Shown here one piece after another: positions 1 to 64,000 of a DNA stretch of 64,000 nucleotides; within the stretch, counting starts at the first letter, position 1, and every line of letters starts with the position of its first letter. Location of the stretch: positions 34,345-98,344 of the forward strand of contig CAZFEN010000001.1 in the NCBI GenBank assembly GCA_964517765.1, given 5' to 3'. The stretch comes from an uncultured Actinomycetota bacterium. Its GTDB lineage: Bacteria > Actinomycetota > Humimicrobiia > Humimicrobiales > Humimicrobiaceae. The translations under genes were made by a program, and so were the position numbers. Below the pieces are notes generated by a model, which saw nothing but the letters and a program-made list of their open reading frames with translations, was not told where the DNA came from and made no database searches.

Positions 1-573
1 CTTTATCTCGTAGTGGGGCCGCTCCTGGGAGTATATATACTTGTCCATTCCGAGAAAATAAAAACCACATTTATGATAGTAATTCCAAGAAGGTTCAAGA
101 ATCAGACAAATATTATTTTGGATAAGATCAATAAGGTGGCCGGAAGGTACGTAAGAGGACAAATTTTAGTATCTATTATTGTCGGAGCATTATGCACTAT
201 TGTGCTATTGATATTAAAGGTAGACTTTGCAATACTGCTTGGTTTTATTGCCGGACTTCTTAATATCATACCACTTCTCGGTCCCATAATAGGGGCTATT
301 CCTGCAGCGCTGGCTGCACTAACTATTTCCCCGCTCAGAGCTGTGCTGGTGATCCTTCTTTTCATAGCTATTCAGCAAATAGATAATTACGTTATATCTC
401 CGAATATAATGAAGTATCAGGTAGGAGTTCACCCCGGTATCATAATCTTTTCCCTGATGGCAGGCGGTGCATTATTTGGTATTTGGGGTCTTTTAATTGC
501 CGTACCGACCGTTGCCGTCCTGCAGGAAATATTAAGATACTATCTCCTTGAAAAAAATAAAATAGCATCCTGA
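1..573 (+). CDS. AI-2E family transporter (PerM/YhhT-like), C-terminal part; the reading frame is open from the window start, so the gene is 5'-truncated by the window
   Basis: Frame open from nt 1; multi-TM protein with the conserved LLNIIPLLGPIIGAIPAALAAL motif typical of the AI-2E/UPF0118 family. Confidence 0.6.
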   Translation, partial: LYLVVGPLLGVYILVHSEKIKTTFMIVIPRRFKNQTNIILDKINKVAGRYVRGQILVSIIVGALCTIVLLILKVDFAILLGFIAGLLNIIPLLGPIIGAIPAALAALTISPLRAVLVILLFIAIQQIDNYVISPNIMKYQVGVHPGIIIFSLMAGGALFGIWGLLIAVPTVAVLQEILRYYLLEKNKIAS

Positions 574-1730
574 TATATTTCCTTCAGAGGCTTTCCTGTT
601 TTTTTTGCCAGTTTTCTGCATGATTCGAATTCAGGTGAGATATTTACTTTTTCCCCTTTGTAAATACCGGTTTTTACCCGGACCTCACCATAAGGCAATT
701 TTATTGTTTTGATTTCTCTGTCAACCAAATATCTTTTAATTTCTTCTCTTCTGATTCCCAGAGTTGTGGACTCTGAGAATATTTTATCGATTATTTCACA
801 CTCCGATTCTCTATCGCATAGAACACATAATTTAAAAGCAGGTCTGTTTTTCTTCATGTAGATGGGCTCAATCCATACATCCAACGCCCTGTCTTTAAGC
901 AAAGTTTCCTGTAGATAACCAATAATCTCCGGGGTGCTGTCATCTATATTTGCAGAAAGTATGATCAAATTTTCTTCATGGGGTTCGATTTTGTCTGTCG
1001 CTGCTCCCATCAGAAGCCTTAAAATATTGGGAGTCTCTTTTTTTACTTTACTTCCTGCTCCGTACCCGATTTTCTCAATCTTCATACCTGGAATCTCGCC
1101 AAACTTTGCTCCCAGAGTTTTAATTATGGCGGCACCTGTAGGAGTTGTCACTTCGAAATCAAAATTACCTCCGTAAACCGGGATTTCTTTTAATATTTCC
1201 AATACAGCCGGTGCAGGTACAGGTAATCTGCCATGTGAACTTTCGACAAAACCGCTGCCCAGCGGAATTTTACTGCTGTAAAATGATTCTATTTTTAAAA
1301 ATCTTAGGCCTATCGCAGTACTTACGATATCGATTATGGAATCTACTGTCCCGACTTCATGAAAATGTATCTTGCTTATATCGCAATCATGTATTACTGC
1401 TTCTGCTTCTGCAATCAGATGAAAAATATCCAGAGATATTTTTTTTATTTCTTTATCGAGGCTGCTTTCGCCGATTATTTTCTTAATATCCTCAAAATTC
1501 CGGCATGGCTGTGACCCGGTTACATTGACAGTAAATTTTTTTGCTTTTATGGAACCGGCTTTTATTTCTTTGCAATCTATATCATATCCGTTAATATCCA
1601 GTTTCTTCAGTTCATTTCTTAGAAATAAAAGATCCAGTCCCAGATCACACAGAGCACCTACCATCATGTCGCCGCTAATTCCCGAAAAACAATCGATATA
1701 TAAAATCTTTTCCATTCTGTCTGTATCCAT
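540..1730 (-). CDS. larC: LarC family nickel-insertion protein (pyridinium-3,5-bisthiocarboxylic acid mononucleotide nickel chelatase, DUF111)
   Basis: 396 aa; N-terminus MEKILYIDCFSGISGDMMVGALCDLG is the DUF111/LarC signature; length typical. Confidence 0.75.
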   Translation of the reverse strand: MDTDRMEKILYIDCFSGISGDMMVGALCDLGLDLLFLRNELKKLDINGYDIDCKEIKAGSIKAKKFTVNVTGSQPCRNFEDIKKIIGESSLDKEIKKISLDIFHLIAEAEAVIHDCDISKIHFHEVGTVDSIIDIVSTAIGLRFLKIESFYSSKIPLGSGFVESSHGRLPVPAPAVLEILKEIPVYGGNFDFEVTTPTGAAIIKTLGAKFGEIPGMKIEKIGYGAGSKVKKETPNILRLLMGAATDKIEPHEENLIILSANIDDSTPEIIGYLQETLLKDRALDVWIEPIYMKKNRPAFKLCVLCDRESECEIIDKIFSESTTLGIRREEIKRYLVDREIKTIKLPYGEVRVKTGIYKGEKVNISPEFESCRKLAKKTGKPLKEIYQDAILFFSRR

Positions 1731-1867
1731 GATTCCAAATCCTTTAAAGCTAATATGCTTTCGAATAAATTAAATATGCAATCTTTTTAACTTCAGGATA
1801 TTATTTTACTAAGACTGTTGCAAAAATACAGTTTTTTATATATTTTTTTTATATCTCAATATAAAAA

Positions 1868-2689
1868 TTGAAAATCATGTACAGTAAAAAAAGTATAATT
1901 TCAGAGAAAAAACTTTTAAAGTTAAAGAAAATAATCAGAGAAATGAATTCTGTGGTCATAGCCTTTTCCGGTGGGACCGACAGCAGTTTCCTTCTGTCTG
2001 CAGCCGCAGAAGCGCTTGGAGAAAAAGTAATTGCAGCAACCGCTAAATCGCCTACCTATCCCGGGAGAGAATTGAAAGAGGCAAAAGCAGTTGCAAATAA
2101 ATTAGGCTGCAGGCATATAATCATAAACACATACGAACTGGAAATAAAGGAATTCATAAATAATTCCAGAAACAGATGTTATTTTTGTAAAAAAGAACTT
2201 TTTTTGAAATTAATCTCCTTAAAGAATAAATACAATTTTAACTTTATCGCCGATGGAACCAATTATAATGATTTAGATACATATCGCCCCGGACTAAAAG
2301 CCTTAAAGGAACTGGGAATAAGAATTCCCCTGGCAGAAGCCGGACTGACCAAAGAAGAAATAAGGGAATACTCCAGATTATTAAACCTGCCAACCTGGAA
2401 CAAGCCGGCTCTTGCGTGTCTGGCATCCAGACTTCCGTACGGAGAAAAAATATCGAAAGCTGTGTTAAAAAAAATCGAAAAAGCCGAAGACTTTCTTTGC
2501 TCCCTGGGCTTCAAACAGATAAGAATAAGATATCACCATCCCATTGCCAGAATAGAAATAGAAAAAGATGAAATTCCCAGAATACTTCAACGTAATATCA
2601 GGGAAAAAATAATCAGGAAATTAAAAAAGATGAAATTCGAATATATCACTTTAGATCTTGAAGGCTACAGATCGGGAAGTATGGATTGA
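1868..2689 (+). CDS. larE: LarE-like ATP-dependent sulfur transferase (PP-loop ATP pyrophosphatase family)
   Basis: 273 aa; PP-loop SGGTDSS motif (VIAFSGGTDSSFLLSAA); divergently arranged with larC. Confidence 0.7.
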   Translation: MKIMYSKKSIISEKKLLKLKKIIREMNSVVIAFSGGTDSSFLLSAAAEALGEKVIAATAKSPTYPGRELKEAKAVANKLGCRHIIINTYELEIKEFINNSRNRCYFCKKELFLKLISLKNKYNFNFIADGTNYNDLDTYRPGLKALKELGIRIPLAEAGLTKEEIREYSRLLNLPTWNKPALACLASRLPYGEKISKAVLKKIEKAEDFLCSLGFKQIRIRYHHPIARIEIEKDEIPRILQRNIREKIIRKLKKMKFEYITLDLEGYRSGSMD

Positions 2690-2752
2690 TTATAGCAATA
2701 TGAAACATCTTACCGTAATCAAGCAGTAATCATAAAACCGGATTAAAAAGTA

Positions 2753-3469
2753 TCACTCTATTCTTTTAAGAAATTCTTTATAATTCTTATTGTAGATTTC
2801 CTCGATTTCGTCTTTTCTAAGACCCGAACCCAGACCTACTCTTTCCTGCATCCCCGATCTAAATAAATCATTATGGCTGTGAGCATCGCTATTTATTAAA
2901 AATTTGACTCCTGCTTCTCTGCCTATGCTTACCACCAATCCATTAGTAAGGCTGTGGCCGGCTCTTGAGGAAATTTCTATAAAAATACCATTCTGGGCGG
3001 CAAGTTTTGCTTCCTCTAATTTTAACATACCCGGATGGGCTAAAAAATCTATATATTTTGATTTAACTGCTTCCATGTTTGTACCCGGTTCTACATTTTC
3101 CGTAATACTCTCTCCGTGGACTGCAACTATTTTTGCTCCCAGCTCTCTTGCTGCTCCGGCCATATCATCTATGCTCTTTGATGGAACATTGGTCAGCTCT
3201 ACCCCCGGAATCGCATTTATATCCCAATACTTCTCTGCGAGTTCACAGTCCTTTTTTATTCTTGAAATTATAAAATCAAGATTCGAGTAGCTTCCGTGAT
3301 CGGTCAGGGCTATGCATCGATATCCACAGACAACTGCAAACCTGACAAGCTCGATGGGGCTGTTTTTACCATCCGATAAAAATGTATGGGTATGAAAATC
3401 ATATATCATAAAGAATTTTCCTTTCCAATCTGCTTCAGATAAAGAAAATAATAAGGTTAATTCTATCAA
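2753..3469 (-). CDS. PHP-domain phosphoesterase (histidinol-phosphatase-like)
   Basis: 238 aa; FHTHTFLSDG and LTDHGS motifs of the PHP domain. Confidence 0.65.
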   Translation of the reverse strand: MIELTLLFSLSEADWKGKFFMIYDFHTHTFLSDGKNSPIELVRFAVVCGYRCIALTDHGSYSNLDFIISRIKKDCELAEKYWDINAIPGVELTNVPSKSIDDMAGAARELGAKIVAVHGESITENVEPGTNMEAVKSKYIDFLAHPGMLKLEEAKLAAQNGIFIEISSRAGHSLTNGLVVSIGREAGVKFLINSDAHSHNDLFRSGMQERVGLGSGLRKDEIEEIYNKNYKEFLKRIE

Positions 3470-3536
3470 TATTATAGATTTAAAACTATAATTTTATTAA
3501 TATTGGAAAAAGATTTAAAGGAATAAAAACTAAAAA

Positions 3537-4214
3537 TTGTTTGATTCATTAATAGAAATAATTGGCTTTTCGGTCTGCCACCAGCTTTCTTCAAGAAGCC
3601 TTATGATTGGTAAAATTGTCCTGCCGGTTTGTGCGAGATGCAGTGGTATTTATATCGGGTTTATCATCACAGCCATTATTTTACTGGTAATGTATAGAAA
3701 AAAAGAAAATGGCCTTCCGCCTCTTTATGTCCTTGTGGTCCTTGCACTTTTTTTCCTGTCTACCCTGATCGATGGTATTGCTTCGAATTTTGGTCTATAT
3801 GAGACAAGCAATAATTTAAGATTCATAACCGGTTTTCTTTGTGGGTCATCCATTATGGTAATCATTTATCCTATCTTTACATTTCAATATTACAAACAGT
3901 CAAAACCGAAAAGAATATTCAATAGTGCGGGCGGATTTATGATTTATATCCTGACAATTACGGTATTTATTGTCATCACTCTTATCAGGTTCGATTTCAT
4001 GGGTCGTTTTTACTACTATTTTATTACATTTTCGATTCTTTTTACTTTTTATTTTATCAATATGGTACTTGTGCTACTGATCCCGCCATTTTCTCAAAAA
4101 GCGCACAGGCTTGCCAGTAAGCACTTGATCTTGCCTTCGGTTATAGCGATTGCCCTTTCGTCAATAGAATTGCTTGGCTCCTACTGGTTTCACAGGTTTA
4201 TTACGAACTTCTGA
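3537..4214 (+). CDS. DUF2085-like integral membrane protein
   Basis: 225 aa; N-terminal CHQ...RS and CARCSGIY cysteine motifs followed by multiple TM helices. Confidence 0.45.
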   Translation: MFDSLIEIIGFSVCHQLSSRSLMIGKIVLPVCARCSGIYIGFIITAIILLVMYRKKENGLPPLYVLVVLALFFLSTLIDGIASNFGLYETSNNLRFITGFLCGSSIMVIIYPIFTFQYYKQSKPKRIFNSAGGFMIYILTITVFIVITLIRFDFMGRFYYYFITFSILFTFYFINMVLVLLIPPFSQKAHRLASKHLILPSVIAIALSSIELLGSYWFHRFITNF

Positions 4215-4241
4215 TCTTCAGGCTTAAACCGGATATCCGGC

Positions 4242-4832
4242 CTAAAACAAATTTATTAATCCGTAATTATGATAGATAAAAAAGGTAGTTATGGTGGAGA
4301 TTCCCACACCGAAGATTACCTGATTGACTGTATGTTCTTTGATTCTTACTCTTGCCCAACCTATTACAGGAATAAGGGGGACCATGAGCAGCATCCATCT
4401 GCCGAATAAAATATTAAAAGTAATGACTATAAAAGTTATCCAGCTGGTATGAAGACTGATTTTCCAGAAATAGGTTATGATAGTCAAAATAACAGTAGAG
4501 ACTACGCTTACTGCAAATATGGATTTTAGGAATAAAGGAGCTCCCAGAGTATATAAAATAAGGTAACCTACTATATGACAGATACTTATTATAATTAGGG
4601 GTTTAATTCTTTCTTTCTTATTTAGAACGTGAAAATCAATTATTGTATTCCTTTTCAATAAAAAAAATATATAAAAATAAGGAATTAAAAAGCTAAACAA
4701 TAAACATATAAAAGCCCAGCTTATGGCACTTCTTATATTATCCACAACTTTAAGACAAACAATAAAGGAAACCGGGATTGAAATGAATGTACCATCAAAA
4801 ATATGTGATAATATTCTTGCAAATTTATTCAT
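4242..4832 (-). CDS. hypothetical multi-TM membrane protein
   Basis: 196-aa ORF, hydrophobic helices throughout, no recognisable motif. Confidence 0.45.
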   Translation of the reverse strand: MNKFARILSHIFDGTFISIPVSFIVCLKVVDNIRSAISWAFICLLFSFLIPYFYIFFLLKRNTIIDFHVLNKKERIKPLIIISICHIVGYLILYTLGAPLFLKSIFAVSVVSTVILTIITYFWKISLHTSWITFIVITFNILFGRWMLLMVPLIPVIGWARVRIKEHTVNQVIFGVGISTITTFFIYHNYGLINLF

Positions 4833-4971
4833 TTTTCTTCAACTTTAAAATTTTCTAATATTAATAATTTTTTATTAAATTTACAATTTAACATAATTAA
4901 TATTTAAACACTTTTAATAATTAGTAATTTTTTAAGTAATGCTAATATAATATTTCTTATTATTACATTTT

Positions 4972-5973
4972 TTACATTATACTTTTTATCCATTCAGGTA
5001 GATATTGTATACCTACCGGTATGATAGATATAATTATAATTCCAATAGTAGTCCTTATAGTTTTAAAGTTCGTAGGCCAAATATTTAAAGAATTGATTCT
5101 TTTTTTATATAGAATCAACTTATCAATCTTTTCAAACTCAATTATATTAATCTCTTCTATATTTTTATCTAAAAAACTGTTATGTTCTTTCTGTATTCGA
5201 TAGTTCATTTCATCCAAAGCTTTTTTCTTTTCTAAAAAAAGTTTCTTCCTAATTGGAATTTCAGGTATTAGAAACATACTTATCATAATGATCGCTGAGA
5301 AAGAACAATAGCCTATTATTAATTTCCCCATAGGTAGAACCTTTGCAAATATTATGCTAGTAATACAAACAGATATATATATGCTTCCTATGATTGCAAC
5401 TTCATATGCAATGTTTCTTAAAAATATTATTGATATATTTTCTCTATACCACAACCCTACTTTCACTAGTCTCCCTAATCTTATAGAATATACAAAATAA
5501 GTTATTAGGGAATATAAAGAAAAACCTGTAATGAAATTTATTGAAAATAAAAATATAGATAACAATATAAGAAGTATTTTATTACCCTCCCAAGAACCTA
5601 ATACTTTAGGAGCAAGTCCAATAAGAGATCCATAAATAACCCCTGAAATGCACATTAATTTTAAATTAAAAATTTCTTTTAAAAATCTATCTGACATATT
5701 TCTTTTTTCTTTTATTTCTTTTCCAATTAATATAAATTTAAAGAACTCAAAAGAATTTTTTAAAACGTATTTGCCAATATTCAAGAGTCCCCATAGCAAA
5801 AATGCATTTGCACAAAACAGGAGTATAATAAACGTTGAATCTTTAATGTTTTTTGTAAAAAACCATTGTAAAAAAATATAAGATAATCCAACAATTATTG
5901 GTGCAATAATTAAAATTAGATGAATAGATTTTCTATCGAAAAAAAAATTATTATAAAAAATTTTATTTTTCAT
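4972..5973 (-). CDS. hypothetical polytopic membrane protein, encoded in an AT-rich islet
   Basis: 333-aa ORF with many TM segments; local GC about 20%. Confidence 0.45.
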   Translation of the reverse strand: MKNKIFYNNFFFDRKSIHLILIIAPIIVGLSYIFLQWFFTKNIKDSTFIILLFCANAFLLWGLLNIGKYVLKNSFEFFKFILIGKEIKEKRNMSDRFLKEIFNLKLMCISGVIYGSLIGLAPKVLGSWEGNKILLILLSIFLFSINFITGFSLYSLITYFVYSIRLGRLVKVGLWYRENISIIFLRNIAYEVAIIGSIYISVCITSIIFAKVLPMGKLIIGYCSFSAIIMISMFLIPEIPIRKKLFLEKKKALDEMNYRIQKEHNSFLDKNIEEINIIEFEKIDKLILYKKRINSLNIWPTNFKTIRTTIGIIIISIIPVGIQYLPEWIKSIM

Positions 5974-6130
5974 AAAATCTCCCTATATTTTTAAGTACAT
6001 ATTATTTATATTAATTTCAATTTTAAATAAACGATAAAGATAATTCTTTATGAGTATTCTTATTTTACTTTCTAATTAGAAACACTATAAAATACATTTA
6101 AATATAGAGGATTCATTTAATTATTATTGT

Positions 6131-7078
6131 TTAACCAATATTTATAAAATCTATCAATATTTTATTAACAACTTGATGTTTTTCTTCAATACTGTCATGT
6201 CCTGCTTCATCTATAATTTCTAAACTGGAATTTTTAATATAATTATTAAATCCATAGGCAGAATCAACATTTATCCATTTATCATTTTTGCCCCAGATTA
6301 TAAGAGTAGGAATATTTATACTTTCTAAAAAAGTTTTGATATTATATCTATTAAGACCATTCATAAAACCTTTTATGATTTTTAAAAAAACTTTATTTGA
6401 ATTTTTTATTCTGAAAGGTGTCAAATAATTAACAATAATATTTTCATTAATGAATGAATTATTATAAATTAACGTTCTTAAAATTTTAATGAAATTAGAT
6501 TTTTTTACAAAGAAGTGATAATACATAACATTTATTATTTGATAATTAACAAAGGTTAGGATAAACCTAAAGCGGTTTCTAAAACCAAATCCATCAATCA
6601 GAACCAGTTTTTCAAACTTATCGGGACATAAGCCATAAGCTAATAACACTATTTCACCGCCCATTGAATGACCGATGGCCACCACTTTACCAATTTTTTT
6701 CTTAGTAATAAAATCTAATAATATTCTGGCTTGTTCTATCAATGTATAATCAGAATTTAGCATCCTTTCAGAATATCCATGGCCCTTCAAATCTAATACA
6801 TATACTTTATGATACTTTGAAAGTTCTTCAATGCCATATCTAAATGTAAATATATTTGCTCCAAGGCCATGAATGAAAATAATACTTTTACCTTTATTGC
6901 CTCTTTCTACATAATGAATATTCACTCCTCTTAATTTTATTAAGCTACCTTCTGTTTTAATTTGATTTAAATCTATATTAATAAACTTATTAACTCTAAA
7001 GACAACATAACGATAATATATAAAAATAATTATTACTATAAAACAAATTGGAAATAAATAATAAAATGTTTCTGTCAT
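6131..7078 (-). CDS. alpha/beta-hydrolase-fold protein (esterase/lipase-like) with N-terminal TM anchor
   Basis: HGLGANIFTF oxyanion region and GHSMGG nucleophile elbow; very AT-rich coding sequence. Confidence 0.65.
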   Translation of the reverse strand: MTETFYYLFPICFIVIIIFIYYRYVVFRVNKFINIDLNQIKTEGSLIKLRGVNIHYVERGNKGKSIIFIHGLGANIFTFRYGIEELSKYHKVYVLDLKGHGYSERMLNSDYTLIEQARILLDFITKKKIGKVVAIGHSMGGEIVLLAYGLCPDKFEKLVLIDGFGFRNRFRFILTFVNYQIINVMYYHFFVKKSNFIKILRTLIYNNSFINENIIVNYLTPFRIKNSNKVFLKIIKGFMNGLNRYNIKTFLESINIPTLIIWGKNDKWINVDSAYGFNNYIKNSSLEIIDEAGHDSIEEKHQVVNKILIDFINIG

Positions 7079-7181
7079 AATTTTTTCTTCTATAAGAATT
7101 TAATATTTTTAAGGTTTTTACTATAAATATTTATTTAAAAAACCGTATATACTTCTCTTGCTAGAATAATCCCTATCAAAT

Positions 7182-7215
7182 AAGAAAGACTCCTTTAACT
7201 AGGAGTCCATTATAT
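7182..7215 (-). terminator. hairpin GACTCCT-ttaact-AGGAGTC followed by a T-rich tract on the minus strand; putative terminator of the GGDEF gene
   Basis: 7-bp perfect stem seen in sequence directly downstream of the minus-strand stop at 7252. Confidence 0.35.
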
Positions 7216-7251
7216 TAAAATGAATCAATTTTTAAAACAAGTTTAAGTATA

Positions 7252-8097
7252 TTATTCCATTACTTTTTCATTGGATTTCTTGGCCAGATAGACTTTCTTA
7301 TCTGCTTCTACCATGAAATTTTTAATACTGCATCCTTCCTTATAATACTCTATACCCATACTCAGGTCTGTATTCTGGCAGTTTAATCCTAAAAACTTTT
7401 CTCTTATTCTGCATGCAATTTCCTGTGCGATTTTTCCCTCTGCCTGGTTTATTATTATTAGAAATTCGTCTCCTCCGAATCGGAAACCCAGATCGACACC
7501 TTCTCTTATGTTTTTACGGATAATGCTCCCCAGGCTTTTAAGCAGTTTATTTCCACTCTCATGACCATTATGGTCATTATATTTTTTAAAATTATCGATA
7601 TCGAACATTATAATTGCTACTTTTTCTTTTTTTCTTCTTCCCCTGCTGATTTCCTCGTTAAGCCTTCTGTCCAGATACCTGATATTATATAATCCGGTCA
7701 AATAATCGAGATATGTAGATCTTACCAGTTTCTTTTGAAGCTTCTTATATGAAGTTATGTCAGTGAGAGTAGTAACCACGTATAAAATATTTCCATCGTC
7801 ATCCCTTACGGGGGAATTACTCGCCAGTGTGTTAACTATGGTTCCATCACTTCTCAAGAATTCTATTTCATAATTTAGCGCCGTTTTGCTATTAACAATT
7901 TTTTTAAACCTTTTTCCTTTATGTTTTGGTGAAAGAATACTTAAATACCTTTTACCTACAAGCATGTTCGGATCATATCCATAATCCCTTATCTTTTCAT
8001 TTACAAAAAGGATATTGTTTTTAATGTCTTTTATTACAAATATTTCATTTGTATTCTGAAGTATTTTTTCTATATAAGGTAAAAACTTCTTTAACAT
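7252..8097 (-). CDS. PAS-GGDEF diguanylate cyclase
   Basis: 281 aa; intact GGDEF (FRFGGDEFLII) and upstream DYLTGLYN motif; N-terminal PAS-like segment. Confidence 0.75.
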   Translation of the reverse strand: MLKKFLPYIEKILQNTNEIFVIKDIKNNILFVNEKIRDYGYDPNMLVGKRYLSILSPKHKGKRFKKIVNSKTALNYEIEFLRSDGTIVNTLASNSPVRDDDGNILYVVTTLTDITSYKKLQKKLVRSTYLDYLTGLYNIRYLDRRLNEEISRGRRKKEKVAIIMFDIDNFKKYNDHNGHESGNKLLKSLGSIIRKNIREGVDLGFRFGGDEFLIIINQAEGKIAQEIACRIREKFLGLNCQNTDLSMGIEYYKEGCSIKNFMVEADKKVYLAKKSNEKVME

Positions 8098-8162
8098 TTT
8101 ATCCCGTTAAAAAACTATAGAAAATTTATAAATTTATATAATTCTAATAGATTTAAAGTACT

Positions 8163-8190
8163 TTGACAAATAAATCAACGAAAATATTAT
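8163..8190 (+). promoter_or_regulatory. sigma70-like promoter (TTGACA-16-TATTAT) upstream of the cysteine desulfurase gene
   Basis: Hexamers read directly from the sequence; a second TTGACA lies about 100 bp downstream. Confidence 0.35.
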
Positions 8191-8341
8191 ATAATATAAT
8201 AATATTTAATTATAGTAAATATGCTTGAAAGATATTAATTCATTACCGCCCTACTCCCTGGTACAGGATGCATAAATTATTGACAGTAGTCAAAATCAGT
8301 GATAGTTTTTTCTTCACTGTTAAAAACAATAAAATAAAACC

Positions 8342-9523
8342 ATGAATGAGAATTCAAAATATATATATTTTGATCATAGTGCCACTACCCCTGTACTGCC
8401 GGATGTAGTAAAAGTAATAGACGATTGCTATACCACTTATTACGGTAACGCATCCGAACCACATTCGCCCGGAATCAAAGCCGGGGAAATTCTTGAACAT
8501 TCAAGAGAGATAATAGGTAAATCTCTGGGTGCCAATTCAAAAGAAATAATTTTTACCGGCAGCGGAACAGAAAGTGATAACCTTGCAATAATCGGGGCAG
8601 CCGAAGCATATAGGAAGAAAGGCAACCATATAATTACTTCGGAAATCGAACACCCTGCCGTTCATATGCCCCTCAAAAAACTTTCCCGGTGCGGTTTTAA
8701 AGTCACCTATATTCCTGTCGATAGATTTGGAATGGTCGATCCCTCTGATATCAAAAAATCCATAACCTCCAAAACCATTCTGGCAACAATCATGCACGCA
8801 AATAATATTGTCGGGACCATACAGCCTATCAGCGAAATAGGAAAAATATTGAAAGAACACGGTATTATATTTCACACGGATGCAGTTCAGACCTTTACAA
8901 ATATAAAAACAGACGTTAATAAATTGAATATTGACCTGCTTTCACTTTCCGGCCATAAGATATATGGACCAAAGGGAGTAGGCGCTCTTTATATAAGAAA
9001 GGGTACCAGAATAATGCCGCAGATCCTTGGAGGGGGACATGAAAGAGGAATAAGATCCGGTACCGAAAACATACCGGGAATTGCAGGACTGGCAAAAGCT
9101 GTGGAAATAGGGCAGAGAAATCTTTCAGATAGAATAATAAAAATCACAAAAATGAGGGATTATCTTATAAGTGGCGTTCTGAGTAAAATAGATGATGTCA
9201 AATTTAATGGCCATCCTTCCGAAAGACTACCCGGAAATTGCAATTTTTCATTTAAATATATAGAAGGAGAATCAATAGTATTAAAACTCGATTATGCCGG
9301 TATTGCAGCATCGAGTGGTTCCGCCTGCTCCTCTTCATCATTGAAACCTTCGCATACACTGGTCGCAATGGGACTTTCGGGCGAGGAGGCTTATGGCTCC
9401 CTGAGAATAACTCTTGGTTTCGAGAATATAAAAGAAGAAATAGATTATTTTCTTGAAGTTATCCAAAAAATAATATCGGACCTGAGAAGAATCTCCCCTT
9501 TATATAAGAATAAAGTAAATTAA
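8342..9523 (+). CDS. cysteine desulfurase (NifS/IscS class-V aminotransferase)
   Basis: 393 aa; PLP-lysine motif SLSGHKIYGPKG; active-site loop SSGSACSS. Confidence 0.85.
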   Translation: MNENSKYIYFDHSATTPVLPDVVKVIDDCYTTYYGNASEPHSPGIKAGEILEHSREIIGKSLGANSKEIIFTGSGTESDNLAIIGAAEAYRKKGNHIITSEIEHPAVHMPLKKLSRCGFKVTYIPVDRFGMVDPSDIKKSITSKTILATIMHANNIVGTIQPISEIGKILKEHGIIFHTDAVQTFTNIKTDVNKLNIDLLSLSGHKIYGPKGVGALYIRKGTRIMPQILGGGHERGIRSGTENIPGIAGLAKAVEIGQRNLSDRIIKITKMRDYLISGVLSKIDDVKFNGHPSERLPGNCNFSFKYIEGESIVLKLDYAGIAASSGSACSSSSLKPSHTLVAMGLSGEEAYGSLRITLGFENIKEEIDYFLEVIQKIISDLRRISPLYKNKVN

Positions 9524-9605
9524 CAAAAAGAGTTATAATTTAGAATATAATTAAGAAATTTAAAGTTTACGGTAAATTTATCTTAAAAAGGAGGAAAAAA
9601 TATCC

Positions 9606-11363
9606 ATTATAAGATTATATCTGGCACAGATTAATCCAACCGTCGGAGATCTCAAAGGAAATTATGACATCATTGCTTCCCATATCGAAGCAGCAAAAAA
9701 AAACGAGACCGACATAGTGGTATTCCCTGAGCTTTCCATTACCGGATATCCCCCTGAAGATCTTCTTCTCAGGAAATCTTTTGTTGACGAAAATATCGTT
9801 TATCTGGATAAGCTTAAAAAAAGTACTGCAAACATTTTTGCCATTATTGGTTTTGTTGGAAGAGAACGCAGTCAAATATACAATTCGGCTGCAGTACTTT
9901 ATGACAGGCAGGTAAAAGCGGTATATAACAAACAATTCCTGCCAAATTACTCGGTTTTTGATGAGGAAAGATATTTCAAAAAAGGCAGTGTAAATTATAT
10001 TTTCAAAGTAGCAGAAACATTTATCGGAATCAATATATGTGAGGATATATACCATCCATCAGGTCCATTAGAAATTCAGTCCGTATTAGGTGGAGCGGAA
10101 CTTATAATAAACATATCCGCTTCTCCTTACCATATTGAAAAAATCAGCGAAAGAAAAAAGTTTCTGACTCATGCTGCCGCTAATAACTGTGTGAATATTG
10201 CTTATTTAAATTTGGTCGGAGGCCAGGATGAACTGGTATTCGACGGGAATAGTGTGATCATCAACGAAAAAGGTGATATTCTGGACCATGCAAAACCATT
10301 CAAAGAAGATGTGCTTATATATGATCTTGATACAGGAGGAGCAGCTGCTGCCAGATTAAAAGATTCCGGATTTGAAAATCAAAAAACAGAAATGCAGAAA
10401 TATCATGAACCATTACCTCTGATAGATTTAAAATATTATAAAAAAAGAAAAAAAATAAATAAGGAATATAAAATTGTCTCCGGATATAACCGTTACATTG
10501 TCTGTATCGAAGCAGAAATACTTCAGGCATTGATTCTCGGAACCAGAGACTATGTTAACAAAAATAAGTTCGATAAAGTGGCCATTGCATTGAGCGGAGG
10601 CATTGATTCCGCTTTAACTGCAGTGATCGCTGCTTTTGCCCTCGGAAAGAATAGAGTTAATGGAATCATAATGCCCTCGCCCTATTCATCAAAGGGGAGT
10701 ATTGAGGATTCAATAGAACTATCCCACAATCTCGGTATCAATTTTTTAACCATCCCTATTTCGGATATTTATAACACCTATCTCGAAAATTTAAAGGTCA
10801 TATTAAAGCACTCCGGGATAAACATCACAAAAGAAAACTTACAGGCGCGTATCAGAGGGAATATCTTAATGGCAGCTGCCAATGAAAACGACTGGCTGGT
10901 GTTATCTACAGGGAATAAAAGTGAGATAAGCGTGGGATATTGCACTCTTTATGGAGATATGGTAGGAGGATTTTCGCCAATAAAAGACGTTTATAAAACA
11001 ATGGTTTATAAAATTTGCAGGTATATCAACAAAAACTATTCAGAGATAATACCGAAAAAAATAATCAATAAAATCCCTTCCGCAGAACTTAAACCGGATC
11101 AGAAAGATGAAGATAGGTTACCTCCATACAGGATCCTGGATCCGATACTCAAAGCATATATAGAAGACGATCTTGATTATCGTTCCATTTCAGAAAAAGG
11201 ATTCGGTAAAAAAACCGTAAGAGAAGTCATTGAGATGGTGGACCATAGTGAATATAAAAGGAGACAGGGTTCTCCCGGTATCAAAATAACCCCCAGAGCA
11301 TTCGGCAAGGATCGAAGATATCCAATCACCAATAATTTTAAGTTGTATAAGACCGCTGATTAA
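9606..11363 (+). CDS. nadE: glutamine-dependent NAD+ synthetase (nitrilase domain + NAD synthetase domain); start codon uncertain and non-canonical
   Basis: Conserved N-terminus (I)RLYLAQINPTVGDLKGN is encoded upstream of the first ATG/GTG (9717). GGAGG RBS at 9590-9594. C-terminal PP-loop SGGIDS. Confidence 0.8.
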   Translation: MIRLYLAQINPTVGDLKGNYDIIASHIEAAKKNETDIVVFPELSITGYPPEDLLLRKSFVDENIVYLDKLKKSTANIFAIIGFVGRERSQIYNSAAVLYDRQVKAVYNKQFLPNYSVFDEERYFKKGSVNYIFKVAETFIGINICEDIYHPSGPLEIQSVLGGAELIINISASPYHIEKISERKKFLTHAAANNCVNIAYLNLVGGQDELVFDGNSVIINEKGDILDHAKPFKEDVLIYDLDTGGAAAARLKDSGFENQKTEMQKYHEPLPLIDLKYYKKRKKINKEYKIVSGYNRYIVCIEAEILQALILGTRDYVNKNKFDKVAIALSGGIDSALTAVIAAFALGKNRVNGIIMPSPYSSKGSIEDSIELSHNLGINFLTIPISDIYNTYLENLKVILKHSGINITKENLQARIRGNILMAAANENDWLVLSTGNKSEISVGYCTLYGDMVGGFSPIKDVYKTMVYKICRYINKNYSEIIPKKIINKIPSAELKPDQKDEDRLPPYRILDPILKAYIEDDLDYRSISEKGFGKKTVREVIEMVDHSEYKRRQGSPGIKITPRAFGKDRRYPITNNFKLYKTAD

Positions 11364-11402
11364 TAAGAGTTTTTATTTTTTATGAAGAGTTTAGCGAGTC
11401 GG

Positions 11403-12860
11403 TTATTCCTGAGAATTATTTTCCAATATTTCCAGAAATATTCTTACTATATTAGGATCGAATTGTGTCCCGCAGCATCTTTTTATCTCTTTTACTACTT
11501 CTTTTCTTGTCAGCTTATTCCTGTATGGCCTGTCTGTGGTCATGGCTTCATAGGAATTGACCAGAAATGATATTCTTGAAAGTATGGGAATCTCTTCACC
11601 CTTTACTCCTCTTGGATATCCCTCGCCATTATACCATTCATAGTGGGAGAGTATTGCTTCTGCTATGGGCTTGAGTACCATTGATGATTCTGCTATACGG
11701 TATCCGATCTCGGGAAGTTTTTGTACTATCTTCCATTCCTCGTTTGAAAGTCTTCCCGGTTTTGACATTATTTCATCTGCCAGCGCCAGTTTTCCTATAT
11801 TGTGAAGATCCATAAGTAGTTTTAGTTCATCAAGTTTTATACTCGAAAGCTTGAGTTTTTTCCCTATCGTAAGAGCATACTGCTGCATCCTGCCGGTGTG
11901 TTTCTCACGGCGGTATTCTCCTCTTTTTAGATTCTCTCTGAGTGAAGATATAATGATTTCATTTGTGGATTTGCTCTCGGTGATTTTACACTTATACATC
12001 TTATCTTCGGCTTCTTTCAGTACAGAATTCATATCTTTATTTGATGATTTCTTTGACGAGACCCCCAATGAAATACTTAAGGGCATATCAGCTGTACTTC
12101 TTTCAATGCACATCTTCTTTATTCTATTTATTATATCTTTAGTATCTTTTTCGTAAGTACTGGGAAGTATTGCTATAAACTCATCTCCCCCCCATCTTGA
12201 GATGATATCTTCTTTTCTAAAGGTATCTCTTAGTATATCGGCTATCTTTTTTATAAACAGGTCCCCCTTTTCATGGCCATATGCGTCATTTATTATTTTA
12301 AGCCCATTTATATCACCCATCACTATGGTTATGGGAAGCTGCCTTGCGGTGTCGAGCCTTCTTAGTTCTTCATCAAAATATGCCCTGTTATAGAGTCCGG
12401 TAAGTGAGTCATGGAAGGAGAGGTATTTTATTTTTTCTTCTGCCTTTTTTCTGTCCGATATATCCCGCGAAACACCAAATGTACCTATAATATTACCTTT
12501 TTTATCGTAAAAAGGCATTTTCGTTGATGATATCCATCTGCTTTTCTTTCCCGACCATGTTTCTTTTTCTTGCATATCTACGATAGGTTTTCCTGTTTTT
12601 ATTATTAGCTGCTCATCTTTATAAGCCTGTTTTGCATGTTCTTCAGAAAAAAAGTCAAAATCTGTTTTTCCCACTGCTTCATCCGTGCTCACTCCAAAAG
12701 CTTTATCTGCACAGGCCTTATTAACTCTTATAATCCTGCTTTTAAGATCCTTGAAATATATACTATCCGGAAGGTAGTCCATAAGAGCATCCATCATAAG
12801 GGTGTTCATGATTTCTGATTGGATGGTATCAGATTTTGATTTTTTTTGTTTTTTTACCAT
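11403..12860 (-). CDS. PAS-GGDEF-HD-GYP protein with degenerate HD-GYP motifs
   Basis: 485 aa; GGDEF intact (RWGGDEFIAIL). HD-GYP has HN instead of HD (LHNIGK), SHYEWYNGEGYP instead of HHExxDGxGYP. Confidence 0.75.
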   Translation of the reverse strand: MVKKQKKSKSDTIQSEIMNTLMMDALMDYLPDSIYFKDLKSRIIRVNKACADKAFGVSTDEAVGKTDFDFFSEEHAKQAYKDEQLIIKTGKPIVDMQEKETWSGKKSRWISSTKMPFYDKKGNIIGTFGVSRDISDRKKAEEKIKYLSFHDSLTGLYNRAYFDEELRRLDTARQLPITIVMGDINGLKIINDAYGHEKGDLFIKKIADILRDTFRKEDIISRWGGDEFIAILPSTYEKDTKDIINRIKKMCIERSTADMPLSISLGVSSKKSSNKDMNSVLKEAEDKMYKCKITESKSTNEIIISSLRENLKRGEYRREKHTGRMQQYALTIGKKLKLSSIKLDELKLLMDLHNIGKLALADEIMSKPGRLSNEEWKIVQKLPEIGYRIAESSMVLKPIAEAILSHYEWYNGEGYPRGVKGEEIPILSRISFLVNSYEAMTTDRPYRNKLTRKEVVKEIKRCCGTQFDPNIVRIFLEILENNSQE

Positions 12861-13143
12861 TTTAATACTTTGCCTTGATATTTTTATTAAGAATTCTTTT
12901 CTAAATTTAAAGATTTATTATGATAATTTTACCTTTAAATCAAATTTTATCAACAATCTCTTAATTCCGCAGCTTTTTCCTCCGGCAAAGTATCGTTTAA
13001 AAATTTACAGATAAATTATATTTTATGTTTAACACCACTAAACTTCCTTTCATTATTTTCTTTTTTAATACTGTTTATAGTTATTTTTATAATGGTAAAA
13101 TTAATTTATAATATATTGGATATTAAAAGACATTAAACTTCTT

Positions 13144-13851
13144 TTGAATATAAACTTATATAAAACCGGGTTGTATATGATTAAGGCACTTTTATATACT
13201 AAAAATAAAATAAATGAAAATAAAATAAATGAAATCTTGGAAGGTAAGGATTTCGCTTTTCAGGTAGAAAAATCATTTAACGATCTACTTCCCCGGCCCA
13301 AAGATACCGGTATAGTCATTTTTGATATTACTGTTAAAGATAAAGGTGATGATGTCCCTATTAAAAATATTATTAAAATAGCTAATAAACACAATATTGC
13401 CAGATTAGTAATACTTAAACCGGATCAAATAAGCTTTCTGTCAGAAGATGAGGCCAGTTTCGATGATTTTATTTTTGATAACCGGCTCGAGGAAGAGTTT
13501 CTTCTAAGAATAAAGATTATCCTTCAAAAAAAAGATCTTTTGCCTTCCAAAAATGCTATTGTAGCAGGCGGGCTGATATTAGATATGGATAAGTTTGAAA
13601 TAACAGTTGACCGGAGACCCGTAGAGGCAACCTTTAAGGAATTCGAACTTTTAAAAATCCTCCTGCAGAATCAGAATAAAGTATTCACCCGAAATAAGCT
13701 CTTATCTGCAGTCTGGGAGTATGATTTCTATGGCGGCAGCAGAACCGTAGATGTGCATATGCGAAGACTGCGCTCCAAAATCCCTCCACCATATAATCTG
13801 ATGTTAAAAACTGTCAGGAATGTCGGCTATATGTTCTCTCCTCAAATTTAG
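13144..13851 (+). CDS. OmpR/PhoB-family winged-helix transcriptional regulator with atypical (orphan-like) receiver domain
   Basis: C-terminal trans_reg_C (FELLKILLQNQNKVFTRNKLLSAVWEYDFYGGSRTVDVHMRRLRSKI). N-terminal receiver-like region lacks the acidic DD pair. Confidence 0.65.
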   Translation: MNINLYKTGLYMIKALLYTKNKINENKINEILEGKDFAFQVEKSFNDLLPRPKDTGIVIFDITVKDKGDDVPIKNIIKIANKHNIARLVILKPDQISFLSEDEASFDDFIFDNRLEEEFLLRIKIILQKKDLLPSKNAIVAGGLILDMDKFEITVDRRPVEATFKEFELLKILLQNQNKVFTRNKLLSAVWEYDFYGGSRTVDVHMRRLRSKIPPPYNLMLKTVRNVGYMFSPQI

Positions 13852-13893
13852 TTCTTAATAGTTCCAAACTCACAGTATTTAAGCTTTTAATAA

Positions 13894-13920
13894 TTAACAT
13901 ACTTTTAACAGAAACTTAAC
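13894..13920 (+). promoter_or_regulatory. three TTAAC direct repeats at 11-bp spacing upstream of amt; putative OmpR-family binding sites
   Basis: TTAACatacttTTAACagaaacTTAAC read from sequence, about 60 bp upstream of the amt start. Confidence 0.35.
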
Positions 13921-13981
13921 CTCCCCGTAAAGTTATAGCTGTAGAATACTCTGCATTATAAAAAATTAAAGGAGGTTAAAA

Positions 13982-15244
13982 ATGGATAATCCGGCAATTA
14001 ATCTGGATACGGTGTGGGTATTGTTCACTGCATTTCTGGTATTTTTCATGCAGGCCGGGTTTGCTATGGTAGAAACCGGGTTCACCAGGGCCAAAAATTC
14101 TGTAAATATTCTTATGAAAAATCTGATTGATTTTTGTGTGGGAAGTGTTCTATTTTTTCTTATTGGTTTCGGATTAATGTTTGGTAAAGATGCTGGAGGT
14201 TTTATCGGAACCAGCAACTTTGTTGTCTCAATAATCGGACAGTCAGATACTTCGAATTTTGCCTTCTGGATATTCCAGACCGTATTTGCAGCTACAGCAG
14301 CTACTATAGTTTCGGGAGCTGTTTCCGAAAGGATCAAATTTAAAAACTATTTGATTTACTCCGTATTTATATCAGGTCTGATATATCCTATAGTAGGTCA
14401 CTGGATCTGGGGCGGCGGATGGCTGGCAGATATGGGCATGATTGACTTTGCCGGTTCTACCGTAGTTCATTCGGTAGGTGGATGGGCTGGTCTCGCCGGG
14501 GCTATCATGCTTGGTCCAAGACTCGGTAAATATAACAGGGATGGGTCTTCAAATGCTATAACCGGTCACAATATTCCACTTGCCGCGCTTGGAGTATTTA
14601 TTTTATGGTTCGGGTGGTATGGATTTAATCCGGGAAGCACTCTTTCTGCAAGTAGCCCCGCCATATCCACTATAGCGGTTACAACCACACTTGCTGCTTC
14701 GACAGGAGCGCTGGCTGCAATGTTCTTTACCTGGATAAGATACAAGAAACCGGATGCTTCTATGACCCTTAACGGGGCACTGGCCGGATTGGTTGGTATT
14801 ACTGCAGGATGTGCAGTCGTATCGCCATACAGCGCAATGATTATCGGCAGTTTGTGCGGAATAATTGTATGTATATCCGTAGAACTATTTGACAAGAAGT
14901 TTAAAATCGATGATCCCGTAGGAGCAGTATCTGTTCATGGTGTTTGCGGTCTCTTTGGTACTTTGTTTGTAGGTCTTTTCGCACAGTCAAAATACGCGAG
15001 TCTTGCAGGATTTGAAGGTGTAAATGGATTGTTTTTTGGCGGCGGAGGAAAACTACTGCTTGCCCAGTTTACAGGTTCAATCAGCGTATTTGTATGGACT
15101 TTCGGAACAATGCTACTGTTATTCTTTTTGATCAAGAAAACAATAGGACTAAGGGTGTCCAGGGAAACAGAGCTCAAAGGTCTTGATATTGATGAACATG
15201 GTATGGAAGCATACAGCGGGTTTCAGATATTCCTGAATGATTAG
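13982..15244 (+). CDS. amt: ammonium transporter (Amt family)
   Basis: 420 aa; 11-TM Amt-family signature regions (DFAGSTVVHSVGG); strong RBS AAAGGAGG upstream. Confidence 0.9.
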   Translation: MDNPAINLDTVWVLFTAFLVFFMQAGFAMVETGFTRAKNSVNILMKNLIDFCVGSVLFFLIGFGLMFGKDAGGFIGTSNFVVSIIGQSDTSNFAFWIFQTVFAATAATIVSGAVSERIKFKNYLIYSVFISGLIYPIVGHWIWGGGWLADMGMIDFAGSTVVHSVGGWAGLAGAIMLGPRLGKYNRDGSSNAITGHNIPLAALGVFILWFGWYGFNPGSTLSASSPAISTIAVTTTLAASTGALAAMFFTWIRYKKPDASMTLNGALAGLVGITAGCAVVSPYSAMIIGSLCGIIVCISVELFDKKFKIDDPVGAVSVHGVCGLFGTLFVGLFAQSKYASLAGFEGVNGLFFGGGGKLLLAQFTGSISVFVWTFGTMLLLFFLIKKTIGLRVSRETELKGLDIDEHGMEAYSGFQIFLND

Positions 15245-15280
15245 AATTATTATAAATTTTATATGAAGAGGTGATAAAAA

Positions 15281-15622
15281 ATGAAATTGATTATTGCAAT
15301 GATACAACCGCATAAATTGCCTGATGTGAAAAAAGAATTATTTGATGCAGAAGTTTATAAAATGACCATAACCAATGTTCTCGGTTGCGGCCAGCAAAAG
15401 GGATATGAGGAAACATACAGGGGAGTTATACACGAAGTTAATCTTCTAAAAAAAATAAGATTGGAAATTGCAGTAAACGAAGATTTTGTAAAACCCACCG
15501 TTGAAGCAATTAAAAACGGTGCTTATACCGGAAATATTGGTGACGGTAAAATATTTATTCTCGATCTGCCAGGGTGCATCAGAATTCGAACCGGAGAGGA
15601 GGGAGAAAAAGCAATAGGTTAA
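15281..15622 (+). CDS. glnK: nitrogen regulatory protein P-II (GlnK/GlnB); T-loop has His at position 51
   Basis: 113 aa; aligns with E. coli GlnB throughout (B-loop GDGKIF, C-terminal IRIRTGEEG). Confidence 0.9.
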
Positions 15623-15661
15623 TGATAGGTTATTAAATTAATAAGGCAGCAATTATAAAAT

Positions 15662-15677
15662 TTAACATAGATTTAAC
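15662..15677 (+). promoter_or_regulatory. TTAAC-n6-TTAAC direct repeat upstream of glnA (same motif and spacing as upstream of amt)
   Basis: TTAACatagatTTAAC read from sequence, about 100 bp upstream of glnA. Confidence 0.3.
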
Positions 15678-15778
15678 ATAACCTGCATAAATTTTATAAA
15701 AATTAAGATATAATATTAAAAAAGTTCCATATTATTATAAACAATTAGATTTTCAGTCAAAATAAAAGGAAGTGAAAC

Positions 15779-17116
15779 ATGAAAACCAATAACAAGATGA
15801 AAGAATTTGTATTAAAAAAAGTTCATGACAATAATGTAAAATTCATAAGATTATGGTTTACGGATGTTCAGGGCATTCTAAAGAGTTTTTCCATAACGAA
15901 GGAGGAATTGGAAGGAGCACTTGAAGAGGGAATGGGATTCGATGGTTCGTCTATCGAAGGATTTTCCCGAATAGAAGAAAGCGATGTCATTGCTTTACCG
16001 GATCCGAACACTTTTCAGATGTTACCCTGGAGTCCTAATGAAAATGGGGTCGCAAGAATGTTTTGTGATGTTTTAAATCCTGACGGTTCCCATTTTAAAG
16101 GTGACCCGAGATGGGTACTGAAAAAAGAACTTAAGAAAATAAGCGAATCCGGGTATACATATTATGTCGGACCGGAACTCGAATATTTTTACTTCAAATC
16201 CGACAAAGGCAAGCCTGAAACACTGGACAGAGGGGGATATTTTGATTTAACTACCCTTGATGCAGCAAGCCCGCTCCGAAGGGATACCATTCTTTATCTT
16301 GAGTCTATGGGTATAGGTGTCGAATATTCACACCATGAGGTGGCCCCTTCGCAGCATGAGATAGACTTGAGATATACTGATGCCCTGACCATGGCAGATA
16401 ATGCAATGACCTACAGATTGGTAGTCAAGGAAGTTGCAACAAGAAACGGAGTTTATGCAACATTTATGCCCAAACCTATTTTTGGGGTCAACGGCAGCGG
16501 CATGCATACACATCAATCATTATTTAAGGGTGACAAAAATGCCTTTCATGATCCTAAAGATAAATACAATCTGTCAACTACAGGTAAACAATTTATTGCA
16601 GGATTGCTTCGCCACAGCAAGGAAATAGTAGCAATAACAAACCAGTGGGTGAATTCCTATAAAAGACTTGTGCCCGGTTATGAAGCTCCTGTTTATATTT
16701 CGTGGGCCAGAAGAAACAGATCCACTCTTGTTAGGGTTCCAATGTATAAGCCCGGAAAAGAAAAATCAACAAGAATTGAGTTTAGATGTCCCGATCCGGC
16801 ATGCAATCCATATCTTGCATTCAGCTTGATGCTCGCTGCCGGAATGGAAGGTATAAAAAATAAATATCCTTTACCCGATCCGATAGAAGAAAACATTTTT
16901 GAAATGGATGTAGAAAGAAGAGAAAAAGCAGGAATCGAAACTCTTCCCGACAACCTCTTTGAAGCTTTAAAGTATTTCGAAAAAAGCAAGCTTGCAAGAG
17001 AAACTCTTGGGGATCATATCTTCTTTAAATTTATCGAAAATAAAAAAATCGAATGGGACAGATACAGGATACAGGTGACGGATTACGAACTGGATAACTA
17101 CCTGCCTATTTTATAA
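15779..17116 (+). CDS. glnA: glutamine synthetase type I
   Basis: 445 aa; beta-grasp N-domain and catalytic domain motifs. Confidence 0.9.
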   Translation: MKTNNKMKEFVLKKVHDNNVKFIRLWFTDVQGILKSFSITKEELEGALEEGMGFDGSSIEGFSRIEESDVIALPDPNTFQMLPWSPNENGVARMFCDVLNPDGSHFKGDPRWVLKKELKKISESGYTYYVGPELEYFYFKSDKGKPETLDRGGYFDLTTLDAASPLRRDTILYLESMGIGVEYSHHEVAPSQHEIDLRYTDALTMADNAMTYRLVVKEVATRNGVYATFMPKPIFGVNGSGMHTHQSLFKGDKNAFHDPKDKYNLSTTGKQFIAGLLRHSKEIVAITNQWVNSYKRLVPGYEAPVYISWARRNRSTLVRVPMYKPGKEKSTRIEFRCPDPACNPYLAFSLMLAAGMEGIKNKYPLPDPIEENIFEMDVERREKAGIETLPDNLFEALKYFEKSKLARETLGDHIFFKFIENKKIEWDRYRIQVTDYELDNYLPIL

Positions 17117-17157
17117 AATTTGCTGATCTGTTAAATCTATAACCAAATAGAGCAATT

Positions 17158-17216
17158 AAATCCGGCTCTGCTTTCCACGTAAGGCCGGATTTATTTTTAC
17201 CCGTTTAATTAACGGG
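17158..17216. terminator. two adjacent hairpins (AAATCCGGC...GCCGGATTT + T-run; CCCGTT-taatt-AACGGG) between convergent glnA and the VIT gene; bidirectional terminator
   Basis: Inverted repeats read from sequence in the 130-bp convergent intergenic region. Confidence 0.45.
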
Positions 17217-17246
17217 GATTTTACGGGATTACATGATTCTCCAAAA

Positions 17247-17888
17247 TCATCCGATCAATTTTAGCAGCAGACTCAAAATAATACAGAATACGCCGGCTAA
17301 AAGCATCTTTATTCCGCTTATTATAAGATTAGTTCGGGAAATTTTACCCAAAAATAGACCCATTCCAAATAATATTAAAAATGCCAGTGCAAAACCACTG
17401 TAATAACAAATATCTATTGGAATATATTTCCCAAAAAGAAACGGGATCAAAGGAATAAACGCAGTTAATACGGGTGATAATCCATTTGCGAAAGCAAGGA
17501 CAATAGCGGCAAACTTCTGTGCTCGCGATATTATGGTTTTATCCAGATTGTGAAGAGTCGATTCTTCCAGATCGTTGATTTCTCTCTTCCTTTCGGCAGT
17601 TTCGCTATAATAGGCACTCCAGATTCCGGAAACGCCGAGAGAAATTATTATTGCGGTACCCGCTATGATAACATGTTTGTATTCCTCGATTCCAATAATA
17701 AAACTCCCCACCAGAATACCGATACTGGTGATCACCCCGTCAAAACCATTAATTGCAAAATATCTTCTTACTATACTCGAGATATTTGCAATTTTATTAT
17801 ATGTTTTTATCAGTTCTATATAAGTCAAAAAACTATTTTTTATCTTTTTAATCCTTGATCTTTGATCTTCTTCTACCGCCAAAATCAT
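17247..17888 (-). CDS. VIT1/CCC1-family (vacuolar iron transporter-like) membrane protein
   Basis: 213 aa; FDGVITSIGILVGS motif and 5-TM layout typical of the VIT family. Confidence 0.5.
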   Translation of the reverse strand: MILAVEEDQRSRIKKIKNSFLTYIELIKTYNKIANISSIVRRYFAINGFDGVITSIGILVGSFIIGIEEYKHVIIAGTAIIISLGVSGIWSAYYSETAERKREINDLEESTLHNLDKTIISRAQKFAAIVLAFANGLSPVLTAFIPLIPFLFGKYIPIDICYYSGFALAFLILFGMGLFLGKISRTNLIISGIKMLLAGVFCIILSLLLKLIG

Positions 17889-17962
17889 TCTTTCTTTTTG
17901 CTAATTAATATTAATATATCTATCACTTTTATGACAAATTTTATCAGATACCTTTTAAGAAA

Positions 17963-18841
17963 TCACAGGACTGATTCTTCTTTTAAAATTTTATCCAGTA
18001 CTAAACCTGCTCCATAGGAAGATCTTATAAATATTCCGCTCTCAACTGCTTTAAAACCAAAACTCATGGCCAATTCTCTTATGCTTTCAAATTCTTCAGG
18101 CTTATAATACTTCTTTACCGGAATATTCGATAGTGAAGGCCTGAGATATTGGCCTATTGTAACTATATCACAGCTTACTCCCTTTAAATCTGCCAGCAAT
18201 TCTCCCACTTCTTCCCTGCTTTCCCCGAGCCCAAGCATAAATCCGGACTTTGTGTAAATATCGGGTTTAAACAGTTTAGAAAATTTTAATATGGCAAGAG
18301 AATTCTCGTAATTTGAGTATTTCCTGGCTAAAGAGAAATTTCTTTTTATTGTCTCTATATTATGAGCCAGTACATCCGGATTTCTCATAAGAACAATCTT
18401 CAAGTTGTCGGTATTTCCTTTAAAATCGGGAATCAGACACTCTATTTTTGAAAAAGGGTTTGATCTCTTTATTTCGCTTATAGTTTTTGCAAAATGATAA
18501 CTTCCGCCATCGGTCAGATCATCTCTGGTCACCGAAGTAATTACGGCATATTTCAATCTCATTTTCTTTACCGCAGATGCTATTCTTGTGGGTTCATATT
18601 CATCAAGGATTTGAGGTTTTCCGGATCTTATCCCGCAAAAACCACAATTACGGGTACAGGTATTCCCCATCAACATGAAAGTCGCGATTTTTTTCCCAAA
18701 ACATTCAAAAATATTTGGGCACCCGGCACTCTGACAGACAGTATTTAAATGCAAATCATAAAGGAGATTTTTGATCTGCTTGATTTTAAAGTTGTTCAGG
18801 TTGACTTTCTTCTTAAGCCAATCCGGCGTGTTACTGGACAA
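17963..18841 (-). CDS. lipA: lipoyl synthase
   Basis: N-terminal auxiliary-cluster cysteines (CQSAGCPNIFEC) plus radical-SAM CTRNCGFC; aligns with E. coli LipA. Confidence 0.9.
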   Translation of the reverse strand: MSSNTPDWLKKKVNLNNFKIKQIKNLLYDLHLNTVCQSAGCPNIFECFGKKIATFMLMGNTCTRNCGFCGIRSGKPQILDEYEPTRIASAVKKMRLKYAVITSVTRDDLTDGGSYHFAKTISEIKRSNPFSKIECLIPDFKGNTDNLKIVLMRNPDVLAHNIETIKRNFSLARKYSNYENSLAILKFSKLFKPDIYTKSGFMLGLGESREEVGELLADLKGVSCDIVTIGQYLRPSLSNIPVKKYYKPEEFESIRELAMSFGFKAVESGIFIRSSYGAGLVLDKILKEESVL

Positions 18842-19697
18842 TTCTACTCACAATTCTTTCGAGATCTCTAATAGAGCCAAATTCTACTACGATTTTTCCC
18901 TTTTTTTTGCTCATTGATATTTTAACAGGAGCATTCAAATGCTCGGATAATTTCTGAGATATTTCGGGAAATTTACTTAACTGTAATACTTTTTTGTCTT
19001 TTTTGCCTTCGACAGTCTCTTTTTTCTTAGTTGCTATTCTTTCTACATCTCTTACGCTGAGATCGTTTTTGGTTATGAGATTTGCAACTTTTATCCTTTC
19101 CTCTTCTCCGTCTATTGCCAGTATCGACCTCGCATGTCCCTCGCTTATCTTTCCTTCGTTTATCAATTTTTGGATTTCGAGGGGGAGCGAGATCAATCTT
19201 AATAAGTTTGTTATTGATACCCTGCTTTTCCCAACTCTTTTTGAAAGTTGGTCATGGGTTATCTTAAATTCATCTATAAGTTGTTTAAACGTATGAGCCT
19301 TTTCCATGGGGCTTAAGTTATCTCTATGAATGTTTTCAATAAGAGCCATTTCAAGGGAAGATATATCATCAATATCTTTAACTATTATAGAAGGAATTGT
19401 ATTAATACCAATTTTTTTAGTGGCTCTGTATCTTCTCTCTCCGGTAACAATTTCATATTTTTCTTCCTCATCCAATCTTCTTACAACTATGGGCTGGATG
19501 ACCCCAAATTCCTTTATTGACTCGGAAAGCTCAGCAAGTGATTCATCGTCAAACCTGCTCCTGGGCTGATTTTTGTTTGGGATAATCTTATCCAATGACA
19601 GTTCAACTATTGTATTTGATTCACCTTCTAAAGATTTGTCTATGCTTGGAATTAAAGCACCAAGTCCCCTGCCTAAACCTCTTCTAGCCATTTTCAA
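18831..19697 (-). CDS. parB: chromosome partitioning protein ParB/Spo0J
   Basis: GLGRGLGALIP N-terminal motif, ParB box, HTH; stop overlaps lipA start by 11 nt. Confidence 0.9.
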   Translation of the reverse strand: MKMARRGLGRGLGALIPSIDKSLEGESNTIVELSLDKIIPNKNQPRSRFDDESLAELSESIKEFGVIQPIVVRRLDEEEKYEIVTGERRYRATKKIGINTIPSIIVKDIDDISSLEMALIENIHRDNLSPMEKAHTFKQLIDEFKITHDQLSKRVGKSRVSITNLLRLISLPLEIQKLINEGKISEGHARSILAIDGEEERIKVANLITKNDLSVRDVERIATKKKETVEGKKDKKVLQLSKFPEISQKLSEHLNAPVKISMSKKKGKIVVEFGSIRDLERIVSRIVQ

Positions 19698-20520
19698 TCA
19701 CTTCCTTTGTAAAATTGTTGTAAGCTTCTGCACCTTTGCAATGAGGATCGTAATCTATTATGGGTTTGCCGTAACTGGGGGCCTCGCTCAGCCTCACGTT
19801 TCTTGGGATAACTGTCTTATATACTTTTTCCGAGAAATAATTTTTGACTTCTTCTATTACCTGTTCTGCAAGTTTTATTCTTGGATCATACATGGTCATT
19901 ATTGCTCCCTTTATTTTCAAGGCATCATTTAGATTTTTTTTAACCAGATTTATTGTATTCAAAAGTTGGCCAAGCCCTTCAAGTGCATAATACTCGCATT
20001 GTATTGGTATAATAACCTCTCTGGCCGCTGTTAAAGCATTAATAGTCAAAAGCCCCAGCGCCGGAGGACAATCGATAAGTATGAAATCGTAGTCTTTTTC
20101 AATCTTGATTATGGCTTCTTTTAATCTAAACTCTCTTTTTAAGCTCGAAACCAGTTCAACTTCTGCTCCGGCAAGCTGTATTGAAGACGGAAGAAGTCTT
20201 AGATTTTTATACGAGGTATCTATAATTATTTCATCCGGCTCACTGTCATGGATCAATATATCATATATCGACTGTTTTACATCCGAGGGATTTACGCCCA
20301 GACCGCTTGTCGAATTGCTTTGCGGATCGAGATCTATAAGTAAAGTTTTGTAGCCATAAGAGCTTAAATATGCAGATACATTTACTGCTGTTGTGCTTTT
20401 ACCAACACCACCTTTTTGATTTGTAAAAGCAATTATTCTGCTCAGCCGTTTTTTATTTACCATTTCGTCCTGTTTTTTATTTTTGATTATCATATCAAAA
20501 AATTTCAATTTATGGATCAC
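19684..20520 (-). CDS. parA: chromosome partitioning ATPase ParA/Soj
   Basis: Deviant Walker A KGGVGKSTTAVNVS. Confidence 0.9.
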   Translation of the reverse strand: MIHKLKFFDMIIKNKKQDEMVNKKRLSRIIAFTNQKGGVGKSTTAVNVSAYLSSYGYKTLLIDLDPQSNSTSGLGVNPSDVKQSIYDILIHDSEPDEIIIDTSYKNLRLLPSSIQLAGAEVELVSSLKREFRLKEAIIKIEKDYDFILIDCPPALGLLTINALTAAREVIIPIQCEYYALEGLGQLLNTINLVKKNLNDALKIKGAIMTMYDPRIKLAEQVIEEVKNYFSEKVYKTVIPRNVRLSEAPSYGKPIIDYDPHCKGAEAYNNFTKEVIENG

Positions 20521-20581
20521 CTGCTTACTAATTTAATGTATATAATCATTAGCTCATTTACATATTTATACAAATGATATA

Positions 20582-21316
20582 TTACTGCAACGGTCCCTTG
20601 ACTATTTTATTGAAAGTTCGTGGGTATATTACCGGAGATTTTAGTACTTTCTTTATTACCAGAAAAGTCCTATATTCATTTAAATAAGGGACCTCTACCT
20701 CTAGCAAATTATCTACCTTTCCCCCCAATTTTGAGATAACTTCCCTGTTGCTATCAAGTTCGGTGAATATTTTTTTACTTTTATAAAATATAATTTTACC
20801 ATTTATTCTACAAAATGGAATTGTTAATTCGCTTAAAATATTTAAACTTGCAACGGCTCTCGACAGAACAATATCGAAAGTTTCTCTATATTGGGCTTCA
20901 TTACCCAGCTCCTCTGCCCTGCCTCTGATAACCCTGACATTTTTTAATCCTAATTCCTCTACGATCATATTTAAGAAATTGATTTTTTTTAATGTTTTAT
21001 CCAGAAGATAAAATATTTTATCCTTTAAAAAAATAGACAAAAGCGCTCCGGGTAGTCCTGCCCCCGTTCCTAAATCCAGTACTTTCCGCGCAGGATCTTC
21101 ATTATTGAATACCATCTTTTCATATTTAAGTATCGAGATAGAATCCAGAATATGCCTTACAAGGATCCCCTTTTTATCCTTAGTACCAATAAGATTGAAT
21201 TTCTGATTATACTCATAAACTAAATTCAGGTATTTTTCCAGGATTCTTACCTGGCTCTGAGAAAAGTCAATACCAAATTCTGCGAGCGATTCTCTTAAAA
21301 TATGGGAAGTATTCAA
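20582..21316 (-). CDS. rsmG: 16S rRNA (guanine527-N7)-methyltransferase RsmG (GidB)
   Basis: SAM motif LDLGTGAGLPG; conserved position downstream of mnmG. Confidence 0.85.
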   Translation of the reverse strand: MNTSHILRESLAEFGIDFSQSQVRILEKYLNLVYEYNQKFNLIGTKDKKGILVRHILDSISILKYEKMVFNNEDPARKVLDLGTGAGLPGALLSIFLKDKIFYLLDKTLKKINFLNMIVEELGLKNVRVIRGRAEELGNEAQYRETFDIVLSRAVASLNILSELTIPFCRINGKIIFYKSKKIFTELDSNREVISKLGGKVDNLLEVEVPYLNEYRTFLVIKKVLKSPVIYPRTFNKIVKGPLQ

Positions 21317-23184
21317 TTCAATACCTTCTTTGATCTACCCTTTAGATTTAACATTATTATTGATATATCCGCTGGTGATACTCCTGCAATCCTTGAAGCC
21401 TGACCAAGAGTATTTGGCTTGATTTTTGTTAATTTCTCCTGCGCTTCGTAAGTCAAACCTATTATTTTAAAATAGTCCAGATCCGGTAAAAGATAATATC
21501 TTTCCAGATTCCCTAATTTTTTAATTTCTGCCAGCTGCCGGTTTATATAACCTTCGTATTTTGTTCTTATTTCTGCCTGCTCAAGCACCCCCTTCTCATA
21601 GCTGCTTTTTTTACCGATAAAATAGTCCACTACATCATGAATGCTAACTTCTGGTCTTTTTAAAAGTTTATAAATATTAAAAGGGGTATCAATGGATCTG
21701 GTTCCGATCTTTTCAAGTATTTTATTATTCTTTTTATCCGGATTCAAAATAATATTTTTTAATTTTGACACCAGTTTATTTGTTTTCTCTTCCTTTCTTC
21801 TTACTTTCTCATACTGGCCATCTGTTATTAGACCAGCGCTGTTACCAAATCCACACAATCGTATATCGGCATTATCGGACCGTAATATCAGCCTGTATTC
21901 CGCCCTGGAAGTATACATCCTGTAAGGTTCTATAAGATCTTTAGTAAGAAGATCATCGATTAAAACTCCTATATAGCTGGTATCTCTGGTCAGTATCATT
22001 TGTGATCTGCCCAGTACCTTGAGTGCCGCATTTATTCCGGCAACAAGACCCTGGGCTGCTGCCTCTTCATACCCTGAAGTGCCATTTATCTGGCCCGCAA
22101 AATATAAATTTTCTATATTTTTCGATTCCAGAGTAAAATTCAGTTGACTTGGAATTATATAATCATACTCTACCGCATAACCGGGCCTTATTATTCTGGC
22201 ATTTTCCAATCCTTCAACAGTATTTACTATTTTCTGCTGTATTTCTGCGGGCATACTTGTAGTAAGCCCCTGAAGATACATTTCACCGCTGTGTGCACCT
22301 TCTGGTTCAATAAAAACAGGGTGCCTTTTTTTCCCGGGGAAATTTATGACTTTTCTATCTATAGAAGGGCAGTGCCTTGGTCCATGGGTATCAACCATCC
22401 CGGATCTTATAGGGGATTTCTCTATATTTTCGGTGATAATTTTATGGGTTTTCTTATTTGTATAAGTAATATAACAATCAATGTTTTCGTATATCTTTTC
22501 TTCATCCCAGAATGAAAAGCTTAAAGGTTCCCTGTCTCCGCATTGAACAATTGTTTTAGAGAAATCCACTGTTCTTTTATCGATCCTCGGAGGAGTAGCC
22601 GTTTGAAATCTGCCTATATTAAAATTAAGGTCAATTAAGTTTTTGGTTAAATTCATTGCGGGATATTCCCCCATCCGTCCGGCTTGATAATCTTTTTCCC
22701 CTATTATGATTCTTCCTCTCAAAAAAGTACCGGCGGTAATTACCACTGCTTTCCCCTTAAAAATTAAACCGCTTTCTGTTTCAACTCCAAATGCCTTATT
22801 ATTTTTAACAAATATCTTATTTATTGTCCCCTGTCTCAAAGTTAAATTCTGAGTGTTTTCAAGGATTCTCTTCATCTCGATTTCGTATTTTTTCTTATCT
22901 ATCTGAGCCCTTAGAGCCTGGACTGCCGGACCCTTGCTTCTGTTCAGGACCTTTATCTGTATTAAAGTATTGTCGGCTGTCTTTGCCATCTGTCCGCCAA
23001 GTGCGTCCAGTTCCCTGACCAGCTGACTCTTTCCTAATCCTCCTATTGATGGATTGCAGGGCATTAAAGCAATTTTATCAACATTAATCGTTAGCAGTAT
23101 AGTCTTTAAGCCTAATCTTGCAGATGCCAGTGCCGCTTCGCAACCCGCATGCCCGGCACCTACGACTATTATGTCATACTTCAT
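21313..23184 (-). CDS. mnmG: tRNA uridine 5-carboxymethylaminomethyl modification enzyme MnmG (GidA), full length
   Basis: 623 aa; FAD motif VVGAGHAGCEAA; conserved MPCNPSIGG and GPRHCPSID cysteine motifs; C-terminal helical domain present. Confidence 0.9.
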   Translation of the reverse strand: MKYDIIVVGAGHAGCEAALASARLGLKTILLTINVDKIALMPCNPSIGGLGKSQLVRELDALGGQMAKTADNTLIQIKVLNRSKGPAVQALRAQIDKKKYEIEMKRILENTQNLTLRQGTINKIFVKNNKAFGVETESGLIFKGKAVVITAGTFLRGRIIIGEKDYQAGRMGEYPAMNLTKNLIDLNFNIGRFQTATPPRIDKRTVDFSKTIVQCGDREPLSFSFWDEEKIYENIDCYITYTNKKTHKIITENIEKSPIRSGMVDTHGPRHCPSIDRKVINFPGKKRHPVFIEPEGAHSGEMYLQGLTTSMPAEIQQKIVNTVEGLENARIIRPGYAVEYDYIIPSQLNFTLESKNIENLYFAGQINGTSGYEEAAAQGLVAGINAALKVLGRSQMILTRDTSYIGVLIDDLLTKDLIEPYRMYTSRAEYRLILRSDNADIRLCGFGNSAGLITDGQYEKVRRKEEKTNKLVSKLKNIILNPDKKNNKILEKIGTRSIDTPFNIYKLLKRPEVSIHDVVDYFIGKKSSYEKGVLEQAEIRTKYEGYINRQLAEIKKLGNLERYYLLPDLDYFKIIGLTYEAQEKLTKIKPNTLGQASRIAGVSPADISIIMLNLKGRSKKVLN

Positions 23185-23217
23185 TTCTTCTACTCGATAT
23201 GTCCATTAAATAATTAT

Positions 23218-23235
23218 ATGTTTCACGTGAAACAT
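23218..23235. promoter_or_regulatory. perfect 18-bp palindrome ATGTTTCACGTGAAACAT, 34 nt upstream of the mnmG start, overlapping a TATAAT -10-like hexamer (mRNA sense)
   Basis: Read directly; the same 16-bp core recurs at 24678-24693. Confidence 0.5.
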
Positions 23236-23237
23236 TG

Positions 23238-24659
23238 TTATCTATTCATTATATTTCGCATGATTTTTTCTGCTCTTTCATCAGAGCCCATACTTAATAA
23301 AATCTTTATCATTTTATTAACATCACTGGAATCATCATTTAAAAAAACCTTATCGTTTATTGTTAATATTACACTGCGCGACCTTTTTGATTCCTTTTCT
23401 ATCAGAATACTGATTAGCTGTCCTATATATCCATCTTCCTTATTTATAACAATACTGGTAAGGTTTTTCGCTTCTCTGGAAGCATTTATCCCTGCAATTA
23501 GTCCCTGTGCTGCTGACTCTTCGTAACCGGTGGTTCCATTCACCTGACCGGCGAAAAAAACTCTATTAAGTGTTTTACTTTCCAGATTACTTTTTAATTG
23601 ATAAGGGAGTAAACAGTAATACTCTATTCCATAACCGGGCCTGGTTATTTCCACGCCCTCAAAATTTTTTATTTTTCTTAACATTTCAACCTGTAACTCT
23701 TCCGATACTGCAGTTTCAAGACCATTTAGATATGCCTCTTTTGTATCTCTCCCCAATGGTTTTATTGAAACTTCTTGGCCCTCGATATCTTCTTTTTTTA
23801 ATAATTTAGCTTCTATTGAAAGGACATCTTCCGATATATCCAGGTAATTACCGCTTCTATTATTTTTAATATTGGTCGAATGCCCCCGTAAATATCTGGA
23901 AAAATCTTTATTTATATAAGTCGTATAATAATAAATTTGCTCTCTATTTTTAAAATTACTTTCATATGAAAATGTCCATTGTTTCCTGCTATATGGCTGC
24001 CTTTTCAGACTATTTAAATCAATTGATTTTTTATCCACTATGGGAGCTGCATAATTCTTTAACTTTCCAAACCTGAAACCAAGGTTTTCTAAACCATTTA
24101 ACAGCCTTTTGGAGCATATTTCGCCCTGTCTCCCTGCTTCAATCATATAATCCCCCCAGAAAATTCTTGCTTTAAGGAAAGTACCGGTGCATATAATGAT
24201 CGATCTGCAGAAGTACGTAATTCCATCACTTGTGTATAAGAGATATCCACTACTGTCTTCTTTTACATTTACCGCGAGTCCCTGCCGTAAATCTAAATTA
24301 CTTTGTTTCTCAAGTACCTCTTTCATTGAAAGAGAATATCTTCTTCTGTCAACTATTGCCTGAAGGGCCGCATTGGTCCTATTTTTCGTATTTTTGATTT
24401 CTTTAAGATGAATATAGTTTTTATCTATATTCCTTGAGATTTCTCCACCCAGTAGATCTATTTCTCTTAACAGTTGACTCTTTCCGATACCTCCTACGGT
24501 ACTGCCATATGGCATAATAGCTATACTATCCATATTTATTGATACAAGTAGAGTTTTAGAACCATTCCTTGCAGAACTCAGAGCTGCCTCACAACCCGCA
24601 TGTCCGGCACCTATTACTACCACATCATATATATTTTCTTTTATTGTTTTTATTCCCAT
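23238..24659 (-). CDS. truncated MnmG/GidA-like paralog lacking both conserved cysteines and the C-terminal MnmE-interaction domain
   Basis: 473 aa; FAD motif VIGAGHAGCEAA retained. MPCNPSIGG replaced by MPYGSTVGG, no GPRxCPS motif, ends about 100 aa after AGQVNGTTGYEESAAQGLIAG. Confidence 0.8.
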   Translation of the reverse strand: MGIKTIKENIYDVVVIGAGHAGCEAALSSARNGSKTLLVSINMDSIAIMPYGSTVGGIGKSQLLREIDLLGGEISRNIDKNYIHLKEIKNTKNRTNAALQAIVDRRRYSLSMKEVLEKQSNLDLRQGLAVNVKEDSSGYLLYTSDGITYFCRSIIICTGTFLKARIFWGDYMIEAGRQGEICSKRLLNGLENLGFRFGKLKNYAAPIVDKKSIDLNSLKRQPYSRKQWTFSYESNFKNREQIYYYTTYINKDFSRYLRGHSTNIKNNRSGNYLDISEDVLSIEAKLLKKEDIEGQEVSIKPLGRDTKEAYLNGLETAVSEELQVEMLRKIKNFEGVEITRPGYGIEYYCLLPYQLKSNLESKTLNRVFFAGQVNGTTGYEESAAQGLIAGINASREAKNLTSIVINKEDGYIGQLISILIEKESKRSRSVILTINDKVFLNDDSSDVNKMIKILLSMGSDERAEKIMRNIMNR

Positions 24660-24677
24660 ATCTGAATTTTATAATTT

Positions 24678-24693
24678 TGTTTCACGTGAAACA
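24678..24693. promoter_or_regulatory. second copy of the palindrome core TGTTTCACGTGAAACA, upstream of the mnmG-like paralog
   Basis: Read directly; 34 nt upstream of the paralog start, followed by a TATAAA hexamer in mRNA sense. Confidence 0.5.
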
Positions 24694-24732
24694 TTTTCGC
24701 CAAATATCCTTATTATGTTGTTTTTTGACACT

Positions 24733-26121
24733 TTATTTACCTATGCAGAATTGACTGAATATTTCTTCCAGAATATCCTCTCTCACAGTTTCTCCTATTA
24801 TCTCTCCCAGTAGTTCAAATGCGGTCTTTAAATCATAAGAAGGAAACTCTTCGGACATCTTATCATTTACTGCTTCCTCTGCTCTATTCAAAGATTTTTT
24901 TACCTCTTCCAATATCTTTTTATGTCTGCTATTAATAATGATTTTCTCCTCCAGATCGATATCCCCACCACCCAATATAATAGATTTTATTTTATTTTCT
25001 AATTCCTTAATTCCCTTTCCTTTTAATGCAGAAATTTTTATAACATATTTCTCATCAAAATACTTCTTAATCTTTAATACTTCCAACTTTTGTTTTAAAT
25101 CTATTTTATTAATACAACAAATAATACTTTTCCCTTTTATTTTATTTATTATTTGTAAATCCATTTGTTCTAACTTCCTGTTTCCGTCCAAGACCAGTAA
25201 AATCAATTCAGCTTCGTTTATATGTTTTAAACTTCTATCTACTCCTATTTTTTCTATGGCGCTTCTTGTTTTTCTTATCCCTGCTGTATCGACCAGAATA
25301 AGCGGTATCCCTTCGACATACAAGATTTCTTCTACTGCATCTCTCGTCGTTCCGGGAATTGGAGTCACTATTGCCTTTTCTTTCCTGGATAGCAAATTTA
25401 ACAAACTGGATTTCCCCACATTTGGTTTTCCGATAATTGCTATTTTGACACCATTTTTTATAATTTCCCCCTTTTTCTCGTTTATTATCAATTCTTCAAG
25501 TTCTGCCCTTATTTTTTTTACTTCTCTGGCAATTTCCCGATATGGCGTTACTTCCAGGTCTTCTTCAATAAAGTCTACCGGGGCTTCCAGCTGTACACGT
25601 ATATCCAGAAGATTTCTTCTCAGTCTCTTTATCTCTTCTTTTATATTGCCCCGTAAATTCTTAGCAGCAAGCCTCAGGCTCTGTTCCGTTCGGGATCTTA
25701 CCAGATCTATAACTGCTTCTGCCTGTGATAGATCTATTCTTCCATTCAGAAAAGCTCTTTTTGTAAATTCTCCCGGATCCGCTATTCTTGCACCATTTTC
25801 AATACATAATTCCATTGTTTTAGTAGTAGCAATTATTCCCCCGTGACAGTTTATCTCTACAACATCTTCCCGTGTATATGAACCAGGTTTTTTCATTACT
25901 GTAATAATTACTTCATCAATGAAATGGCCACTATTATCAATAATATGTCCGTAAAGCATACTATACGTACCAATATCTTTTATCTTCTTTTTATTTTTTG
26001 ATTTAAATATCTTATCAGCTATAGAAATCGACCTATCACCGCTTAATTTGACTATACCAATCGCTGCTTCACCGGCTCTGGTTCCCACTGCTACTATTGT
26101 ATCGTTTATTTCCGCCTTCAT
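24733..26121 (-). CDS. mnmE: tRNA modification GTPase MnmE (TrmE)
   Basis: 462 aa; G1 GKPNVGKSSLLN, G-domain motifs, C-terminal CIGK. Confidence 0.9.
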   Translation of the reverse strand: MKAEINDTIVAVGTRAGEAAIGIVKLSGDRSISIADKIFKSKNKKKIKDIGTYSMLYGHIIDNSGHFIDEVIITVMKKPGSYTREDVVEINCHGGIIATTKTMELCIENGARIADPGEFTKRAFLNGRIDLSQAEAVIDLVRSRTEQSLRLAAKNLRGNIKEEIKRLRRNLLDIRVQLEAPVDFIEEDLEVTPYREIAREVKKIRAELEELIINEKKGEIIKNGVKIAIIGKPNVGKSSLLNLLSRKEKAIVTPIPGTTRDAVEEILYVEGIPLILVDTAGIRKTRSAIEKIGVDRSLKHINEAELILLVLDGNRKLEQMDLQIINKIKGKSIICCINKIDLKQKLEVLKIKKYFDEKYVIKISALKGKGIKELENKIKSIILGGGDIDLEEKIIINSRHKKILEEVKKSLNRAEEAVNDKMSEEFPSYDLKTAFELLGEIIGETVREDILEEIFSQFCIGK

Positions 26122-26202
26122 TTTTACATTTATCTCCTATGGTGCTTTTGAAATTTCTGATTCTTATTATATTTAATATTTATATTTATTCAAAAATAAA
26201 AC

Positions 26203-26241
26203 CAATAAAAAAATGGCACACCCCGGTGCCATTTTTTTTTA
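26203..26241. terminator. A-run / TGGCAC-ACCCCG-GTGCCA hairpin / T-run: bidirectional intrinsic terminator between jag and mnmE
   Basis: Classic stem-loop flanked by A7 and T9 read from sequence. Confidence 0.6.
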
Positions 26242-26260
26242 TATATAATCTTTATATTTT

Positions 26261-26845
26261 TTATTTGCTGCTTTTTATTGGATAAATTATTATTCTTCTG
26301 TTAGGTTCGTCGTATCTGCTTCTTGTGGTTACATTGCTAAATCTTGCAAGCAGGTTATGTATTATTTTTCTCTCGTAAGAATCCATTGGTTTTAATGCTA
26401 TTTTTCTTCCTTCGTTAATTGCTTTTTTTGCCATAAATATCGCAGTTTTTTTTATCCCATTTATTCTTTTTTTCCTATAGTCTTTTATATCTATCATTAT
26501 ATTTCTATCTACTAATTTTTTCCTCTTCCCAATCAAGTTTATGATATATTCAAGCGCCTGCATATTCTTTCCGTCCCGGCCTATAGCGATTCCCAGATCC
26601 TCTCCCTGGACCGACAGCCTTAATTCTTCCGAATCTGTTTTAATCTTTACATCTTCTCCGGGACATATAAGTTTTAATATTTTTTTTAAAATCCCTTTTA
26701 TTTTTTCAAGTCCATCCTTTTCTATAACTTTATCTTCTGCCATGTTTTTAGGGGTATTTTCTATTAACCTGTTTCTTTTTTGTTCTTCTTCCAGTGATTC
26801 TACAAATGAATCTATAGCATCTTTTATACTTTTATCTTCGGTCAT
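26261..26845 (-). CDS. jag: Jag/KhpB RNA-binding protein (KH + R3H domains)
   Basis: 194 aa; C-terminal R3H (YERKIIHNLLARFSNVTTRSRYDEPNRRIIIYP); conserved position after yidC. Confidence 0.8.
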   Translation of the reverse strand: MTEDKSIKDAIDSFVESLEEEQKRNRLIENTPKNMAEDKVIEKDGLEKIKGILKKILKLICPGEDVKIKTDSEELRLSVQGEDLGIAIGRDGKNMQALEYIINLIGKRKKLVDRNIMIDIKDYRKKRINGIKKTAIFMAKKAINEGRKIALKPMDSYERKIIHNLLARFSNVTTRSRYDEPNRRIIIYPIKSSK

Positions 26846-26871
26846 CTACGGCACCTCCTGGGATATAAGTA

Positions 26872-27729
26872 TTATCTTTTCTTTTTTCTTTTCTTTTTTA
26901 ATTTTCTTCTTATTGACTTCTTCTCTTCTTCGCTTAATTCGAGACTTCCTGTAAGACTCTCCTTTCCCTGGCTTAATTCTTCTTTTACTTTTTCTTTTTT
27001 AACAAGTTTATTTACAAGCCACTGCTGGCCAATGGACCATACATTTGTTGTTACCCAATATATCAGTATGCCTGATGGAAACTGCCAGGATATAAACCCA
27101 AATACTAAGGGCATTATGTACATGATCTTTGACTGCCTGGCGTCTGTTGTCGTCATCTTCATTGACAGAAACATTGTTGCAACCATCAGAATAACCAGGA
27201 TATAATAAGGATCCCTCGAGTTTAGATTCATCCATAAGAAATTATAATTGGGATTTGCTACTCCAGTCAGTGTAAAGTTCGCAGTAGATTGAAATCCTGT
27301 CAGTCCTATATTTATACTGTTGGCAACACCATCTAAACTAAAACTTCCCAAAACATTTGTTACAATTTCAGAGGGGTTTCGGAGTGCCTGGAACAATGCA
27401 AAAAATACAGGCATCTGAAAGAGTAGAGGCAAGCATCCTGCCAGCGGATTTACATTATTTTTCTTATAAAATTCCATTGTCTCCTGCTGCAGCTTTTGCT
27501 TGTCATCTTTATATTTTTTTTGTAGTTCTTTAAGTTCCGGCTGTATTTTCTGCATTTTTGCCATTGATCTGGTCTGGCTTATTGTAAGAGGGACAAGGAC
27601 TATCCTTACTATTATAGTCAGCAGTATTATAACTATGCCGTAATTCGTAACTACATGATTATATAAAAAAATAACTATGTACTCTAATCCATGCTGGATT
27701 GGGCTTAATATTTGTAATAACCAACTCAA
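26872..27729 (-). CDS. yidC: membrane protein insertase YidC (short form)
   Basis: 285 aa; YidC/Oxa1 core with lysine-rich C-terminal tail; conserved synteny. Confidence 0.85.
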   Translation of the reverse strand: MSWLLQILSPIQHGLEYIVIFLYNHVVTNYGIVIILLTIIVRIVLVPLTISQTRSMAKMQKIQPELKELQKKYKDDKQKLQQETMEFYKKNNVNPLAGCLPLLFQMPVFFALFQALRNPSEIVTNVLGSFSLDGVANSINIGLTGFQSTANFTLTGVANPNYNFLWMNLNSRDPYYILVILMVATMFLSMKMTTTDARQSKIMYIMPLVFGFISWQFPSGILIYWVTTNVWSIGQQWLVNKLVKKEKVKEELSQGKESLTGSLELSEEEKKSIRRKLKKKRKKKR

Positions 27730-27744
27730 TTTATAACCTTTCTT

Positions 27745-27954
27745 TTATTTCACAGGATCATATCCGCCTCTATTAAAGGGATTGCATCTTAAAATTCTAT
27801 ACATTGATTTAATACTACCTTTTAATACACCGTATCTACTAATAGCCCCGATTGCATATTCCGAACAGGTAGGGTAGAACCTGCAGCTTTTTGGTAATAC
27901 GGGGGAGATATATTTTTTATAACACTTAATTAAAAATATCAGTATTTTCTTCAC
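27745..27954 (-). CDS. yidD: membrane protein insertion efficiency factor YidD
   Basis: 69 aa; [20 protein letters not shown] signature. Confidence 0.85.
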
Positions 27955-27979
27955 GATTAAACCGTTGATAGATTATTAT

Positions 27980-28321
27980 TTACAGTTGGCCGATAAGAAA
28001 TGAAATCAAAATATTTTCCAGTATCTTTTTTATTTCCAATAAGCTTGCAGTAACAATGATCGGTTTAGCCACAATCAAAATATCTAAATTATTGTAACTT
28101 TCTATTTCAACTTTTCTTAAAGCTTCTCTTAACACTCTTTTAATTCTATTTCTTAGAACGGCTCCGCCTATTTTTTTACTTACTCCTAATCCGATTCTTA
28201 CAGATCCACAAATTTCTTCTTTTTTGAATATATATAAAGTTAAATATTTATCCCTTTTACATAAACCTTCTTTTATTACTCTTGAAAAATCACTTTTTCT
28301 TTTAAGTGTTTCAAACTTGAT
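27980..28321 (-). CDS. rnpA: ribonuclease P protein component RnpA; no canonical start codon in frame (probable AUC start)
   Basis: Translation (I)KFETLKRKSDFSRVIKEG...GLGVSKKIGGAVLRNRIKRVLREAL aligns with B. subtilis RnpA. The frame contains no Met and follows directly after the rpmH TAA in the same frame. Confidence 0.65.
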   Translation of the reverse strand: MKFETLKRKSDFSRVIKEGLCKRDKYLTLYIFKKEEICGSVRIGLGVSKKIGGAVLRNRIKRVLREALRKVEIESYNNLDILIVAKPIIVTASLLEIKKILENILISFLIGQL

Positions 28322-28342
28322 ATTAGTCTTCCTTTTTCCTCT

Positions 28343-28477
28343 TTAAGCAGAAAGCTTTTTTCTTCCTTTTTTTCTCCTGCACGCAATTACAGCTCTGCCG
28401 GCTTTGGTTTCCATTCTTATCCTGAAGCCATGAACCTTTTTTCTTTTCCTTGCGTTCGGCTGAAATGTCCTTTTCAT
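28343..28477 (-). CDS. rpmH: 50S ribosomal protein L34 (below the ORF-track size cutoff)
   Basis: 44 aa [44 protein letters not shown] matches the bL34 consensus. Confidence 0.9.
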
Positions 28478-28520
28478 CTTTTACCCAATCTATATATTAT
28501 TGTTTTCAGTCAAGTAGTAG

Positions 28521-28549
28521 ATTATACATTTTAATTTTTCTAATATCAA
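28521..28549 (-). promoter_or_regulatory. sigma70-type promoter for rpmH (TTGATA-17-TATAAT on the minus strand)
   Basis: Hexamers read as reverse complement; about 40 nt upstream of the rpmH start. Confidence 0.5.
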
Positions 28550-28721
28550 GGTTGCCATATTTAAATAAAGTGTTCCTTTAAGCCTTTTTGTGTTTGTCTT
28601 TTCTTTTGAGTACATTATTTATTCAAACACCTGTTCTGGTTAAAGACCCTTCCTGAAAATTATATTTTTTTTATATATATTATGGTGCAATTTCTCATAG
28701 TATTTCAAAAATTTAAACAAC

Positions 28722-28862
28722 TTTTCAACAACTGTTGAAAAAATTGTTGAAAACTTAAAAAATCACACTAAATTATATGTCAAATGATTTTACTCCGAGG
28801 GATTTATCATACAATCTAGTAGCTTTTTCCTTGTTAAAATATTATTATTAATCTGTTGAAAA
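28722..28862. repeat. cluster of four 9-mers TTTTCAACA/TGTTGAAAA, including a perfect inverted repeat TTTTCAACA-AC-TGTTGAAAA; DnaA-box-like (TTATCCACA variant) or operator for the adjacent regulator
   Basis: Instances at 28722-28730, 28733-28741, 28745-28753, 28854-28862; related TT[GC]TCAACA 9-mers recur in the dnaA-dnaN intergenic. Confidence 0.45.
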
Positions 28863-28956
28863 CCTTAAGCTTCTGAAAAGAAAATGAAAAGCAATATCGT
28901 TGATTGATATGTTTTCTGTTAAATAAAACAATTCGCATTTAAAGTTGACATTAATA

Positions 28957-29811
28957 ATGCCTGACGAAAATACTAAACCAAATAATGCTGACGATTCCAA
29001 CAAAATCTATGGAAACATTGAAAAAATACCGGTCAGAATCGCAGTCTATGATAATATGCGGAGCATTCCAAGGATAGTGAATCTCAGCTATGATAATATT
29101 GCGGACTTCATTAATGAAACCACCCAAAAAACCTATAGTCTATCCCATGAGATTGGCGGGAGAATTCCTTATACAATAATAAAAGAGATAATAGAGAATC
29201 TTATACACGCAGATTTCAAAGAAGTTGTGATTACTGTGTTGGAAAGGGGAGACCATATAATCATAACGGACCAGGGACCGGGAATCGAAGACAAAGAAAA
29301 AGCTTTCCTACCGGGATATACTTCCGCTACGAGTAAAATGAAAGAATACATCAGGGGAGTGGGTTCGGGTTTTCCGATAGTAAAAGAAACTATAACTTTT
29401 TCCGGAGGATCTATCGATGTAAAAGACAATATAAAAAGGGGGACGGTAATATCTTTAAAACTTGGACAGCCGGAAAAGAGTGATAGCGTAAAGGATACGG
29501 AAATCAAGACAACCGGTGAGACGATACCTGTTATTCCCGACGAGGATAAAAAAACTCCGGCAGATGGCATAGACAAATTTGATCATAAAGTATTATCCGA
29601 CAGACAAAAGAAGATCCTTTTTGTGATCCTGGAACTGGAAGAAGCCGGGCCTTCTACAATAGCCAGTGAGCTGGGTTTTAGTCTCTCTACTTCATACCGG
29701 GAATTAATCTACCTGGAAAAGAACAAAATGCTTGCCTCCGGCAGCAACGGCAAGAGAAAATTATCTAAAAAAGGCTTAAAATACCTTGAATATTATTCAA
29801 ATACTATTTAA
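28957..29811 (+). CDS. GHKL/histidine-kinase-like ATPase domain fused to a C-terminal winged-helix DNA-binding domain; function unknown
   Basis: N-box EIIENLIHA, G1 DQGPGI, G2 GVGSGF; C-terminal KILFVILELEEAGPSTIASELGFSLSTSYRELIYLEKNKML. No SD; start at ATG 28957 (TTG 28945 and ATG 29056 are alternatives). Confidence 0.6.
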   Translation: MPDENTKPNNADDSNKIYGNIEKIPVRIAVYDNMRSIPRIVNLSYDNIADFINETTQKTYSLSHEIGGRIPYTIIKEIIENLIHADFKEVVITVLERGDHIIITDQGPGIEDKEKAFLPGYTSATSKMKEYIRGVGSGFPIVKETITFSGGSIDVKDNIKRGTVISLKLGQPEKSDSVKDTEIKTTGETIPVIPDEDKKTPADGIDKFDHKVLSDRQKKILFVILELEEAGPSTIASELGFSLSTSYRELIYLEKNKMLASGSNGKRKLSKKGLKYLEYYSNTI

Positions 29812-29823
29812 GATTAGAGTACT

Positions 29824-31185
29824 ATGTCGGACCTACAAAACATCTGGAAAAATACTCTCGAAGATATTAAAAACAATATTAATCTCCCTACATATAAAGC
29901 CTGGTTTGAACATATAACACCCCTTTCGTTAAAAAAAAACTGTTTAACGGTTTCAGTCGGCAGTAACTTCGCAAAAGAGTGGCTTGAGTCCAGATACTCT
30001 AATCTTCTATCCGAATCAATAAAAAGAGTGACCAACAATTCATGTAAAATAAAAATTGTTACTGCACCCGGAAGTTCCGAAAATACCAGCGGCAAATATG
30101 ATACCTATATTGGCGAAACCCTCGAAGAGGAAGGGTATCCCTTTAAACAAAACAAAAATTCTCTTTTCAATTCAAAGTACACTTTTGATACATTTATCGT
30201 TGGAAGCAGCAACAGGTTTGCCTGTACCGCCTCTCTTGCAGTCAGCGAGAATCCCGGCAAAGCTTATAATCCATTGTTTATTTACGGGGGAGTAGGATTG
30301 GGAAAGACGCATCTTCTGCATGCAATCGCACAATATACGATGCAGCTGCATCCCAATAAAACTATAAAATATGTTTCGGCCGAAAGATTTCTTAATGATT
30401 TTATTAATGCTCTCCGTTATAAAAACATCTTTTCTTTTAAAGAAAGCTATAGAAACAACGATATTTTGCTTGTCGATGATATACATTTTCTCGAGGATAA
30501 GGAGGCCAGCCAGGAAGAATTTTTTCATACATTTAACGCTCTTCATGATACCAATCGGCAGATAGTCCTCTCGAGCGACAGGGCGCCAAAAAATATTTCC
30601 ACTCTTGAGGAAAGACTCCGGTCCAGGTTTGAATGGGGCCTGGTAACAGATATCAAGCCGCCGGACCTTGAAACAAGACTGGCAATTTTAAAAAATTATT
30701 CTAAAAGAGAAAATATATCGGCCTCTGATGATATATTAAATTTAATTGCCGAAAAAATTACTTCTAACATCAGAGAGCTGGAAGGTTCCCTTACAAGAAT
30801 AGTCGCATTTGCTTCCCTTACCGATTCCAAGCCTGATTTAAACATGGCCAAAAACATACTAAAAGATATTTTACCCGATGACATAGAACACAAAATAAGT
30901 ATTCAAACAATTATTAAAGAAGTATCAAGATATTTCTCCATACCCATAAATGATATTATAAGTGCCAAGAGGAATAAATTCATATCACATGCGCGCCAGC
31001 TGGCAATGTATCTATCCAGAGAGCATACCAGCAGTTCTTTGCCCAGAATCGGAAAGTCTTTTGGGAACCGTGACCATTCAACTGTAATATACGCCGTCTC
31101 AAGAATCTCAAATCTTATAAATACCGATAAAACTGTCTACCTGCAGATTCAGGAAATTACAAACAAGATAAAGACGTCTACATAA
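29824..31185 (+). CDS. dnaA: chromosomal replication initiator DnaA
   Basis: 453 aa; AAA+ Walker [15 protein letters not shown], sensor motifs, C-terminal DNA-binding domain IV. Confidence 0.95.
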
Positions 31186-31321
31186 AACCTGACTGCCCAT
31201 GTTTAAAACCTGTTAAATAATAAAGAAAGTTCTTAGCAATCAGCGGCTTTTCTGGTTCAAAACTAACCATCTTCTTTTTTTTATATATTTCTTTTACGGC
31301 TTTGAACAGCTTTAAACCATA

Positions 31322-31470
31322 TTGTCAACAAGTATCATTGCGGGACAGGCCGCAATTTCACTGTCTTTTTTTACTCTTCCAACATTCTCAACATGTATTA
31401 TAACTATTACTGACTATTTAAATTAAACATTATATATAATAAAATATGTTTATATTTCAAACATTAAAAG
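31322..31470. promoter_or_regulatory. putative oriC segment: three same-orientation 9-mers TTGTCAACA / CTTCCAACA / TTCTCAACA followed by a very AT-rich tract (candidate DUE), between dnaA and dnaN
   Basis: Motifs at 31322-31330, 31375-31383, 31385-31393; AT-rich 31396-31470; a GCCGCAAT hairpin after the dnaA stop. Confidence 0.4.
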
Positions 31471-31486
31471 AAATTAGAGGGTTACA

Positions 31487-32596
31487 ATGAAATTTCAAAC
31501 TACAAGGACCGACCTTCTGGAAACTATTTTATTTGCCAGCAGAGCAATAAGTCCCAAAGCTTCATCGTTTATTTTGAATGGGATAATGCTTGATGCTGAA
31601 GAGGGCTTAACCGTATATAGTACCGACCTGGAGACAAGTATAAAATGTACAATGGAAGTAAAGATTCTTGAAAAAGGGAAAGCGGTGGTACCCGCAAGGA
31701 TTCTGGCGAATATATTAAAAAGCCTGAAAGAATCAAAAATAGAGCTGGAGCTGGATAAGGCAAAGAACCAGGTAAAAATTAGTTGCGAAAACGCTTTTTT
31801 TACATTAAACACACTATCTCTGGAAGAATACCCGGTTTTTCCCGAAACAAGGAAAGAAAATTATTTAAAGGTGAACCTGAACAAATTTAAGGACATGGTA
31901 TCAAAAGCAGAGAAAGCGGCATCTATGGATGAAAGCAGAGCAATCTTAACCGGAGTGCTTCTGGAGATCGGGGACGACATGTTGAGCATGGTAGCAACTG
32001 ACAGCTACAGGCTTGCTCTGGTTAAAGAAAAAATAGGCGGCGGAAGACAGCCGATAAAAGTCGTGGTACCTTCAAAAGTTCTCGATAATATTGTTAAAAG
32101 TGAATTTAAGGATGGAGATATCGAGATAAACATCGAAGAAAATCAGGCAAGTTTTTACATGGAAAGCGCCAGCAAGAAAAAGATTATAATGGTTTCAAGA
32201 TTGCTTTCCGGAAAATTTCCGGAATACAAACAGCTTATTCCTCAGAACATGAAGCACGACATAATAGTAGATAAGGAAAAAATGCTTGAGGTAGTAAAGA
32301 GGATTTCATCTATCTCGCAGGACAACATACCAATAAAGACCACTATCGATAAAGGTAAAATAACGGTATCTATGAATATCAGGGAAGTTGGAAGTTCCAG
32401 CGAGGATTTTGATGTTTCATATGGAGAAGAAAAAATGGAGATAGCCTTTAACCCCGAATTTTTAATCGACGGTATAAATATAATGGATGAGAAGAATATA
32501 ATATTCTCGATAGAGGAACCTCTTAAGCCTATTTTAATAAAATCTGAAAAAAACAAAGACTTGATTTATTTGCTTATGCCCATCAGGGTCTCCTAG
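31487..32596 (+). CDS. dnaN: DNA polymerase III beta sliding clamp
   Basis: 369 aa; three-domain clamp; follows dnaA. Confidence 0.9.
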   Translation: MKFQTTRTDLLETILFASRAISPKASSFILNGIMLDAEEGLTVYSTDLETSIKCTMEVKILEKGKAVVPARILANILKSLKESKIELELDKAKNQVKISCENAFFTLNTLSLEEYPVFPETRKENYLKVNLNKFKDMVSKAEKAASMDESRAILTGVLLEIGDDMLSMVATDSYRLALVKEKIGGGRQPIKVVVPSKVLDNIVKSEFKDGDIEINIEENQASFYMESASKKKIIMVSRLLSGKFPEYKQLIPQNMKHDIIVDKEKMLEVVKRISSISQDNIPIKTTIDKGKITVSMNIREVGSSSEDFDVSYGEEKMEIAFNPEFLIDGINIMDEKNIIFSIEEPLKPILIKSEKNKDLIYLLMPIRVS

Positions 32597-32635
32597 GACA
32601 TATAGATAGCCTGGAAATAAAAACGAAAATAAACC

Positions 32636-33553
32636 ATGGAAAAAACAAAAAACATAAATCTGTGTGTCATTGGTGCAGGAAGGGTTGGTATAACAATATG
32701 TTACACACTTGCCCTGAGAAGATCATCGGGTGTAAAAGTAAGGGCCATATCCTCGAGATCGGCGGAATCTTTAAAGAGGGCAAGGAAGTTTTTAGGAGCT
32801 GGAGCGGCTGATATAATTTTTACCAGGGACAATGCGAAAGCCGCGGCACTTGCAAATTGTGTTTTAATATGTACCCCGGATGATTCTATAAGCACAGTTA
32901 GCGATAATATTTTTAAAAACAAAAAAAATAGTTATTTGAAAGATTATTATGTATTTCATTTCAGCGGATCGAAGACGCTTGCGGTTCTGGATTCTGCAAG
33001 AGCCGCAGGAGCCGAAATCGCATCCATACATCCGTTAAAATCTTTTGCTTCAGTGGAAGAAGCTATTAAATCTCTGCCAGGAACCGTATTCGGAGTAACT
33101 TTTTCAAGTATAAAATCAAAGGAAATAGCAGAATTTCTGGTGAGAAATCTCGGAGGGGAAACTCTCGAGGTAGAAAACGAAAAAAAACCGCTCTATCATG
33201 CGGCAGCATGCATCGCTTCAAACTATCTTGTAACTCTTATAGATTATGCCGTATCGATACACAAAAGGATAGGGATAAAGCCGGAGGATTCGTTAAAAGG
33301 TTTAATAAGCCTGGCGGAGGGAACAGTAAACAATATAAAAAAAATGGGAACAAAGAAATCCCTGACCGGTCCGATAGCCAGAGGGGATAAGGGAACCATA
33401 AGGGAACATATGGCAGGTTTCAATAAATTTTTTCCAAAAGAGTATGCTGATTTGTATAAAACTATGGGAATAGAAACAAGTAAAATCGCGTATCAAAATA
33501 AATGGATAGATAAAAACACAGCAGAGGAGTTAAGGGAAATACTTAAGGGATAG
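32636..33553 (+). CDS. Rossmann-fold NAD(P)-dependent oxidoreductase with DUF2520-like C-terminal domain; candidate ketopantoate reductase by context
   Basis: N-terminal GxGxxG (VIGAGRVG); C-terminal LTGPIARGD motif; immediately upstream of panB-panC-panD. Confidence 0.55.
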   Translation: MEKTKNINLCVIGAGRVGITICYTLALRRSSGVKVRAISSRSAESLKRARKFLGAGAADIIFTRDNAKAAALANCVLICTPDDSISTVSDNIFKNKKNSYLKDYYVFHFSGSKTLAVLDSARAAGAEIASIHPLKSFASVEEAIKSLPGTVFGVTFSSIKSKEIAEFLVRNLGGETLEVENEKKPLYHAAACIASNYLVTLIDYAVSIHKRIGIKPEDSLKGLISLAEGTVNNIKKMGTKKSLTGPIARGDKGTIREHMAGFNKFFPKEYADLYKTMGIETSKIAYQNKWIDKNTAEELREILKG

Positions 33554-33568
33554 AGAGGGGATATTGCC

Positions 33569-34369
33569 ATGTTGAAAAAAATAACAACAAAAGATCTTGT
33601 TGAAATGAAAAAGAAGGGCGAAAAAATAACAATGCTTACCGCATATGATTGTCTGATGGCATCGCAGCTGGACGAGTGCGGCATAGACTTGATACTGGTG
33701 GGAGATTCTGTGGGAAATGTTCTTCTGGGATATAAAAATACCATACCGGTTTCGATGGATGAAATGATCCATCACTGTAAAGCAGTCTGCCGCGGTGTGG
33801 AAAGGGCAATGGTGATAGGAGATATGCCATTTATGTCTTATCAGGCAAGTGTTGCCGGGGCGGTAAGGAATGCCGGAAGATTTTTAAAAGAAGCCGGAGC
33901 AGAAGCAGTAAAACTGGAAGGCGGGAAAGAAATCCTTTTGACCATAAATAAAATCGTCGATTCAGGGATTCCGGTAATGGGACATCTGGGATTTACTCCG
34001 CAATCTGTTTATAAGTTCGGCGGTTATGGCGTCAGAGGAAAAGACGAAGAGCAGGCTAAAAAGATGATAGAAGATGCCAGTGCGCTTGAGGAAGCCGGAG
34101 TATTTTCGATAGTGTTGGAGAAGATTCCAGCAGAGCTTGCAAAAAAGATAACACGAAAGATCAGCGTTCCCACGATAGGAATAGGAGCAGGGGTAAACTG
34201 CGACGGACAGGTGCTCGTAACACATGATATGCTTGGATGTTTTGAAAAATTTAAACCAAAATTTTCAAAAAGGTATGCTGAATTGGGAATAGAAATGAAG
34301 AAATGCTACACGAAATATATAGAAGAAGTAAAAAATAAGAAATTTCCCTCAGACGAACATTCCTATTAG
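33569..34369 (+). CDS. panB: 3-methyl-2-oxobutanoate hydroxymethyltransferase (ketopantoate hydroxymethyltransferase)
   Basis: 266 aa; TAYD and LVGDSVG motifs. Confidence 0.9.
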   Translation: MLKKITTKDLVEMKKKGEKITMLTAYDCLMASQLDECGIDLILVGDSVGNVLLGYKNTIPVSMDEMIHHCKAVCRGVERAMVIGDMPFMSYQASVAGAVRNAGRFLKEAGAEAVKLEGGKEILLTINKIVDSGIPVMGHLGFTPQSVYKFGGYGVRGKDEEQAKKMIEDASALEEAGVFSIVLEKIPAELAKKITRKISVPTIGIGAGVNCDGQVLVTHDMLGCFEKFKPKFSKRYAELGIEMKKCYTKYIEEVKNKKFPSDEHSY

Positions 34370-34420
34370 AAAATAAAAATAATTCTCTGTTCAACCGTAA
34401 AGGTATTTTAATCTTCAAAG

Positions 34421-35278
34421 ATGGAAATATTAAAAAAAATAACCGAATGTAGATCGATAGTAAATAATATTAAGAAGAGAGGTCTTACAATAGGCTTCGT
34501 TCCCACAATGGGTTTTCTGCATGAAGGGCACCTGAGCCTTGTAAGAAAGGCAAAGAAAGAATGCGACAGGGTATTTATAAGCATTTTCGTTAATCCGATA
34601 CAATTTGGTCCCGGTGAGGACTTTGTAAATTATCCGAGAGATATCAAAAGAGACATCTCTCTGGCAGAAAAGGGAGGAGTGGATTATATATTTTACCCAA
34701 CGGCAAAGGAAATGTATGGTTCGGATTTTAAGACTGCAATAGAGGTGAAGGAACTCGGAGACATCATGTGTGGAAAATACAGGCCCGGTCATTTCGCAGG
34801 AGTGACCACGGTGGTTCTGAAGTTCTTTAATATTATAAGACCTGACAGGGCATACTTTGGGCAAAAAGATTATCAGCAACTGGTAATAATAAAAAGAATG
34901 GTTTACGACATGAACCTTGATGTCAAAATCACAGGCTGTACCACCGTAAGAGAAAAAGACGGGCTTGCTTTAAGTTCCAGAAATAAATACCTTTCTGCCG
35001 GAGAGAGAAAAAATGCCACTGTCTTATACGGAAGCCTGATTGAAGCAAAGAGAATGATTAAAAAAGGGGAGAAAGACCTGGAGAAAATAAGAAAAACAAT
35101 TATGATCAAATTGAAAAAAAACAGATTTATTAAAAAAGTAGATTATTTTGATTTCAGAGATCCCGGGACACTTGAATATATAAAAAAAGTGAATGAGGAT
35201 AATAGAAATATACTGGCTGCGATTGCGGTCCGGATTGGAAGGACCAGACTGATTGACAACATGGTAATAAAAGTATAA
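34421..35278 (+). CDS. panC: pantoate--beta-alanine ligase
   Basis: 285 aa; VPTMGFLHEGHLSLV HIGH-class motif. Confidence 0.9.
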   Translation: MEILKKITECRSIVNNIKKRGLTIGFVPTMGFLHEGHLSLVRKAKKECDRVFISIFVNPIQFGPGEDFVNYPRDIKRDISLAEKGGVDYIFYPTAKEMYGSDFKTAIEVKELGDIMCGKYRPGHFAGVTTVVLKFFNIIRPDRAYFGQKDYQQLVIIKRMVYDMNLDVKITGCTTVREKDGLALSSRNKYLSAGERKNATVLYGSLIEAKRMIKKGEKDLEKIRKTIMIKLKKNRFIKKVDYFDFRDPGTLEYIKKVNEDNRNILAAIAVRIGRTRLIDNMVIKV

Positions 35279-35324
35279 AAGTGATATTGATTTAAAATAA
35301 ACCCGGATTGCAGAGGAGAAAAAA

Positions 35325-35708
35325 GTGATAGTTTGTATTTTAAAAAGCAAGATCCACAGGGCGACGGTGACCGATGCGGAAATCGAGTACATGGGGAGCA
35401 TAAGCATAGATAAAAGATTGATGGAACACGCAAAGATATTTCCTTATGAAAAAGTCCTGGTAGTAAGCCTTGACAGCGGCGAGAGACTGGAAACATATGT
35501 TATAGAAGGAAGGGAGAATAGCGGAGAAATTTGCATAAACGGAGCAGCTGCGAGGAAGATACTCAGGGGAGAAAAGATCATTATTTTATCTTTTGCTTAT
35601 ATGGAGGAGGAGAAGGCTGCCGGGCACCTGCCAAAAATAGTATATGTAAACGATAAAAACGAAATTACGAATGAAGAAAATCATGTGGGGAAAGACGATC
35701 AATGCTAA
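35325..35708 (+). CDS. panD: aspartate 1-decarboxylase (pyruvoyl-dependent)
   Basis: 127 aa; KIHRATVT and self-cleavage site YMGSISID. Confidence 0.9.
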   Translation: MIVCILKSKIHRATVTDAEIEYMGSISIDKRLMEHAKIFPYEKVLVVSLDSGERLETYVIEGRENSGEICINGAAARKILRGEKIIILSFAYMEEEKAAGHLPKIVYVNDKNEITNEENHVGKDDQC

Positions 35709-36505
35709 CCTGCAAAGGATTAAAAAGACTTCCACGCAATATTTTTTTAATTCTTTTGTTAATATCTATTTTTTTGTTTCAGGTTTTTTCCATATCCTGT
35801 AAGTTTGGAAACGCTACAGACGAGCCATTGATAGATTCTGTAGATTCAGATAGTGAAGACAGCCTGTATTTATTCGAATATGAAAAGATCAGGCTTGAGG
35901 ATACCAGCTCTATTGATGTAAAAATAAAAAATTGCAATCTATATCTGGATATTTATAAAGATCTGATAATAATGGGCGAAATTGAAAATATTTCCGGCAC
36001 AAACAAAACGAATATAGAAATAACTCTGGACTTCCTTGATAAACATGGAACCGAAATAATGTCGGTTAGCGTCCCCGCACCGGTTGATTATCTCAGGAGC
36101 GGAAGCAAATTGCCATTTTATTATTACCTTACAGATAAACAGAAATATATAGAAATATACACAGTAAAAATAGGAGTCAACTATAAGGATTATTATGAAA
36201 GATTTGAAGGCAATCCCATAGTAGAGAATGAAGGGTATAAATATGAAGAAGATTGCCTGATCACAGAAGGCAGAGTAATCAATATAGGAGAAGAAAAGAT
36301 TAGAAATATAAAACTTTTTTGTACATTTTATAATGATAAAGATCAGGTCGTTTTTATTAAACAATGTTATCTACCCCGGGAAGAAATGAACCCCGGAGGG
36401 GAACAACGGTTTACATTAAAATTGTTGTTTGATGAGTATTTACCAGATTTTACCCATTACGGCTTTGAAGTATTTTTTGAAGACGAGATCAGAGAACCGG
36501 TTTGA
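35702..36505 (+). CDS. hypothetical lipoprotein with two internally repeated beta-sandwich-like domains
   Basis: Signal peptide + lipobox (FSISC). Two similar segments (IIMGEIENISG... / LITEGRVINIGE...); overlaps panD stop by 7 nt. Confidence 0.5.
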   Translation: MLTCKGLKRLPRNIFLILLLISIFLFQVFSISCKFGNATDEPLIDSVDSDSEDSLYLFEYEKIRLEDTSSIDVKIKNCNLYLDIYKDLIIMGEIENISGTNKTNIEITLDFLDKHGTEIMSVSVPAPVDYLRSGSKLPFYYYLTDKQKYIEIYTVKIGVNYKDYYERFEGNPIVENEGYKYEEDCLITEGRVINIGEEKIRNIKLFCTFYNDKDQVVFIKQCYLPREEMNPGGEQRFTLKLLFDEYLPDFTHYGFEVFFEDEIREPV

Positions 36506-36506
36506 T

Positions 36507-37472
36507 TCATATCCAATCTTTATATTTAAAATAAACCAGCATACCTATTGATATCAAACCCATTGTAATCAAAATTATAATGAAGGCAAAAGAATGGCTG
36601 CCCAGAGGAAGAGAGACATTCATTCCATAAATTCCGGATATAAGAGTAAGAGGTAGAATTACTACAGAAAAGATTGTGAGTATGCGCATGATGTCATTGA
36701 TTTTATTCGATAATAATGATTGATGTGCATCATGTACACCCTCTATTAGTTCTTTATAATTTTCAAGAGTATCCCAGATTTTTTCTACATGATCGACGAG
36801 ATCACTAAAATAAACCTCCAGAGCCTCTATCAAGAAGTCCATATCTTTGATTTCCAGGGTTTTAAGCAGCTTTCTCTGGGGATAGATTATATTTCTGAAT
36901 GTCAGAATATTGGTTCTTATAAGCAGTATCTCTTTGACATTTTTACTGCTGGCTTTTTTGAAGATGGCATCCTCAATATCCTGTATATTTCTGTAAATTT
37001 TATTGAGTATGGGAAAATTGTAGTCAATAAGTGAATCGATGACTTTATGAAGAAGGTAACCGGAACCTTTATCCAGGATTTGATTGTTTTTAGATAGGTA
37101 TTCAAAAGTATCCTGTATTGGTTTGCATAAACCACGATGAACGGTTACAAGAAAGTTATTTCCAATAAAAATATTAACGGTAAAGGGTACCAATCTTCTG
37201 GTTTGTTTGATGAAAAAAGGTATGTGCAGTACAAGAAAGAAGTAGTCATCGTACTCATCTAATTTTGGTCTTTCAATAATGCTGAGGCAATCTTCTATAT
37301 CAAGAGGATGAAAATGAAAGTGCTCTATAAGAAATTGCATATTTTCTTTGCCTGGATTCTCTATATCGGTCCAGAGAAGATATTCAGGGTTATTAATGTA
37401 GGAGGAGATTTTTTTTAAAGTGACTCTTTCCATTAATTTTTTTTCTGTTTTATTATATACAAGAATCTTCAT
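36507..37472 (-). CDS. corA: magnesium/cobalt transporter CorA
   Basis: 321 aa; YGMNV (GMN) motif before two C-terminal TM helices. Confidence 0.85.
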   Translation of the reverse strand: MKILVYNKTEKKLMERVTLKKISSYINNPEYLLWTDIENPGKENMQFLIEHFHFHPLDIEDCLSIIERPKLDEYDDYFFLVLHIPFFIKQTRRLVPFTVNIFIGNNFLVTVHRGLCKPIQDTFEYLSKNNQILDKGSGYLLHKVIDSLIDYNFPILNKIYRNIQDIEDAIFKKASSKNVKEILLIRTNILTFRNIIYPQRKLLKTLEIKDMDFLIEALEVYFSDLVDHVEKIWDTLENYKELIEGVHDAHQSLLSNKINDIMRILTIFSVVILPLTLISGIYGMNVSLPLGSHSFAFIIILITMGLISIGMLVYFKYKDWI

Positions 37473-37715
37473 TTACATTCACCTTCTTATTTAATTCTTT
37501 ATAAAATTTTATAATTTTTTATAAAAAAAATAAATATATATTTATTAATAAATTATTGAAGTCTGTGTGAATTACGGTTATAAATAAACCTCAAACGAGG
37601 AAATAAAACTGTTTTGATTTGACAGTAATTTTTTATGCTTTTATGATATAGAATGAATAAGTTATTTATAATATAATTGATAAAAGTTTGTCATCCAGGG
37701 GAATAAGGTATAAAA

Positions 37716-39080
37716 ATGATTGGGAATATGTCCAGTTTAAAAGACAGAAGATCATTAAGATTATCAATAATTTCTTTAATATTTGCACTTTTTTTATTAT
37801 TAAGCACCGTATCCTGTAATTTATTTAGTCCTATAACAGAAACAGGTACGGAAACAACAGAAGAGGAAACTGCCGAAAATGGAGAAGGTGAACAGACAAA
37901 CGGAGGGGGACTTGAAGCATCTATAACTCTATGGGACTGCCTTGGACCCGGAGAGAGGCTGACACTGATGGAGAATGTGAATAATTTTATGGTCGAAAAC
38001 AGCCTTATCGATATAGAGACCAGGCATTTCAGAAGTCAGGAGGAGCTTGAAGATCAATTCGAAGCTGCAAGTCTTGCCGGTGCAGGACCTGAATTGCTGC
38101 TGCTGAATTTTAATGGTATACAAAGACTTGTTCCCGGAAGCGTGGTAAAAGAAATAATAGATGAAGCAGATTATTCTTTATTCATAGATGGTCTTGTCGA
38201 GATTTCCATGTATAACTCCAGAAATTATATGATTCCTTTTAGAAGTTTTGATTTTTTGACGCTTTTTTATAATAAGGACCTGCTAGATGAACCTCCCGCA
38301 AGTTTCGAGGAAGTTGTCGAATATTGCAAAGAGGTGAATAATTTTGGATCTGATATTTACGGACTGCTGTTAAATACCGGTGCAGCCGACTGGATAATAC
38401 CTTTTATAGGAGGATATGAAGACTGGATTGTCGATTACAGCACCAATTCGCTGACGCTGGATAATCAGGCAACTGTAAAGACACTTGAATTTTTATCCTA
38501 TATATACAATGAAGAAAGAATAATGCCCTTTAATATGGAATATGGGGAGATAAATGAATTATTTAAAAGTGGAAATGTTCACATGATAATCGATAATATC
38601 CAGATGATAGATGAATACAGAGAAGCGGGATTAAACACGGGCATAGCAAAAATTCCCCGGGTCTGGCAGGGTGACAGGTATCCTACACCTATGATTTCAG
38701 GTCTCGGTTTCATGATAAATGTTAATTGTTATGGCAATAAACTTACGGCGGTAAATGATTTTATGCAGTATATGTTATCTGAAGAAGTTCAGATAGGCTG
38801 GACTTCAGCAACAGACACTTTTCCGGTTTTAAAAAATATCGATAGAAACGAGACAATTATAAATAATGAAATCATCTATAACGCTTTTCAGCAGGCAAAA
38901 ATATGCAGGGGAAAGCCTGATGAAGAACTCATAATGGTGATAAGAGATGCAATAAAGGATAATATCGAAAGCGTCATATCCGGAGGTGTACTTCCCGAAG
39001 ATGCAGCGTTAAAAATCCAGGAAGATGCGTTGAGATTAAGATCCGGTGATATTTCCATTGAAGAAGCAGAAGAAGAATAA
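37716..39080 (+). CDS. extracellular solute-binding lipoprotein (ABC family-1 SBP-like); no permease genes adjacent
   Basis: Lipoprotein signal (LLSTVSC); overall SBP_bac_1-like composition; acidic linker. Confidence 0.5.
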   Translation: MIGNMSSLKDRRSLRLSIISLIFALFLLLSTVSCNLFSPITETGTETTEEETAENGEGEQTNGGGLEASITLWDCLGPGERLTLMENVNNFMVENSLIDIETRHFRSQEELEDQFEAASLAGAGPELLLLNFNGIQRLVPGSVVKEIIDEADYSLFIDGLVEISMYNSRNYMIPFRSFDFLTLFYNKDLLDEPPASFEEVVEYCKEVNNFGSDIYGLLLNTGAADWIIPFIGGYEDWIVDYSTNSLTLDNQATVKTLEFLSYIYNEERIMPFNMEYGEINELFKSGNVHMIIDNIQMIDEYREAGLNTGIAKIPRVWQGDRYPTPMISGLGFMINVNCYGNKLTAVNDFMQYMLSEEVQIGWTSATDTFPVLKNIDRNETIINNEIIYNAFQQAKICRGKPDEELIMVIRDAIKDNIESVISGGVLPEDAALKIQEDALRLRSGDISIEEAEEE

Positions 39081-39116
39081 ATATTTAAAGTCCTGAAACA
39101 GCAGGGAGAAATTAAA

Positions 39117-40205
39117 ATGGATGAAGGAAGCGAGTTCAGATCTTTCTTTGTGAAAAGTCTGATAATAATACTCGCATCAATAATTTTTTTGGTTGTCGGC
39201 GGAGCAAGCATGCTTGGAATTCTGGCTGTGATCAATAAAGTATCCATTGCGGATTTATTTAAGGGAGAAAGTATCGAAAGCGGGCAGCAAACCGGGCACA
39301 ACAGAGAGACCTTACTTAATGAATTAGATGACGCAATAAGCAGGGTTGTAGAAGAAATAACACCTTCTGTGGTACACATAGACGTGACCGTAATTGGTCA
39401 GGATATATTCGGGCAAACACAGGAACAGGAGGGGATAGGTTCCGGAGTGATTTATACCGAAAATGGTTATATTATAACCAATAGTCATGTAGCTGGTGAC
39501 GCAGAAAAACTGGTAGTGATCTTATATGATGGCAGTGAATATACTGCGGAACTGGTAGGAGCAGATGAAAGAAATGACGTCGCAGTCATAAAGATAGAGG
39601 CAAATGGCCTTAAAGCCGCCAGTTTTGATTCCATGGATGATGTGAAAGTGGGAGATATAGTTATTGCAGTAGGAAGTCCTTATGGACTTGATCAGACAAT
39701 AACGCTGGGGGTGGTAAGCGCAAAAGGAAGAGATATTACGATTCCTGTTAATCTGATCCAGACAGATGCAGCAATAAATCCAGGCAACAGCGGAGGTCCG
39801 CTGGTAAACTCGGACGGGGAAGTAATAGGAATCAATACTCTGACAACAACAGGTACGAGTATAGGATTTGCTGTTCCCAGCAATACAGTGGTCGGCATTG
39901 CCGAACAGATTATCGAATTCGGAAAAGCAAGAATTCCTTATATGGGTATAGAAATGTCTGAAAGCACAGGCAGCATAAGCGGAGTATATATCAGTAATGT
40001 TCCGGAAGGATATCCGGCAGAAGAGTCCGGAATAAAAGCCGGTGATATAATTGTTGAAATAGATAATGTAAAGGTAAGTGATCCATATGAGTTGTTTGCT
40101 CAGATTATAAGACACGACATAGGAGACGAGGTAACAGTCAAAATATATAGAGATGGAGACTATTTAACTATTACGCTTGAGTTGGCTGAAGCACCTGAGG
40201 ATTAA
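39117..40205 (+). CDS. HtrA/DegP-family serine protease (trypsin-like S1C + PDZ)
   Basis: Catalytic triad contexts TNSHVAGD, ERNDVAVIKI, NPGNSGGPLVN; C-terminal PDZ; N-terminal TM. Confidence 0.85.
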   Translation: MDEGSEFRSFFVKSLIIILASIIFLVVGGASMLGILAVINKVSIADLFKGESIESGQQTGHNRETLLNELDDAISRVVEEITPSVVHIDVTVIGQDIFGQTQEQEGIGSGVIYTENGYIITNSHVAGDAEKLVVILYDGSEYTAELVGADERNDVAVIKIEANGLKAASFDSMDDVKVGDIVIAVGSPYGLDQTITLGVVSAKGRDITIPVNLIQTDAAINPGNSGGPLVNSDGEVIGINTLTTTGTSIGFAVPSNTVVGIAEQIIEFGKARIPYMGIEMSESTGSISGVYISNVPEGYPAEESGIKAGDIIVEIDNVKVSDPYELFAQIIRHDIGDEVTVKIYRDGDYLTITLELAEAPED

Positions 40206-40281
40206 GACATAAAACCAGCAGAGTCATCCGGGGAAAGGATAATATTGGATAAAAATAAAAAAAAGGACCGGGTATCACGAA

Positions 40282-40839
40282 GTGGATGAAAGAGCATTAA
40301 TCGCAAAATCAAAAAGGGGAGACAAAGCTGCTTTCGAAGAACTGGTCAGACAATTCTCTAAATATGTCTACACCACAGCATTTTTTATATTGAGGGATAC
40401 ACATGAAGCGGAAGACGTGAGCCAGGAAGTCTTCGTAAAAGTATACCTGTCCGTAAAAGGTTTCAGGGGACTATCCAGCTTCAAGACCTGGATAAGAAAA
40501 CTTACAGTCAATACATGTATCGATAAATTAAGACTGCGTTCGAAAACAAAAGATAAAAAAGTAAGCCTTGAAAAGATTACGGAGGAATATGAGGTAGTTT
40601 TTACCAGATTTGACCAGAGTCTTGAAAAGAGCTTTTTTAATAAGGAGACCGTAAAAGAAGTATTAAAAATCGTGGTAAGTCTTGACGAGAGTTATCGAAT
40701 ACCACTGATTTTAAGGGATCTGCAGGATTATAGCTATAGGGAAATATCGGAACTTACCGGTAAACCCATAGGAACGGTAAAGACAAATATACACCGGGCC
40801 AGGAAGATAATTAAAGATAAATTAAAGACTTATAGATGA
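40282..40839 (+). CDS. ECF (sigma-70 family group 4) sigma factor
   Basis: 185 aa; region-2 and region-4 HTH (YREISELTGKPIGTVKTNIHRARK). Confidence 0.8.
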   Translation: MDERALIAKSKRGDKAAFEELVRQFSKYVYTTAFFILRDTHEAEDVSQEVFVKVYLSVKGFRGLSSFKTWIRKLTVNTCIDKLRLRSKTKDKKVSLEKITEEYEVVFTRFDQSLEKSFFNKETVKEVLKIVVSLDESYRIPLILRDLQDYSYREISELTGKPIGTVKTNIHRARKIIKDKLKTYR

Positions 40840-40916
40840 TTGGATTATGAATTGAAACAAAATAAATTAATTTCAATCTATTATATTGTGCCTTAAACCC
40901 TTTAGGATTTTTAAAA

Positions 40917-41255
40917 ATGAATAATATAAATAAATATTTAAAAATTGCAAAAGATGCTGTCATCCAGCCTTACGACGATATAGATAAAAAGATAATAAAT
41001 AGAATATCTAATATAAACAAGCGGGATGAAAAGCTGCTTGATAATGAGTTTCTGGATTATTTAAAGAAAAATAACTCCAGGATTTATCTGCTTATTGAAA
41101 AAATCAAGAACAATCCGGCATTTTTTGCGGCTCTGGCAATAGCAGGAGTTTTTATTATTGTTTTTATGGCTTTTATTTTTAAAATATTTTTAGATGAGGA
41201 AAAAATTGGTGGAGATAACCATCAATTACCGTCTTCTAAAGATGATACACAATAG
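40917..41255 (+). CDS. putative single-pass membrane anti-sigma factor (by position)
   Basis: 112 aa, one TM helix, immediately downstream of the ECF sigma; no zinc-binding HxxxCxxC. Confidence 0.35.
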   Translation: MNNINKYLKIAKDAVIQPYDDIDKKIINRISNINKRDEKLLDNEFLDYLKKNNSRIYLLIEKIKNNPAFFAALAIAGVFIIVFMAFIFKIFLDEEKIGGDNHQLPSSKDDTQ

Positions 41256-41426
41256 AAAAAATACCAGAATGATTATCCAGAACCAGGGATTGGTGAGCAG
41301 ATTCCTTATTGGTTCATATCCTATTTTACCAAAAGCTTTTGTAAGTACATTCCCTAACCAGGAATACATGGTTATAAAAAAAGATTTAATATTTTCGGCT
41401 GTAAAAAAATTCTTTATTGCTTCCAT
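41226..41426 (-). CDS. possible small membrane protein (66 aa)
   Basis: ORF with C-terminal TM helix in an otherwise empty 290-bp gap; TTACAA-16-TAGAAT promoter-like upstream; overlaps anti-sigma end by 30 nt. Confidence 0.25.
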   Translation of the reverse strand: MEAIKNFFTAENIKSFFITMYSWLGNVLTKAFGKIGYEPIRNLLTNPWFWIIILVFFLLCIIFRRR

Positions 41427-41543
41427 ATTTTATAGATTCTACCGTTTATTTGATATTTTGTAAAATTATAATCATAGCGGGAATAAAGGAAAATTGTTTA
41501 TAAAATAAAATATTATTTTTGTAAAAAAGTAAGGAGGTGTATT

Positions 41544-42920
41544 TTGCGCTATTTCAAACTCAGGGAAAGAAATACCAGCGTCAGGACAGAAATTATTGCC
41601 GGGATCACTACTTTCATGACCATGGCTTATATAATTTTTGTCAATCCGGCTATTCTATCTCAGGGTGGTACAACAGGAATTCCTTTTGAAGCAGCAGTCA
41701 TTGCTACCTGTATGGGTGCAGGGCTGATGAGTATATTAATGGGGCTGCTTACCAATACTCCTTTTGCACTTGCCTCGGGAATGGGAATCAATGCAATAGT
41801 TGTTTTTACCATTATTTTCGGTCTGGGAATGAGCTGGCAGCAGGCAATGGGAATTATTGTCATTGAGGGAATAATCGTGACCATATTTGTATTGACGGGC
41901 CTTCGCAGCATGATAATGAGGGCAATACCAATGGGCTTAAAATATGCCATTGGGGTTGGAATCGGTCTTTTTATTGCGTTTATTGGTGCGCAGGAAGCGG
42001 GTTTTGTGGGCATTAGTCCTGCTACTGCAGTGACACTTGGAGATTTTACCGCTCATTATACCCAGCTGGCAGCTTTTGGCCTGGTGCTTACAGTGATCCT
42101 GGTTGCGTTCAGGATAAAGGGAGGAATATTACTGGGAATCGTTGGTACAGCAATTGCAGGAATGGCGTTTAGAATAATTCCTTTTCCTACAAGGTTCATA
42201 AGCGTTCCGACAAAAGAAAGTTTTGCAACCTTTTTCCAGGCAGATATTGTAGGAGCTGTGTGGAGCAAGGGGATGTTGAACGTAGCTGCGCTGGTTATGA
42301 TTTTTGCCCTGTTTATGACAGATTTTTTTGATACCATGGGTACGGTGATCGGTGTAGGCGGGGAAGCTGGTCTGCTGGATAAGGATGGCAGTCTTCCTAA
42401 TTTAAAAAGGGTTCTTCTGGTCGACTCTCTGGCAGCAGTGACAGGAGGTTTATTTGGCGCCAGCTCGATTACAACTTATATTGAAAGTGCTTCCGGCGTA
42501 TCCGATGGCGGAAGAACTGGTATCATGCCTACCATGACCGGATTTTTATTTCTGATCTCTATATTTTTTGCTCCATTGATCGCAGTGGTTGGAGGCGGTG
42601 TGGAAATAGCGGAAGGTGTCACCAAATACCCTGTCACGGCTCCGGCTTTGATTGTAGTCGGATTCTTGATGATGTCAGTTATGAGTAAAATCGATTTTAA
42701 GGATTATGAGATTGCGATACCGGCCTTTTTGACCATAATAATAATGCCTTTCACTTACAGTATTTCATACGGGATAGGATTCGGTTTTATAAGTTATACT
42801 TTAATAAAACTATTTAGAGGAAAATTTAGAGATTTACATCCACTTATGATCATAGTAAGTGCATTGTTTGCACTTGCTTTTGTTGCCGAAGCATTGGCCA
42901 AAAAGTTTGCAGGAAGTTAA
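41544..42920 (+). CDS. NCS2-family purine permease (AzgA/PbuG-like adenine/guanine/hypoxanthine transporter), TTG start
   Basis: 458 aa; N-terminus MRYFKLRERNTSVRTEIIAGITTFMTMAYIIFVNP is typical of AzgA-type permeases; RBS AAGGAGG. Confidence 0.8.
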   Translation: MRYFKLRERNTSVRTEIIAGITTFMTMAYIIFVNPAILSQGGTTGIPFEAAVIATCMGAGLMSILMGLLTNTPFALASGMGINAIVVFTIIFGLGMSWQQAMGIIVIEGIIVTIFVLTGLRSMIMRAIPMGLKYAIGVGIGLFIAFIGAQEAGFVGISPATAVTLGDFTAHYTQLAAFGLVLTVILVAFRIKGGILLGIVGTAIAGMAFRIIPFPTRFISVPTKESFATFFQADIVGAVWSKGMLNVAALVMIFALFMTDFFDTMGTVIGVGGEAGLLDKDGSLPNLKRVLLVDSLAAVTGGLFGASSITTYIESASGVSDGGRTGIMPTMTGFLFLISIFFAPLIAVVGGGVEIAEGVTKYPVTAPALIVVGFLMMSVMSKIDFKDYEIAIPAFLTIIIMPFTYSISYGIGFGFISYTLIKLFRGKFRDLHPLMIIVSALFALAFVAEALAKKFAGS

Positions 42921-43038
42921 GATATACTATTTAAGAATCAGATACAGAAATTGGGGAATACTGGCCGGTATTGGGCACCGGCCAGTATTATTAATTTAAC
43001 AGGAAGTAGAATTTTTTTAATGCTCTTTATGAAATCAG

Positions 43039-44832
43039 ATGAAAAGAATAATTTACCACTCAATATTAATTATTTTAATTTTATTTGTACTTGCTCTTAG
43101 TGTTGGTTGTTGTCCCATATTCGAAAATATAAACAATTGGATTTCTAATGATAATAACAACGGGACCGGTAGAACCACAGACTCCGACAACACAGAAGAA
43201 ACTGCAGAGAAGAGGACAGAAAATATCCAACCCATTGCTGTATTGAAGGTATACCAGCAGAATTCCAACAGTGATTATTTTACTGTGGGCAATCCGGTAT
43301 ATTTCTCTGCTGCGGATTCATCTGATGCCAATGGCGACATTTTGAGGTTCCAATGGGAGATAGGGGATACAGTTATATCGGACGATGAAAAGGCTTCATA
43401 TATTTTTAACAGCACCGGAAAATATGAAGTAACCCTTACAGTCGATGATGGAACAAGTACAGTTGAAGCCTCAAAACAGATTTATCTGGTAGAGATTCCT
43501 GTAAATATTTCAATAAAAAGAGAGTACGAGATAACGGTTAGTATTGAATACGCTATCATAAACGAAGGGCCCGGAAACATTAAAGACATTACCTGTCTAT
43601 TCGAGATCCCTCAAACATACCAGCCTTTTCAGATTATAAAAAGCATCAAGTACAGTCAGGGTAAAACCGGGGATATTTATAGCGACGACTACAATTTATT
43701 AGAGAGATTCGATCTGGGCGATCTTGCTGCCGGAGAATCATCTATAGCATATATAAATTGTGATGCAGTGCTTTATGAATATGAATATGCACAAATATCT
43801 GATGGGGAGTATTCTTATGATCCGGAAGACAGCGATCTGTCACTTTATACGGTCAGTGAGTATTATATAAATAGCGATTCACAGCAAATAAAATCTGCGG
43901 TCAAATCTGTGACAGGAGAGGAAACGGATCCCGTAAAGATTGCAGAAAAACTCTACGATTTTGTAATTGATAAAATGGTATATGATGAGGAGAAGCTGGC
44001 TCTGGGAATATCCGATTATTTATATGCTTCGGAAATTCTGCGTAATGGCAAAGGGGTTTGTACCGACTACTCTATCTTATATACGGCTTTATGCAGAGCT
44101 GCAGGAATTCCAGCAAAATTCGTACAGGGACTTCCTATTTTTAGTATAGTCTCAGAAGGAAAAGGCGAGCTTCCATACGGCCATGCCTGGGTTGAAATAA
44201 AACTTCCCGGATACGGATGGATCCCTGTAGACATAACCGCAGAAGGTGGTTTTATGGCTTATAATTACTATCTTAACATGGAAACTTATAAGGGGTCCGG
44301 AGTATTTTATAAAAGCCTTCTAATCGAGGGAGAAGATTATTATCCCGCAGGATTTTATTATTTTTGGGAAGGAGATATTAAACCGGAAGTAAGGAGGGAG
44401 GAAGTCTACAGAGTAAGCGGACTGAATCCGGAAGATCTGAGTGTAATATCGGAAAAGGAATTTTTGGACGAAATCGGATCGGTTCTTTCCGAATATAACG
44501 CCGCTTTAATTCATATCAACCAGGCCCATTCCGAAGGCTGGAAATTCAACGATGAGCAGGAAATTGCCATAGAAGAAACTCTCCTGACAAGACTAATAGA
44601 GCTTTCACAAAAGTTGAAAAATGCTGCTTATTCGGAAAACAATGCTGTCGATAGAGGTAATCTGATTGCAATATCGGAAGAAATAATTCTTCATAAAGAA
44701 GCACAAATACATTGTATGAAAACAAGCAATCATGATTGTTCCCAGAGCGAATACAATATATTTCTCGATTCTCTGAAAAGATTGTTTGATTATTATAATA
44801 ATATGGTAGAAAATTTCAAACAGAAATATTAA
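43039..44832 (+). CDS. secreted lipoprotein with PKD domain and transglutaminase-like cysteine-protease core
   Basis: Lipobox (SVGCC); PKD-like segment (FQWEIGDT...YEVTLTVDDG); transglutaminase core (GKGVCTDYSILYTALCRAAGIPAKF ... GHAWVEI ... IPVDIT). Confidence 0.7.
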   Translation: MKRIIYHSILIILILFVLALSVGCCPIFENINNWISNDNNNGTGRTTDSDNTEETAEKRTENIQPIAVLKVYQQNSNSDYFTVGNPVYFSAADSSDANGDILRFQWEIGDTVISDDEKASYIFNSTGKYEVTLTVDDGTSTVEASKQIYLVEIPVNISIKREYEITVSIEYAIINEGPGNIKDITCLFEIPQTYQPFQIIKSIKYSQGKTGDIYSDDYNLLERFDLGDLAAGESSIAYINCDAVLYEYEYAQISDGEYSYDPEDSDLSLYTVSEYYINSDSQQIKSAVKSVTGEETDPVKIAEKLYDFVIDKMVYDEEKLALGISDYLYASEILRNGKGVCTDYSILYTALCRAAGIPAKFVQGLPIFSIVSEGKGELPYGHAWVEIKLPGYGWIPVDITAEGGFMAYNYYLNMETYKGSGVFYKSLLIEGEDYYPAGFYYFWEGDIKPEVRREEVYRVSGLNPEDLSVISEKEFLDEIGSVLSEYNAALIHINQAHSEGWKFNDEQEIAIEETLLTRLIELSQKLKNAAYSENNAVDRGNLIAISEEIILHKEAQIHCMKTSNHDCSQSEYNIFLDSLKRLFDYYNNMVENFKQKY

Positions 44833-44849
44833 AAGGTATTCAGATAAAA

Positions 44850-45680
44850 ATGTTATATCAGAAAATACTTATCGGAGTTGCTTCGGTTATAGCAGTGGCC
44901 GTAATTATTTATTTGTTTCTGGCAATATATAAATTCCTGACTCAGTCAATTGAGGTGTTTCATCCCAAAAAGAAAATTACGCTAACTCCGTTCGACATAA
45001 GATTGTATTTCGAAGAAGTCTTTTTCAAATCTTCCGATGGAATTAATATTTCAGGCTGGTTTGTACCTGTAAGAAACAGCAGGGGAGTAATGCTGGTTTT
45101 TCATGGTAACGGAGAGAATGTCTCAGATGGATTGACATTGATAGATTATATCAAAAGAAGAATGGGCCTGACTGTTTTTATAATCGATTATCGAGGATAT
45201 GGTAAAAGTGAAGGCAAGCCTACCGAGAAGGGAACTTATCTTGATGCCAGAGCAGCCTGGGAGTATTTGACTGGCTCCAGAAAAATAAAACCCCAGAACA
45301 TTATAATCTTTGGCCGGTCACTGGGCGGTCCAATCGCAGCCTGGCTGGCAAAAGAAGTGAAGCCCAGAGCATTGATTCTTGACTCCACTTTTACTTCCAT
45401 CAAGGATCTGGCGGCTCAGATGTATCCTTATTTGCCTGTAAGAAAATTCTTCAGGTTTAATTATCCTACTATTGAATATTTAAAAGAAATAACAAGTCCG
45501 GTTCTTATAATTCACAGCAGCGAAGATTACTACATCCCCTTTTCTCATGCAATAAGGTTATATAATGCTGCAAAAGAGCCCAAACAGTTTTTGAAAATAG
45601 AGGGTAAACATAATAATAACTATATAAAATCTGAAAAAATTTACATAGAGGGTATAAAATATTTTATTTCGGGTTATTAA
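44850..45680 (+). CDS. alpha/beta hydrolase (membrane-anchored, BAAT/FrsA-like)
   Basis: HGNGEN and nucleophile elbow GRSLGG; N-terminal TM. Confidence 0.7.
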   Translation: MLYQKILIGVASVIAVAVIIYLFLAIYKFLTQSIEVFHPKKKITLTPFDIRLYFEEVFFKSSDGINISGWFVPVRNSRGVMLVFHGNGENVSDGLTLIDYIKRRMGLTVFIIDYRGYGKSEGKPTEKGTYLDARAAWEYLTGSRKIKPQNIIIFGRSLGGPIAAWLAKEVKPRALILDSTFTSIKDLAAQMYPYLPVRKFFRFNYPTIEYLKEITSPVLIIHSSEDYYIPFSHAIRLYNAAKEPKQFLKIEGKHNNNYIKSEKIYIEGIKYFISGY

Positions 45681-45685
45681 AGATA

Positions 45686-46339
45686 TTAAGAGATCTCTTT
45701 TTTCATAAATATCCAGTCCCGGTATCCGGTGTACTTTCCAGCAATCCATGAGGATCTTTTTATTTGCTCGATAAAACCAATTTTTTTATACAGGTCATAA
45801 GCATTATTATTAAGACGAGCTACCCAGAGCTTTAAGACGCTTTTTCTGTTTTCTCTGGCAAAGTCTTCCACAAAAGACAGCATTTTTTTAGCAACACCCC
45901 GTCTCCTGCTTCGGGCATCAACGGCGACATTATCTATATATATGGTCTTATTATCCAATCGGGGGATTTCCTTTGATGTTAAAACGAATGCTCTAATAGC
46001 CCTTTGCAAACCCAGATTTTCAAGGTAATCCCGGAAATTTTTGGTGTGACTTTTAATATTTTCGATAGTCACAACCTCGATGATCCCTGCTATTTTACTA
46101 TCTATTATTGCATTAAAATATCTTCCCGTATTAATATTCATTGAAATTTCCGACCTGACAATATCCATAGCAGCTTTCTTTCTGTTGCTGTATATGTATT
46201 TTAGTTTTTCATAGAATGCATCGAATTCTATTCTGAGGTAATCATCAAGGTCTTCGAGCTTTAAATTGCTCAATTTGATACCGGAAAAATTGTTTTCTGG
46301 ATTCTTGCCGCTATTCATCCGGTATGTCTTTCTTATCAA
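45686..46339 (-). CDS. GNAT-family N-acetyltransferase
   Basis: Acetyl-CoA motif RRRGVAKKML. Confidence 0.7.
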   Translation of the reverse strand: MIRKTYRMNSGKNPENNFSGIKLSNLKLEDLDDYLRIEFDAFYEKLKYIYSNRKKAAMDIVRSEISMNINTGRYFNAIIDSKIAGIIEVVTIENIKSHTKNFRDYLENLGLQRAIRAFVLTSKEIPRLDNKTIYIDNVAVDARSRRRGVAKKMLSFVEDFARENRKSVLKLWVARLNNNAYDLYKKIGFIEQIKRSSWIAGKYTGYRDWIFMKKEIS

Positions 46340-46535
46340 GCAGCTCTTGAGCTTTTTTTAAATTTTTTTTATTGGTGATAAGCTTAACCCCTCTTATGCT
46401 TTGCAAAGAAGGATAATTCTGGCCGGCATCATCGGAGATTATCTCGGTTTTAATGCCAAAACTTTCCAGATAACCTCTGGCTATTTCTGCTTCTATCCTG
46501 GAGTTAAAAATTTTTACTACCGGTAATTTATCCAT
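46311..46535 (-). CDS. DUF2007-like small protein (putative signal-transducing, PII-like fold)
   Basis: 74 aa; pattern IEAEIARGYLESFGI. Confidence 0.45.
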   Translation of the reverse strand: MDKLPVVKIFNSRIEAEIARGYLESFGIKTEIISDDAGQNYPSLQSIRGVKLITNKKNLKKAQELLDKKDIPDE

Positions 46536-46779
46536 TTTTTGTCCCTTTGATTTACATTAATTATATAATTATATTCTGAATATAAATTACTTTACATGTT
46601 TGGATCATTTCAGGGATAGCAAGGATTATAACACTTTAACTGTATTTTATCATATTGGAAGGAACTTTTATTTGAAGAATTAATGTCTATGATATACACT
46701 ATTTTAAGATTCTGTTAAAAAATCCAACTATTGCTGTGGATATATTTAAGCAAACAAATATAAAATTTGGAAAAGCTTT

Positions 46780-47901
46780 ATGATTCAAAAATCACTTCTT
46801 TTAAAAATATATGAAGCTGCCAGCATGCAGAGGTGGAATGATCAGATCCGCACCATAGAACTTACGGAACTGGATAAGCAGTCTCACAAGATGGTCGTTG
46901 CTTATATTCTCGGTAGATGTGAAGAAGACATAACTCACAGAGAAATCGATTGGATTGAAATAATAGAGAATGGCCTTTTTGAATTTTTGAAAAGGATAAT
47001 TTTGACCGATTTAAAACCTCCTTTAATCTACAGGATAAAGGAAGATAAGAAACAATACGAAAAGTTAAACTACTGGGTTTTTGAGAGGATAAGATCATTT
47101 ACCGAACAGGTAAGCGAAGACTTCAATTTGCGTTTTAAAAAATATCTTCTGGAAGAGAAGGAGACCGTTGAAAGAAAAATTGTAAATGCGGCCCATTTCT
47201 ATGTGACAAAGTGGGAATTCGACATTATCAAGCGGGCAAACCCGAGGGTTTATTTAACCGAAGAGATTGTCGAAAGTATTTACAGGGAGCAGAAAAAGTA
47301 CAATGATCTTGCGTGTATGCAGTTTTTTTCTAAAAAAAGAAATTTAATGAATTTTGCGGATATATGCGGTCAGCTCCGTTTCCAGCAGAGATGGAGCCAT
47401 CTTTACCGCATTCCTAAAACCTCCGTACTGGGCCATATGTTGATTGTAGCCATATTTTCATTTTTATTTTCATGCGAAGCAAATCTAAGAAAAATAAACT
47501 GTATAAATAATTACTTCACCGGACTTTTCCATGACCTGCCCGAGGTTTTGACCAGAGATGTGATCAATCCGGTAAAAAAATCCGTTGAAGGACTTGATGA
47601 GCTTATAAAGGACTACGAAGTCGAAGAAATGGAGAAAAAAATATATAAACTGATTCCCGTAAAGTGGCAAAAAGATATAAGGATGTTTACGGAAGACGAA
47701 TTTTCCGATAAAAGTAACAGAAACGGTAAGCTGGTTAAAGGAGCGGATGATCTGGCTGCGTTTATTGAAGTCTATCTTGCACTGAAAAACGGAATAAGAA
47801 ATGAAAGCATGATCTATGCAAGGAAAAAGTTAGCCGGCAAGTATGGATCCATGAAAATAGAGGGAATAGATTTTGGAAAGATTTATGCCGGTTTCGAATA
47901 G
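46780..47901 (+). CDS. tandem HD-domain protein of the YfbR (5'-deoxynucleotidase) type; N-terminal copy degenerate, C-terminal copy intact
   Basis: C-terminal half RWSHLYRIPKTSVLGHMLIVA...FHDLPEVLTRDVINPVKK matches YfbR RW...H...HD...E..TGD..PVK; N-terminal half MQRWND...H...FEFLKRIILTDLKPP lacks HD. Confidence 0.6.
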   Translation: MIQKSLLLKIYEAASMQRWNDQIRTIELTELDKQSHKMVVAYILGRCEEDITHREIDWIEIIENGLFEFLKRIILTDLKPPLIYRIKEDKKQYEKLNYWVFERIRSFTEQVSEDFNLRFKKYLLEEKETVERKIVNAAHFYVTKWEFDIIKRANPRVYLTEEIVESIYREQKKYNDLACMQFFSKKRNLMNFADICGQLRFQQRWSHLYRIPKTSVLGHMLIVAIFSFLFSCEANLRKINCINNYFTGLFHDLPEVLTRDVINPVKKSVEGLDELIKDYEVEEMEKKIYKLIPVKWQKDIRMFTEDEFSDKSNRNGKLVKGADDLAAFIEVYLALKNGIRNESMIYARKKLAGKYGSMKIEGIDFGKIYAGFE

Positions 47902-47913
47902 CCGGTTAATTCT

Positions 47914-49407
47914 ATGGGGAAAATAATAATATCAAAATCAAAATATCTGGCAGGACTTCAGTGCTTAAAGTATTTTTGGTTCCTCATCAATGCCAAAGAA
48001 GAAGTCCCGCAGCCGGATTTCGTGAACAGGTTTATTTTTAATCAGGGAACCCTGGTGGGGGAATATGCAAAAAAACTATATCCAGACGGAATCGATCTGG
48101 GGAAGATAGGTGATTTAAAGGAGCAGCTGGTAAGGACCTTCGAGTTACTTTCCGAGAGAAGACCTCTGTTCGAAGCAAGCGTAAGCTCTGGAAATGTTTA
48201 CAGCAGAGCGGATATCCTTGTCCCGGTAAATACCGACAGCTGGGATATTGTAGAAGTTAAAAGCTCCACTCAGCTCAAGGAGGAATATATACCTGACGTT
48301 GCTTTTCAGAAGTACTGTTTTGAAAAAGCCGGGATCAATATCCGGAAATGCTATCTGGCATACATTAATAATCAGTATATAAAAAAAGGGGATATCGATT
48401 CGTCGAGACTATTTAAAAAAGTGGATATTACAGCGCAAGTGGATGAGACGCTGGGAGAGATAGGGAACAGGGTCCGGGAAATGCTCGAGATCGCTGCTGC
48501 AAAGAGTCCACCGGAAATAATTATTGGTAAACAATGCAGTAATCCCTACATATGTCCGCTTAAGGATAGATGCTGGAAATTCTTGCCGGACAACAATATT
48601 TTTAATTTATATGGAAATAAAGACAAAGCAATTGAATTGTACAGCGAAGGAATTCTTTCAATAAAAGACATACCTGACCGGTATGATTTAAATTTAAAAC
48701 AACAAATACAACTCGAGTGTGCAAGAACAGAAAAAACGAAAATAGACAAAGATGAAATATCGAAATTTATAAAAAAGTTTGAATACCCATTATATTTTTT
48801 TGATTTTGAGACATTCTCTACAGCTATTCCCCTGTATGATGGCCTCAAACCATATCAGAGAATTCCATTTCAGTATTCCATACATGTTCTGGAGTCTATC
48901 GATGGTAAAGCCGAACACCGTGATTTTCTTGCCAGAGGCCTGGAAGATCCGAGGGAAAGATTGCTGTCAGATTTAAAGCAGCACCTGGATGATAAGGGCA
49001 GCGTGGTTGTCTATTATGAATTATTTGAAAAAAGTGTCTTGAGAGAGCTGGCCGAAGCTTTTCCCGGATACCGGAAGTGGGTCGATTCTATAACACACAG
49101 GATAATTGATCTTTATAAGCCTTTTGGAAATTTTCACTATTATAATTCTTCCCAGAAAGGAAGTGCTTCGGTAAAAAGTGTCCTCCCGGCAATAACCGAT
49201 TTAAGTTACAATGGAATGGAAATAGGAAACGGCCTCGCTGCAAGTGTATACTTCCTTTATATTTGCGGAAGGTATAATGCAAGGGAGAGCTGTCCCGCAG
49301 AGGCAGAGGTAGAAAGGATCCGTAAATTACTAATAAAATACTGCAGGCTGGATACCGGGGGCATGATTCATATACTAAGGGGACTGATAAAAGAAACTGA
49401 GAAGTAG
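47914..49407 (+). CDS. DUF2779-type PD-(D/E)xK (RecB/Cas4-like) nuclease with cysteine cluster
   Basis: N-terminus SKSKYLAGLQCLKYFW; nuclease core DIVEVKSST; C-terminal CSNPYICPLKDRC; 12 nt after the HD gene. Confidence 0.6.
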   Translation: MGKIIISKSKYLAGLQCLKYFWFLINAKEEVPQPDFVNRFIFNQGTLVGEYAKKLYPDGIDLGKIGDLKEQLVRTFELLSERRPLFEASVSSGNVYSRADILVPVNTDSWDIVEVKSSTQLKEEYIPDVAFQKYCFEKAGINIRKCYLAYINNQYIKKGDIDSSRLFKKVDITAQVDETLGEIGNRVREMLEIAAAKSPPEIIIGKQCSNPYICPLKDRCWKFLPDNNIFNLYGNKDKAIELYSEGILSIKDIPDRYDLNLKQQIQLECARTEKTKIDKDEISKFIKKFEYPLYFFDFETFSTAIPLYDGLKPYQRIPFQYSIHVLESIDGKAEHRDFLARGLEDPRERLLSDLKQHLDDKGSVVVYYELFEKSVLRELAEAFPGYRKWVDSITHRIIDLYKPFGNFHYYNSSQKGSASVKSVLPAITDLSYNGMEIGNGLAASVYFLYICGRYNARESCPAEAEVERIRKLLIKYCRLDTGGMIHILRGLIKETEK

Positions 49408-49425
49408 ATTAAAAAATTAATTATA

Positions 49426-50298
49426 CTACTGCTTTTTCTTAACGGACATACTTAAAATTGCCAGTAAAAGAAATACTACACCGGTAATAATCAAGACAAG
49501 GATGTTTATGAATGGAGACACTTCTTTATCACCAAAGAAAAAAGTAACGCCCATCATTCTTTTGAAGTTGGTGACTACCTCTGCCGGTGCATTTGCAAAA
49601 GCTCTGGACATCGGAGTCTCCATCATAATTTGCCGGAATAAAGCCGATGCATGGCTTATGGGAAATATTTTTATTACGGTTTGTACGGCAGATGGAAATT
49701 GTCCGATCGGGATGTATATTCCGGTTAAAAAACCAATGAGGGTCCCGATTATTGTACTTACGGTAGCAAAAGCATTACTGCTTCTAAAAAATGTCACGAT
49801 AAGGAAAACCATAGATGTACCTGCAAAAACCGACAACAGCATTGCTCCGAATAATTTTAATAGTGGCATAAGCCCGAGCAAACTTCCACCGTTTGCAACG
49901 ATATAAATTTCGGCAATAATCAATGATGCAATACTCATGATAATCCCGATTATGAAAGAACTTATCACATATCCAGCCGCAAGTTGAGAACGCTTGAACG
50001 GAGCCGATAAAAAATCCTTTGAAATATTCTTTGCCTTATCTTCAACCATAATGCCGAATGCACCCAGAGTTGTGGTTATCGACGTAACCGACAGGATTCC
50101 TGCCATAACCCAGCTGTTTACAATGAAGCGTGCATTATCTCCAAGAAGATCCTTAAAATTATTGGTCATCATATTTCCCAGAAACAGTACATATAGTCCG
50201 ATAATTATAAATACGGCGAGGAATGAGAAGAATACCGAGGCTCTGTCACGAAAGAAAAGTTTCAGGTTTCTTTTGATTAAGTTAATAATAACAGTCAT
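49426..50298 (-). CDS. ABC-2 type transporter permease
   Basis: 290 aa, 6 TM, ABC-2 family layout; directly downstream of the ATPase gene. Confidence 0.75.
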   Translation of the reverse strand: MTVIINLIKRNLKLFFRDRASVFFSFLAVFIIIGLYVLFLGNMMTNNFKDLLGDNARFIVNSWVMAGILSVTSITTTLGAFGIMVEDKAKNISKDFLSAPFKRSQLAAGYVISSFIIGIIMSIASLIIAEIYIVANGGSLLGLMPLLKLFGAMLLSVFAGTSMVFLIVTFFRSSNAFATVSTIIGTLIGFLTGIYIPIGQFPSAVQTVIKIFPISHASALFRQIMMETPMSRAFANAPAEVVTNFKRMMGVTFFFGDKEVSPFINILVLIITGVVFLLLAILSMSVKKKQ

Positions 50299-51228
50299 TT
50301 AATCAGCATCCTCTCTAATAGCAAATCCTGTTATTTTTACAAAAGCATCGTCCATACTGCCGCTTATAACCTCAAAGCCCGATATCAAATTTTCCACCTT
50401 ATTTACAAGCGGCAACGCATCGAGGGTGTTTGAGATAAAGACCACAAAAGCTCCGCCGGATATAACGAATTTGATTTTTTGATTATTTAAAAATAAGCTT
50501 AATCTGTCGCTATCTTTAGGAATGAGCCGTAAAGTGTCAGTACTGTATTTTGCCCGCAGTTCCGAAGGGGTGCCTTTGGCTGAGATCAGGCCGTTGTCAA
50601 TAATCGCAACATAATCAGCTTTTGCGGCTTCCTCCATATAATGAGTGGTAAGAAATACCGTCATCCCGGTCCCTTTTTGCAGATTACGGATCGTGTCCCA
50701 GACACTTTTTCTTGTCTGAGGGTCAAGGCCTGTGGTAGGTTCATCCAGAAATAGAATTTCTGGTTTATTTACCAGTGATCTTGCTATATCGGCTCTTCGG
50801 CGTTGTCCACCGGACAACTTACCGTAGGGACGATTACGGAAGCTTTCAACGTCTGCGGATTTCATGGCACTCTGTACCGCAGTTTTTAACTCTTTATGAG
50901 ACAATCCATAAAAACTGCCCCGGGTATAAAGATTTTCTCTGACCGTCAGCAGGCTATCCAGAATATTATCCTGAAAGACAATCCCGATATTTTTCCGGAT
51001 TTTATCGTCCTCTTTGCCAAGCACATAGTCACAAACTGTCACTTTACCGCTATCGGGTTTGAGAAGAGTACAGATGATATCGATAGTAGTGGTTTTTCCT
51101 GCACCGTTAGGCCCAAGAAATGCAAACAACTCTCCTTCATTTACATGGAAGTCTATGCCTCTTACCGCTTTAACTTTTCCATAATATTTTGTCAGATTGC
51201 TGACTTTTATTATTTGTGACGAAGACAT
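50299..51228 (-). CDS. ABC transporter ATP-binding protein
   Basis: Walker A GPNGAGKTT, signature LSGGQRRR, Walker B ILFLDEPTTGLD. Confidence 0.9.
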   Translation of the reverse strand: MSSSQIIKVSNLTKYYGKVKAVRGIDFHVNEGELFAFLGPNGAGKTTTIDIICTLLKPDSGKVTVCDYVLGKEDDKIRKNIGIVFQDNILDSLLTVRENLYTRGSFYGLSHKELKTAVQSAMKSADVESFRNRPYGKLSGGQRRRADIARSLVNKPEILFLDEPTTGLDPQTRKSVWDTIRNLQKGTGMTVFLTTHYMEEAAKADYVAIIDNGLISAKGTPSELRAKYSTDTLRLIPKDSDRLSLFLNNQKIKFVISGGAFVVFISNTLDALPLVNKVENLISGFEVISGSMDDAFVKITGFAIREDAD

Positions 51229-51421
51229 ATCAATATTAAAAATTAAATGTATAAGATTATTAAGAGCATTTTTTAACTTTAGCGCTACCGGATTTTATAA
51301 TGATGTACGGTTTTTATAATATGCTCCTTATTATTAGAGGAAATTATACATTATATTTTGTCTATTACAATAAATAAAAATACTTTAGAAGATTCTGCAT
51401 ATTCATACTATAATATAAGAT

Positions 51422-52006
51422 ATGGAAGTTTATAATACTATAATATCAAGAAGGACCATAAGAAAATTCAAACAAAAACCCGTAAAGCTTTCGGTTTTAA
51501 AAAGATTGGTCAATGCGGGAAGACTGGCACCATCTGCAGGGAACCTGCAACCGTTGGAATATATCGTTACCGTAGATGATACTATTAGAGAGAAGATTTT
51601 CCCCCATGTAAGGTGGGCAAGATATATTGCACCTGAAGGAAATCCCAAAGAAGATGAGAGACCGACGGCATATATAATAATCCTGATAAATAAAGAAAAT
51701 TTGCTGGTTCCATTTTATAAATATGATGTTGGCGCAAGTGCCGAAAATATTACCCTTGCGGCTCTGGAAGAGGGAATAGGCTGCTGCTGGATAGGATCTT
51801 TCGATAGAAAAAAAATCAAAAATATTTTAAAAATAACTGATGACTACGACATCGATCTCATTCTCGCACTCGGGTACCCATTGGAAGATCCCGGCTATTA
51901 TGATATTGAAAAAGATAAATCCATTAAATATCACAAAGATAATTCAGGCAGACTGCATGTACCAAAAAAGAAATTGGATGATATTATTCATATAGACCAT
52001 TTATAG
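51422..52006 (+). CDS. nitroreductase-family protein
   Basis: 194 aa; N-terminal RRTIRKF FMN-binding motif. Confidence 0.75.
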   Translation: MEVYNTIISRRTIRKFKQKPVKLSVLKRLVNAGRLAPSAGNLQPLEYIVTVDDTIREKIFPHVRWARYIAPEGNPKEDERPTAYIIILINKENLLVPFYKYDVGASAENITLAALEEGIGCCWIGSFDRKKIKNILKITDDYDIDLILALGYPLEDPGYYDIEKDKSIKYHKDNSGRLHVPKKKLDDIIHIDHL

Positions 52007-52007
52007 G

Positions 52008-54128
52008 TTATTTAGCAGAGTTCTTCCCTTTGATAATCTCAAAAAATTTTTCTATAAGATATGGATCAAATTGAGTACCCGCACATCTTTCTAATTCCTT
52101 TAGTGCCTCTTCTTTGGATATACCCTTACTATAGGGTCTATCACTTATCATGGCATCATAGGCATCGGTAATTGCGAGAATCCTGGATATAATTGGAATT
52201 TTGCCGCCTTTCAGACCACCTGGATACCCGGAACCGTCCCACCTTTCATGATGGTATAATATCCCGGGCGCTATTTGTGCCAGATCGGGTGATGATTCGA
52301 CTATACGGTAACCGATCTCTGAATGTTTTTTCATTACTTCCCATTCTTCGGGGGTCAGTTTACCGGGTTTTAAAACTATATTATCGGGTATGGAAATCTT
52401 ACCAATATCATGAAGCATTGCCAGTAGCTTTAATTTGTTAAGCTCAATAATATCCAGATTTATTTTTTTACCCAGTAACACACTTAATCTTATCAATCTT
52501 TCCGCATGTTCTTTTGTTTCGTAATCTCTTTCTTCCAATACTTTTTTTAGGGATAAAATCAATGTACTTCGCATACTTTTACCTTCGGATAATTTATATT
52601 CAAACATTGTATTTTCGGCTTCTTTTACCACATCATTGATGTTTTGATCGCTGCTTTTTTTTAACGAGAACCCAAAAGTTACATTCAGGGGCATGATAGT
52701 AGTGCTACTTTTTTTACAATCCCTTAACATTTTACTTATTATCTTTAAAGCATCTGCCTTTTCTGTTTTTTGTAGTATTATTGCAAATTCATCTCCCCCG
52801 TAACGACACAAAGCACCCTTATCATGCAGGCTGTGCTTTAAAATTCTGGCTGTTTTTTTTATCAATTCATCTCCTTTTGCCCGTCCAAATGTATCATTTA
52901 TTATTTTCAGGCCATTTATATCTCCGAGAATAATACAAATTGGAAGCTGTTTCTTTTTGTCTACTCTCATCAATTCTTCTTCAAAGAAATACTGGTTGAA
53001 AATATTCGTCAACCGGTCGTGATAAGATTGATAGTATAGTTGTTTTTCTTTTTCTTTTCTGATAGTTATATCATTCATAATCAATAGTTTTCCCATGGTT
53101 TTCCTGTAATAATTAAAAACAGTTGATGCTCTGGCATTATAATATCTGACATGCTTATTGATTATTAATTCGATATCACTTTCAAAATTTTTGATTTTAA
53201 AGTTTAACAAAGAATCCAAAAGTTTTTTTAATTTCTCTTTTTCAGGCGTTAGATAAGAAAGTTTGCTTACTACGCAATTAATGTCTTTTTTTCTTGTTTT
53301 ATCATATTTACAACCTTCCTCGATGATGTCATCAGCCAGATTATTCTGCTCAACGACCCGACCATCATTATTGAATAAAAAAATCGCATCACCGATATTA
53401 CTCATTATTTTCCCTTTTAAAGTCATTATAAAGTTGGAATAAACAAGAAATAAACTGAAAGAAATGAAACCATATAGAAAGATAATGGCCAATTCGCTTA
53501 AAGGCATTATTTTTAGTATAGCAAGTTCCATCAGTACCTGTATTATCGAAGTTCCGATAAAATAAACCAGAAGTCCTGTAAACAAGTAATACATTTGCTG
53601 ATTGGTCTGCCTGATTCTGAATTTACGATACATGTTCTTGCCCGTCAAAAACAAGGTGCCAAGACCGATAGGCGCTATATAAAAAGCACCTATATATTTA
53701 AAAAAAGGTGAATATATAATGTATCCATAAAAAACACTTTTAGTACCGATTTGATCATATACCAGAAGAAGTATAAATATTACCACGGCTGTGAGATATG
53801 CTGCCACGAGTTGGACATAGACCCTGTATTTTTTGTAGTCTTCGATCTGTGTGAATCTTATTACCAGATGAAGAACAATTGCGGGAATTAAAAGAGTAGT
53901 CAGGGTCAATATTCTCGCAGATAAAATTAAAAGGTTTATTGCGGAAAAGCCCCAGAGCAGTATTATATTAAAGATAGAAAAAACAAAAACATTGACTGAT
54001 AGTATAATAAAAGGAACATTGTTTTTCTTTATGGTTTCTCTGCTGGCAATCATAAATACTGAGATCGGAATAAATACCAAACTTAATGCCGACATAGAAA
54101 CAGTTAACGCCCAGACTATTTTTTCCAT
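52008..54128 (-). CDS. polytopic membrane sensor with GGDEF and canonical HD-GYP domains
   Basis: 706 aa; about 7 N-terminal TM helices; GGDEF (RYGGDEFAIIL); HD-GYP (LHDIGK, HHERWDGSGYPGG). Confidence 0.8.
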   Translation of the reverse strand: MEKIVWALTVSMSALSLVFIPISVFMIASRETIKKNNVPFIILSVNVFVFSIFNIILLWGFSAINLLILSARILTLTTLLIPAIVLHLVIRFTQIEDYKKYRVYVQLVAAYLTAVVIFILLLVYDQIGTKSVFYGYIIYSPFFKYIGAFYIAPIGLGTLFLTGKNMYRKFRIRQTNQQMYYLFTGLLVYFIGTSIIQVLMELAILKIMPLSELAIIFLYGFISFSLFLVYSNFIMTLKGKIMSNIGDAIFLFNNDGRVVEQNNLADDIIEEGCKYDKTRKKDINCVVSKLSYLTPEKEKLKKLLDSLLNFKIKNFESDIELIINKHVRYYNARASTVFNYYRKTMGKLLIMNDITIRKEKEKQLYYQSYHDRLTNIFNQYFFEEELMRVDKKKQLPICIILGDINGLKIINDTFGRAKGDELIKKTARILKHSLHDKGALCRYGGDEFAIILQKTEKADALKIISKMLRDCKKSSTTIMPLNVTFGFSLKKSSDQNINDVVKEAENTMFEYKLSEGKSMRSTLILSLKKVLEERDYETKEHAERLIRLSVLLGKKINLDIIELNKLKLLAMLHDIGKISIPDNIVLKPGKLTPEEWEVMKKHSEIGYRIVESSPDLAQIAPGILYHHERWDGSGYPGGLKGGKIPIISRILAITDAYDAMISDRPYSKGISKEEALKELERCAGTQFDPYLIEKFFEIIKGKNSAK

Positions 54129-54414
54129 AGTATTTTAATGTTTTATATAATTTTTAATACTTGTATCAATATTTATATATATATTATAAATAAATAATCA
54201 CTTTTATTCAACTGATGAAAATTTTTGTATATTTTTCTTATACTATCTATTCCTGCGAATCCTGCAGAACCTGAAATTTCACGTAAAAGAAACTGATGTA
54301 AAGCATAGTTCTGGTATGGTTTAAAATAAGATATAAGAAATTTAAGAATACCTTGCATTGTATAATACCTTGTGGTATTATGCATTTATTAAATTATAGA
54401 AAGGGTGTGATATT

Positions 54415-54738
54415 ATGAATATTCAGTTTAAAAAGGGAGTGCTGGAATTGTGTGCCCTTGCTCTACTTGCCAAAAAAAACAGGTATGGCTATGAGCTGGT
54501 AAATGAGATCTCAAAGACCATTTCCATTTCGGAAGGGACAATATATCCGCTTCTGAGACGGCTTAAGAATGACGGATATGTAACCACTTATCTTGAGGAA
54601 TCAAGTGAAGGAGCTCCGAGGAAGTATTATCAGTTGACCAAATCAGGGAAAGAAATGGAAAAAGAATTGAAAAAAGAATGGTTGACTTTTGTTAAACAAG
54701 TAAACAGTTTTATAAAAGGTGGTGTAAAAAATGAATAA
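54415..54738 (+). CDS. PadR-family transcriptional regulator
   Basis: 107 aa; winged-helix motif [11 protein letters not shown]...[16 protein letters not shown]. Confidence 0.85.
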
Positions 54739-55306
54739 AAAGGATTTTATAAATAAGCTATCGTCATACCTGGGAGGAGTTCCTGCGGAAGAAAGACAGG
54801 ATGTAATAAATGATATTGAAGAGCATTTTAAAGAAGCAATATCGGAAGGAAGGACAGAGGAAGAGATTTCGGATTCTCTTGGAGATCCAAAAGCTCTGGC
54901 CAATCAATTTAAAGCAAATATTCTGGTAAACAAGGCGGAAAAAACCACATCTGCAATAAATATAACCAGAGCGGTACTTGCTACACTCGGACTTGGATTT
55001 TTTAATTTAATGTTTGTACTGGGTCCGTTTATTGGTATTGTTGCAGTGTTGTTCTCCTTATTTGCTTCGGCAATTGCCATTACAGCTTCGGGAATTGCGG
55101 TATTTTTCGCTTCGATTTTTGGACCGCTGGTTCCTCAGTATTTTGCTGTTTTGATCAATCCGGCCGTATCGATATTTGCTTCGATAGGGGTAACACTTTT
55201 TGGGATCCTGTTCTTTATCGGTGATATATATGTGGCAAAGTGGATATACAGGTTGTTTGTGAGGTACATAAAGTTTAATTTGAGAATTATAACCGGGAAG
55301 GAGTAA
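54731..55306 (+). CDS. DUF1700 membrane protein (PadR-associated sensor-like)
   Basis: N-terminus [31 protein letters not shown] typical of DUF1700; C-terminal TM helices; overlaps PadR by 8 nt. Confidence 0.7.
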
Positions 55307-55309
55307 AAA

Positions 55310-56212
55310 ATGAAATTCAATATAAAAAGATTTGTCATTTGGATCACTGTTTTTATGTTTGCGGCTTTTATTACCGCAGGTATTATTCTGGCGGTAACGG
55401 GAAATATAGCACTGGCTGTTGAGCAAATCGATGAATCCAAGACTTTTGAGGCACAGGGAATAAATAAAATTTATGTGGATCTGGTAAGTACTGATATCAA
55501 AGTCATCCCCACTGATGAAGAAGAAATCACTGTGCATCTTTATGGAGAGGTTTCAACAAATAAAGATATGGAGTTGCCGTCTCTTGTGGCGTACCAATCA
55601 GGAGACGAATTGCGTATAGAGATAATTCAGAAAAAAATGATTTTTTTTGGAATCAACATTTGGAGAACGAAACTTGATATATATATTCCGGAAGATTCCA
55701 TAGAAGTTTTTAAAGCCGATACTACGTCGTCTGATATGGATGTAAGCACTCTAAAGGTCAATGAATTTGAATTTAACAGCGTATCCGGAGATTTTAAAGG
55801 TGAATCATTGTCCGCAAATGACATCAAACTCAAATCTACTTCAGGAGATATCAGTCTGAATGATTACACCGGAGACGTGGATGTCGATTTGATTTCCGGA
55901 GATGCTGTGCTGGAGAATGGTGGTCAGAATGAGAATATTAAGATAGGTACAGTATCAGGAGATATTTATATAGAACAGGAAGATGCCAGTAATATAAATG
56001 TCAGAGTGACCTCAGGTGACATAGAGATCAATCTTTCTGAAGATGCTCAATTTTTTTTGAATGCAAAAACTGTATCCGGTCATATTGAGAACACATTTCC
56101 AATAAAAATAACTTCTTCGGGCAGGAGAAATCTCGAAGGTGTTGTTGGAAGTGGTGAAAAGCAGATCGATGTCAGTACCACTTCTGGCGATATAAGCTTA
56201 AATTACAATTAA
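55310..56212 (+). CDS. DUF4097 (putative adhesin / beta-helix repeat) protein
   Basis: Repeated SGDI/SGDF strand motifs; N-terminal TM; third member of the PadR-DUF1700-DUF4097 triad. Confidence 0.65.
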   Translation: MKFNIKRFVIWITVFMFAAFITAGIILAVTGNIALAVEQIDESKTFEAQGINKIYVDLVSTDIKVIPTDEEEITVHLYGEVSTNKDMELPSLVAYQSGDELRIEIIQKKMIFFGINIWRTKLDIYIPEDSIEVFKADTTSSDMDVSTLKVNEFEFNSVSGDFKGESLSANDIKLKSTSGDISLNDYTGDVDVDLISGDAVLENGGQNENIKIGTVSGDIYIEQEDASNINVRVTSGDIEINLSEDAQFFLNAKTVSGHIENTFPIKITSSGRRNLEGVVGSGEKQIDVSTTSGDISLNYN

Positions 56213-56258
56213 ATATGTGAAAATTAATAAATATCTAAAAGAGAAAAAAGGAGAATAA

Positions 56259-57017
56259 ATGAACAGTATAAACAAAAAAAACCGGATCAGCAATATAGTA
56301 AGAATAGTATTTATACTTGCCCTGATAAGTATGCTGGCTATCTTTGCGGTATCCTGCAAATGGACAGTAGGTTTTGTCAGAGGATCAGGAAATGTTATAG
56401 CCGAAGAAAGGGATGTATCAGATTTCCACAAGATACACCTTTCGGGAGTAGGTAATTTGATTATCACACAGGGAGAAGTGGAGTCGCTAACAATAGAAGC
56501 AGACGATAATATAGTTCCTATTATTGAAGCTGATGTTTTCGGGGACGAATTAAATATTAGTTTCAAAAGAGGCTATACCTTTATACCATCCGCTACAATA
56601 AAATTCTACCTGACCGTAGCGGACCTTGATGAGATTTCTCTGAGCGGAGCCGGAAATATCGATTGCGAGGGTTTCGAGACCGAAGTCCTGCAGTTCGATG
56701 TCAGCGGGGCAGGTGATTTGGACTTTGATCTTGATGCTGAAAGAGTTGAAGTTGTCGTATCCGGAGCGGGCAATATAATCCTGAGCGGTAAAGTCGACAG
56801 TCAGGAAATAGAGATAAATGGTGCAGGAAAATACGATGGCGAGGACCTTGAAAGCAGGGAGTGTGCAATTACAGTTTCGGGTGCAGGCAGCGCCACAGTT
56901 AATGTCAGCGAATTACTCGATGTTGAAATCAATGGAGTCGGAAATGTTTATTATGCCGGAAGTCCGAGTGTGACACAGGATATTTCGGGGCTGGGTAAAA
57001 TAAAGAGTATAGAATAA
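56259..57017 (+). CDS. DUF2807-like (GIN-domain, head-of-autotransporter-like) lipoprotein
   Basis: Lipobox (AVSCKW); repeated SGAGN(I/L) motifs. Confidence 0.6.
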   Translation: MNSINKKNRISNIVRIVFILALISMLAIFAVSCKWTVGFVRGSGNVIAEERDVSDFHKIHLSGVGNLIITQGEVESLTIEADDNIVPIIEADVFGDELNISFKRGYTFIPSATIKFYLTVADLDEISLSGAGNIDCEGFETEVLQFDVSGAGDLDFDLDAERVEVVVSGAGNIILSGKVDSQEIEINGAGKYDGEDLESRECAITVSGAGSATVNVSELLDVEINGVGNVYYAGSPSVTQDISGLGKIKSIE

Positions 57018-57093
57018 ATACGGTTATTCTTGGGAAAGGTTTGGAGGAGTTTAAATCTCAATTAAAATTAATTAAAATAAAAAAGGAGTAAAA

Positions 57094-57540
57094 ATGACAG
57101 AAATGGATGAAACAGAATTAAAAGAAGGAAAAAAGCAGCTCGAGGGAGTAGTGATATTATGCTGGGTATTAACTATCATTACCGGGCTGGCAATATTTTC
57201 AGGATTTGGCTGGGGTCATTTTGGGATCCTAAGCAATTGGGTTAATGGTCCATTCACCCTGTGGTTTGAAGGCCCATTTACTCTGAATACCGTAACTGAT
57301 GTTATCAGAAACCTGGTAAGTCTTCCTTTCAGAATGGTGTATTCTTTGATTATGCCGGCATTGTATATAGCGGAGCTTATAGGTATTTACCAGAGAAAAT
57401 CTTTTGCTGTTCCTCTCGGTAGAGCGGTTCTGGTAATTACAATGGTGTTCTTTTTCCCGGTAGGAACCATCATAGGTGCGATTCTGTGGAAAAGATTCAA
57501 TAATCCTATTTCAAAAAAATATTTGAATTATGAGATTTAA
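57094..57540 (+). CDS. hypothetical 4-TM membrane protein
   Basis: 148-aa ORF, RBS AAAGGAG, hydrophobic helices. Confidence 0.5.
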   Translation: MTEMDETELKEGKKQLEGVVILCWVLTIITGLAIFSGFGWGHFGILSNWVNGPFTLWFEGPFTLNTVTDVIRNLVSLPFRMVYSLIMPALYIAELIGIYQRKSFAVPLGRAVLVITMVFFFPVGTIIGAILWKRFNNPISKKYLNYEI

Positions 57541-57594
57541 TCCGGCAGTGATCAGTTTAAAATTAAAACATAAAAAATAAGGGAGGATGCAACA

Positions 57595-57891
57595 ATGAAT
57601 GACACGAAGATGGACGAAGAAAAGTATAAAATAGCAAAGAAGAGAGTCGAAGAAATCAAAGGTTTTTATGGACACTTATTCGCCTACATAGGAGTAAACG
57701 TAGTATTAATAACAATTAATCTGGTTACAAGCCCTTTTTCTATCTGGTTTTACTGGGTAACAGTTTTCTGGGGGATCGGCGTTTTCTGGCATGCTATGGG
57801 AGTTTTCGTATTCAGTAAATTTACCGGTATTAGCTGGGAGAAAAGGAAGATAGAAGAAATCATGGGAGAAATGGACAAAAAGACAAAGTAA
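57595..57891 (+). CDS. 2TM-domain small membrane protein
   Basis: 98 aa; KRVEEIKGFYGHLFAYIGVNVVLITINL pattern of the 2TM family; RBS GGGAGGA. Confidence 0.6.
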   Translation: MNDTKMDEEKYKIAKKRVEEIKGFYGHLFAYIGVNVVLITINLVTSPFSIWFYWVTVFWGIGVFWHAMGVFVFSKFTGISWEKRKIEEIMGEMDKKTK

Positions 57892-57926
57892 TTTTATTAA
57901 TTTCTTTTATTAAAAATTATCATGAT

Positions 57927-57962
57927 TAGGGGTTCGATTAAATCGAACCTCTAATATTTTTG
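57927..57962 (+). terminator. near-perfect 12-bp-arm hairpin (AGGGGTTCGATT-A-AATCGAACCTCT) followed by a T-rich tract; terminator of the PadR-module operon
   Basis: Palindrome read from sequence 35 nt after the stop at 57891. Confidence 0.5.
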
Positions 57963-58090
57963 GAAGATATGTTTGAAAAGGCATGCAATGAATAGTCATA
58001 TTGGCAATTAATAAATAAACAATTATAATGATTGAAAATTGCTGAACTTAAAATCGTGACTATTTTTTATTATTTTCCGGATACAAGAAA

Positions 58091-58552
58091 ATGCAAAAAA
58101 AGTTAATATGTGCATGTGCAGCAAAAATATTGATAATATCACTAATACTTTTTATTTTTATCATCCCCTTGAATATTCTCGAAGCTGAAACCTATGAAGA
58201 GTTTCTGAGTAATCATCAGTTCGGATGTACCAAAATGGAACCCGGAACCCAAAAAGCAGTTTATCTGACAGAGTATAGTATCGCCGATATTAAAAAAAGG
58301 AAAGAAATCTATGAGTTAGTATCGAATACCGAACTTAACAGTATCGTATTCGATGTGAAGGATGACTCCGGCAGTATTGGCTATGACAGCAATGTAGAAC
58401 TGGCAGGTGAAAGCGGGGCCGAGAAAAATTACTATGATATAGATGCGGTACTGAGGGAAATGAAAAGCAAAGGTATTTACAGCATAGCCAGATTTGTTGT
58501 TTTTAAGGACAATATTTTACCACGATTCAGGCTGCAGAAGATCTGGAAATAG
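58091..58552 (+). pseudogene. DUF4015 (putative glycoside hydrolase) N-terminal fragment, truncated relative to family length
   Basis: KAVYLT...NSIVFDVKDDSGSIGYDS...KGIYSIARFVVFKDNIL matches the DUF4015 N-terminus; ORF stops after 153 aa and the downstream sequence continues briefly in another frame. Confidence 0.4.
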
Positions 58553-58675
58553 AAGGATTTTTATTCTGGAACGCAGCAAATAAATATGGAACAGTGGAGA
58601 AAGTGTTGAATGCCAGAGAAAATGAATAAGAATTTGTTTTTTACTAATTGATTTTTAAATATAAGGAGGAATTCT

Positions 58676-59596
58676 ATGGAGATTGAGGAAAATTTTAAAT
58701 ATGGAGGGTGGGAAAACTGTATCCGTCTTACGAGCGGAGAAGTAGAAGTAATAATTACTACTGATGTGGGGCCAAGAATTATAAGATTTGGATTTAAAGG
58801 AGATCAAAATCTTTTCGGGGAAATGAAGCAGCAACAAGGCAAGACCGGCGGGAATGAATGGGTAACATACGGAGGACACAGGTTCTGGCATGCGCCCGAG
58901 GCCATGCCGCGAACATATTTTCCTGATAATAATCCTGTTAATTACCGGTGGAATGGGAAAACTCTCAAGCTTATCCAGGATATTGAAGACACGACAGGCA
59001 TGCAAAAAGAAATAGAGGTAACTCCCGGACAGGCAAATAACCACATAAGGGTGCTGCATAGACTCATCAATAAGAATATCTGGGAAATAGAGCTTGCACC
59101 ATGGGCGATTACGGTTATGGCAAAAAAAGGCAGGGCTATAGTACCGCAGGAACCTTACCGAACTCATGAAGGAAGTCTTCTTCCAGCCCGCCCACTCGTT
59201 CTCTGGCCCTATACGGAAATGAGTGATCCCAGATTTATCTGGGGTAATAGATTTATACAGGTAAAGCAGGATCCGGAGGCAAAAACTGCACAAAAAATCG
59301 GAGTTTTAAATACGCTGGGTTGGGCAGCATATTATCTTAACGAACAGCTTTTTATAAAAAGATACAGGTTTGATCCGGAAGCCCGTTACCCTGATTTTGG
59401 AGCAAATACGGAAGTATTTTCAAATCCGGATATACTGGAGATAGAGACACTTGGCAGTATGAAAAGACTACCCCCCGGTGGATCTACCGAACATATCGAA
59501 AACTGGTTTCTATTTAAGATGAAACTAAGCGAGGATGAGGAACTGCTGGAAAATGAACTGACTCCTTTTATAAAAAAGACAGACATAGATGTTTAA
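58676..59596 (+). CDS. hypothetical protein (possibly carbohydrate-active beta-sandwich fold); no motif recognised
   Basis: 306-aa ORF with strong RBS AAGGAGGA; YGGHRFWHAPE segment not recognised. Confidence 0.5.
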   Translation: MEIEENFKYGGWENCIRLTSGEVEVIITTDVGPRIIRFGFKGDQNLFGEMKQQQGKTGGNEWVTYGGHRFWHAPEAMPRTYFPDNNPVNYRWNGKTLKLIQDIEDTTGMQKEIEVTPGQANNHIRVLHRLINKNIWEIELAPWAITVMAKKGRAIVPQEPYRTHEGSLLPARPLVLWPYTEMSDPRFIWGNRFIQVKQDPEAKTAQKIGVLNTLGWAAYYLNEQLFIKRYRFDPEARYPDFGANTEVFSNPDILEIETLGSMKRLPPGGSTEHIENWFLFKMKLSEDEELLENELTPFIKKTDIDV

Positions 59597-59678
59597 GGGT
59601 AAAAATTTTAATGAATGATTTGCTTACGGCAGATTATTGTTTTTTTATTCTTTAATATCCAAAGAGGGAAATGAACCT

Positions 59679-60611
59679 CTAGTGCCTGTTGTTATAATCT
59701 CTTACTAGCTTTGCTATTTCTTTTATATGTTCGGGCTTACTTCCGCAGCATGCTCCCAGTATCGATGGCTTATAGGGAAGAAATTTGGATATATTGGAAG
59801 CCATGATTTCCGGAGTCTCGTCAAATATAGTTTTACCATCTACCAGCGAAGGCATTCCTGCGTTGGGCTGAAAGATAAGTCTGGCATTTGCATTTGCTTC
59901 TCTCATCTTTTTAACCACATTTAACATGGTGCCAGAACCTACGCTGCAATTTGCCCCGACAATGTTGCTGCCGGCATCGATTAAAACATTTACAACGTCT
60001 TTAGCCTTGTTCCCCATTAGAGTTACTCCATTTTCACCAAAAGTAAGGCAGCACGCAATGGGGATATCTTTTGATATTTTTCTTATTGCTTTGATCGCAG
60101 TCAATGCTTCGTTTAGATCCATTATTGTTTCGATGACCATAAGATCTACTTTTCCTATTAAAGCATCCGCCTGTTCTGAAAAAGAGTCCAGCGCTTCTTC
60201 ATATTGCAGAGGGCCAAAAGGTTTCAGAAGTTTACCGAGGGGTCCTATATCTCCGGCAATGAAGATAGGTTTTCTATCGCCGTATGTGGCTCTATAGATA
60301 TTGATTGCTTCATTTACAGCACTTACTGCATTCTCATTTATCTCTTTTGTTTTATTTTGAAATCCATGGAATTCTAGTTTGGTTGGAGTGGAATTAAAAG
60401 TATTGGTAATAATAATATCGGATCCGGCTTTGAGATAGCCTAAATGTATATCTATGATTTCTTTTATATGGCTGCTGTCCAGATTCAGAGAATCAGGCAG
60501 CACAGAATAACCTGATGTCATCAGGGTTGCTCCCATAGAACCATCGGAAACAAGAATTTTTTCATCTAAAATGTCTAAAAATTCTTTTTTATTGGCATTT
60601 TTATTTATCAT
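59679..60611 (-). CDS. homocysteine S-methyltransferase domain protein (MetH N-terminal domain-like / MmuM-like), stand-alone
   Basis: 310 aa; N-terminus ILVSDGSMGATL; C-terminal GACCGS zinc-ligand cysteines. Confidence 0.75.
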   Translation of the reverse strand: MINKNANKKEFLDILDEKILVSDGSMGATLMTSGYSVLPDSLNLDSSHIKEIIDIHLGYLKAGSDIIITNTFNSTPTKLEFHGFQNKTKEINENAVSAVNEAINIYRATYGDRKPIFIAGDIGPLGKLLKPFGPLQYEEALDSFSEQADALIGKVDLMVIETIMDLNEALTAIKAIRKISKDIPIACCLTFGENGVTLMGNKAKDVVNVLIDAGSNIVGANCSVGSGTMLNVVKKMREANANARLIFQPNAGMPSLVDGKTIFDETPEIMASNISKFLPYKPSILGACCGSKPEHIKEIAKLVRDYNNRH

Positions 60612-60703
60612 TTATTTCTTCTCTGCCATTTTGTCTTTTTAAGCATCTTTTTATGCTTTTTCTTTCTCATTTTTCTTTTTCGCTTTTTGATAACAGAACT
60701 CAT
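60608..60703 (-). CDS. 31-aa highly basic micro-protein resembling ribosomal protein bS22 (below the ORF-track cutoff)
   Basis: MSSVIKKRKRKMRKKKHKKMLKKTKWQRRNK vs mycobacterial bS22 [21 protein letters not shown]..QRR; stop TGA overlaps the ATG of the downstream gene (ATGA). Confidence 0.55.
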   Translation of the reverse strand: MSSVIKKRKRKMRKKKHKKMLKKTKWQRRNK

Positions 60704-60863
60704 GGTACTTCCTTGCCGATATATATCTTTATAAAATAGAAAAAATTTAGATATGAAGAAAATTCTCTCATATCAGGTAAGCTATTATACCAGAAATATT
60801 TCCGTATAGAATAATAAAAAGTATTATTTTTTATCAAAAATATATTTAAAATGTAGATTTCTA

Positions 60864-60892
60864 TTGACATACAATATGTAGTATATTAATAT
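60864..60892 (+). promoter_or_regulatory. sigma70-type promoter for nrdJ (TTGACA-17-TAATAT)
   Basis: Hexamers read from sequence about 200 bp upstream of nrdJ. Confidence 0.4.
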
Positions 60893-60916
60893 TTAGGTAC
60901 ACACAATATAAGGAAT
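60869..60916. promoter_or_regulatory. two NrdR-box-like 16-mers (ATACAATATGTAGTAT and ACACAATATAAGGAAT) whose starts are 32 bp apart, overlapping the nrdJ promoter
   Basis: 13/16 and 12/16 matches to NrdR-box consensus acaCwAtATaTwGtgt; 32-bp phasing typical of tandem NrdR boxes. Confidence 0.35.
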
Positions 60917-61092
60917 CAAAACAGTTCTCCTGAAACAGTAAGAAATATAAACTTGCGAAGGTTAAAATAATTGTTTAGGCGTTTTACGGCGGATAATACT
61001 CACTTCATATGGGGAGCCATAGATTGAGACGAATATATTTTAAATCAAACAAGTTTTACAGATAAATAATTAAATCATGGTGGTGTTGATTT

Positions 61093-63468
61093 ATGGAAGA
61101 TACTAAAAAATCAAAAAGTAAAAAGAGCCTTAATGATTATTACATGAGTAAAGAAATTAACCTGTCCGAAAATGCTGTAAAAGTTCTGGAAAGAAGATAT
61201 TTAAAAAGGGATGAGGAAGGAATTCTTCTGGAAAAACCCGGAGACATGTTTATAAGAGTCGCAGGGAATATCGCATCTGCCGAAAAGAAGTATGGTAAGA
61301 CAGAAGAAGAAGTAAAAGAAGTAGAGAAGCAGTTTTTTGATATCATGGCTGATCTTGATTTCCTTCCTAATTCTCCGACCCTTATGAATGCTGGGAAAGA
61401 ACTTCAACAGCTGGCAGCGTGTTTTGTTTTGCCTGTAGGAGATTCCATGAATGCTATTTTTGAGGCACTGAAGGAAACGGCACTGATCCAGAAATCCGGT
61501 GGAGGAGTGGGGTATTCGTTTTCCGATATAAGACCGAAAAATGATGTGGTCCTTTCTACCAAAGGTGTCTCAAGCGGACCTATTTCTTTTATGACTGTTT
61601 TTAATGCGGCTACCGATACTATAAAGCAGGGTGGAACCAGAAGAGGTGCAAATATGGGAATACTGAGAGTGGATCATCCCGATATTCTGGATTTTATTAC
61701 CTCAAAGGAAAATAATGAGAAATTGACCAATTTCAATATCTCGGTGGGAGTTACGGAAAAATTTATGAAAGCTGTCGAAAATGATGACGAGTATGAAATC
61801 ATAAATCCCAGAACCAAAGAGGTGGTAGATAGATACAGGGCAAAGGAAGTATTCGGTAAGATCGTAGATCACGCCTGGAAGAATGGCGATCCGGGAATTA
61901 TATTTCTGGATAGATTGAATAAAGATAATCCAACACCGAACCAGGGGCAGATAGAAAGTACCAATCCGTGCGGCGAACAGCCCCTGCTTCCCTACGAGGC
62001 GTGCAATCTGGGATCCATAAATCTGGCCCATATGGTAAAAGAGGAAGAGGGCATAAAAAAAGTAGATTATGACAGATTAAAGAATGTCACTTATACGGCG
62101 GTAAGATTTTTAGATGATGTTATCGATATGAGCAGATACCCTCTTGAAAAGATAAGTAAAATGGCTCATGGTAACAGAAAAATTGGTCTGGGGGTCATGG
62201 GATACGCTGACCTGCTTATAATCCTTGGTATACCATACGACAGTGAGGAGGCGCTTGAACTTGCCCAGAAGATAATGAGTTTTATTCAGGATGAATCCAA
62301 AAACGCATCACGGGAACTGGCAAAAGAAAAAGGGATCTTTCCAAACTTCAAGGGGAGCGTTTACGATAGCCCCGATGGTTACGAGATCAGAAATGCAACG
62401 ACTACCACTATTGCCCCTACGGGAACCCTGAGTATTATAGCTGATTGCTCAAGCGGTGTAGAACCAATATTTGCCATATCATTTGTTAAAAATGTCATGG
62501 ATAATGATAGGCTGGTCGAGATTAATGATCATTTTGAGGAACTTGCAAACAAAGAAGGATTTTATAGTAAAGAATTGATGGAAAAGATAGCCGAAAAGGG
62601 CAATTTAAAAGATATCGAGGAGGTTCCTTCAAGATACAGGAGGGTATTTATCACGGCACATGAAATATCACCGATATGGCATGTAAGGACTCAGGCCGCT
62701 TTTCAAAAATTTGTGGATAACGCAGTTTCGAAAACAGTTAATTTTTCAAATGATGCTACGGTCCAGGATGTGGAAAATGTATATATGCTGGCTTACAGGC
62801 TCGGCTGTAAAGGAATAACCATTTTCAGGGATAAAAGCAGGGGAACCCAGGTTCTTGAGGTGGAAGGAAAGAAAAAAGCAGAAGAGGGGTTAAAAGAAGT
62901 TACTGTCCGGAAAAAAGTAAAAGAAAAGAAAAAAGGTTTTCCTGAAGTCAAAGAAGAAAATGAAGTTATTGAAGAAAATAAAGAAGAAATAAAAGATGTG
63001 AAATTAAAGCCCCGATCCAGACCGGAAGTCACCCATGGCATGACCAAAAAGTATAAAATAGGAAATTGCGGGAAGCTTTACGTGACCGTGAATTCAGATG
63101 AAAATGGTATCTGTGAAGTATTTATAAATACAGGTGAAGAGGGCTGTACCGCCCTGACAGAAGCAGTGGGCAGGCTCATAAGTGTCGCTATCAGGTCAGG
63201 TATAGATATAGAATCGGTAAAGAAACAGGTGATAGGAATAAGATGTATAACCTGTATTGCCGATAATGAAACCCATGTCCTTTCCTGCCCGGATGCAATG
63301 GGTAAAGCAATAGAGTTTTATATGAACGGATCCAATAAGTTTGATTTGAGTAAAACCAGTGGTCCCAGGTCCATTATGATATGTCCGGAGGATGGCTGCG
63401 GAGGTATAATGGAACCTGAAGGAGGCTGCTATATCTGCAGAAATTGCGGTTATTCCAAATGTTCTTAA
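61093..63468 (+). CDS. nrdJ: adenosylcobalamin-dependent (class II) ribonucleotide reductase
   Basis: 791 aa; class II RNR core, K/E-rich linker, C-terminal zinc ribbon CPEDGCGG...CYICRNCGYSKC. Confidence 0.85.
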   Translation: MEDTKKSKSKKSLNDYYMSKEINLSENAVKVLERRYLKRDEEGILLEKPGDMFIRVAGNIASAEKKYGKTEEEVKEVEKQFFDIMADLDFLPNSPTLMNAGKELQQLAACFVLPVGDSMNAIFEALKETALIQKSGGGVGYSFSDIRPKNDVVLSTKGVSSGPISFMTVFNAATDTIKQGGTRRGANMGILRVDHPDILDFITSKENNEKLTNFNISVGVTEKFMKAVENDDEYEIINPRTKEVVDRYRAKEVFGKIVDHAWKNGDPGIIFLDRLNKDNPTPNQGQIESTNPCGEQPLLPYEACNLGSINLAHMVKEEEGIKKVDYDRLKNVTYTAVRFLDDVIDMSRYPLEKISKMAHGNRKIGLGVMGYADLLIILGIPYDSEEALELAQKIMSFIQDESKNASRELAKEKGIFPNFKGSVYDSPDGYEIRNATTTTIAPTGTLSIIADCSSGVEPIFAISFVKNVMDNDRLVEINDHFEELANKEGFYSKELMEKIAEKGNLKDIEEVPSRYRRVFITAHEISPIWHVRTQAAFQKFVDNAVSKTVNFSNDATVQDVENVYMLAYRLGCKGITIFRDKSRGTQVLEVEGKKKAEEGLKEVTVRKKVKEKKKGFPEVKEENEVIEENKEEIKDVKLKPRSRPEVTHGMTKKYKIGNCGKLYVTVNSDENGICEVFINTGEEGCTALTEAVGRLISVAIRSGIDIESVKKQVIGIRCITCIADNETHVLSCPDAMGKAIEFYMNGSNKFDLSKTSGPRSIMICPEDGCGGIMEPEGGCYICRNCGYSKCS

Positions 63469-64000
63469 TCTGCATCCTTATCTTTTAAAATTTTTTCAAG
63501 AGATGATTTATAAATTTTATAATCGCCCCCGGAGAATAAAACCATTCGTACAAGTTCGATTTCCGCATGCTTCTTTAAAAAATCGGCGATGGTTTTAAGT
63601 GCAATCACCGATGCCTCTTTTACCGGATAACCGAAAATTCCTGTGCTTATCGATGGGAAAGAAATACTCTTGATATTGTTTTGGGAAGCCAGAAGCAGAC
63701 TGTTCTTATAACAATTTTTTAAATCCTGGGCATCGTCTGCACTGCCGCTGTAAACGGGACCGACGGTATGAATGACATGTTTTGCCTTAAGATTATGCCC
63801 ACCCGATAGTTTTGCCTCACCGGTTTCGCAGCCGCCAAGTTTTTTACTTTCTTCCCACAACTCCGGTCCCGCTGCTCTATGAATGGCACCGGATACGCCT
63901 CCGCCGGGAGAGAGTCTCCTGTTTGCAGCATTTGCTATTGCCTCTGTTTTCTGGACGGTTATATCTCCGCAAATAAGTTCAAGAATCGAGTTTCCGATAT
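63465..64000 (-). CDS. macro-domain protein (ADP-ribose binding / O-acetyl-ADP-ribose deacetylase-like); N-terminal part lies beyond the window end
   Basis: Frame open to the window edge; GDIT...AIANAAN...GGGVSGAIHRAAG...HVIHTVGPVY motifs; stop overlaps nrdJ stop by 4 nt. Confidence 0.75.
   Translation of the reverse strand, partial: IGNSILELICGDITVQKTEAIANAANRRLSPGGGVSGAIHRAAGPELWEESKKLGGCETGEAKLSGGHNLKAKHVIHTVGPVYSGSADDAQDLKNCYKNSLLLASQNNIKSISFPSISTGIFGYPVKEASVIALKTIADFLKKHAEIELVRMVLFSGGDYKIYKSSLEKILKDKDAD

Follow-up and report, generated by a model that had tools for sequence, protein, structure and literature searches.

The window, i.e. the whole 64,000-nucleotide stretch of DNA that was analysed, carries between the divergent rpmH and dnaA a gene predicted to encode an ATPase fused to a winged helix (Table 1). 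The preliminary description of this DNA had placed an ORF 12 bp 5' of dnaA on the same strand, and the coordinates agree (stop at 29811, dnaA start at 29824). Of the two possible starts, the TTG at 28945 is found in few relatives and the ATG at 28957 is conserved among the related loci compared, so the 284-aa protein is the likelier product.

Table 1. Features of the rpmH-dnaA-dnaN region, in window coordinates
Feature	Position	Strand	Remarks
rpmH (ribosomal protein L34)	28343..28477	-	Divergent neighbour; ORF and translation
rpmH promoter-like site	28521..28549	-	TTGATA, 17 nt, TATAAT; 11/12 consensus positions; block invariant in 13 related loci
TCAAACA-NN-TGTTCT element	28623..28637	.	Half-sites invariant, 2-nt centre variable (13 loci)
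Three putative DnaA-box variants	28722..28753	.	TTTTCAACA, 2 nt, TGTTGAAAA, 3 nt, TGTTGAAAA; first two head to head
Invariant block	28804..28849	+	-10-like TAAAAT/TATTAT; alignment columns; fourth DnaA box directly after
Fourth putative DnaA-box variant	28854..28862	-	TGTTGAAAA on + strand; exact match, alignment
Direct repeat TG(A/G)AAAG-N4-TGAAAAG	28874..28891	+	Presumed leader; invariant among 13 related loci
ORF	28945..29811	+	TTG start, 288 aa
Gene, 284-aa ATPase and winged-helix protein (predicted)	28957..29811	+	In-frame ATG; stop codon included
Bergerat-fold ATP-binding domain (predicted)	29017..29469	+	aa 21-171
N-box KEIIENLIHA	29182-29211	+	Within Bergerat-fold domain
G1 DQGPGI	29269-29286	+	Within Bergerat-fold domain
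G2 GVGSG	29356-29370	+	Within Bergerat-fold domain
Disordered linker (predicted)	29470..29577	+	aa 172-207; pLDDT <50, higher dN/dS
MarR/TrmB/IclR-like winged helix-turn-helix (predicted)	29584..29802	+	aa 210-282
Spacer to dnaA	29812..29823	+	12 nt, GATTAGAGTACT
dnaA	29824..31185	+	ORF; Bac_DnaA domains recorded in orthologous loci
dnaA-dnaN spacer	31186..31486	.	TTGTCAACA 31322-31330, TTCTCAACA 31385-31393, AT-rich tract
dnaN	31487..32596	+	ORF

Against five close relatives, dN/dS was 0.05-0.15 for the whole ORF, 0.015-0.11 for the ATPase core and 0.06-0.20 for the winged helix, with higher values in the N-terminal tail and the linker; the two folded domains had the lowest. Such sequence conservation confirms the ORF as a genuine gene under purifying selection and not a chance reading frame. 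In the window no Shine-Dalgarno sequence precedes either the TTG at 28945 or the ATG at 28957. Its absence, remarked on earlier for this gene, thus stands for both starts and is kept throughout the clade; however, it is a peculiarity of that clade, as GGAGG-type sites are present in other clades. Two explanations for it were rejected: i) a structured leader RNA, since RNAalifold returned zero pairs and Rfam nothing in the window; and ii) a leaderless mRNA, since TTGACA (28945-28950) and the stretch just 5' of the ATG vary among relatives. The missing ribosome-binding site in this clade might still be taken to mean that the ORF is spurious or untranslated, but the conservation data already refute that reading and leave it next to no credence: besides the low dN/dS, full-length homologues number in the thousands and keep the catalytic motifs invariant, the other clades do carry Shine-Dalgarno sites, and the predicted folds are confident.

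The gene is closely bound to dnaA. Among the 103 loci with enough downstream DNA, dnaA lay directly 3' of it in 101, at identities down to 41%, the two exceptions being one scrambled and one truncated contig. The dnaA-linked loci span 28 clades (<75% mutual identity), a GC content of 27-69%, and metagenome-assembled genomes (MAGs) labelled Actinomycetota and Bacillota; thus the question whether relatives always keep the gene attached to dnaA is answered with yes across very divergent lineages. On the rpmH side, 81 of the 84 loci that could be tested had a divergent rpmH within 1.6 kb 5' of the gene, and in one locus the upstream neighbour was not rpmH while the dnaA junction was still intact. 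The unusual place between rpmH and dnaA, pointed out beforehand, is therefore upheld by synteny. All inspected gene tables list rpmH, rnpA, yidC and jag on one side and dnaA, dnaN, recF and gyrB on the other, and no family member was seen away from dnaA among the loci surveyed.

The gap between the gene and dnaA is mostly a few to ~25 nt (9-12 nt throughout its own clade); in other clades this spacer is also short and holds the dnaA Shine-Dalgarno sequence, and in one case the two genes overlap by 1 nt. A terminator-like site on the + strand was looked for between the two genes and none was found. The short gap, the lack of such a terminator and the location of the DnaA boxes and conserved promoter-like blocks 5' of the new gene and not of dnaA make its proposed co-transcription with dnaA likely. 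By its position the gene forms the cistron next to dnaA on the 5' side, behind a DnaA-box cluster. Tight operonic coupling that is conserved over great distance generally marks proteins of one process or complex, and from this linkage we infer a role in initiation or in dnaA expression.

The protein family is large and so far unnamed. Homologues of the window protein at E<=0.001 numbered 1,511; grouping at 50% identity gave 304 clusters (E<=1e-30), and grouping at 90% identity gave 5,431 or more (E<=1e-10); the metagenome scan used an alignment of 10 family sequences as query. Carriers are MAGs labelled Actinomycetota and Bacillota, and no cultured carrier was present among the named sources, all of which are MAGs. 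Carrier taxonomy is that of the MAG labels only, and one 'Acidiferrales' label is at odds with the gene order at its locus, which was judged typical of Bacillati. The full texts searched, an incomplete coverage of the literature, contained no description of a gene with such an architecture intervening between rpmH and dnaA.

All motifs reported in the preliminary description (EIIENLIHA, DQGPGI, GVGSGF and ILFVILELEE...KNKML) are present in the translation. Pfam HATPase_c matched aa 72-170 with E 3.2e-11 (44.1 bits, cut-off 26.4) and also matched all 47 members of a divergent family set (28-55% identity to the window protein), in which the N-box E/N, the G1 DxGxG and the G2 GxGxG were invariant. 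In AlphaFold models the Bergerat fold had a pLDDT of 90.8 and the winged helix of 80-90, and the structural neighbours of the ATPase domain were histidine-kinase catalytic domains, SpoIIAB, PDK and the topoisomerase II ATPase. Motifs and models together assign the protein to the GHKL (Bergerat-fold) ATP-binding superfamily, with all nucleotide-binding motifs intact. The combination of a GHKL-type ATPase with a winged helix was confirmed by profile search and by structure prediction, the two checks named beforehand. One detail was revised: of the supposed 70-aa leader, only aa 1-20 are disordered, and aa 21-70 form a beta-hairpin and helix of the ATPase domain in the model.

The linker varies in length among homologues, with insertions in some. 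The winged helix is modelled as a three-helix bundle with a beta-wing and matches MarR/TrmB/IclR-type profiles; its net charge has a median of +1 (range -5 to +5 in the 47 members), and because it is not markedly basic it could bind protein instead of DNA. When extra domains were looked for in the longer family members, none was found, only low-complexity tails or longer linkers.

The architecture departs from those of the known GHKL proteins. Compared with the catalytic domains of histidine kinases and CheA, the new protein lacks a DHp/HisKA, HPt (histidine-phosphotransfer) or sensor domain and has a winged helix fused instead: no HisKA-type profile matched the window protein or the 47 members, the model has no helical hairpin but a beta-hairpin and one helix N-terminal of the N-box, and the inspected gene tables list no response regulator gene next door. 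In the GHL ATPases (MutL, GyrB, Hsp90, MORC) a transducer domain of the ribosomal S5 fold supplies the catalytic lysine. The new protein lacks this domain and has no Pfam match to it; in the model the disordered linker takes over from the ATPase fold after aa 171, and the resemblance to MutL is limited to the segment from N-box to G1. With neither a histidine-phosphotransfer nor a GHL transducer domain, the ATPase domain may act by binding alone, by hydrolysis or as a kinase.

Relative to the anti-sigma serine kinases SpoIIAB and RsbW, the new protein has an additional linker and winged helix, and the window protein scored 24.3 bits with NCBIfam spIIAB (cut-off 135). By analogy with these kinases, the protein might act on DnaA itself and not on DNA, as an anti-initiator or a protein kinase that would sequester or phosphorylate DnaA in the ATP-dependent manner of SpoIIAB, the winged helix serving as an interaction or tethering module. 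We regard this as rather unlikely: i) HATPase_c_2, the anti-sigma kinase type, matched one of the 47 members (E 0.002); ii) the gene tables of the inspected loci contain no gene for a STAS antagonist or a sigma factor; iii) a conserved phospho-acceptor was not identified; and iv) the nearest structure is not a kinase.

That nearest structural neighbour is DIP2311 of Corynebacterium diphtheriae (PDB 3lmm; COG2865: AlbA_2 + HATPase_c_4 + HTH), which is classed as a 'predicted transcriptional regulator' and for which we know of no established function. In both proteins a winged helix comes after an ATPase-like domain and the structures resemble each other closely, which would allow the new protein to be a trimmed COG2865/DIP2311 relative with a role possibly in defence or stress instead of replication. 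Several differences make this very improbable. By Pfam, the N-terminal AlbA_2 (Schlafen-like) domain of DIP2311 is missing from the new protein, which starts ~20 aa before its ATPase domain, and HATPase_c_4, the DIP2311 type, matched none of the 47 members at E<=0.01; moreover, 3lmm was not retrieved by sequence searches of solved structures at E up to 1. Unlike DIP2311, the new protein has intact canonical HATPase_c motifs and a dnaA-locked gene, whose chromosomal position is fixed at the origin. Plasmid copies of the family were not found, and matches to defence families were absent except for HTH.

The region 5' of the gene contains a cluster of probable DnaA boxes. Among the loci compared, its upstream limit, i.e. 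that of the DNA staying with the gene, is the TCAAACA-NN-TGTTCT element: one locus has a 3.4-kb insertion upstream of this element and retains everything from it onward. Nearly all clades have DnaA-box clusters 5' of the new gene, and the head-to-head pair with its 2-nt spacer recurs in 21 of the 28 non-redundant clades. The invariant block between the third and fourth boxes is a candidate operon promoter. Such a cluster upstream of the gene matches the classical autoregulated dnaA promoter (PMC8203912).

The TGTTGAAAA repeats had been suggested as binding sites of the new protein. In the same alignment columns, sister lineages carry TGTGGAAAA or TGTGGATAA, and the box variant accompanies an altered DNA-binding signature of DnaA while the recognition helix of the new protein is unchanged. 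As the simplest explanation the suggestion was thus rejected, and the TGTTGAAAA sites are most likely the variant DnaA boxes of this lineage. Related TCAACA boxes are also present in the dnaA-dnaN spacer. This spacer probably forms the other half of the origin; along the window, the cumulative GC skew is lowest at ~28-32 kb. The annotation of the origin is corrected to match, with the DnaA boxes of the lineage being most likely of the TT(N)TCAACA type. To look for an operator that would be specific to this protein, palindromes with 4-6 nt half-sites and 0-12 nt spacers, as well as k-mers, were counted against shuffled controls in the spacer 5' of the gene and in the dnaA-dnaN spacer of the 28 non-redundant clades. 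DnaA boxes and the head-to-head pair alone stood out, and no such operator was accepted.

The failure of the origin region to yield a specific operator, the common MarR/IclR/TrmB kind of the winged helix and the lack of any DnaA-related domain would all fit an ordinary transcription factor that senses ATP or a ligand, or a nucleoid protein, with targets unrelated to initiation, which would gain from the dnaA operon merely an origin-proximal dosage and growth-rate-linked expression. We nevertheless hold this to be quite unlikely, since a placement for expression only is not expected to last in 101 of 103 loci over such divergence (41% identity, 27-69% GC), the dnaA junction was unchanged where the rpmH side had changed, and no family member was seen elsewhere.

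Its conserved place directly in front of dnaA makes the new protein a good candidate for a DnaA regulator or partner that has not been described so far. The reading that we favour, to which we give a probability of about 0.45, is that of a nucleotide-gated DnaA partner that would be expressed jointly with DnaA and be held by its winged helix on origin DNA. In such a mechanism, i) the new protein and DnaA would be co-produced from a promoter under DnaA's own control; ii) ATP (or ADP) in the Bergerat domain would set the self-association of the new protein or its binding to a partner; iii) the winged helix would keep it on DNA in the region of the origin and the dnaA promoter; and iv) either the activity of DnaA at oriC or the transcription of the operon would be altered as the outcome. 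More tentatively, the protein may represent a new class of initiation regulator, an ATP-dependent anti-initiator or kinase that the DnaA-controlled operon would yield in fixed proportion to DnaA and that would bind DnaA directly, at or near oriC, and gate initiation by nucleotide or energy status.

The control of DnaA is known in detail in few model bacteria only, and to our knowledge the regulators described are lineage-restricted and mutually unrelated. No homology of the new protein was found to YabA, SirA, Soj, DnaD, Hda, DiaA/HobA or SeqA, nor to the origin-binding response regulators Spo0A, CtrA and MtrA, and Pfam and NCBIfam scans gave HATPase and HTH families only, in line with the earlier expectation that it is unrelated to known DnaA regulators. 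We know of no DnaA regulator that has a Bergerat fold, nor of any that is conserved across phyla as the cistron directly upstream of dnaA. Still, the new protein could share the niche of the factors coupled to DnaA or oriC: a nucleotide-binding domain is also present in Soj and Hda, and its DNA-binding domain is predicted to be of the transcription-factor type, as in Spo0A, CtrA and MtrA. A similar layout is found in archaeal Orc1/Cdc6, in which an ATPase is followed by a C-terminal winged helix and which is encoded beside the origin; its ATPase is, however, AAA+ and not GHKL, and the likeness is an analogy only that implies no homology.

The locus thus brings to light a widespread unnamed family that is essentially never apart from dnaA and that combines an intact nucleotide pocket with a predicted winged helix behind DnaA boxes. 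As the new protein and its own DnaA occur together in thousands of natural pairs, the question of its function is directly accessible to co-variation analysis and simple biochemistry. If the protein acts on DnaA or oriC, GHKL would be a new protein fold in the control of initiation, and the family would explain how initiation is regulated in large groups of little-studied bacteria of sediment, subsurface, soil and digesters. Should the reading as an anti-initiator or kinase be true, DnaA would be controlled chiefly by this protein in large branches of Actinomycetota and Bacillota that are mostly uncultured and in which the regulators of model bacteria may be missing.

The ORF directly upstream of dnaA is, judged by its substitution pattern, a translated gene in which two domains are under constraint: its dN/dS against five relatives (81-98% protein identity) was low both overall (0.05-0.15) and in each domain (0.015-0.11 for aa 21-171; 0.06-0.20 for aa 208-284), whereas aa 1-20 and the linker had clearly higher values; a spurious ORF is practically out of the question. 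The coordinates bear out the placement, in the preliminary description, of the ORF on the dnaA strand, 12 nt ahead of that gene, and all the motifs quoted there are present in the translation. The start codon kept among relatives is ATG, not TTG. Cumulative GC skew reached its minimum at ~28-32 kb of the window, consistent with a replication origin at this position. Elsewhere, horizontal acquisition may account for the stretch at 4001-8000, which is low in GC (0.27 versus ~0.35-0.39 in the rest of the window) and has three ORFs of 281-333 aa on the minus strand.

Coordinates (window) of the new gene and its neighbors
Feature	Position	Strand	Remark
New gene, ORF	28945..29811	+	TTG start, 288 aa
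New gene, in-frame ATG start	28957	+	284 aa
dnaA	29824..31185	+	12-nt spacer after new gene
dnaN	31487..32596	+	downstream of dnaA
rpmH	28343..28477		divergent from new gene

Pfam HATPase_c matched aa 72-170 of the product (E 3.2e-11, above cut-off), and an AlphaFold model built from 32 homologues showed a confident domain (aa 21-171), a disordered segment (aa 172-207) and a winged helix of three helices and a beta-wing (aa 210-282); modeled alone, aa 21-172 reached pLDDT 90.8 and pTM 0.87. Thus the HATPase plus winged-helix architecture proposed earlier was supported, while the “70-aa leader” turned out to be mostly a beta-hairpin and a helix of the ATPase domain, since the models place the confident domain from aa 21 and leave a free tail of only ~20 residues. 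In an NCBIfam scan the sole matches were to generic models (histidine kinase, MutL and SpoIIAB), each scoring far under its cut-off, so no curated NCBIfam family covers the protein. Among 47 divergent members (28-55% identity to the window protein), the nucleotide-binding residues N81, H84, D105, G107, G109, G134, G136, G138 and N158 were invariant, as were E77 and E80 in less divergent sets. HATPase_c was found in 47/47, HTH_IclR in 36/47 and TrmB in 25/47, while HisKA and HATPase_c_4 were each found in 0/47. The product is therefore a conserved protein that combines a winged helix with an intact ATP pocket of kinase/GHKL type. Longer members had lengthened tails or linkers only, with no extra domain found. 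In some relatives insertions lay within the linker between the domains (L023:6507-6612 and L104:5510-5751); the L023 reading frame is broken in the linker, possibly through a sequencing frameshift or because the gene is split.

The closest structural parallel examined was DIP2311 of Corynebacterium diphtheriae (PDB 3lmm, COG2865-type), in which an ATPase-like domain is likewise followed by a winged helix: the full-length model aligned with it over both, and in shape the new protein is like the C-terminal module of COG2865/DIP2311 proteins. However, the new protein lacks AlbA_2 and any HATPase_c_4 match, and DIP2311 was not among the PDB sequence matches of the 47-member profile, which were KinB, CheA, the MutL N-box region and SpoIIAB (the lid motif PGF(S/T)T is common to CheA and the new family); a COG2865-like role is very improbable. 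Unlike sensor histidine kinases, the protein has no DHp domain and no response regulator nearby, and unlike GHL ATPases it has no transducer domain. It also differs from anti-sigma kinases in having no STAS or sigma gene nearby. The main rival explanation, that the protein acts on DnaA itself, either sequestering it in the manner of an anti-sigma factor or serving as a kinase, is rather unlikely in our judgment: in its favor are features of the kinase class, a stand-alone domain like that of SpoIIAB and a winged helix of weak charge (median net charge +1), but the HATPase_c_2 signature is lacking (one weak match in 47 members) and no acceptor could be identified.

For linkage to dnaA, 118 loci were gathered: species-representative genomes supplied 24, metagenomes 80 and exact look-up of proteins 14. 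Of these, 103 had at least 300 nt downstream and were testable. Whether the gene always adjoins dnaA had been posed as a check: dnaA lay directly downstream on the same strand in 101 of the 103 (99 by tblastn and two more by domain table or pairwise alignment). The two exceptions were L076, a scrambled 1.4-kb contig that, in inverted orientation, still preserves the junction of the new gene's C-terminus with dnaA, and L082, a 1.6-kb contig with a truncated ORF. The DnaA N-terminus was also present in five short loci (5/5 by tblastn, two also by eye). The linkage was kept down to 41% identity, and also where the upstream neighbor was a PEBP-family gene rather than rpmH; a divergent rpmH lay within 1.6 kb in 81/84 testable loci. 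Stop-to-start distance to dnaA was 9-12 nt in the window's clade, and elsewhere there was a short spacer with a GGAGG-type site for dnaA, or in one case a 1-nt gene overlap; no plus-strand terminator-like site was found between the two genes. Lying behind DnaA boxes, the new gene is the cistron that directly precedes dnaA; it is presumably co-transcribed with dnaA, and its product would be made in near-fixed proportion to DnaA. A regulator unrelated to replication is improbable, being hard to square with so nearly absolute a linkage. Downstream synteny differs: after dnaN the window has a 305-aa ORF of no identified function and a second ORF whose translation resembles, by eye, ketopantoate hydroxymethyltransferase (32636-34369), while distant carriers have recF-gyrB.

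Canonical TTATCCACA boxes, with one mismatch allowed, were absent from both spacers flanking dnaA, whereas TTNTCAACA occurred six times in their ~780 bp, against three occurrences in all the rest of the 64 kb. These sites are more simply read as DnaA boxes than as sites of the new protein, because i) the four boxes upstream of the new gene (three at 28722-28753, one at 28854-28862) occupy fixed columns in an alignment of 13 related upstream regions; ii) their positional equivalents are TGTGGAAAA in some relatives and mixed pairs in others, and distant clades have 3-8 canonical TGTGGATAA or TGTGGAAAA boxes in this region; iii) the DnaA signature RDH(S/T)TV(I)YA has Tyr in clades with A-variant boxes and His in other clades; iv) the new protein keeps its recognition helix, SLST(S/A)YR(E/D)L, whichever box variant is present. 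The palindromes earlier offered as its binding sites are thus best read, on sequence grounds, as DnaA boxes belonging either to an autoregulated dnaA promoter or to the left half of the origin, though it is conceivable that the new protein binds them too. In E. coli, B. subtilis, Streptomyces lividans and mycobacteria, DnaA is known to control its own gene by way of boxes in the promoter region (PMC8203912). The head-to-head pair TC(C/A)ACA-NN-TGT(G/T)GA was found in 21/28 non-redundant clades, all carrying the new gene, well above shuffled controls; its fixed 2-nt spacer makes a perfect or near-perfect 20-bp palindrome upstream of the operon (window 28722-28741; loci L032, L098 and L110). When the DnaA C-terminal signature (window 31060-31100 and loci L007-L079) was compared with box type, boxes with A at position 6 (TCAACA/TTAACA) went with HARQ and RDH(S/T)TVIYA, and canonical TCCACA boxes with PRQ and RDHTTV(M/I/L)HA; initiator and box may co-vary.

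Other invariant blocks in the clade were the rpmH promoter and a -10-like TAAAATATTAT just ahead of the fourth box. TCAAACA-NN-TGTTCT (28623-28637), with invariant half-sites and a variable 2-nt center in 13 related loci, looks like a candidate operator; no equivalent was found in distant clades. In locus L006 two minus-strand genes, one for a family-2 glycosyltransferase of 267 aa and the other a 762-aa ORF that matches nothing in Pfam, separate this element from the rpmH promoter as an insertion (L006:2372-5531), leaving the conserved region intact from TTCAAACATCTGTTCT onward; this insertion point marks the element as the upstream limit of the control region traveling with the gene. An invariant direct repeat, TG(A/G)AAAG-N4-TGAAAAG (28874-28891), lies ~65-85 nt ahead of the start codon, within a presumed leader that is AT-rich, otherwise variable and without predicted conserved RNA structure. 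The missing Shine-Dalgarno sequence noted earlier holds throughout the clade, whereas other clades have strong sites. The rpmH-side spacer has, in two of its invariant blocks (28513-28521 and 28806-28812), a (G)TAGTAG motif that resembles the DnaA-trio repeats of the B. subtilis origin. In the dnaA-dnaN spacer, ~150 nt past the dnaA stop, a GC-rich hairpin, ATTGCGG-GACAGG-CCGCAAT (31337-31356), followed after 8 nt by a plus-strand T-run, could be an attenuator, a terminator or an origin element.

The family is large: a single-protein search gave 1,511 matches (E<=0.001) and an exhaustive search 304 clusters at 50% identity (E<=1e-30), while searching with a distant-member profile gave at least 5,431 clusters at the 90% identity level (E<=1e-10). 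All named sources were metagenome-assembled genomes (MAGs): Candidatus Humimicrobiaceae and Hydromicrobium (the window's own clade, class Humimicrobiia), other Actinomycetota, one Coriobacteriia MAG, Bacillota and Clostridia MAGs, and one labeled Candidatus Acidiferrales (Acidobacteriota), with locus GC of 27-69%. The last label (L114/L115, protein P0393) is doubtful because the gene order dnaA-dnaN-S4_2-recF-DciA-RemA-like-gyrB-gyrA is one we take to be typical of Bacillati; the contig is probably misbinned or mislabeled. No copies were seen on plasmids, and no defence-family matches were found beyond HTH. Members were named only “ATP-binding protein”, “hypothetical”, “predicted HTH transcriptional regulator” or “anti-sigma regulatory factor”.

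The new protein is unrelated to YabA, SirA, Hda, DiaA, HobA, Soj and SeqA, in keeping with the earlier contrast to known DnaA regulators, and is set apart from other GHKL-like ATPase-winged-helix fusions by its canonical ATP motifs and conserved operonic bond to dnaA. A full-text literature search found no description of the gene, and this bond appears undescribed so far. Our preferred mechanism (probability roughly 0.45) is that the protein would act as a nucleotide-gated, DNA-tethered DnaA partner modulating initiation or transcription of the operon. All carriers so far are uncultured, and we infer from the evidence a function tied to DnaA or the origin; the linkage to dnaA is striking and the hypothesis directly testable.

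Follow-up and report, generated by a model that had tools for sequence, protein, structure and literature searches.

YfbR of Escherichia coli (PDB 2paq, 2par and 2pau) is a dimeric, dNMP-specific 5'-nucleotidase in which deoxyribose specificity is conferred by R18, W19 and D77 (PMC8177086). It consists of one domain of about 200 amino acids and belongs to the YfbR-like family PF12917, which also includes OxsA, Lin2634, HDDC2 and YGK1. Proteins of the DUF2779 family (PF11074), such as MMSYN1_0389 of JCVI-syn3.0, Mbov_0804 and the members of the UU173 family, are built on a two-domain plan in which a Cas4-like PD-(D/E)xK nuclease is joined to a DEDD-type exonuclease, with conserved catalytic residues (PMC3985635, PMC13621843). 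A member of this family is quasi-essential in JCVI-syn3.0 (PMC13621843), and a transposon mutant in the family was growth-deficient in cell culture in an M. bovis screen that also yielded nanoRNase and DNA-replication genes (PMC7373297). The family was treated under 'immunity connections' in a 2026 paper. An analogous architecture, PD-(D/E)xK with an RNase H-like exonuclease, occurs in the TM0106 family (TIGR03491; PMC3985635). Structurally resolved relatives of the nuclease domain, among CRISPR-associated and 'solo' Cas4 nucleases, include SSO0001 (4ic1) and the Cas4 of 8d3l and 7mi4. Enzymes that defend cells by nucleotide depletion include dCTP deaminases and SAMHD1-like dGTPases, the latter being HD-superfamily phosphohydrolases that act on deoxynucleotides. 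The locus described here brings together a relative of YfbR and a relative of the DUF2779 proteins.

The window analysed was a 64,000-nucleotide stretch of DNA from an uncultured member of the Actinomycetota that is close to Candidatus Hydromicrobium, and the locus within it is chromosomal. Two open reading frames lie on the plus strand, gene A (46780..47901, 373 amino acids) and gene B (47914..49407, 497 amino acids), and homologue alignments begin at residue 1 for both proteins. The stop of A and the start of B are separated by the 12-nt spacer ccggttaattct (47902..47913, plus strand), in agreement with the layout given by an earlier sequence-only reading of the locus. Within these 12 nt a scan revealed neither a terminator nor a promoter-like site, and no Shine-Dalgarno sequence was obvious before B; in related loci the gap ranges from roughly 10 to 76 nt. 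The two genes form a single same-strand unit that is probably co-transcribed. Upstream of A is a 244-nt intergenic region in which one block, aacttttatTTGAAGaattaatgtctatgatatacactatttt (46663..46705, plus strand), was the only part conserved at 70–90% or more when the upstream regions of related loci were aligned. A weak sigma-70-like match lies near this block, which probably belongs to a promoter region that a divergent 74-aa gene either shares or adjoins. No LexA- or NrdR-like palindromes were evident in the block when it was inspected by eye, and a search with Rfam found neither riboswitches nor other RNA elements, either in the region preceding A or in the window as a whole.

Comparison of the gene A product with Pfam matched YfbR-like PF12917 at 6e-27 in two stretches (94.9 bits against a gathering threshold of 25.9) and also HD_3, PF13023 (90.7 against 22.5 bits). 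The nearest known relatives of A are the members of PF12917; A is a relative of YfbR and not an orthologue, because it does not reach the cut-off of the YfbR equivalog model for 5'-deoxynucleotidases, NCBIfam NF003009 (61.4 against 122 bits). The C-terminal half gave phmmer matches to YfbR 2paq and OxsA 5tk6, and residues 34–186 of the N-terminal half matched the HD protein Lin2634 (3mzo, 7e-4). The two halves matched each other by BLASTP at E=0.002. Profile-profile comparison of the halves on a 127-sequence family alignment gave a probability of 92% and E=6.7e-7 over 163 columns, and the duplication within A is therefore real, as had been claimed from the sequence. This comparison depended on the depth of the alignment: with 18 sequences (Neff about 2) hhalign linked the N-terminal domain to neither YfbR nor the C-terminal domain, and it succeeded when 109 diverse representatives were added. 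The C-terminal domain was matched to a YfbR fragment by hhalign with a probability of 95%. The AF2 model of A was a single compact, all-helical two-domain structure with a pTM of 0.91; the best Foldseek matches were YfbR, Lin2634, OxsA, DatZ and HDDC2, while the match to SAMHD1 was poor (probability at most 0.44, TM about 0.2). Gene A is predicted to encode two YfbR-type HD phosphohydrolase domains joined covalently into a pseudo-dimer, which is about 373–400 amino acids long across the family and carries in a single chain two of the domains of which YfbR has one.

The C-terminal domain (residues 187–373 with the stop codon; 47338..47901, plus strand) resembles YfbR in its fold, its H...HD...D metal ligands, its catalytic glutamate and its R-W...D triad. 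The residues R204 W205, H219, H251 D252, E255, T258-R259-D260, P264-V-K266 and D323 are each kept in at least 123 of the 127 sequences, which bears out the earlier statement that this copy retains its catalytic motifs. The metal ligands are conserved in 127 (H219), 126 (H251), 126 (D252) and 123 (D323) of the 127 sequences, and the equivalents of YfbR R18, W19, D77 and E72, namely R204, W205, D260 and E255, in at least 125. By residue comparison the domain thus has a complete metal site together with the catalytic glutamate and with the triad on which the specificity of E. coli YfbR for 2'-deoxyribonucleotides depends, and the same specificity is predicted.

The N-terminal pseudo-HD domain (residues 1–186; 46780..47337, plus strand) has a YfbR-type fold without metal ligands. 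At the ligand positions it carries H36, E68-F69 and H139, with LF-EF aligned to LF-HD; these ligands, present in the YfbR-like family, are absent from the N-terminal domain of every member of the A family. The sequence-only reading was right that this copy is dead as a metal site, but the residues in place of HD are EF and not FE, and the domain has not decayed. Four of its residues, R18, W19, D77 and E146, do not vary within the 127-sequence family, the first three being counterparts of the deoxyribose-recognition residues of YfbR, and R/K72 stands where YfbR has glutamate. The N-terminal domain is not the more conserved of the two but slightly the less, the mean top-residue frequency over the 127 sequences being 0.448 for the N-terminal and 0.506 for the C-terminal domain. 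The family is small (169 clusters at 50% identity, E<=1e-30) and slowly evolving, with about 60% identity across phyla, and in other phyla its neighbours are of a metabolic or housekeeping type. The Helicobacter pylori orthologue is 39% identical and has the same pseudo-domain. Phage records matched A only in two Helicobacter 'phage' records, where the match falls beyond the integrase and probably belongs to flanking host DNA. Literature searches on tandem YfbR-like proteins, operons of HD and Cas4 genes and the Helicobacter orthologue found nothing relevant and no paper describing the A family.

Gene B is predicted to encode a fusion of a Cas4-like PD-(D/E)xK nuclease (residues 1–225; 47914..48588, plus strand) with a DEDD-type, DEDDy-like 3'-5' exonuclease (residues from about 286 to 497 with the stop codon; 48769..49407, plus strand), both with intact sets of catalytic residues, and so follows the two-domain plan of the DUF2779 proteins. 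The nuclease domain scored 27.8 against a threshold of 22.7 with the Cas4 model PF01930 and also gave Cas4 fold matches. Its catalytic residues D100, E114-x-K116 and Q132 and the four cysteines of a putative Fe-S site, C17 and then C208-x5-C214-x5-C220, are invariant or nearly so among 26 homologues. The Cas4-like core and cysteine triad proposed earlier were thus recovered, with C17 as a fourth cysteine. The N-terminal stretch SKSKYLAGLQC, which supplies that first cysteine, is part of the Cas4-like domain. It had been taken as the DUF2779 N-terminus; PF11074 does match B (140.9 bits against 23.3), but the match covers residues 294–419, in the C-terminal domain. There, Exo I is represented by D297 and E299 and Exo III by Y476 and D480, while E372 stands at the position of Exo II. 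B has the hallmarks used to recognise DEDD 3'-5' exonucleases, namely an RNase H-like fold, four acidic residues across Exo I–III and a Tyr or His set five residues ahead of the final Asp.

The B protein has the fold and the D...ExK...Q motifs of Cas4, and in both the two ends of the domain, N- and C-terminal, are linked through a cysteine cluster. B differs in its C-x5-C-x5-C spacing, in the extra DEDD exonuclease domain and in having no cas1, cas2 or CRISPR array nearby. B falls below the cut-offs for the cas4 equivalog TIGR00372 (12.1 against 65 bits), TM0106 (TIGR03491, 19.6 against 97.45) and UU173 (NF045869, 45.9 against 225). The exonuclease of the TM0106 family is RNase_H_2 (PF13482), whereas that of B is PF11074. 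The mycoplasma DUF2779 protein is about 650 amino acids long and keeps two of the cysteines, compared with 497 amino acids and all four cysteines in B.

The pairing of the two genes was followed across species-level loci. Of 80 such loci, 38 have B directly after A, all of them in two clades of uncultured Actinomycetota (Humimicrobiia or Hydromicrobium-like MAGs); among the 60 A loci whose downstream sequence extends for 1.7 kb or more, 31 have B. Where A is at least 64% identical and there is room downstream, 25 of 29 loci have B. At 50–64% identity six loci have B, with upstream synteny in 0 of 38 and downstream synteny in 0 of 6, and A-B adjacency outlasts the synteny of the flanks. The same two linked clades appear in the A tree and in the B tree, which indicates that the pair has been co-inherited, with B diverging to 34–44% identity across the two deep clades. 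Close relatives share the wider order c3-c4-c5-c2-A-B-c9-c6, and in one subclade a further HDIG phosphohydrolase gene (c24) is inserted between A and B with the orientation of the unit kept. No B was found within 6 kb of A in loci of Omnitrophota, Planctomycetia or Scalindua, none of 83 loci of B relatives (roughly 50% identity) contained an A-family gene, no A-B fusion was found among the 150 best family representatives, and some Actinomycetota clades have A without B (L029, L032, L036, L054, L067). The coupling is restricted to one lineage and is not general. The sequence-only reading had named two findings that would speak against it, that the genes are not neighbours in other genomes or that DUF2779 proteins are housekeeping enzymes unlinked to HD proteins; half of this was observed, the genes being neighbours within two clades and unlinked in the loci sampled beyond them.

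The locus is nearly universal within its clade and is syntenic, with stable, non-mobile flanks of GNAT, ABC-2 transporter, hydrolase and permease genes. Pfam and PADLOC searches of the neighbouring genes in the window and of 92 neighbours of A-B pairs likewise identified GNAT, ABC-2 transporter, transglutaminase and aldo-keto reductase genes; the PADLOC matches among them were ATPase/protease cross-hits and the candidate family PDC-S01 in one neighbour. Matches named mad3/mad8/AriA came from nine proteins that are ABC_tran and were discounted as ABC-ATPase cross-hits. As the sequence-only reading had noted, no cas or defence genes were found near the locus. The window contained no cas genes and no CRISPR, repeat or tandem arrays. 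PADLOC v2 gave no match for A and weak matches for B, to Cas4 models only. This locus and its lineage lie outside the variable neighbourhoods rich in defence and mobile genes that characterise defence islands, whereas relatives of B in other lineages and on plasmids are found within them. At roughly 50% identity these relatives occupy highly variable neighbourhoods; among 150 of their neighbours GmrSD_N (7), REase-ARP (4), PDDEXK_4 (4) and YgjP-like (3) genes were enriched, and type IIG R-M genes and the PADLOC families HEC-05, PDC-S26 and LmuA also occurred. Homologues of B are carried by 33 plasmids, one in a PAPS-reductase / helicase / ATPase / DUF2779 / PLD operon and another in a PD-(D/E)xK / DUF2779 / WYL arrangement, while 50,697 phage records contained none. 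The proximity to defence islands that had been put forward as a check applies to relatives of B and not to this locus.

Taken together, the favoured explanation, to which a probability of roughly 0.4 is assigned, is that A and B form a co-expressed route of turnover from DNA to dNMP to deoxynucleoside. B would degrade DNA ends or single-stranded DNA in both polarities to 5'-dNMPs, and the C-terminal domain of A would dephosphorylate the released dNMPs to deoxynucleosides and phosphate, with the N-terminal domain acting as a non-catalytic deoxynucleotide-binding or structural partner in place of the second subunit of the YfbR homodimer. Such a pair would serve as a housekeeping route of DNA turnover, pool clearing or salvage, fixed as an operon in the lineage, and not as a mobile defence module. 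This salvage or DNA-degradation reading, suggested earlier from the sequence, fits the chemistry because Cas4- and DEDD-class exonucleases release 5'-mononucleotides and YfbR-type enzymes hydrolyse dNMPs. Also in its favour are the domain anatomy, the linkage that outlasts synteny, the lack of a terminator between the genes, the non-defence context of the locus, and the JCVI-syn3.0 and M. bovis findings, which hint at a housekeeping role for the family of B. Several points count against it: A scores below the YfbR equivalog cut-off; the coupling is not general; no A-B fusion was seen among the 150 best representatives; B lacks a Shine-Dalgarno sequence; conservation in one lineage can reflect inheritance and not function; the B relatives in defence-like variable regions and on plasmids fit a defence or mobile-DNA role for B better than housekeeping; and the substrate of A could be a dNMP, dNDP or dNTP. 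An explanation ranked nearly as likely as the turnover route is an operon of convenience in which A is a stand-alone deoxynucleotide-pool enzyme, as in other phyla, B a solo-Cas4-like nuclease of DNA repair or processing, and their adjacency an ancestral arrangement that this Actinomycetota lineage has inherited. In every lineage sampled beyond the two clades A and B are each present without a partner, A stands alone in some Actinomycetota clades as well, fusions are lacking among the representatives compared, and close relatives with common synteny account for much of the A-B signal. Independent roles are harder to reconcile with an adjacency that survives the decay of all flanking synteny and is kept in two deep clades despite the divergence of B, or with an insertion, c24, that is itself a phosphohydrolase and leaves the orientation of the unit unchanged.

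A further reading concerns the substrate. It is unlikely, though conceivable, that A is no mononucleotidase and instead, like OxsA or DatZ, removes phosphates from the di- or triphosphates of deoxynucleosides or from a nucleotide that is modified or non-canonical, with the pseudo-domain as an allosteric sensor and the link to B reflecting sanitation of a damaged pool during repair and not salvage. DatZ, and likewise OxsA, which acts on tri-, di- and monophosphates, come close behind YfbR in sequence and fold matches, A fails the YfbR equivalog cut-off, and the invariant residues of the metal-free domain suggest a second nucleotide-binding pocket; yet the catalytic domain has exactly the substrate triad and glutamate of YfbR, and its sequence gives no sign of a triphosphate-binding extension. 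Another reading concerns phage defence, for which the sequence-only reading had proposed nucleotide depletion paired with a nuclease, a concept that matches known depletion systems. In such a two-gene system B would degrade invading or host DNA and A would remove the released deoxynucleotides or deplete dNTP/dNMP pools, blocking their reuse by phage. The company kept by B relatives, the plasmid homologues and the two plasmid arrangements described, the placing of the phage enzyme DatZ in the same HD structural class as A and the 'immunity connections' of the family point this way. At this locus the proposal is nevertheless quite improbable, given the PADLOC results, the syntenic and non-defence flanks, the high conservation of A with its metabolic contexts in other phyla, and the lack of B homologues in the phage records; moreover A resembles YfbR and not the SAMHD1/dGTPase-type dNTPases known from defence. 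Least probable of all is a variant in which the metal-free domain of A is a sensor of the dNMPs set free by the attack of B on foreign or damaged DNA and gates the catalytic domain and possibly B, the two proteins forming a chromosomally fixed immunity or DNA-surveillance module that removes deoxynucleotides from the pool. If true, this sensor-gated module would be a nuclease-coupled mechanism of nucleotide depletion not yet described.

The A-B pairing is real, conserved in this lineage only and no more than moderately unusual, and it has the look of DNA turnover and not of phage defence. The tandem-HD and DUF2779 families are both widespread and, to our knowledge, no member of either has been characterised biochemically. 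The tandem-HD family clearly exemplifies a fused pseudo-dimer that has lost one of its active sites while the ligand pocket of that site has stayed invariant, and the A-B operon gives a concrete hypothesis for both families, from DNA to dNMP to deoxynucleoside. Real coupling would provide the first physiological role assigned to DUF2779 proteins; otherwise the locus is an ordinary lineage-specific operon.

The locus was dominated by two forward-strand ORFs, gene A (46780..47901, 373 aa) and gene B (47914..49407, 497 aa), and these coordinates bear out the adjacent pair, 12 nt apart, described in the sequence-only reading. Neither a terminator-like nor a convincing promoter-like site was found in the spacer (ccggttaattct), nor an obvious Shine-Dalgarno sequence before B. 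An AT-rich spacer of 244 nt lies 5' of A, followed by a divergent 74-aa ORF (46311..46535, reverse strand), kept in 29 related loci and without a match in Pfam or NCBIfam, and then a GNAT gene. A convergent ABC-2 permease/ABC ATPase pair ends 18 nt past the stop codon of B. Because of the same-strand 12-nt spacing, the divergent ORF upstream and the convergent pair downstream, A and B form a two-gene unit. Several JGI metagenome contigs carry identical proteins arranged alike, and among relatives with a name the closest are MAGs assigned to Actinomycetota, Candidatus Hydromicrobium and Humimicrobiaceae. An NCS2 (xanthine/uracil-type) nucleobase permease (41544..42920, forward) lies a few genes upstream with synteny in 17 related loci, and could be a weak link to nucleotide salvage or plain synteny. 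Also upstream is a 597-aa PKD and transglutaminase-like protein (43039..44832, forward), a family found in one or two copies immediately 3' of B in a divergent A-B clade (loci L041, L075, L078 and L079). A 706-aa multi-pass membrane protein (52008..54128, reverse) contains GGDEF diguanylate cyclase and HD-GYP-type HD_5 domains. The GC content falls to 0.27 at 4001..8000 compared with ~0.35-0.39 for the remaining window, and no tRNA, CRISPR array or Rfam element was found within the 64 kb.

Gene A was assigned by Pfam to YfbR-like (PF12917, 6e-27, in two stretches) and HD_3. Its score against the NCBIfam YfbR equivalog model was 61 bits, below the cut-off of 122, so it is a relative of YfbR and not an orthologue. 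Among PDB sequences the C-terminal half matched YfbR (2paq, 2e-6) and OxsA, and the N-terminal half (34-186) matched the HD protein Lin2634 (3mzo, 7e-4). The AF2 model was confident (pLDDT 86.7, pTM 0.91) and all-helical, with YfbR, Lin2634, OxsA, DatZ and HDDC2 as top Foldseek matches; SAMHD1-type dNTPases matched poorly. The two halves aligned to each other by BLASTP (E=0.002) and, using a 127-sequence family alignment, by profile-profile comparison (probability 92%, E=6.7e-7, 163 columns). In this alignment R18-W19, E68-F69, R72, D77 and H139 of the N-domain correspond to R204-W205, H251-D252, E255, D260 and D323 of the C-domain. In the C-domain the H...HD...D metal site is complete, and both the catalytic Glu and the R/W/D residues on which the 2'-deoxyribose specificity of YfbR depends are retained (residue roles from PMC8177086). 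The metal site of the N-domain is absent from every family member; R18, W19, D77 and E146 are invariant in the 127 sequences and are likewise present in the Helicobacter pylori orthologue (39% identity), which was aligned separately. The earlier proposal of duplicated YfbR-type domains, with a dead N-terminal and an intact C-terminal copy, is thus upheld by BLASTP, profile alignment and residue conservation. Since YfbR is a homodimer (PMC8177086) and the N-domain has invariant residues without a metal site, gene A is most simply read as a fused pseudo-dimer in which one half would be catalytic and the other non-catalytic yet ligand-binding. This universally conserved pseudo-HD domain is the most distinctive single feature of the locus. 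With 169 clusters at 50% identity (E<=1e-30) this is a small family, and a literature search found no papers on it. A Helicobacter phage Pt11444_1 record (L082, 4959-6835) also contains a Fic gene and a full-length orthologue of the tandem-HD protein (39% identity); both lie at the end of the record, outside the integrase, and are probably host flank within a prophage record.

Both domains named for gene B in the sequence-only reading were present, with DUF2779 placed by Pfam in the C-terminal half (residues 294-419) rather than at the N-terminus, and Cas_Cas4 at 98-221. Across 26 homologues the PD-(D/E)xK set (D100, E114-x-K116, Q132), the DEDDy-like set (D297, E299, E372, Y476, D480) and cysteines C208, C214 and C220 were invariant, with C17 nearly so. 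One half of the AF2 model (pLDDT 90.4) matched Cas4 structures, AdnAB nuclease domains, Exo5 and Dna2. Gene B scores below the curated cut-offs of the cas4, TM0106 and UU173 models. To our knowledge, no member of the gene B family has been characterised biochemically. The Cas4-like plus exonuclease architecture was already predicted (PMC3985635, PMC13621843).

An alignment scan with gene A, using one genome per GTDB species, gave 279 relatives. B lay immediately after A or within four genes of it in 38 of the best 80 loci, all belonging to Actinomycetota clades of the A tree. Of the 29 loci that had an A identity of at least 64% and 1.7 kb or more of sequence beyond A, B was present in 25 and absent from four. 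In one of these, L025, a 495-aa transposase-like ORF (L025:7242-8729) lies directly 3' of A and the contig ends shortly after, so that displacement of B, and not its loss, may explain the absence. B was retained at six more loci at 50-64% identity, where window synteny was lost (upstream partner 0/38, downstream partner 0/6). In one subclade (L033-L035, L051, L058) an inserted gene for a 171-aa HDIG phosphohydrolase separates A from B, making a run of three genes for hydrolases of nucleotides or nucleic acids. The B tree recovers the two A-linked clades of the A tree, and this agreement indicates joint inheritance of the pair.

The expected conservation as neighbours therefore held within Actinomycetota clades and failed outside them. 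B was found within 6 kb of A in none of ~40 Omnitrophota, Planctomycetia/Scalindua or other loci, where A neighbours MarR/TolC/RND, MTHFR, aldolase, PPIase and PilZ genes, and B was also missing from several further Actinomycetota clades. Conversely, no A-family ORF was present in any of 83 loci with B relatives (~50% identity), comprising three contigs and 80 metagenome loci, and no fusion-sized protein (~870 aa) was found among the 150 best A-family representatives. The conservation of the operon is lineage-restricted. An A homologue in a MAG labelled Methanosarcinales archaeon (L059) has exactly the MarR/TolC/RND/A neighbourhood of Planctomycetia and Omnitrophota MAGs, which suggests mis-binning or recent transfer.

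Given intact catalytic sets in the gene A C-domain and both gene B domains, and a dead but conserved N-domain, the two proteins are tentatively read as a coupled-turnover route from DNA through dNMP to deoxynucleoside (probability about 0.4). B would cut back ssDNA or the ends of DNA, working in both polarities and yielding 5'-dNMPs, which A would turn into deoxynucleosides and phosphate; the N-domain would bind a deoxynucleotide or stabilise the pseudo-dimer. An operon of convenience is an alternative of only slightly lower probability. The substrate of A is a separate question that partly overlaps these readings; dNTPs, dNDPs or modified nucleotides instead of dNMPs seem unlikely.

A two-gene defence system, the anti-phage option raised earlier, is an improbable reading. 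PADLOC gave no match for gene A, only Cas4 models for gene B, and only generic protease and ABC-ATPase cross-hits for 10 window neighbours; around A-B pairs of the lineage, the 92 flanking genes were of the GNAT, ABC-2 transporter, transglutaminase-like, aldo-keto reductase and PIN types. Relatives of B elsewhere have highly variable neighbourhoods, with GmrSD_N (7), REase-ARP (4), PDDEXK_4 (4), RNase_H_2 (4) and YgjP-like (3) among 150 neighbours, together with type IIG R-M and PADLOC HEC-05, PDC-S26 and LmuA matches. B homologues (33-37% identity) are carried by 33 plasmids, in one context as a PD-(D/E)xK/DUF2779/WYL arrangement. On a Planktothrix agardhii plasmid (L167, NZ_LR882954.1, 1-8458) a co-directional operon of PAPS-reductase, two hypothetical, DEAD helicase, ATPase, DUF2779 and phospholipase-D genes looks like an as yet undescribed defence-type system. 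A mycoplasma member, by contrast, is quasi-essential in JCVI-syn3.0 (PMC13621843), and an M. bovis transposon mutant was growth-deficient in cell culture (PMC7373297). The family thus spans accessory, defence-like and core contexts, and in the window lineage gene B behaves as a core, fixed gene adjoining the slowly evolving, housekeeping-type gene A.

Both genes belong to known, though uncharacterised, families, and their pairing is a lineage-specific variant of a familiar nuclease-plus-nucleotidase logic. A specialist is unlikely to be greatly surprised by the locus, but it supplies two orphan families with an initial hypothesis that can be put to the test.

Follow-up and report, generated by a model that had tools for sequence, protein, structure and literature searches.

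We conclude with high confidence, from sequence comparisons, that a 31-codon micro-ORF in the 64-kb stretch of DNA analysed here (the window) is a real gene and encodes ribosomal protein bS22. Our overall reading, which we consider very probable, is that this bS22 gene heads an operon, and that the stand-alone homocysteine methyltransferase gene behind it is most likely translated by termination-reinitiation.

The bS22 coding sequence lies at 60608-60703 on the minus strand and appears in the ORF listing as 31 codons plus a TGA, with an ATG start. The encoded peptide, MSSVIKKRKRKMRKKKHKKMLKKTKWQRRNK (31 aa), is strongly basic, with 13 Lys and 5 Arg by direct count (18 of 31 residues, 58%). The initial annotation had described this micro-ORF, its resemblance to bS22 and the overlap of its TGA with the methyltransferase ATG; we find it with the same coordinates, strand, ATG, length and stop codon, the overlap is borne out as four shared nucleotides, and the resemblance holds up in sensitive searches against profile models and solved ribosomes alike. 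The peptide matches the NCBIfam equivalog model for bS22 (NF047430, ribo_bS22) at 46 bits against a cutoff of 34 (E 4.2e-12), with residues 1-31 aligned to profile positions 1-31, and it matches Pfam PF08213 (COX24_C/DUF1713) at 27.3 bits against a gathering score of 23. A phmmer search of the PDB gave five significant matches (E 8e-5 or better), all labelled bS22/S22 or DUF1713: the Cutibacterium acnes bS22 chain 8crx_X (E 4.9e-6), the mycobacterial bS22 sequence common to 5o5j, 5o61 and 5v93 (E 2.5e-5), and 6dzi_j (E 8e-5), each aligned over residues 1-30. Identity to the mycobacterial and Cutibacterium proteins is 60-63% over 30 residues. In the alignment with the PDB bS22 chains the peptide retains Lys16, the residue that in bS22 contacts the helix-44 aminoglycoside pocket (PMC10081302). 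The peptide of the window would be expected to be incorporated into the ribosome, as its homologues are.

An open frame of this length could in principle be a chance ORF in AT-rich, purine-rich DNA and no gene at all. Short ORFs are indeed plentiful, the window holding 1,274 candidates of 20-80 aa when every possible start codon is counted, and a spurious 56-aa ORF overlaps the micro-ORF region. Only one of the 1,274 candidates resembles bS22 (E 3.9e-14; next best 0.34), and what speaks against chance is the score obtained with the bS22 model, together with promoter and Shine-Dalgarno elements kept in relatives and the pattern of substitution between them. In a codon alignment of the window with nine related genomes, 21 of the 31 codons vary; 17 of these differ by synonymous changes only, including AGA/CGT arginine switches, and the other four change the residue, as K/R or V/I. 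Such largely synonymous change is what marks a translated, constrained peptide, and purifying selection acts on the bS22 peptide. The 56-aa ORF (60700-60870, minus strand), which overlaps the bS22 start, behaves differently: it is open in none of the relatives, and we rejected it as an extra upstream cistron because in relatives that frame never gives a start-codon ORF of 10 aa. We regard a chance origin of the micro-ORF as so improbable as to be negligible.

The bS22 gene and its position are both conserved among the relatives of the host. Nine close relatives (L001-L009) were taken from a scan with the 310-aa methyltransferase as query, using one genome per species. All nine are uncultured Actinomycetota, with methyltransferases 50-90% identical to that of the window, and the next matches are at most 39% identical and belong to other phyla. 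In all nine genomes the methyltransferase gene is immediately preceded by a bS22 ORF in the same orientation, and so it is in 6/6 further orthologue clusters (methyltransferase 52-67% identical); the nine genomes and six further contigs may overlap in species, so that the sample corresponds to 9 to 15 independent lineages. We saw no counter-example to the pairing among the sampled relatives within the clade, and the conservation of the ORF and of its place upstream of the methyltransferase gene, proposed earlier as a check, thus extends to every relative sampled.

Upstream of bS22, the sequence suggests a simple expression signal. An extended -10 promoter element, TGgTATAAT, is read at 60784-60792 on the minus strand, some 80 nt ahead of the bS22 start codon; TGnTATAAT is conserved upstream of bS22 in relatives, and ATTATTTCTGnTATAAT is the best-conserved upstream block in L001-L008. 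This predicted promoter is missing from the promoter-scan list because the scan requires a -35 match. A Shine-Dalgarno-like AAGGAAG (60708-60714, minus strand) stands 4 nt before the ATG and is retained as AAGGAAG or AAGGAGG in L001-L008; it is the putative ribosome-binding site of bS22. Transcription would then proceed from the extended -10 promoter through a leader of about 75 nt without significant structure to the Shine-Dalgarno sequence and bS22, which would be the first gene of a two-gene operon carried on one transcript.

The arrangement also invites another explanation, namely that the micro-ORF is chiefly a regulatory uORF or leader peptide whose translation would govern methyltransferase expression, for example by sensing how far tRNAs for Met, Lys or Arg are charged. 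The micro-ORF shares bases with the downstream start, the downstream gene has no Shine-Dalgarno sequence of its own, and by direct reading three of the 31 codons are Met codons, ahead of the gene for a methionine-synthesis-type enzyme. The peptide, however, passes the bS22 equivalog model, and its amino acid sequence is conserved far beyond the clade, as the identity to bS22 from ribosome structures attests; Met12, moreover, is a family-wide bS22 residue and is not tied to the methyltransferase context. Nor did we detect an attenuator-like or other significant RNA structure. Folding of the leader, bS22 and the junction together gave no significant structure (z -0.91); Rfam returned no riboswitch or ribosomal-protein leader in the whole window at gathering thresholds, and chance-level matches only in 60500-61300 at E values up to 10. 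One leader hairpin of the window, GATATGA...TCATATC, was dropped as a candidate attenuator because it is retained only in L001 and L002. Finally, stalling at Met codons would be expected to reduce, rather than increase, the expression of a coupled methionine-synthesis gene. A chiefly regulatory role for the micro-ORF is in our view highly unlikely, and we retain its reading as a bS22 gene.

The junction between the two genes is where translational coupling would operate. In the window the stop codon of bS22 and the start codon of the methyltransferase gene share the sequence ATGA (60608-60611, minus strand), as seen both in the sequence itself and in the ORF listing, and L001-L007 and L088 have the same ATGA. 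In L090 the two genes abut (0 nt), and in L096, L094, L091, L092 and L008 they stand 12-21 nt apart, so that the junction measures -4, 0 or 12-21 nt in 14 of the 15 relatives; in L009 it is a 147-nt spacer with inverted repeats, and the two genes there may therefore be expressed separately. Inspection of the sequences revealed no Shine-Dalgarno-like motif before the second gene in the 14 of 15 relatives with short junctions. The locus thus has the sequence features of a coupled pair, i.e., a conserved overlap or very short spacer and a second gene without its own ribosome-binding site.

From the overlap and the absent second Shine-Dalgarno sequence we infer that the bS22 and methyltransferase genes are translationally coupled, and we hold the functional coupling of the two genes with moderate confidence. 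With no ribosome-binding site of its own to be recognised, the second gene most likely receives ribosomes that have only just finished translating bS22. Under such a mechanism, initiation on bS22 would be strong and independent, terminating ribosomes would reinitiate on the overlapping methyltransferase ATG, and methyltransferase output would be tied to bS22 synthesis. The junction region is also A-rich and unstructured, which makes independent, Shine-Dalgarno-free initiation possible; the second gene could conceivably start on its own at this A-rich site, and coupling may therefore not be obligatory.

The downstream gene (59679-60611, minus strand) encodes a stand-alone homocysteine S-methyltransferase-domain protein of 310 aa (PF02574). 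We take the ATG in the overlap as its start because the alignment to the family model already begins at residue 9 and the next in-frame Met, residue 26, falls within the domain. The PF02574 match is full-length (204 bits, residues 20-303, profile 1-283 of 283), and the Pfam scan found no other domain in the protein. Among solved structures it comes closest to the N-terminal barrel of Thermotoga MetH (1q7m, E 6e-48), the match to BHMT being far weaker, and the zinc ligands Cys222, Cys288 and Cys289 are invariant in 120/120 aligned homologues. The protein would accordingly seem equivalent to the homocysteine-binding module of MetH.

With respect to the named NCBIfam equivalogs the protein falls below every cutoff, scoring 237.9 against 453 for PRK08645, 184.5 against 338 for PRK07534, 157.9 against 1010 for the metH equivalog and 87.7 against 215 for PRK09485. 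The equivalog cutoffs for assignment to MetH, BHMT, MmuM-type HMT or the bifunctional YitJ-type HMT/MTHFR are thus not reached, and by its domain match the protein is classed as a member of the homocysteine S-methyltransferase superfamily (PF02574), at the family level only. It appears to belong to a large set of similar proteins: a protein search returned 297 homologues at E 1e-30 or better, and the 120 of these that were listed are 51-97% identical and have PF02574 as the only domain on record, and almost all are about 305-312 aa long. A Pfam scan of 56 ORFs, all but the smallest in the 64-kb window, found no corrinoid-binding or pterin-binding partner for the enzyme.

On the other side of bS22 lies nrdJ, encoding a class II ribonucleotide reductase of 791 aa (61093-63468, plus strand; recognised by its RNR domains), which is transcribed divergently. 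In the intergenic region common to nrdJ and bS22 there are two NrdR-like boxes, 32 bp apart (60869-60916, plus strand), which overlap a promoter-like site, TTGACA-17-TAATAT, at 60864-60892. We assign these boxes to the divergent nrdJ and not to the bS22 operon. It is their tandem arrangement, conserved across relatives, that suggests NrdR boxes; matches to the single-box consensus across the window (3, against 1.1 expected) are not significant. The divergent nrdJ is syntenic with the bS22-methyltransferase pair in most relatives in which an upstream gene is visible. The flanks do vary: in L090 an AAA_14 gene is inserted between nrdJ and bS22, and in L091, L092 and L096 the downstream genes differ from those of the window.

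Whether the pairing has a functional meaning is a separate question. It might reflect a real link, in which methionine supply is co-regulated with ribosome production or bS22 interacts with the enzyme. Every sampled relative has the pair intact, including those in which methyltransferase identity is as low as 50%; it persists in L090, L091, L092 and L096 while the flanking genes change, and the tight junction is retained in all but one of the 15 relatives. A junction of -4 to 21 nt, on the other hand, is a minimal target for rearrangement, and persistence would be expected even without selection. The pairing is also absent outside the clade, with no bS22-like ORF within 3 kb of the methyltransferase gene at any of 71 non-actinobacterial methyltransferase loci. 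In the high-GC actinomycete metagenome locus L087, which represents the typical bS22 context outside the clade as the one locus, of at least 600 matching metagenome stretches, that passed the tblastn filter, bS22 stands between an excisionase-type HTH gene, which precedes it, and a large, convergently oriented ORF, with no methyltransferase gene adjoining it. The bS22 gene of M. tuberculosis likewise follows an HTH gene (Rv0500A-Rv0500B), in what we take to be the same layout. Moreover, the 64-kb window holds no other methionine or one-carbon gene near the pair. We therefore consider a functional link of this kind unlikely.

This bears on the proposal in the initial annotation that a ribosomal micro-protein is linked in an unusual manner to methionine metabolism. 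The pair itself is real and conserved, but only one clade has it, and synteny extends over the entire neighbourhood, including nrdJ, so that conservation does not in itself demonstrate a functional tie; common descent may simply account for some of it. The data are consistent with a single origin of this gene order in the clade, followed by inheritance, and apart from co-expression we found here no evidence that connects bS22 mechanistically with methionine metabolism. A more ambitious version holds that expression of the MetH-like module is hard-wired to bS22 translation, making methionine-forming capacity proportional to ribosome synthesis. We think this unlikely; if true, it would be a regulatory design undescribed for bS22 or for methionine synthases, and in a stronger form still bS22, or its translation, would be a sensor that links ribosome status to one-carbon metabolism.

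The host lineage gives the locus its setting. By its methyltransferase the host is nearest to genomes of Actinomycetota, which include one that bears the name Ca. Hydromicrobium (class Ca. Humimicrobiia), in agreement with the earlier suggestion that the micro-ORF is informative about the phylogeny of the host. The window, which has a GC content of about 36%, holds the replication-origin gene set (rpmH, yidC, jag, mnmE, mnmG, rsmG, parA and parB, together with dnaA and dnaN), and the cumulative GC-skew minimum falls between the rpmH-parB group and dnaA/dnaN. The bS22 locus is about 30 kb from dnaA, and there is no 16S rRNA within the 64-kb window.

The finding has some consequences for annotation. 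Public gene calls for 15 related contigs include the 31-aa gene in four (L081, L082, L088 and L096) and miss it in 11, and none of the four calls carries a Pfam record. Because the gene is missed in about three-quarters of the contigs, ribosomal-protein inventories of such MAGs are incomplete. Its identification places bS22 in Ca. Humimicrobiia and relatives, a deep-branching class of Actinomycetota that is uncultured and low in GC. The divergent nrdJ and bS22-methyltransferase cluster is a handy synteny marker of the clade, and the conserved overlap offers a simple natural test case for termination-reinitiation coupling in Actinomycetota. The practical value is otherwise modest, and existing knowledge of bS22 is unchanged by the finding.

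How does the locus compare with known systems? bS22 is a polybasic helix of about 30 residues that occupies a 16S rRNA pocket beside helix 44 and the decoding centre. The pocket, formed in the 30S subunit by h2, h27, h44 and h45, has the same location in mycobacterial, Cutibacterium, Bacteroidota and Borrelia ribosomes. The protein is conserved in Actinomycetota and has been observed in mycobacterial ribosome structures; in M. smegmatis it is not essential, and it modulates the access of aminoglycosides (PMC10081302). Of 929 Streptomyces genomes, 927 have the protein named in RefSeq, and its annotation is routine in Actinomycetes (PMC13118837).

The nearest counterparts of the window peptide are the actinomycete proteins (M. 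smegmatis MSMEG_0945, M. tuberculosis Rv0500B and that of Cutibacterium acnes; 5o5j, 5o61, 8crx), which belong to the same HMM family and phylum, are alike in length (33 aa, compared with 31 aa) and charge, and share Lys16 and the SVIKKR...KKKH core. The peptide of the window differs in being two residues shorter, in ending in RRNK, and in having Trp26 where the actinomycete proteins have Val or Ile. Its gene also differs in setting, because it comes from an uncultured class of about 36% GC and is followed, in the operon that it would lead, by a homocysteine methyltransferase gene, whereas bS22 of L087 comes after an HTH gene. The bS22 of the window is thus an additional member of an already known ribosomal-protein family.

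More distant relatives share the position in the ribosome. bS22 occurs also in Bacteroidota (PMC7797042) and in Borrelia, where the protein, which is 61% Lys/Arg, lacked an annotation before cryo-EM density revealed it and was the single ribosomal protein to escape mass spectrometry (PMC10618245). The Bacteroidota and Borrelia proteins (F. johnsoniae, P. gingivalis, B. burgdorferi bb0822) are, like the window peptide, tiny and polybasic; they occupy the same 16S rRNA pocket and have often been overlooked by gene callers (PMC10618245, PMC7797042). The window peptide, unlike these, has a sequence of the actinobacterial type. Mitochondrial mS38 (AURKAIP1/Cox24) and eukaryotic eL41 have the Pfam family COX24_C/DUF1713 in common with the window peptide, and mS38, eL41 and bS22 take the same small-subunit position (PMC10081302, PMC10618245). 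The PDB matches of the peptide to mS38 are weak (E 0.27-0.76); mS38 is longer, eL41 is cytosolic and eukaryotic, and neither is a member of a bacterial operon.

For the second gene, the closest parallel is the three-gene 'split MetH' known from Phaeobacter and Ruegeria, in which PF02574 likewise forms a stand-alone module (Phaeobacter inhibens PGA1_c13370 / MtgE; PMC5764234, PMC12478193). The methyltransferase of the window differs from split MetH in having no corrinoid- or pterin-binding partner within the 64 kb, and no split MetH system is reported to be preceded by a ribosomal-protein gene, unlike the arrangement found here. A ribosomal-protein gene leads metabolic genes in the rpmF-plsX-fab operon of E. 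coli, where the gene for the small ribosomal protein L32 precedes genes for lipid synthesis, and ribosomal-protein-led metabolic operons are therefore not exceptional. The likeness is an analogy of layout only, as ribosomal protein, pathway and phylum all differ. Set beside these examples, the bS22-methyltransferase pair is a conserved, lineage-specific operon layout and not a new kind of system.

The divergent gene nrdJ, which encodes a class II ribonucleotide reductase of 791 aa (61093-63468, plus strand), is preceded by two palindromes resembling NrdR boxes, ATACAATATGTAGTAT at 60869-60884 and ACACAATATAAGGAAT at 60901-60916, both given on the plus strand. The two boxes are spaced by exactly 32 bp and overlap a promoter-like site, TTGACA-17-TAATAT, at 60864-60892. 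A lone box of this kind is without significance across the whole window. The pair, with identical spacing, lies upstream of nrdJ in the window and in all but one of 11 relatives, making 11 of 12 sequences; in the exception, L003, only one box falls within the mismatch limit. The tandem boxes are probably the NrdR operator of nrdJ.

The nrdJ coding sequence itself is split in most relatives by an intein at about residue 293, beside the NPCGEQ active-site motif. The relatives concerned are the genomes and contigs L002-L007, L009 and L088-L093. The inteins contain an Intein_splicing domain and, in some cases, a LAGLIDADG endonuclease, and the intein-bearing products are 971-1211 aa long. The genes of the window and of contig L094 lack the intein and encode 791 aa, and nrdJ of L001 is continuous through the insertion site.

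On the other side of the divergent region, the promoter and leader of bS22, the ribosomal micro-protein gene, are covered by a 56-aa ORF (60700-60870, minus strand), the TGA of which overlaps the bS22 ATG in another ATGA. This ORF is spurious, because in no relative does an ORF with a start codon in the same frame reach 10 aa. At the other end of bS22, the spacer before the homocysteine methyltransferase gene is enlarged to 147 nt in the most distant relative (L009, 2833-2979), where TTTACTAAA and TTTAGTAAA recur within it in both direct and inverted orientation. This spacer may uncouple the two genes in L009, as a terminator, an attenuator or an inserted repeat.

Elsewhere in the window, a 153-aa ORF (58091-58552, plus strand) aligns with DUF4015, a putative glycosyl hydrolase family, over just the initial 94 of the model's 313 positions, and may be a truncated gene. 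The short form is common to L002-L004 and the window, and a full-length gene (374-380 aa) is found nearby in some relatives (L088 and L094). Three GGDEF-domain proteins are encoded on the minus strand (7252-8097, 11403-12860 and 52008-54128). In two of these proteins GGDEF is joined to an HD-GYP-type HD_5 domain, and two have PAS domains; the presence of all three within 64 kb suggests that the organism has extensive c-di-GMP signalling.

Finally, the segment at ~17900-32600 is the chromosomal origin region. It holds parB, parA, rsmG, mnmG, a second GIDA-family gene, mnmE, jag, yidC, yidD and rpmH (28343-28477) on the minus strand, followed by dnaA (29824-31185) and dnaN (31487-32596) on the plus strand, and the cumulative GC-skew has its minimum at 28-32 kb. 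Between rpmH and dnaA lies a 288-aa ORF (28945-29811, plus strand) with a HATPase_c domain; its C-terminal region is HTH-like in appearance on reading and has no model match. The rpmH-dnaA interval that it occupies is the usual expected place of the DnaA-box region of oriC.
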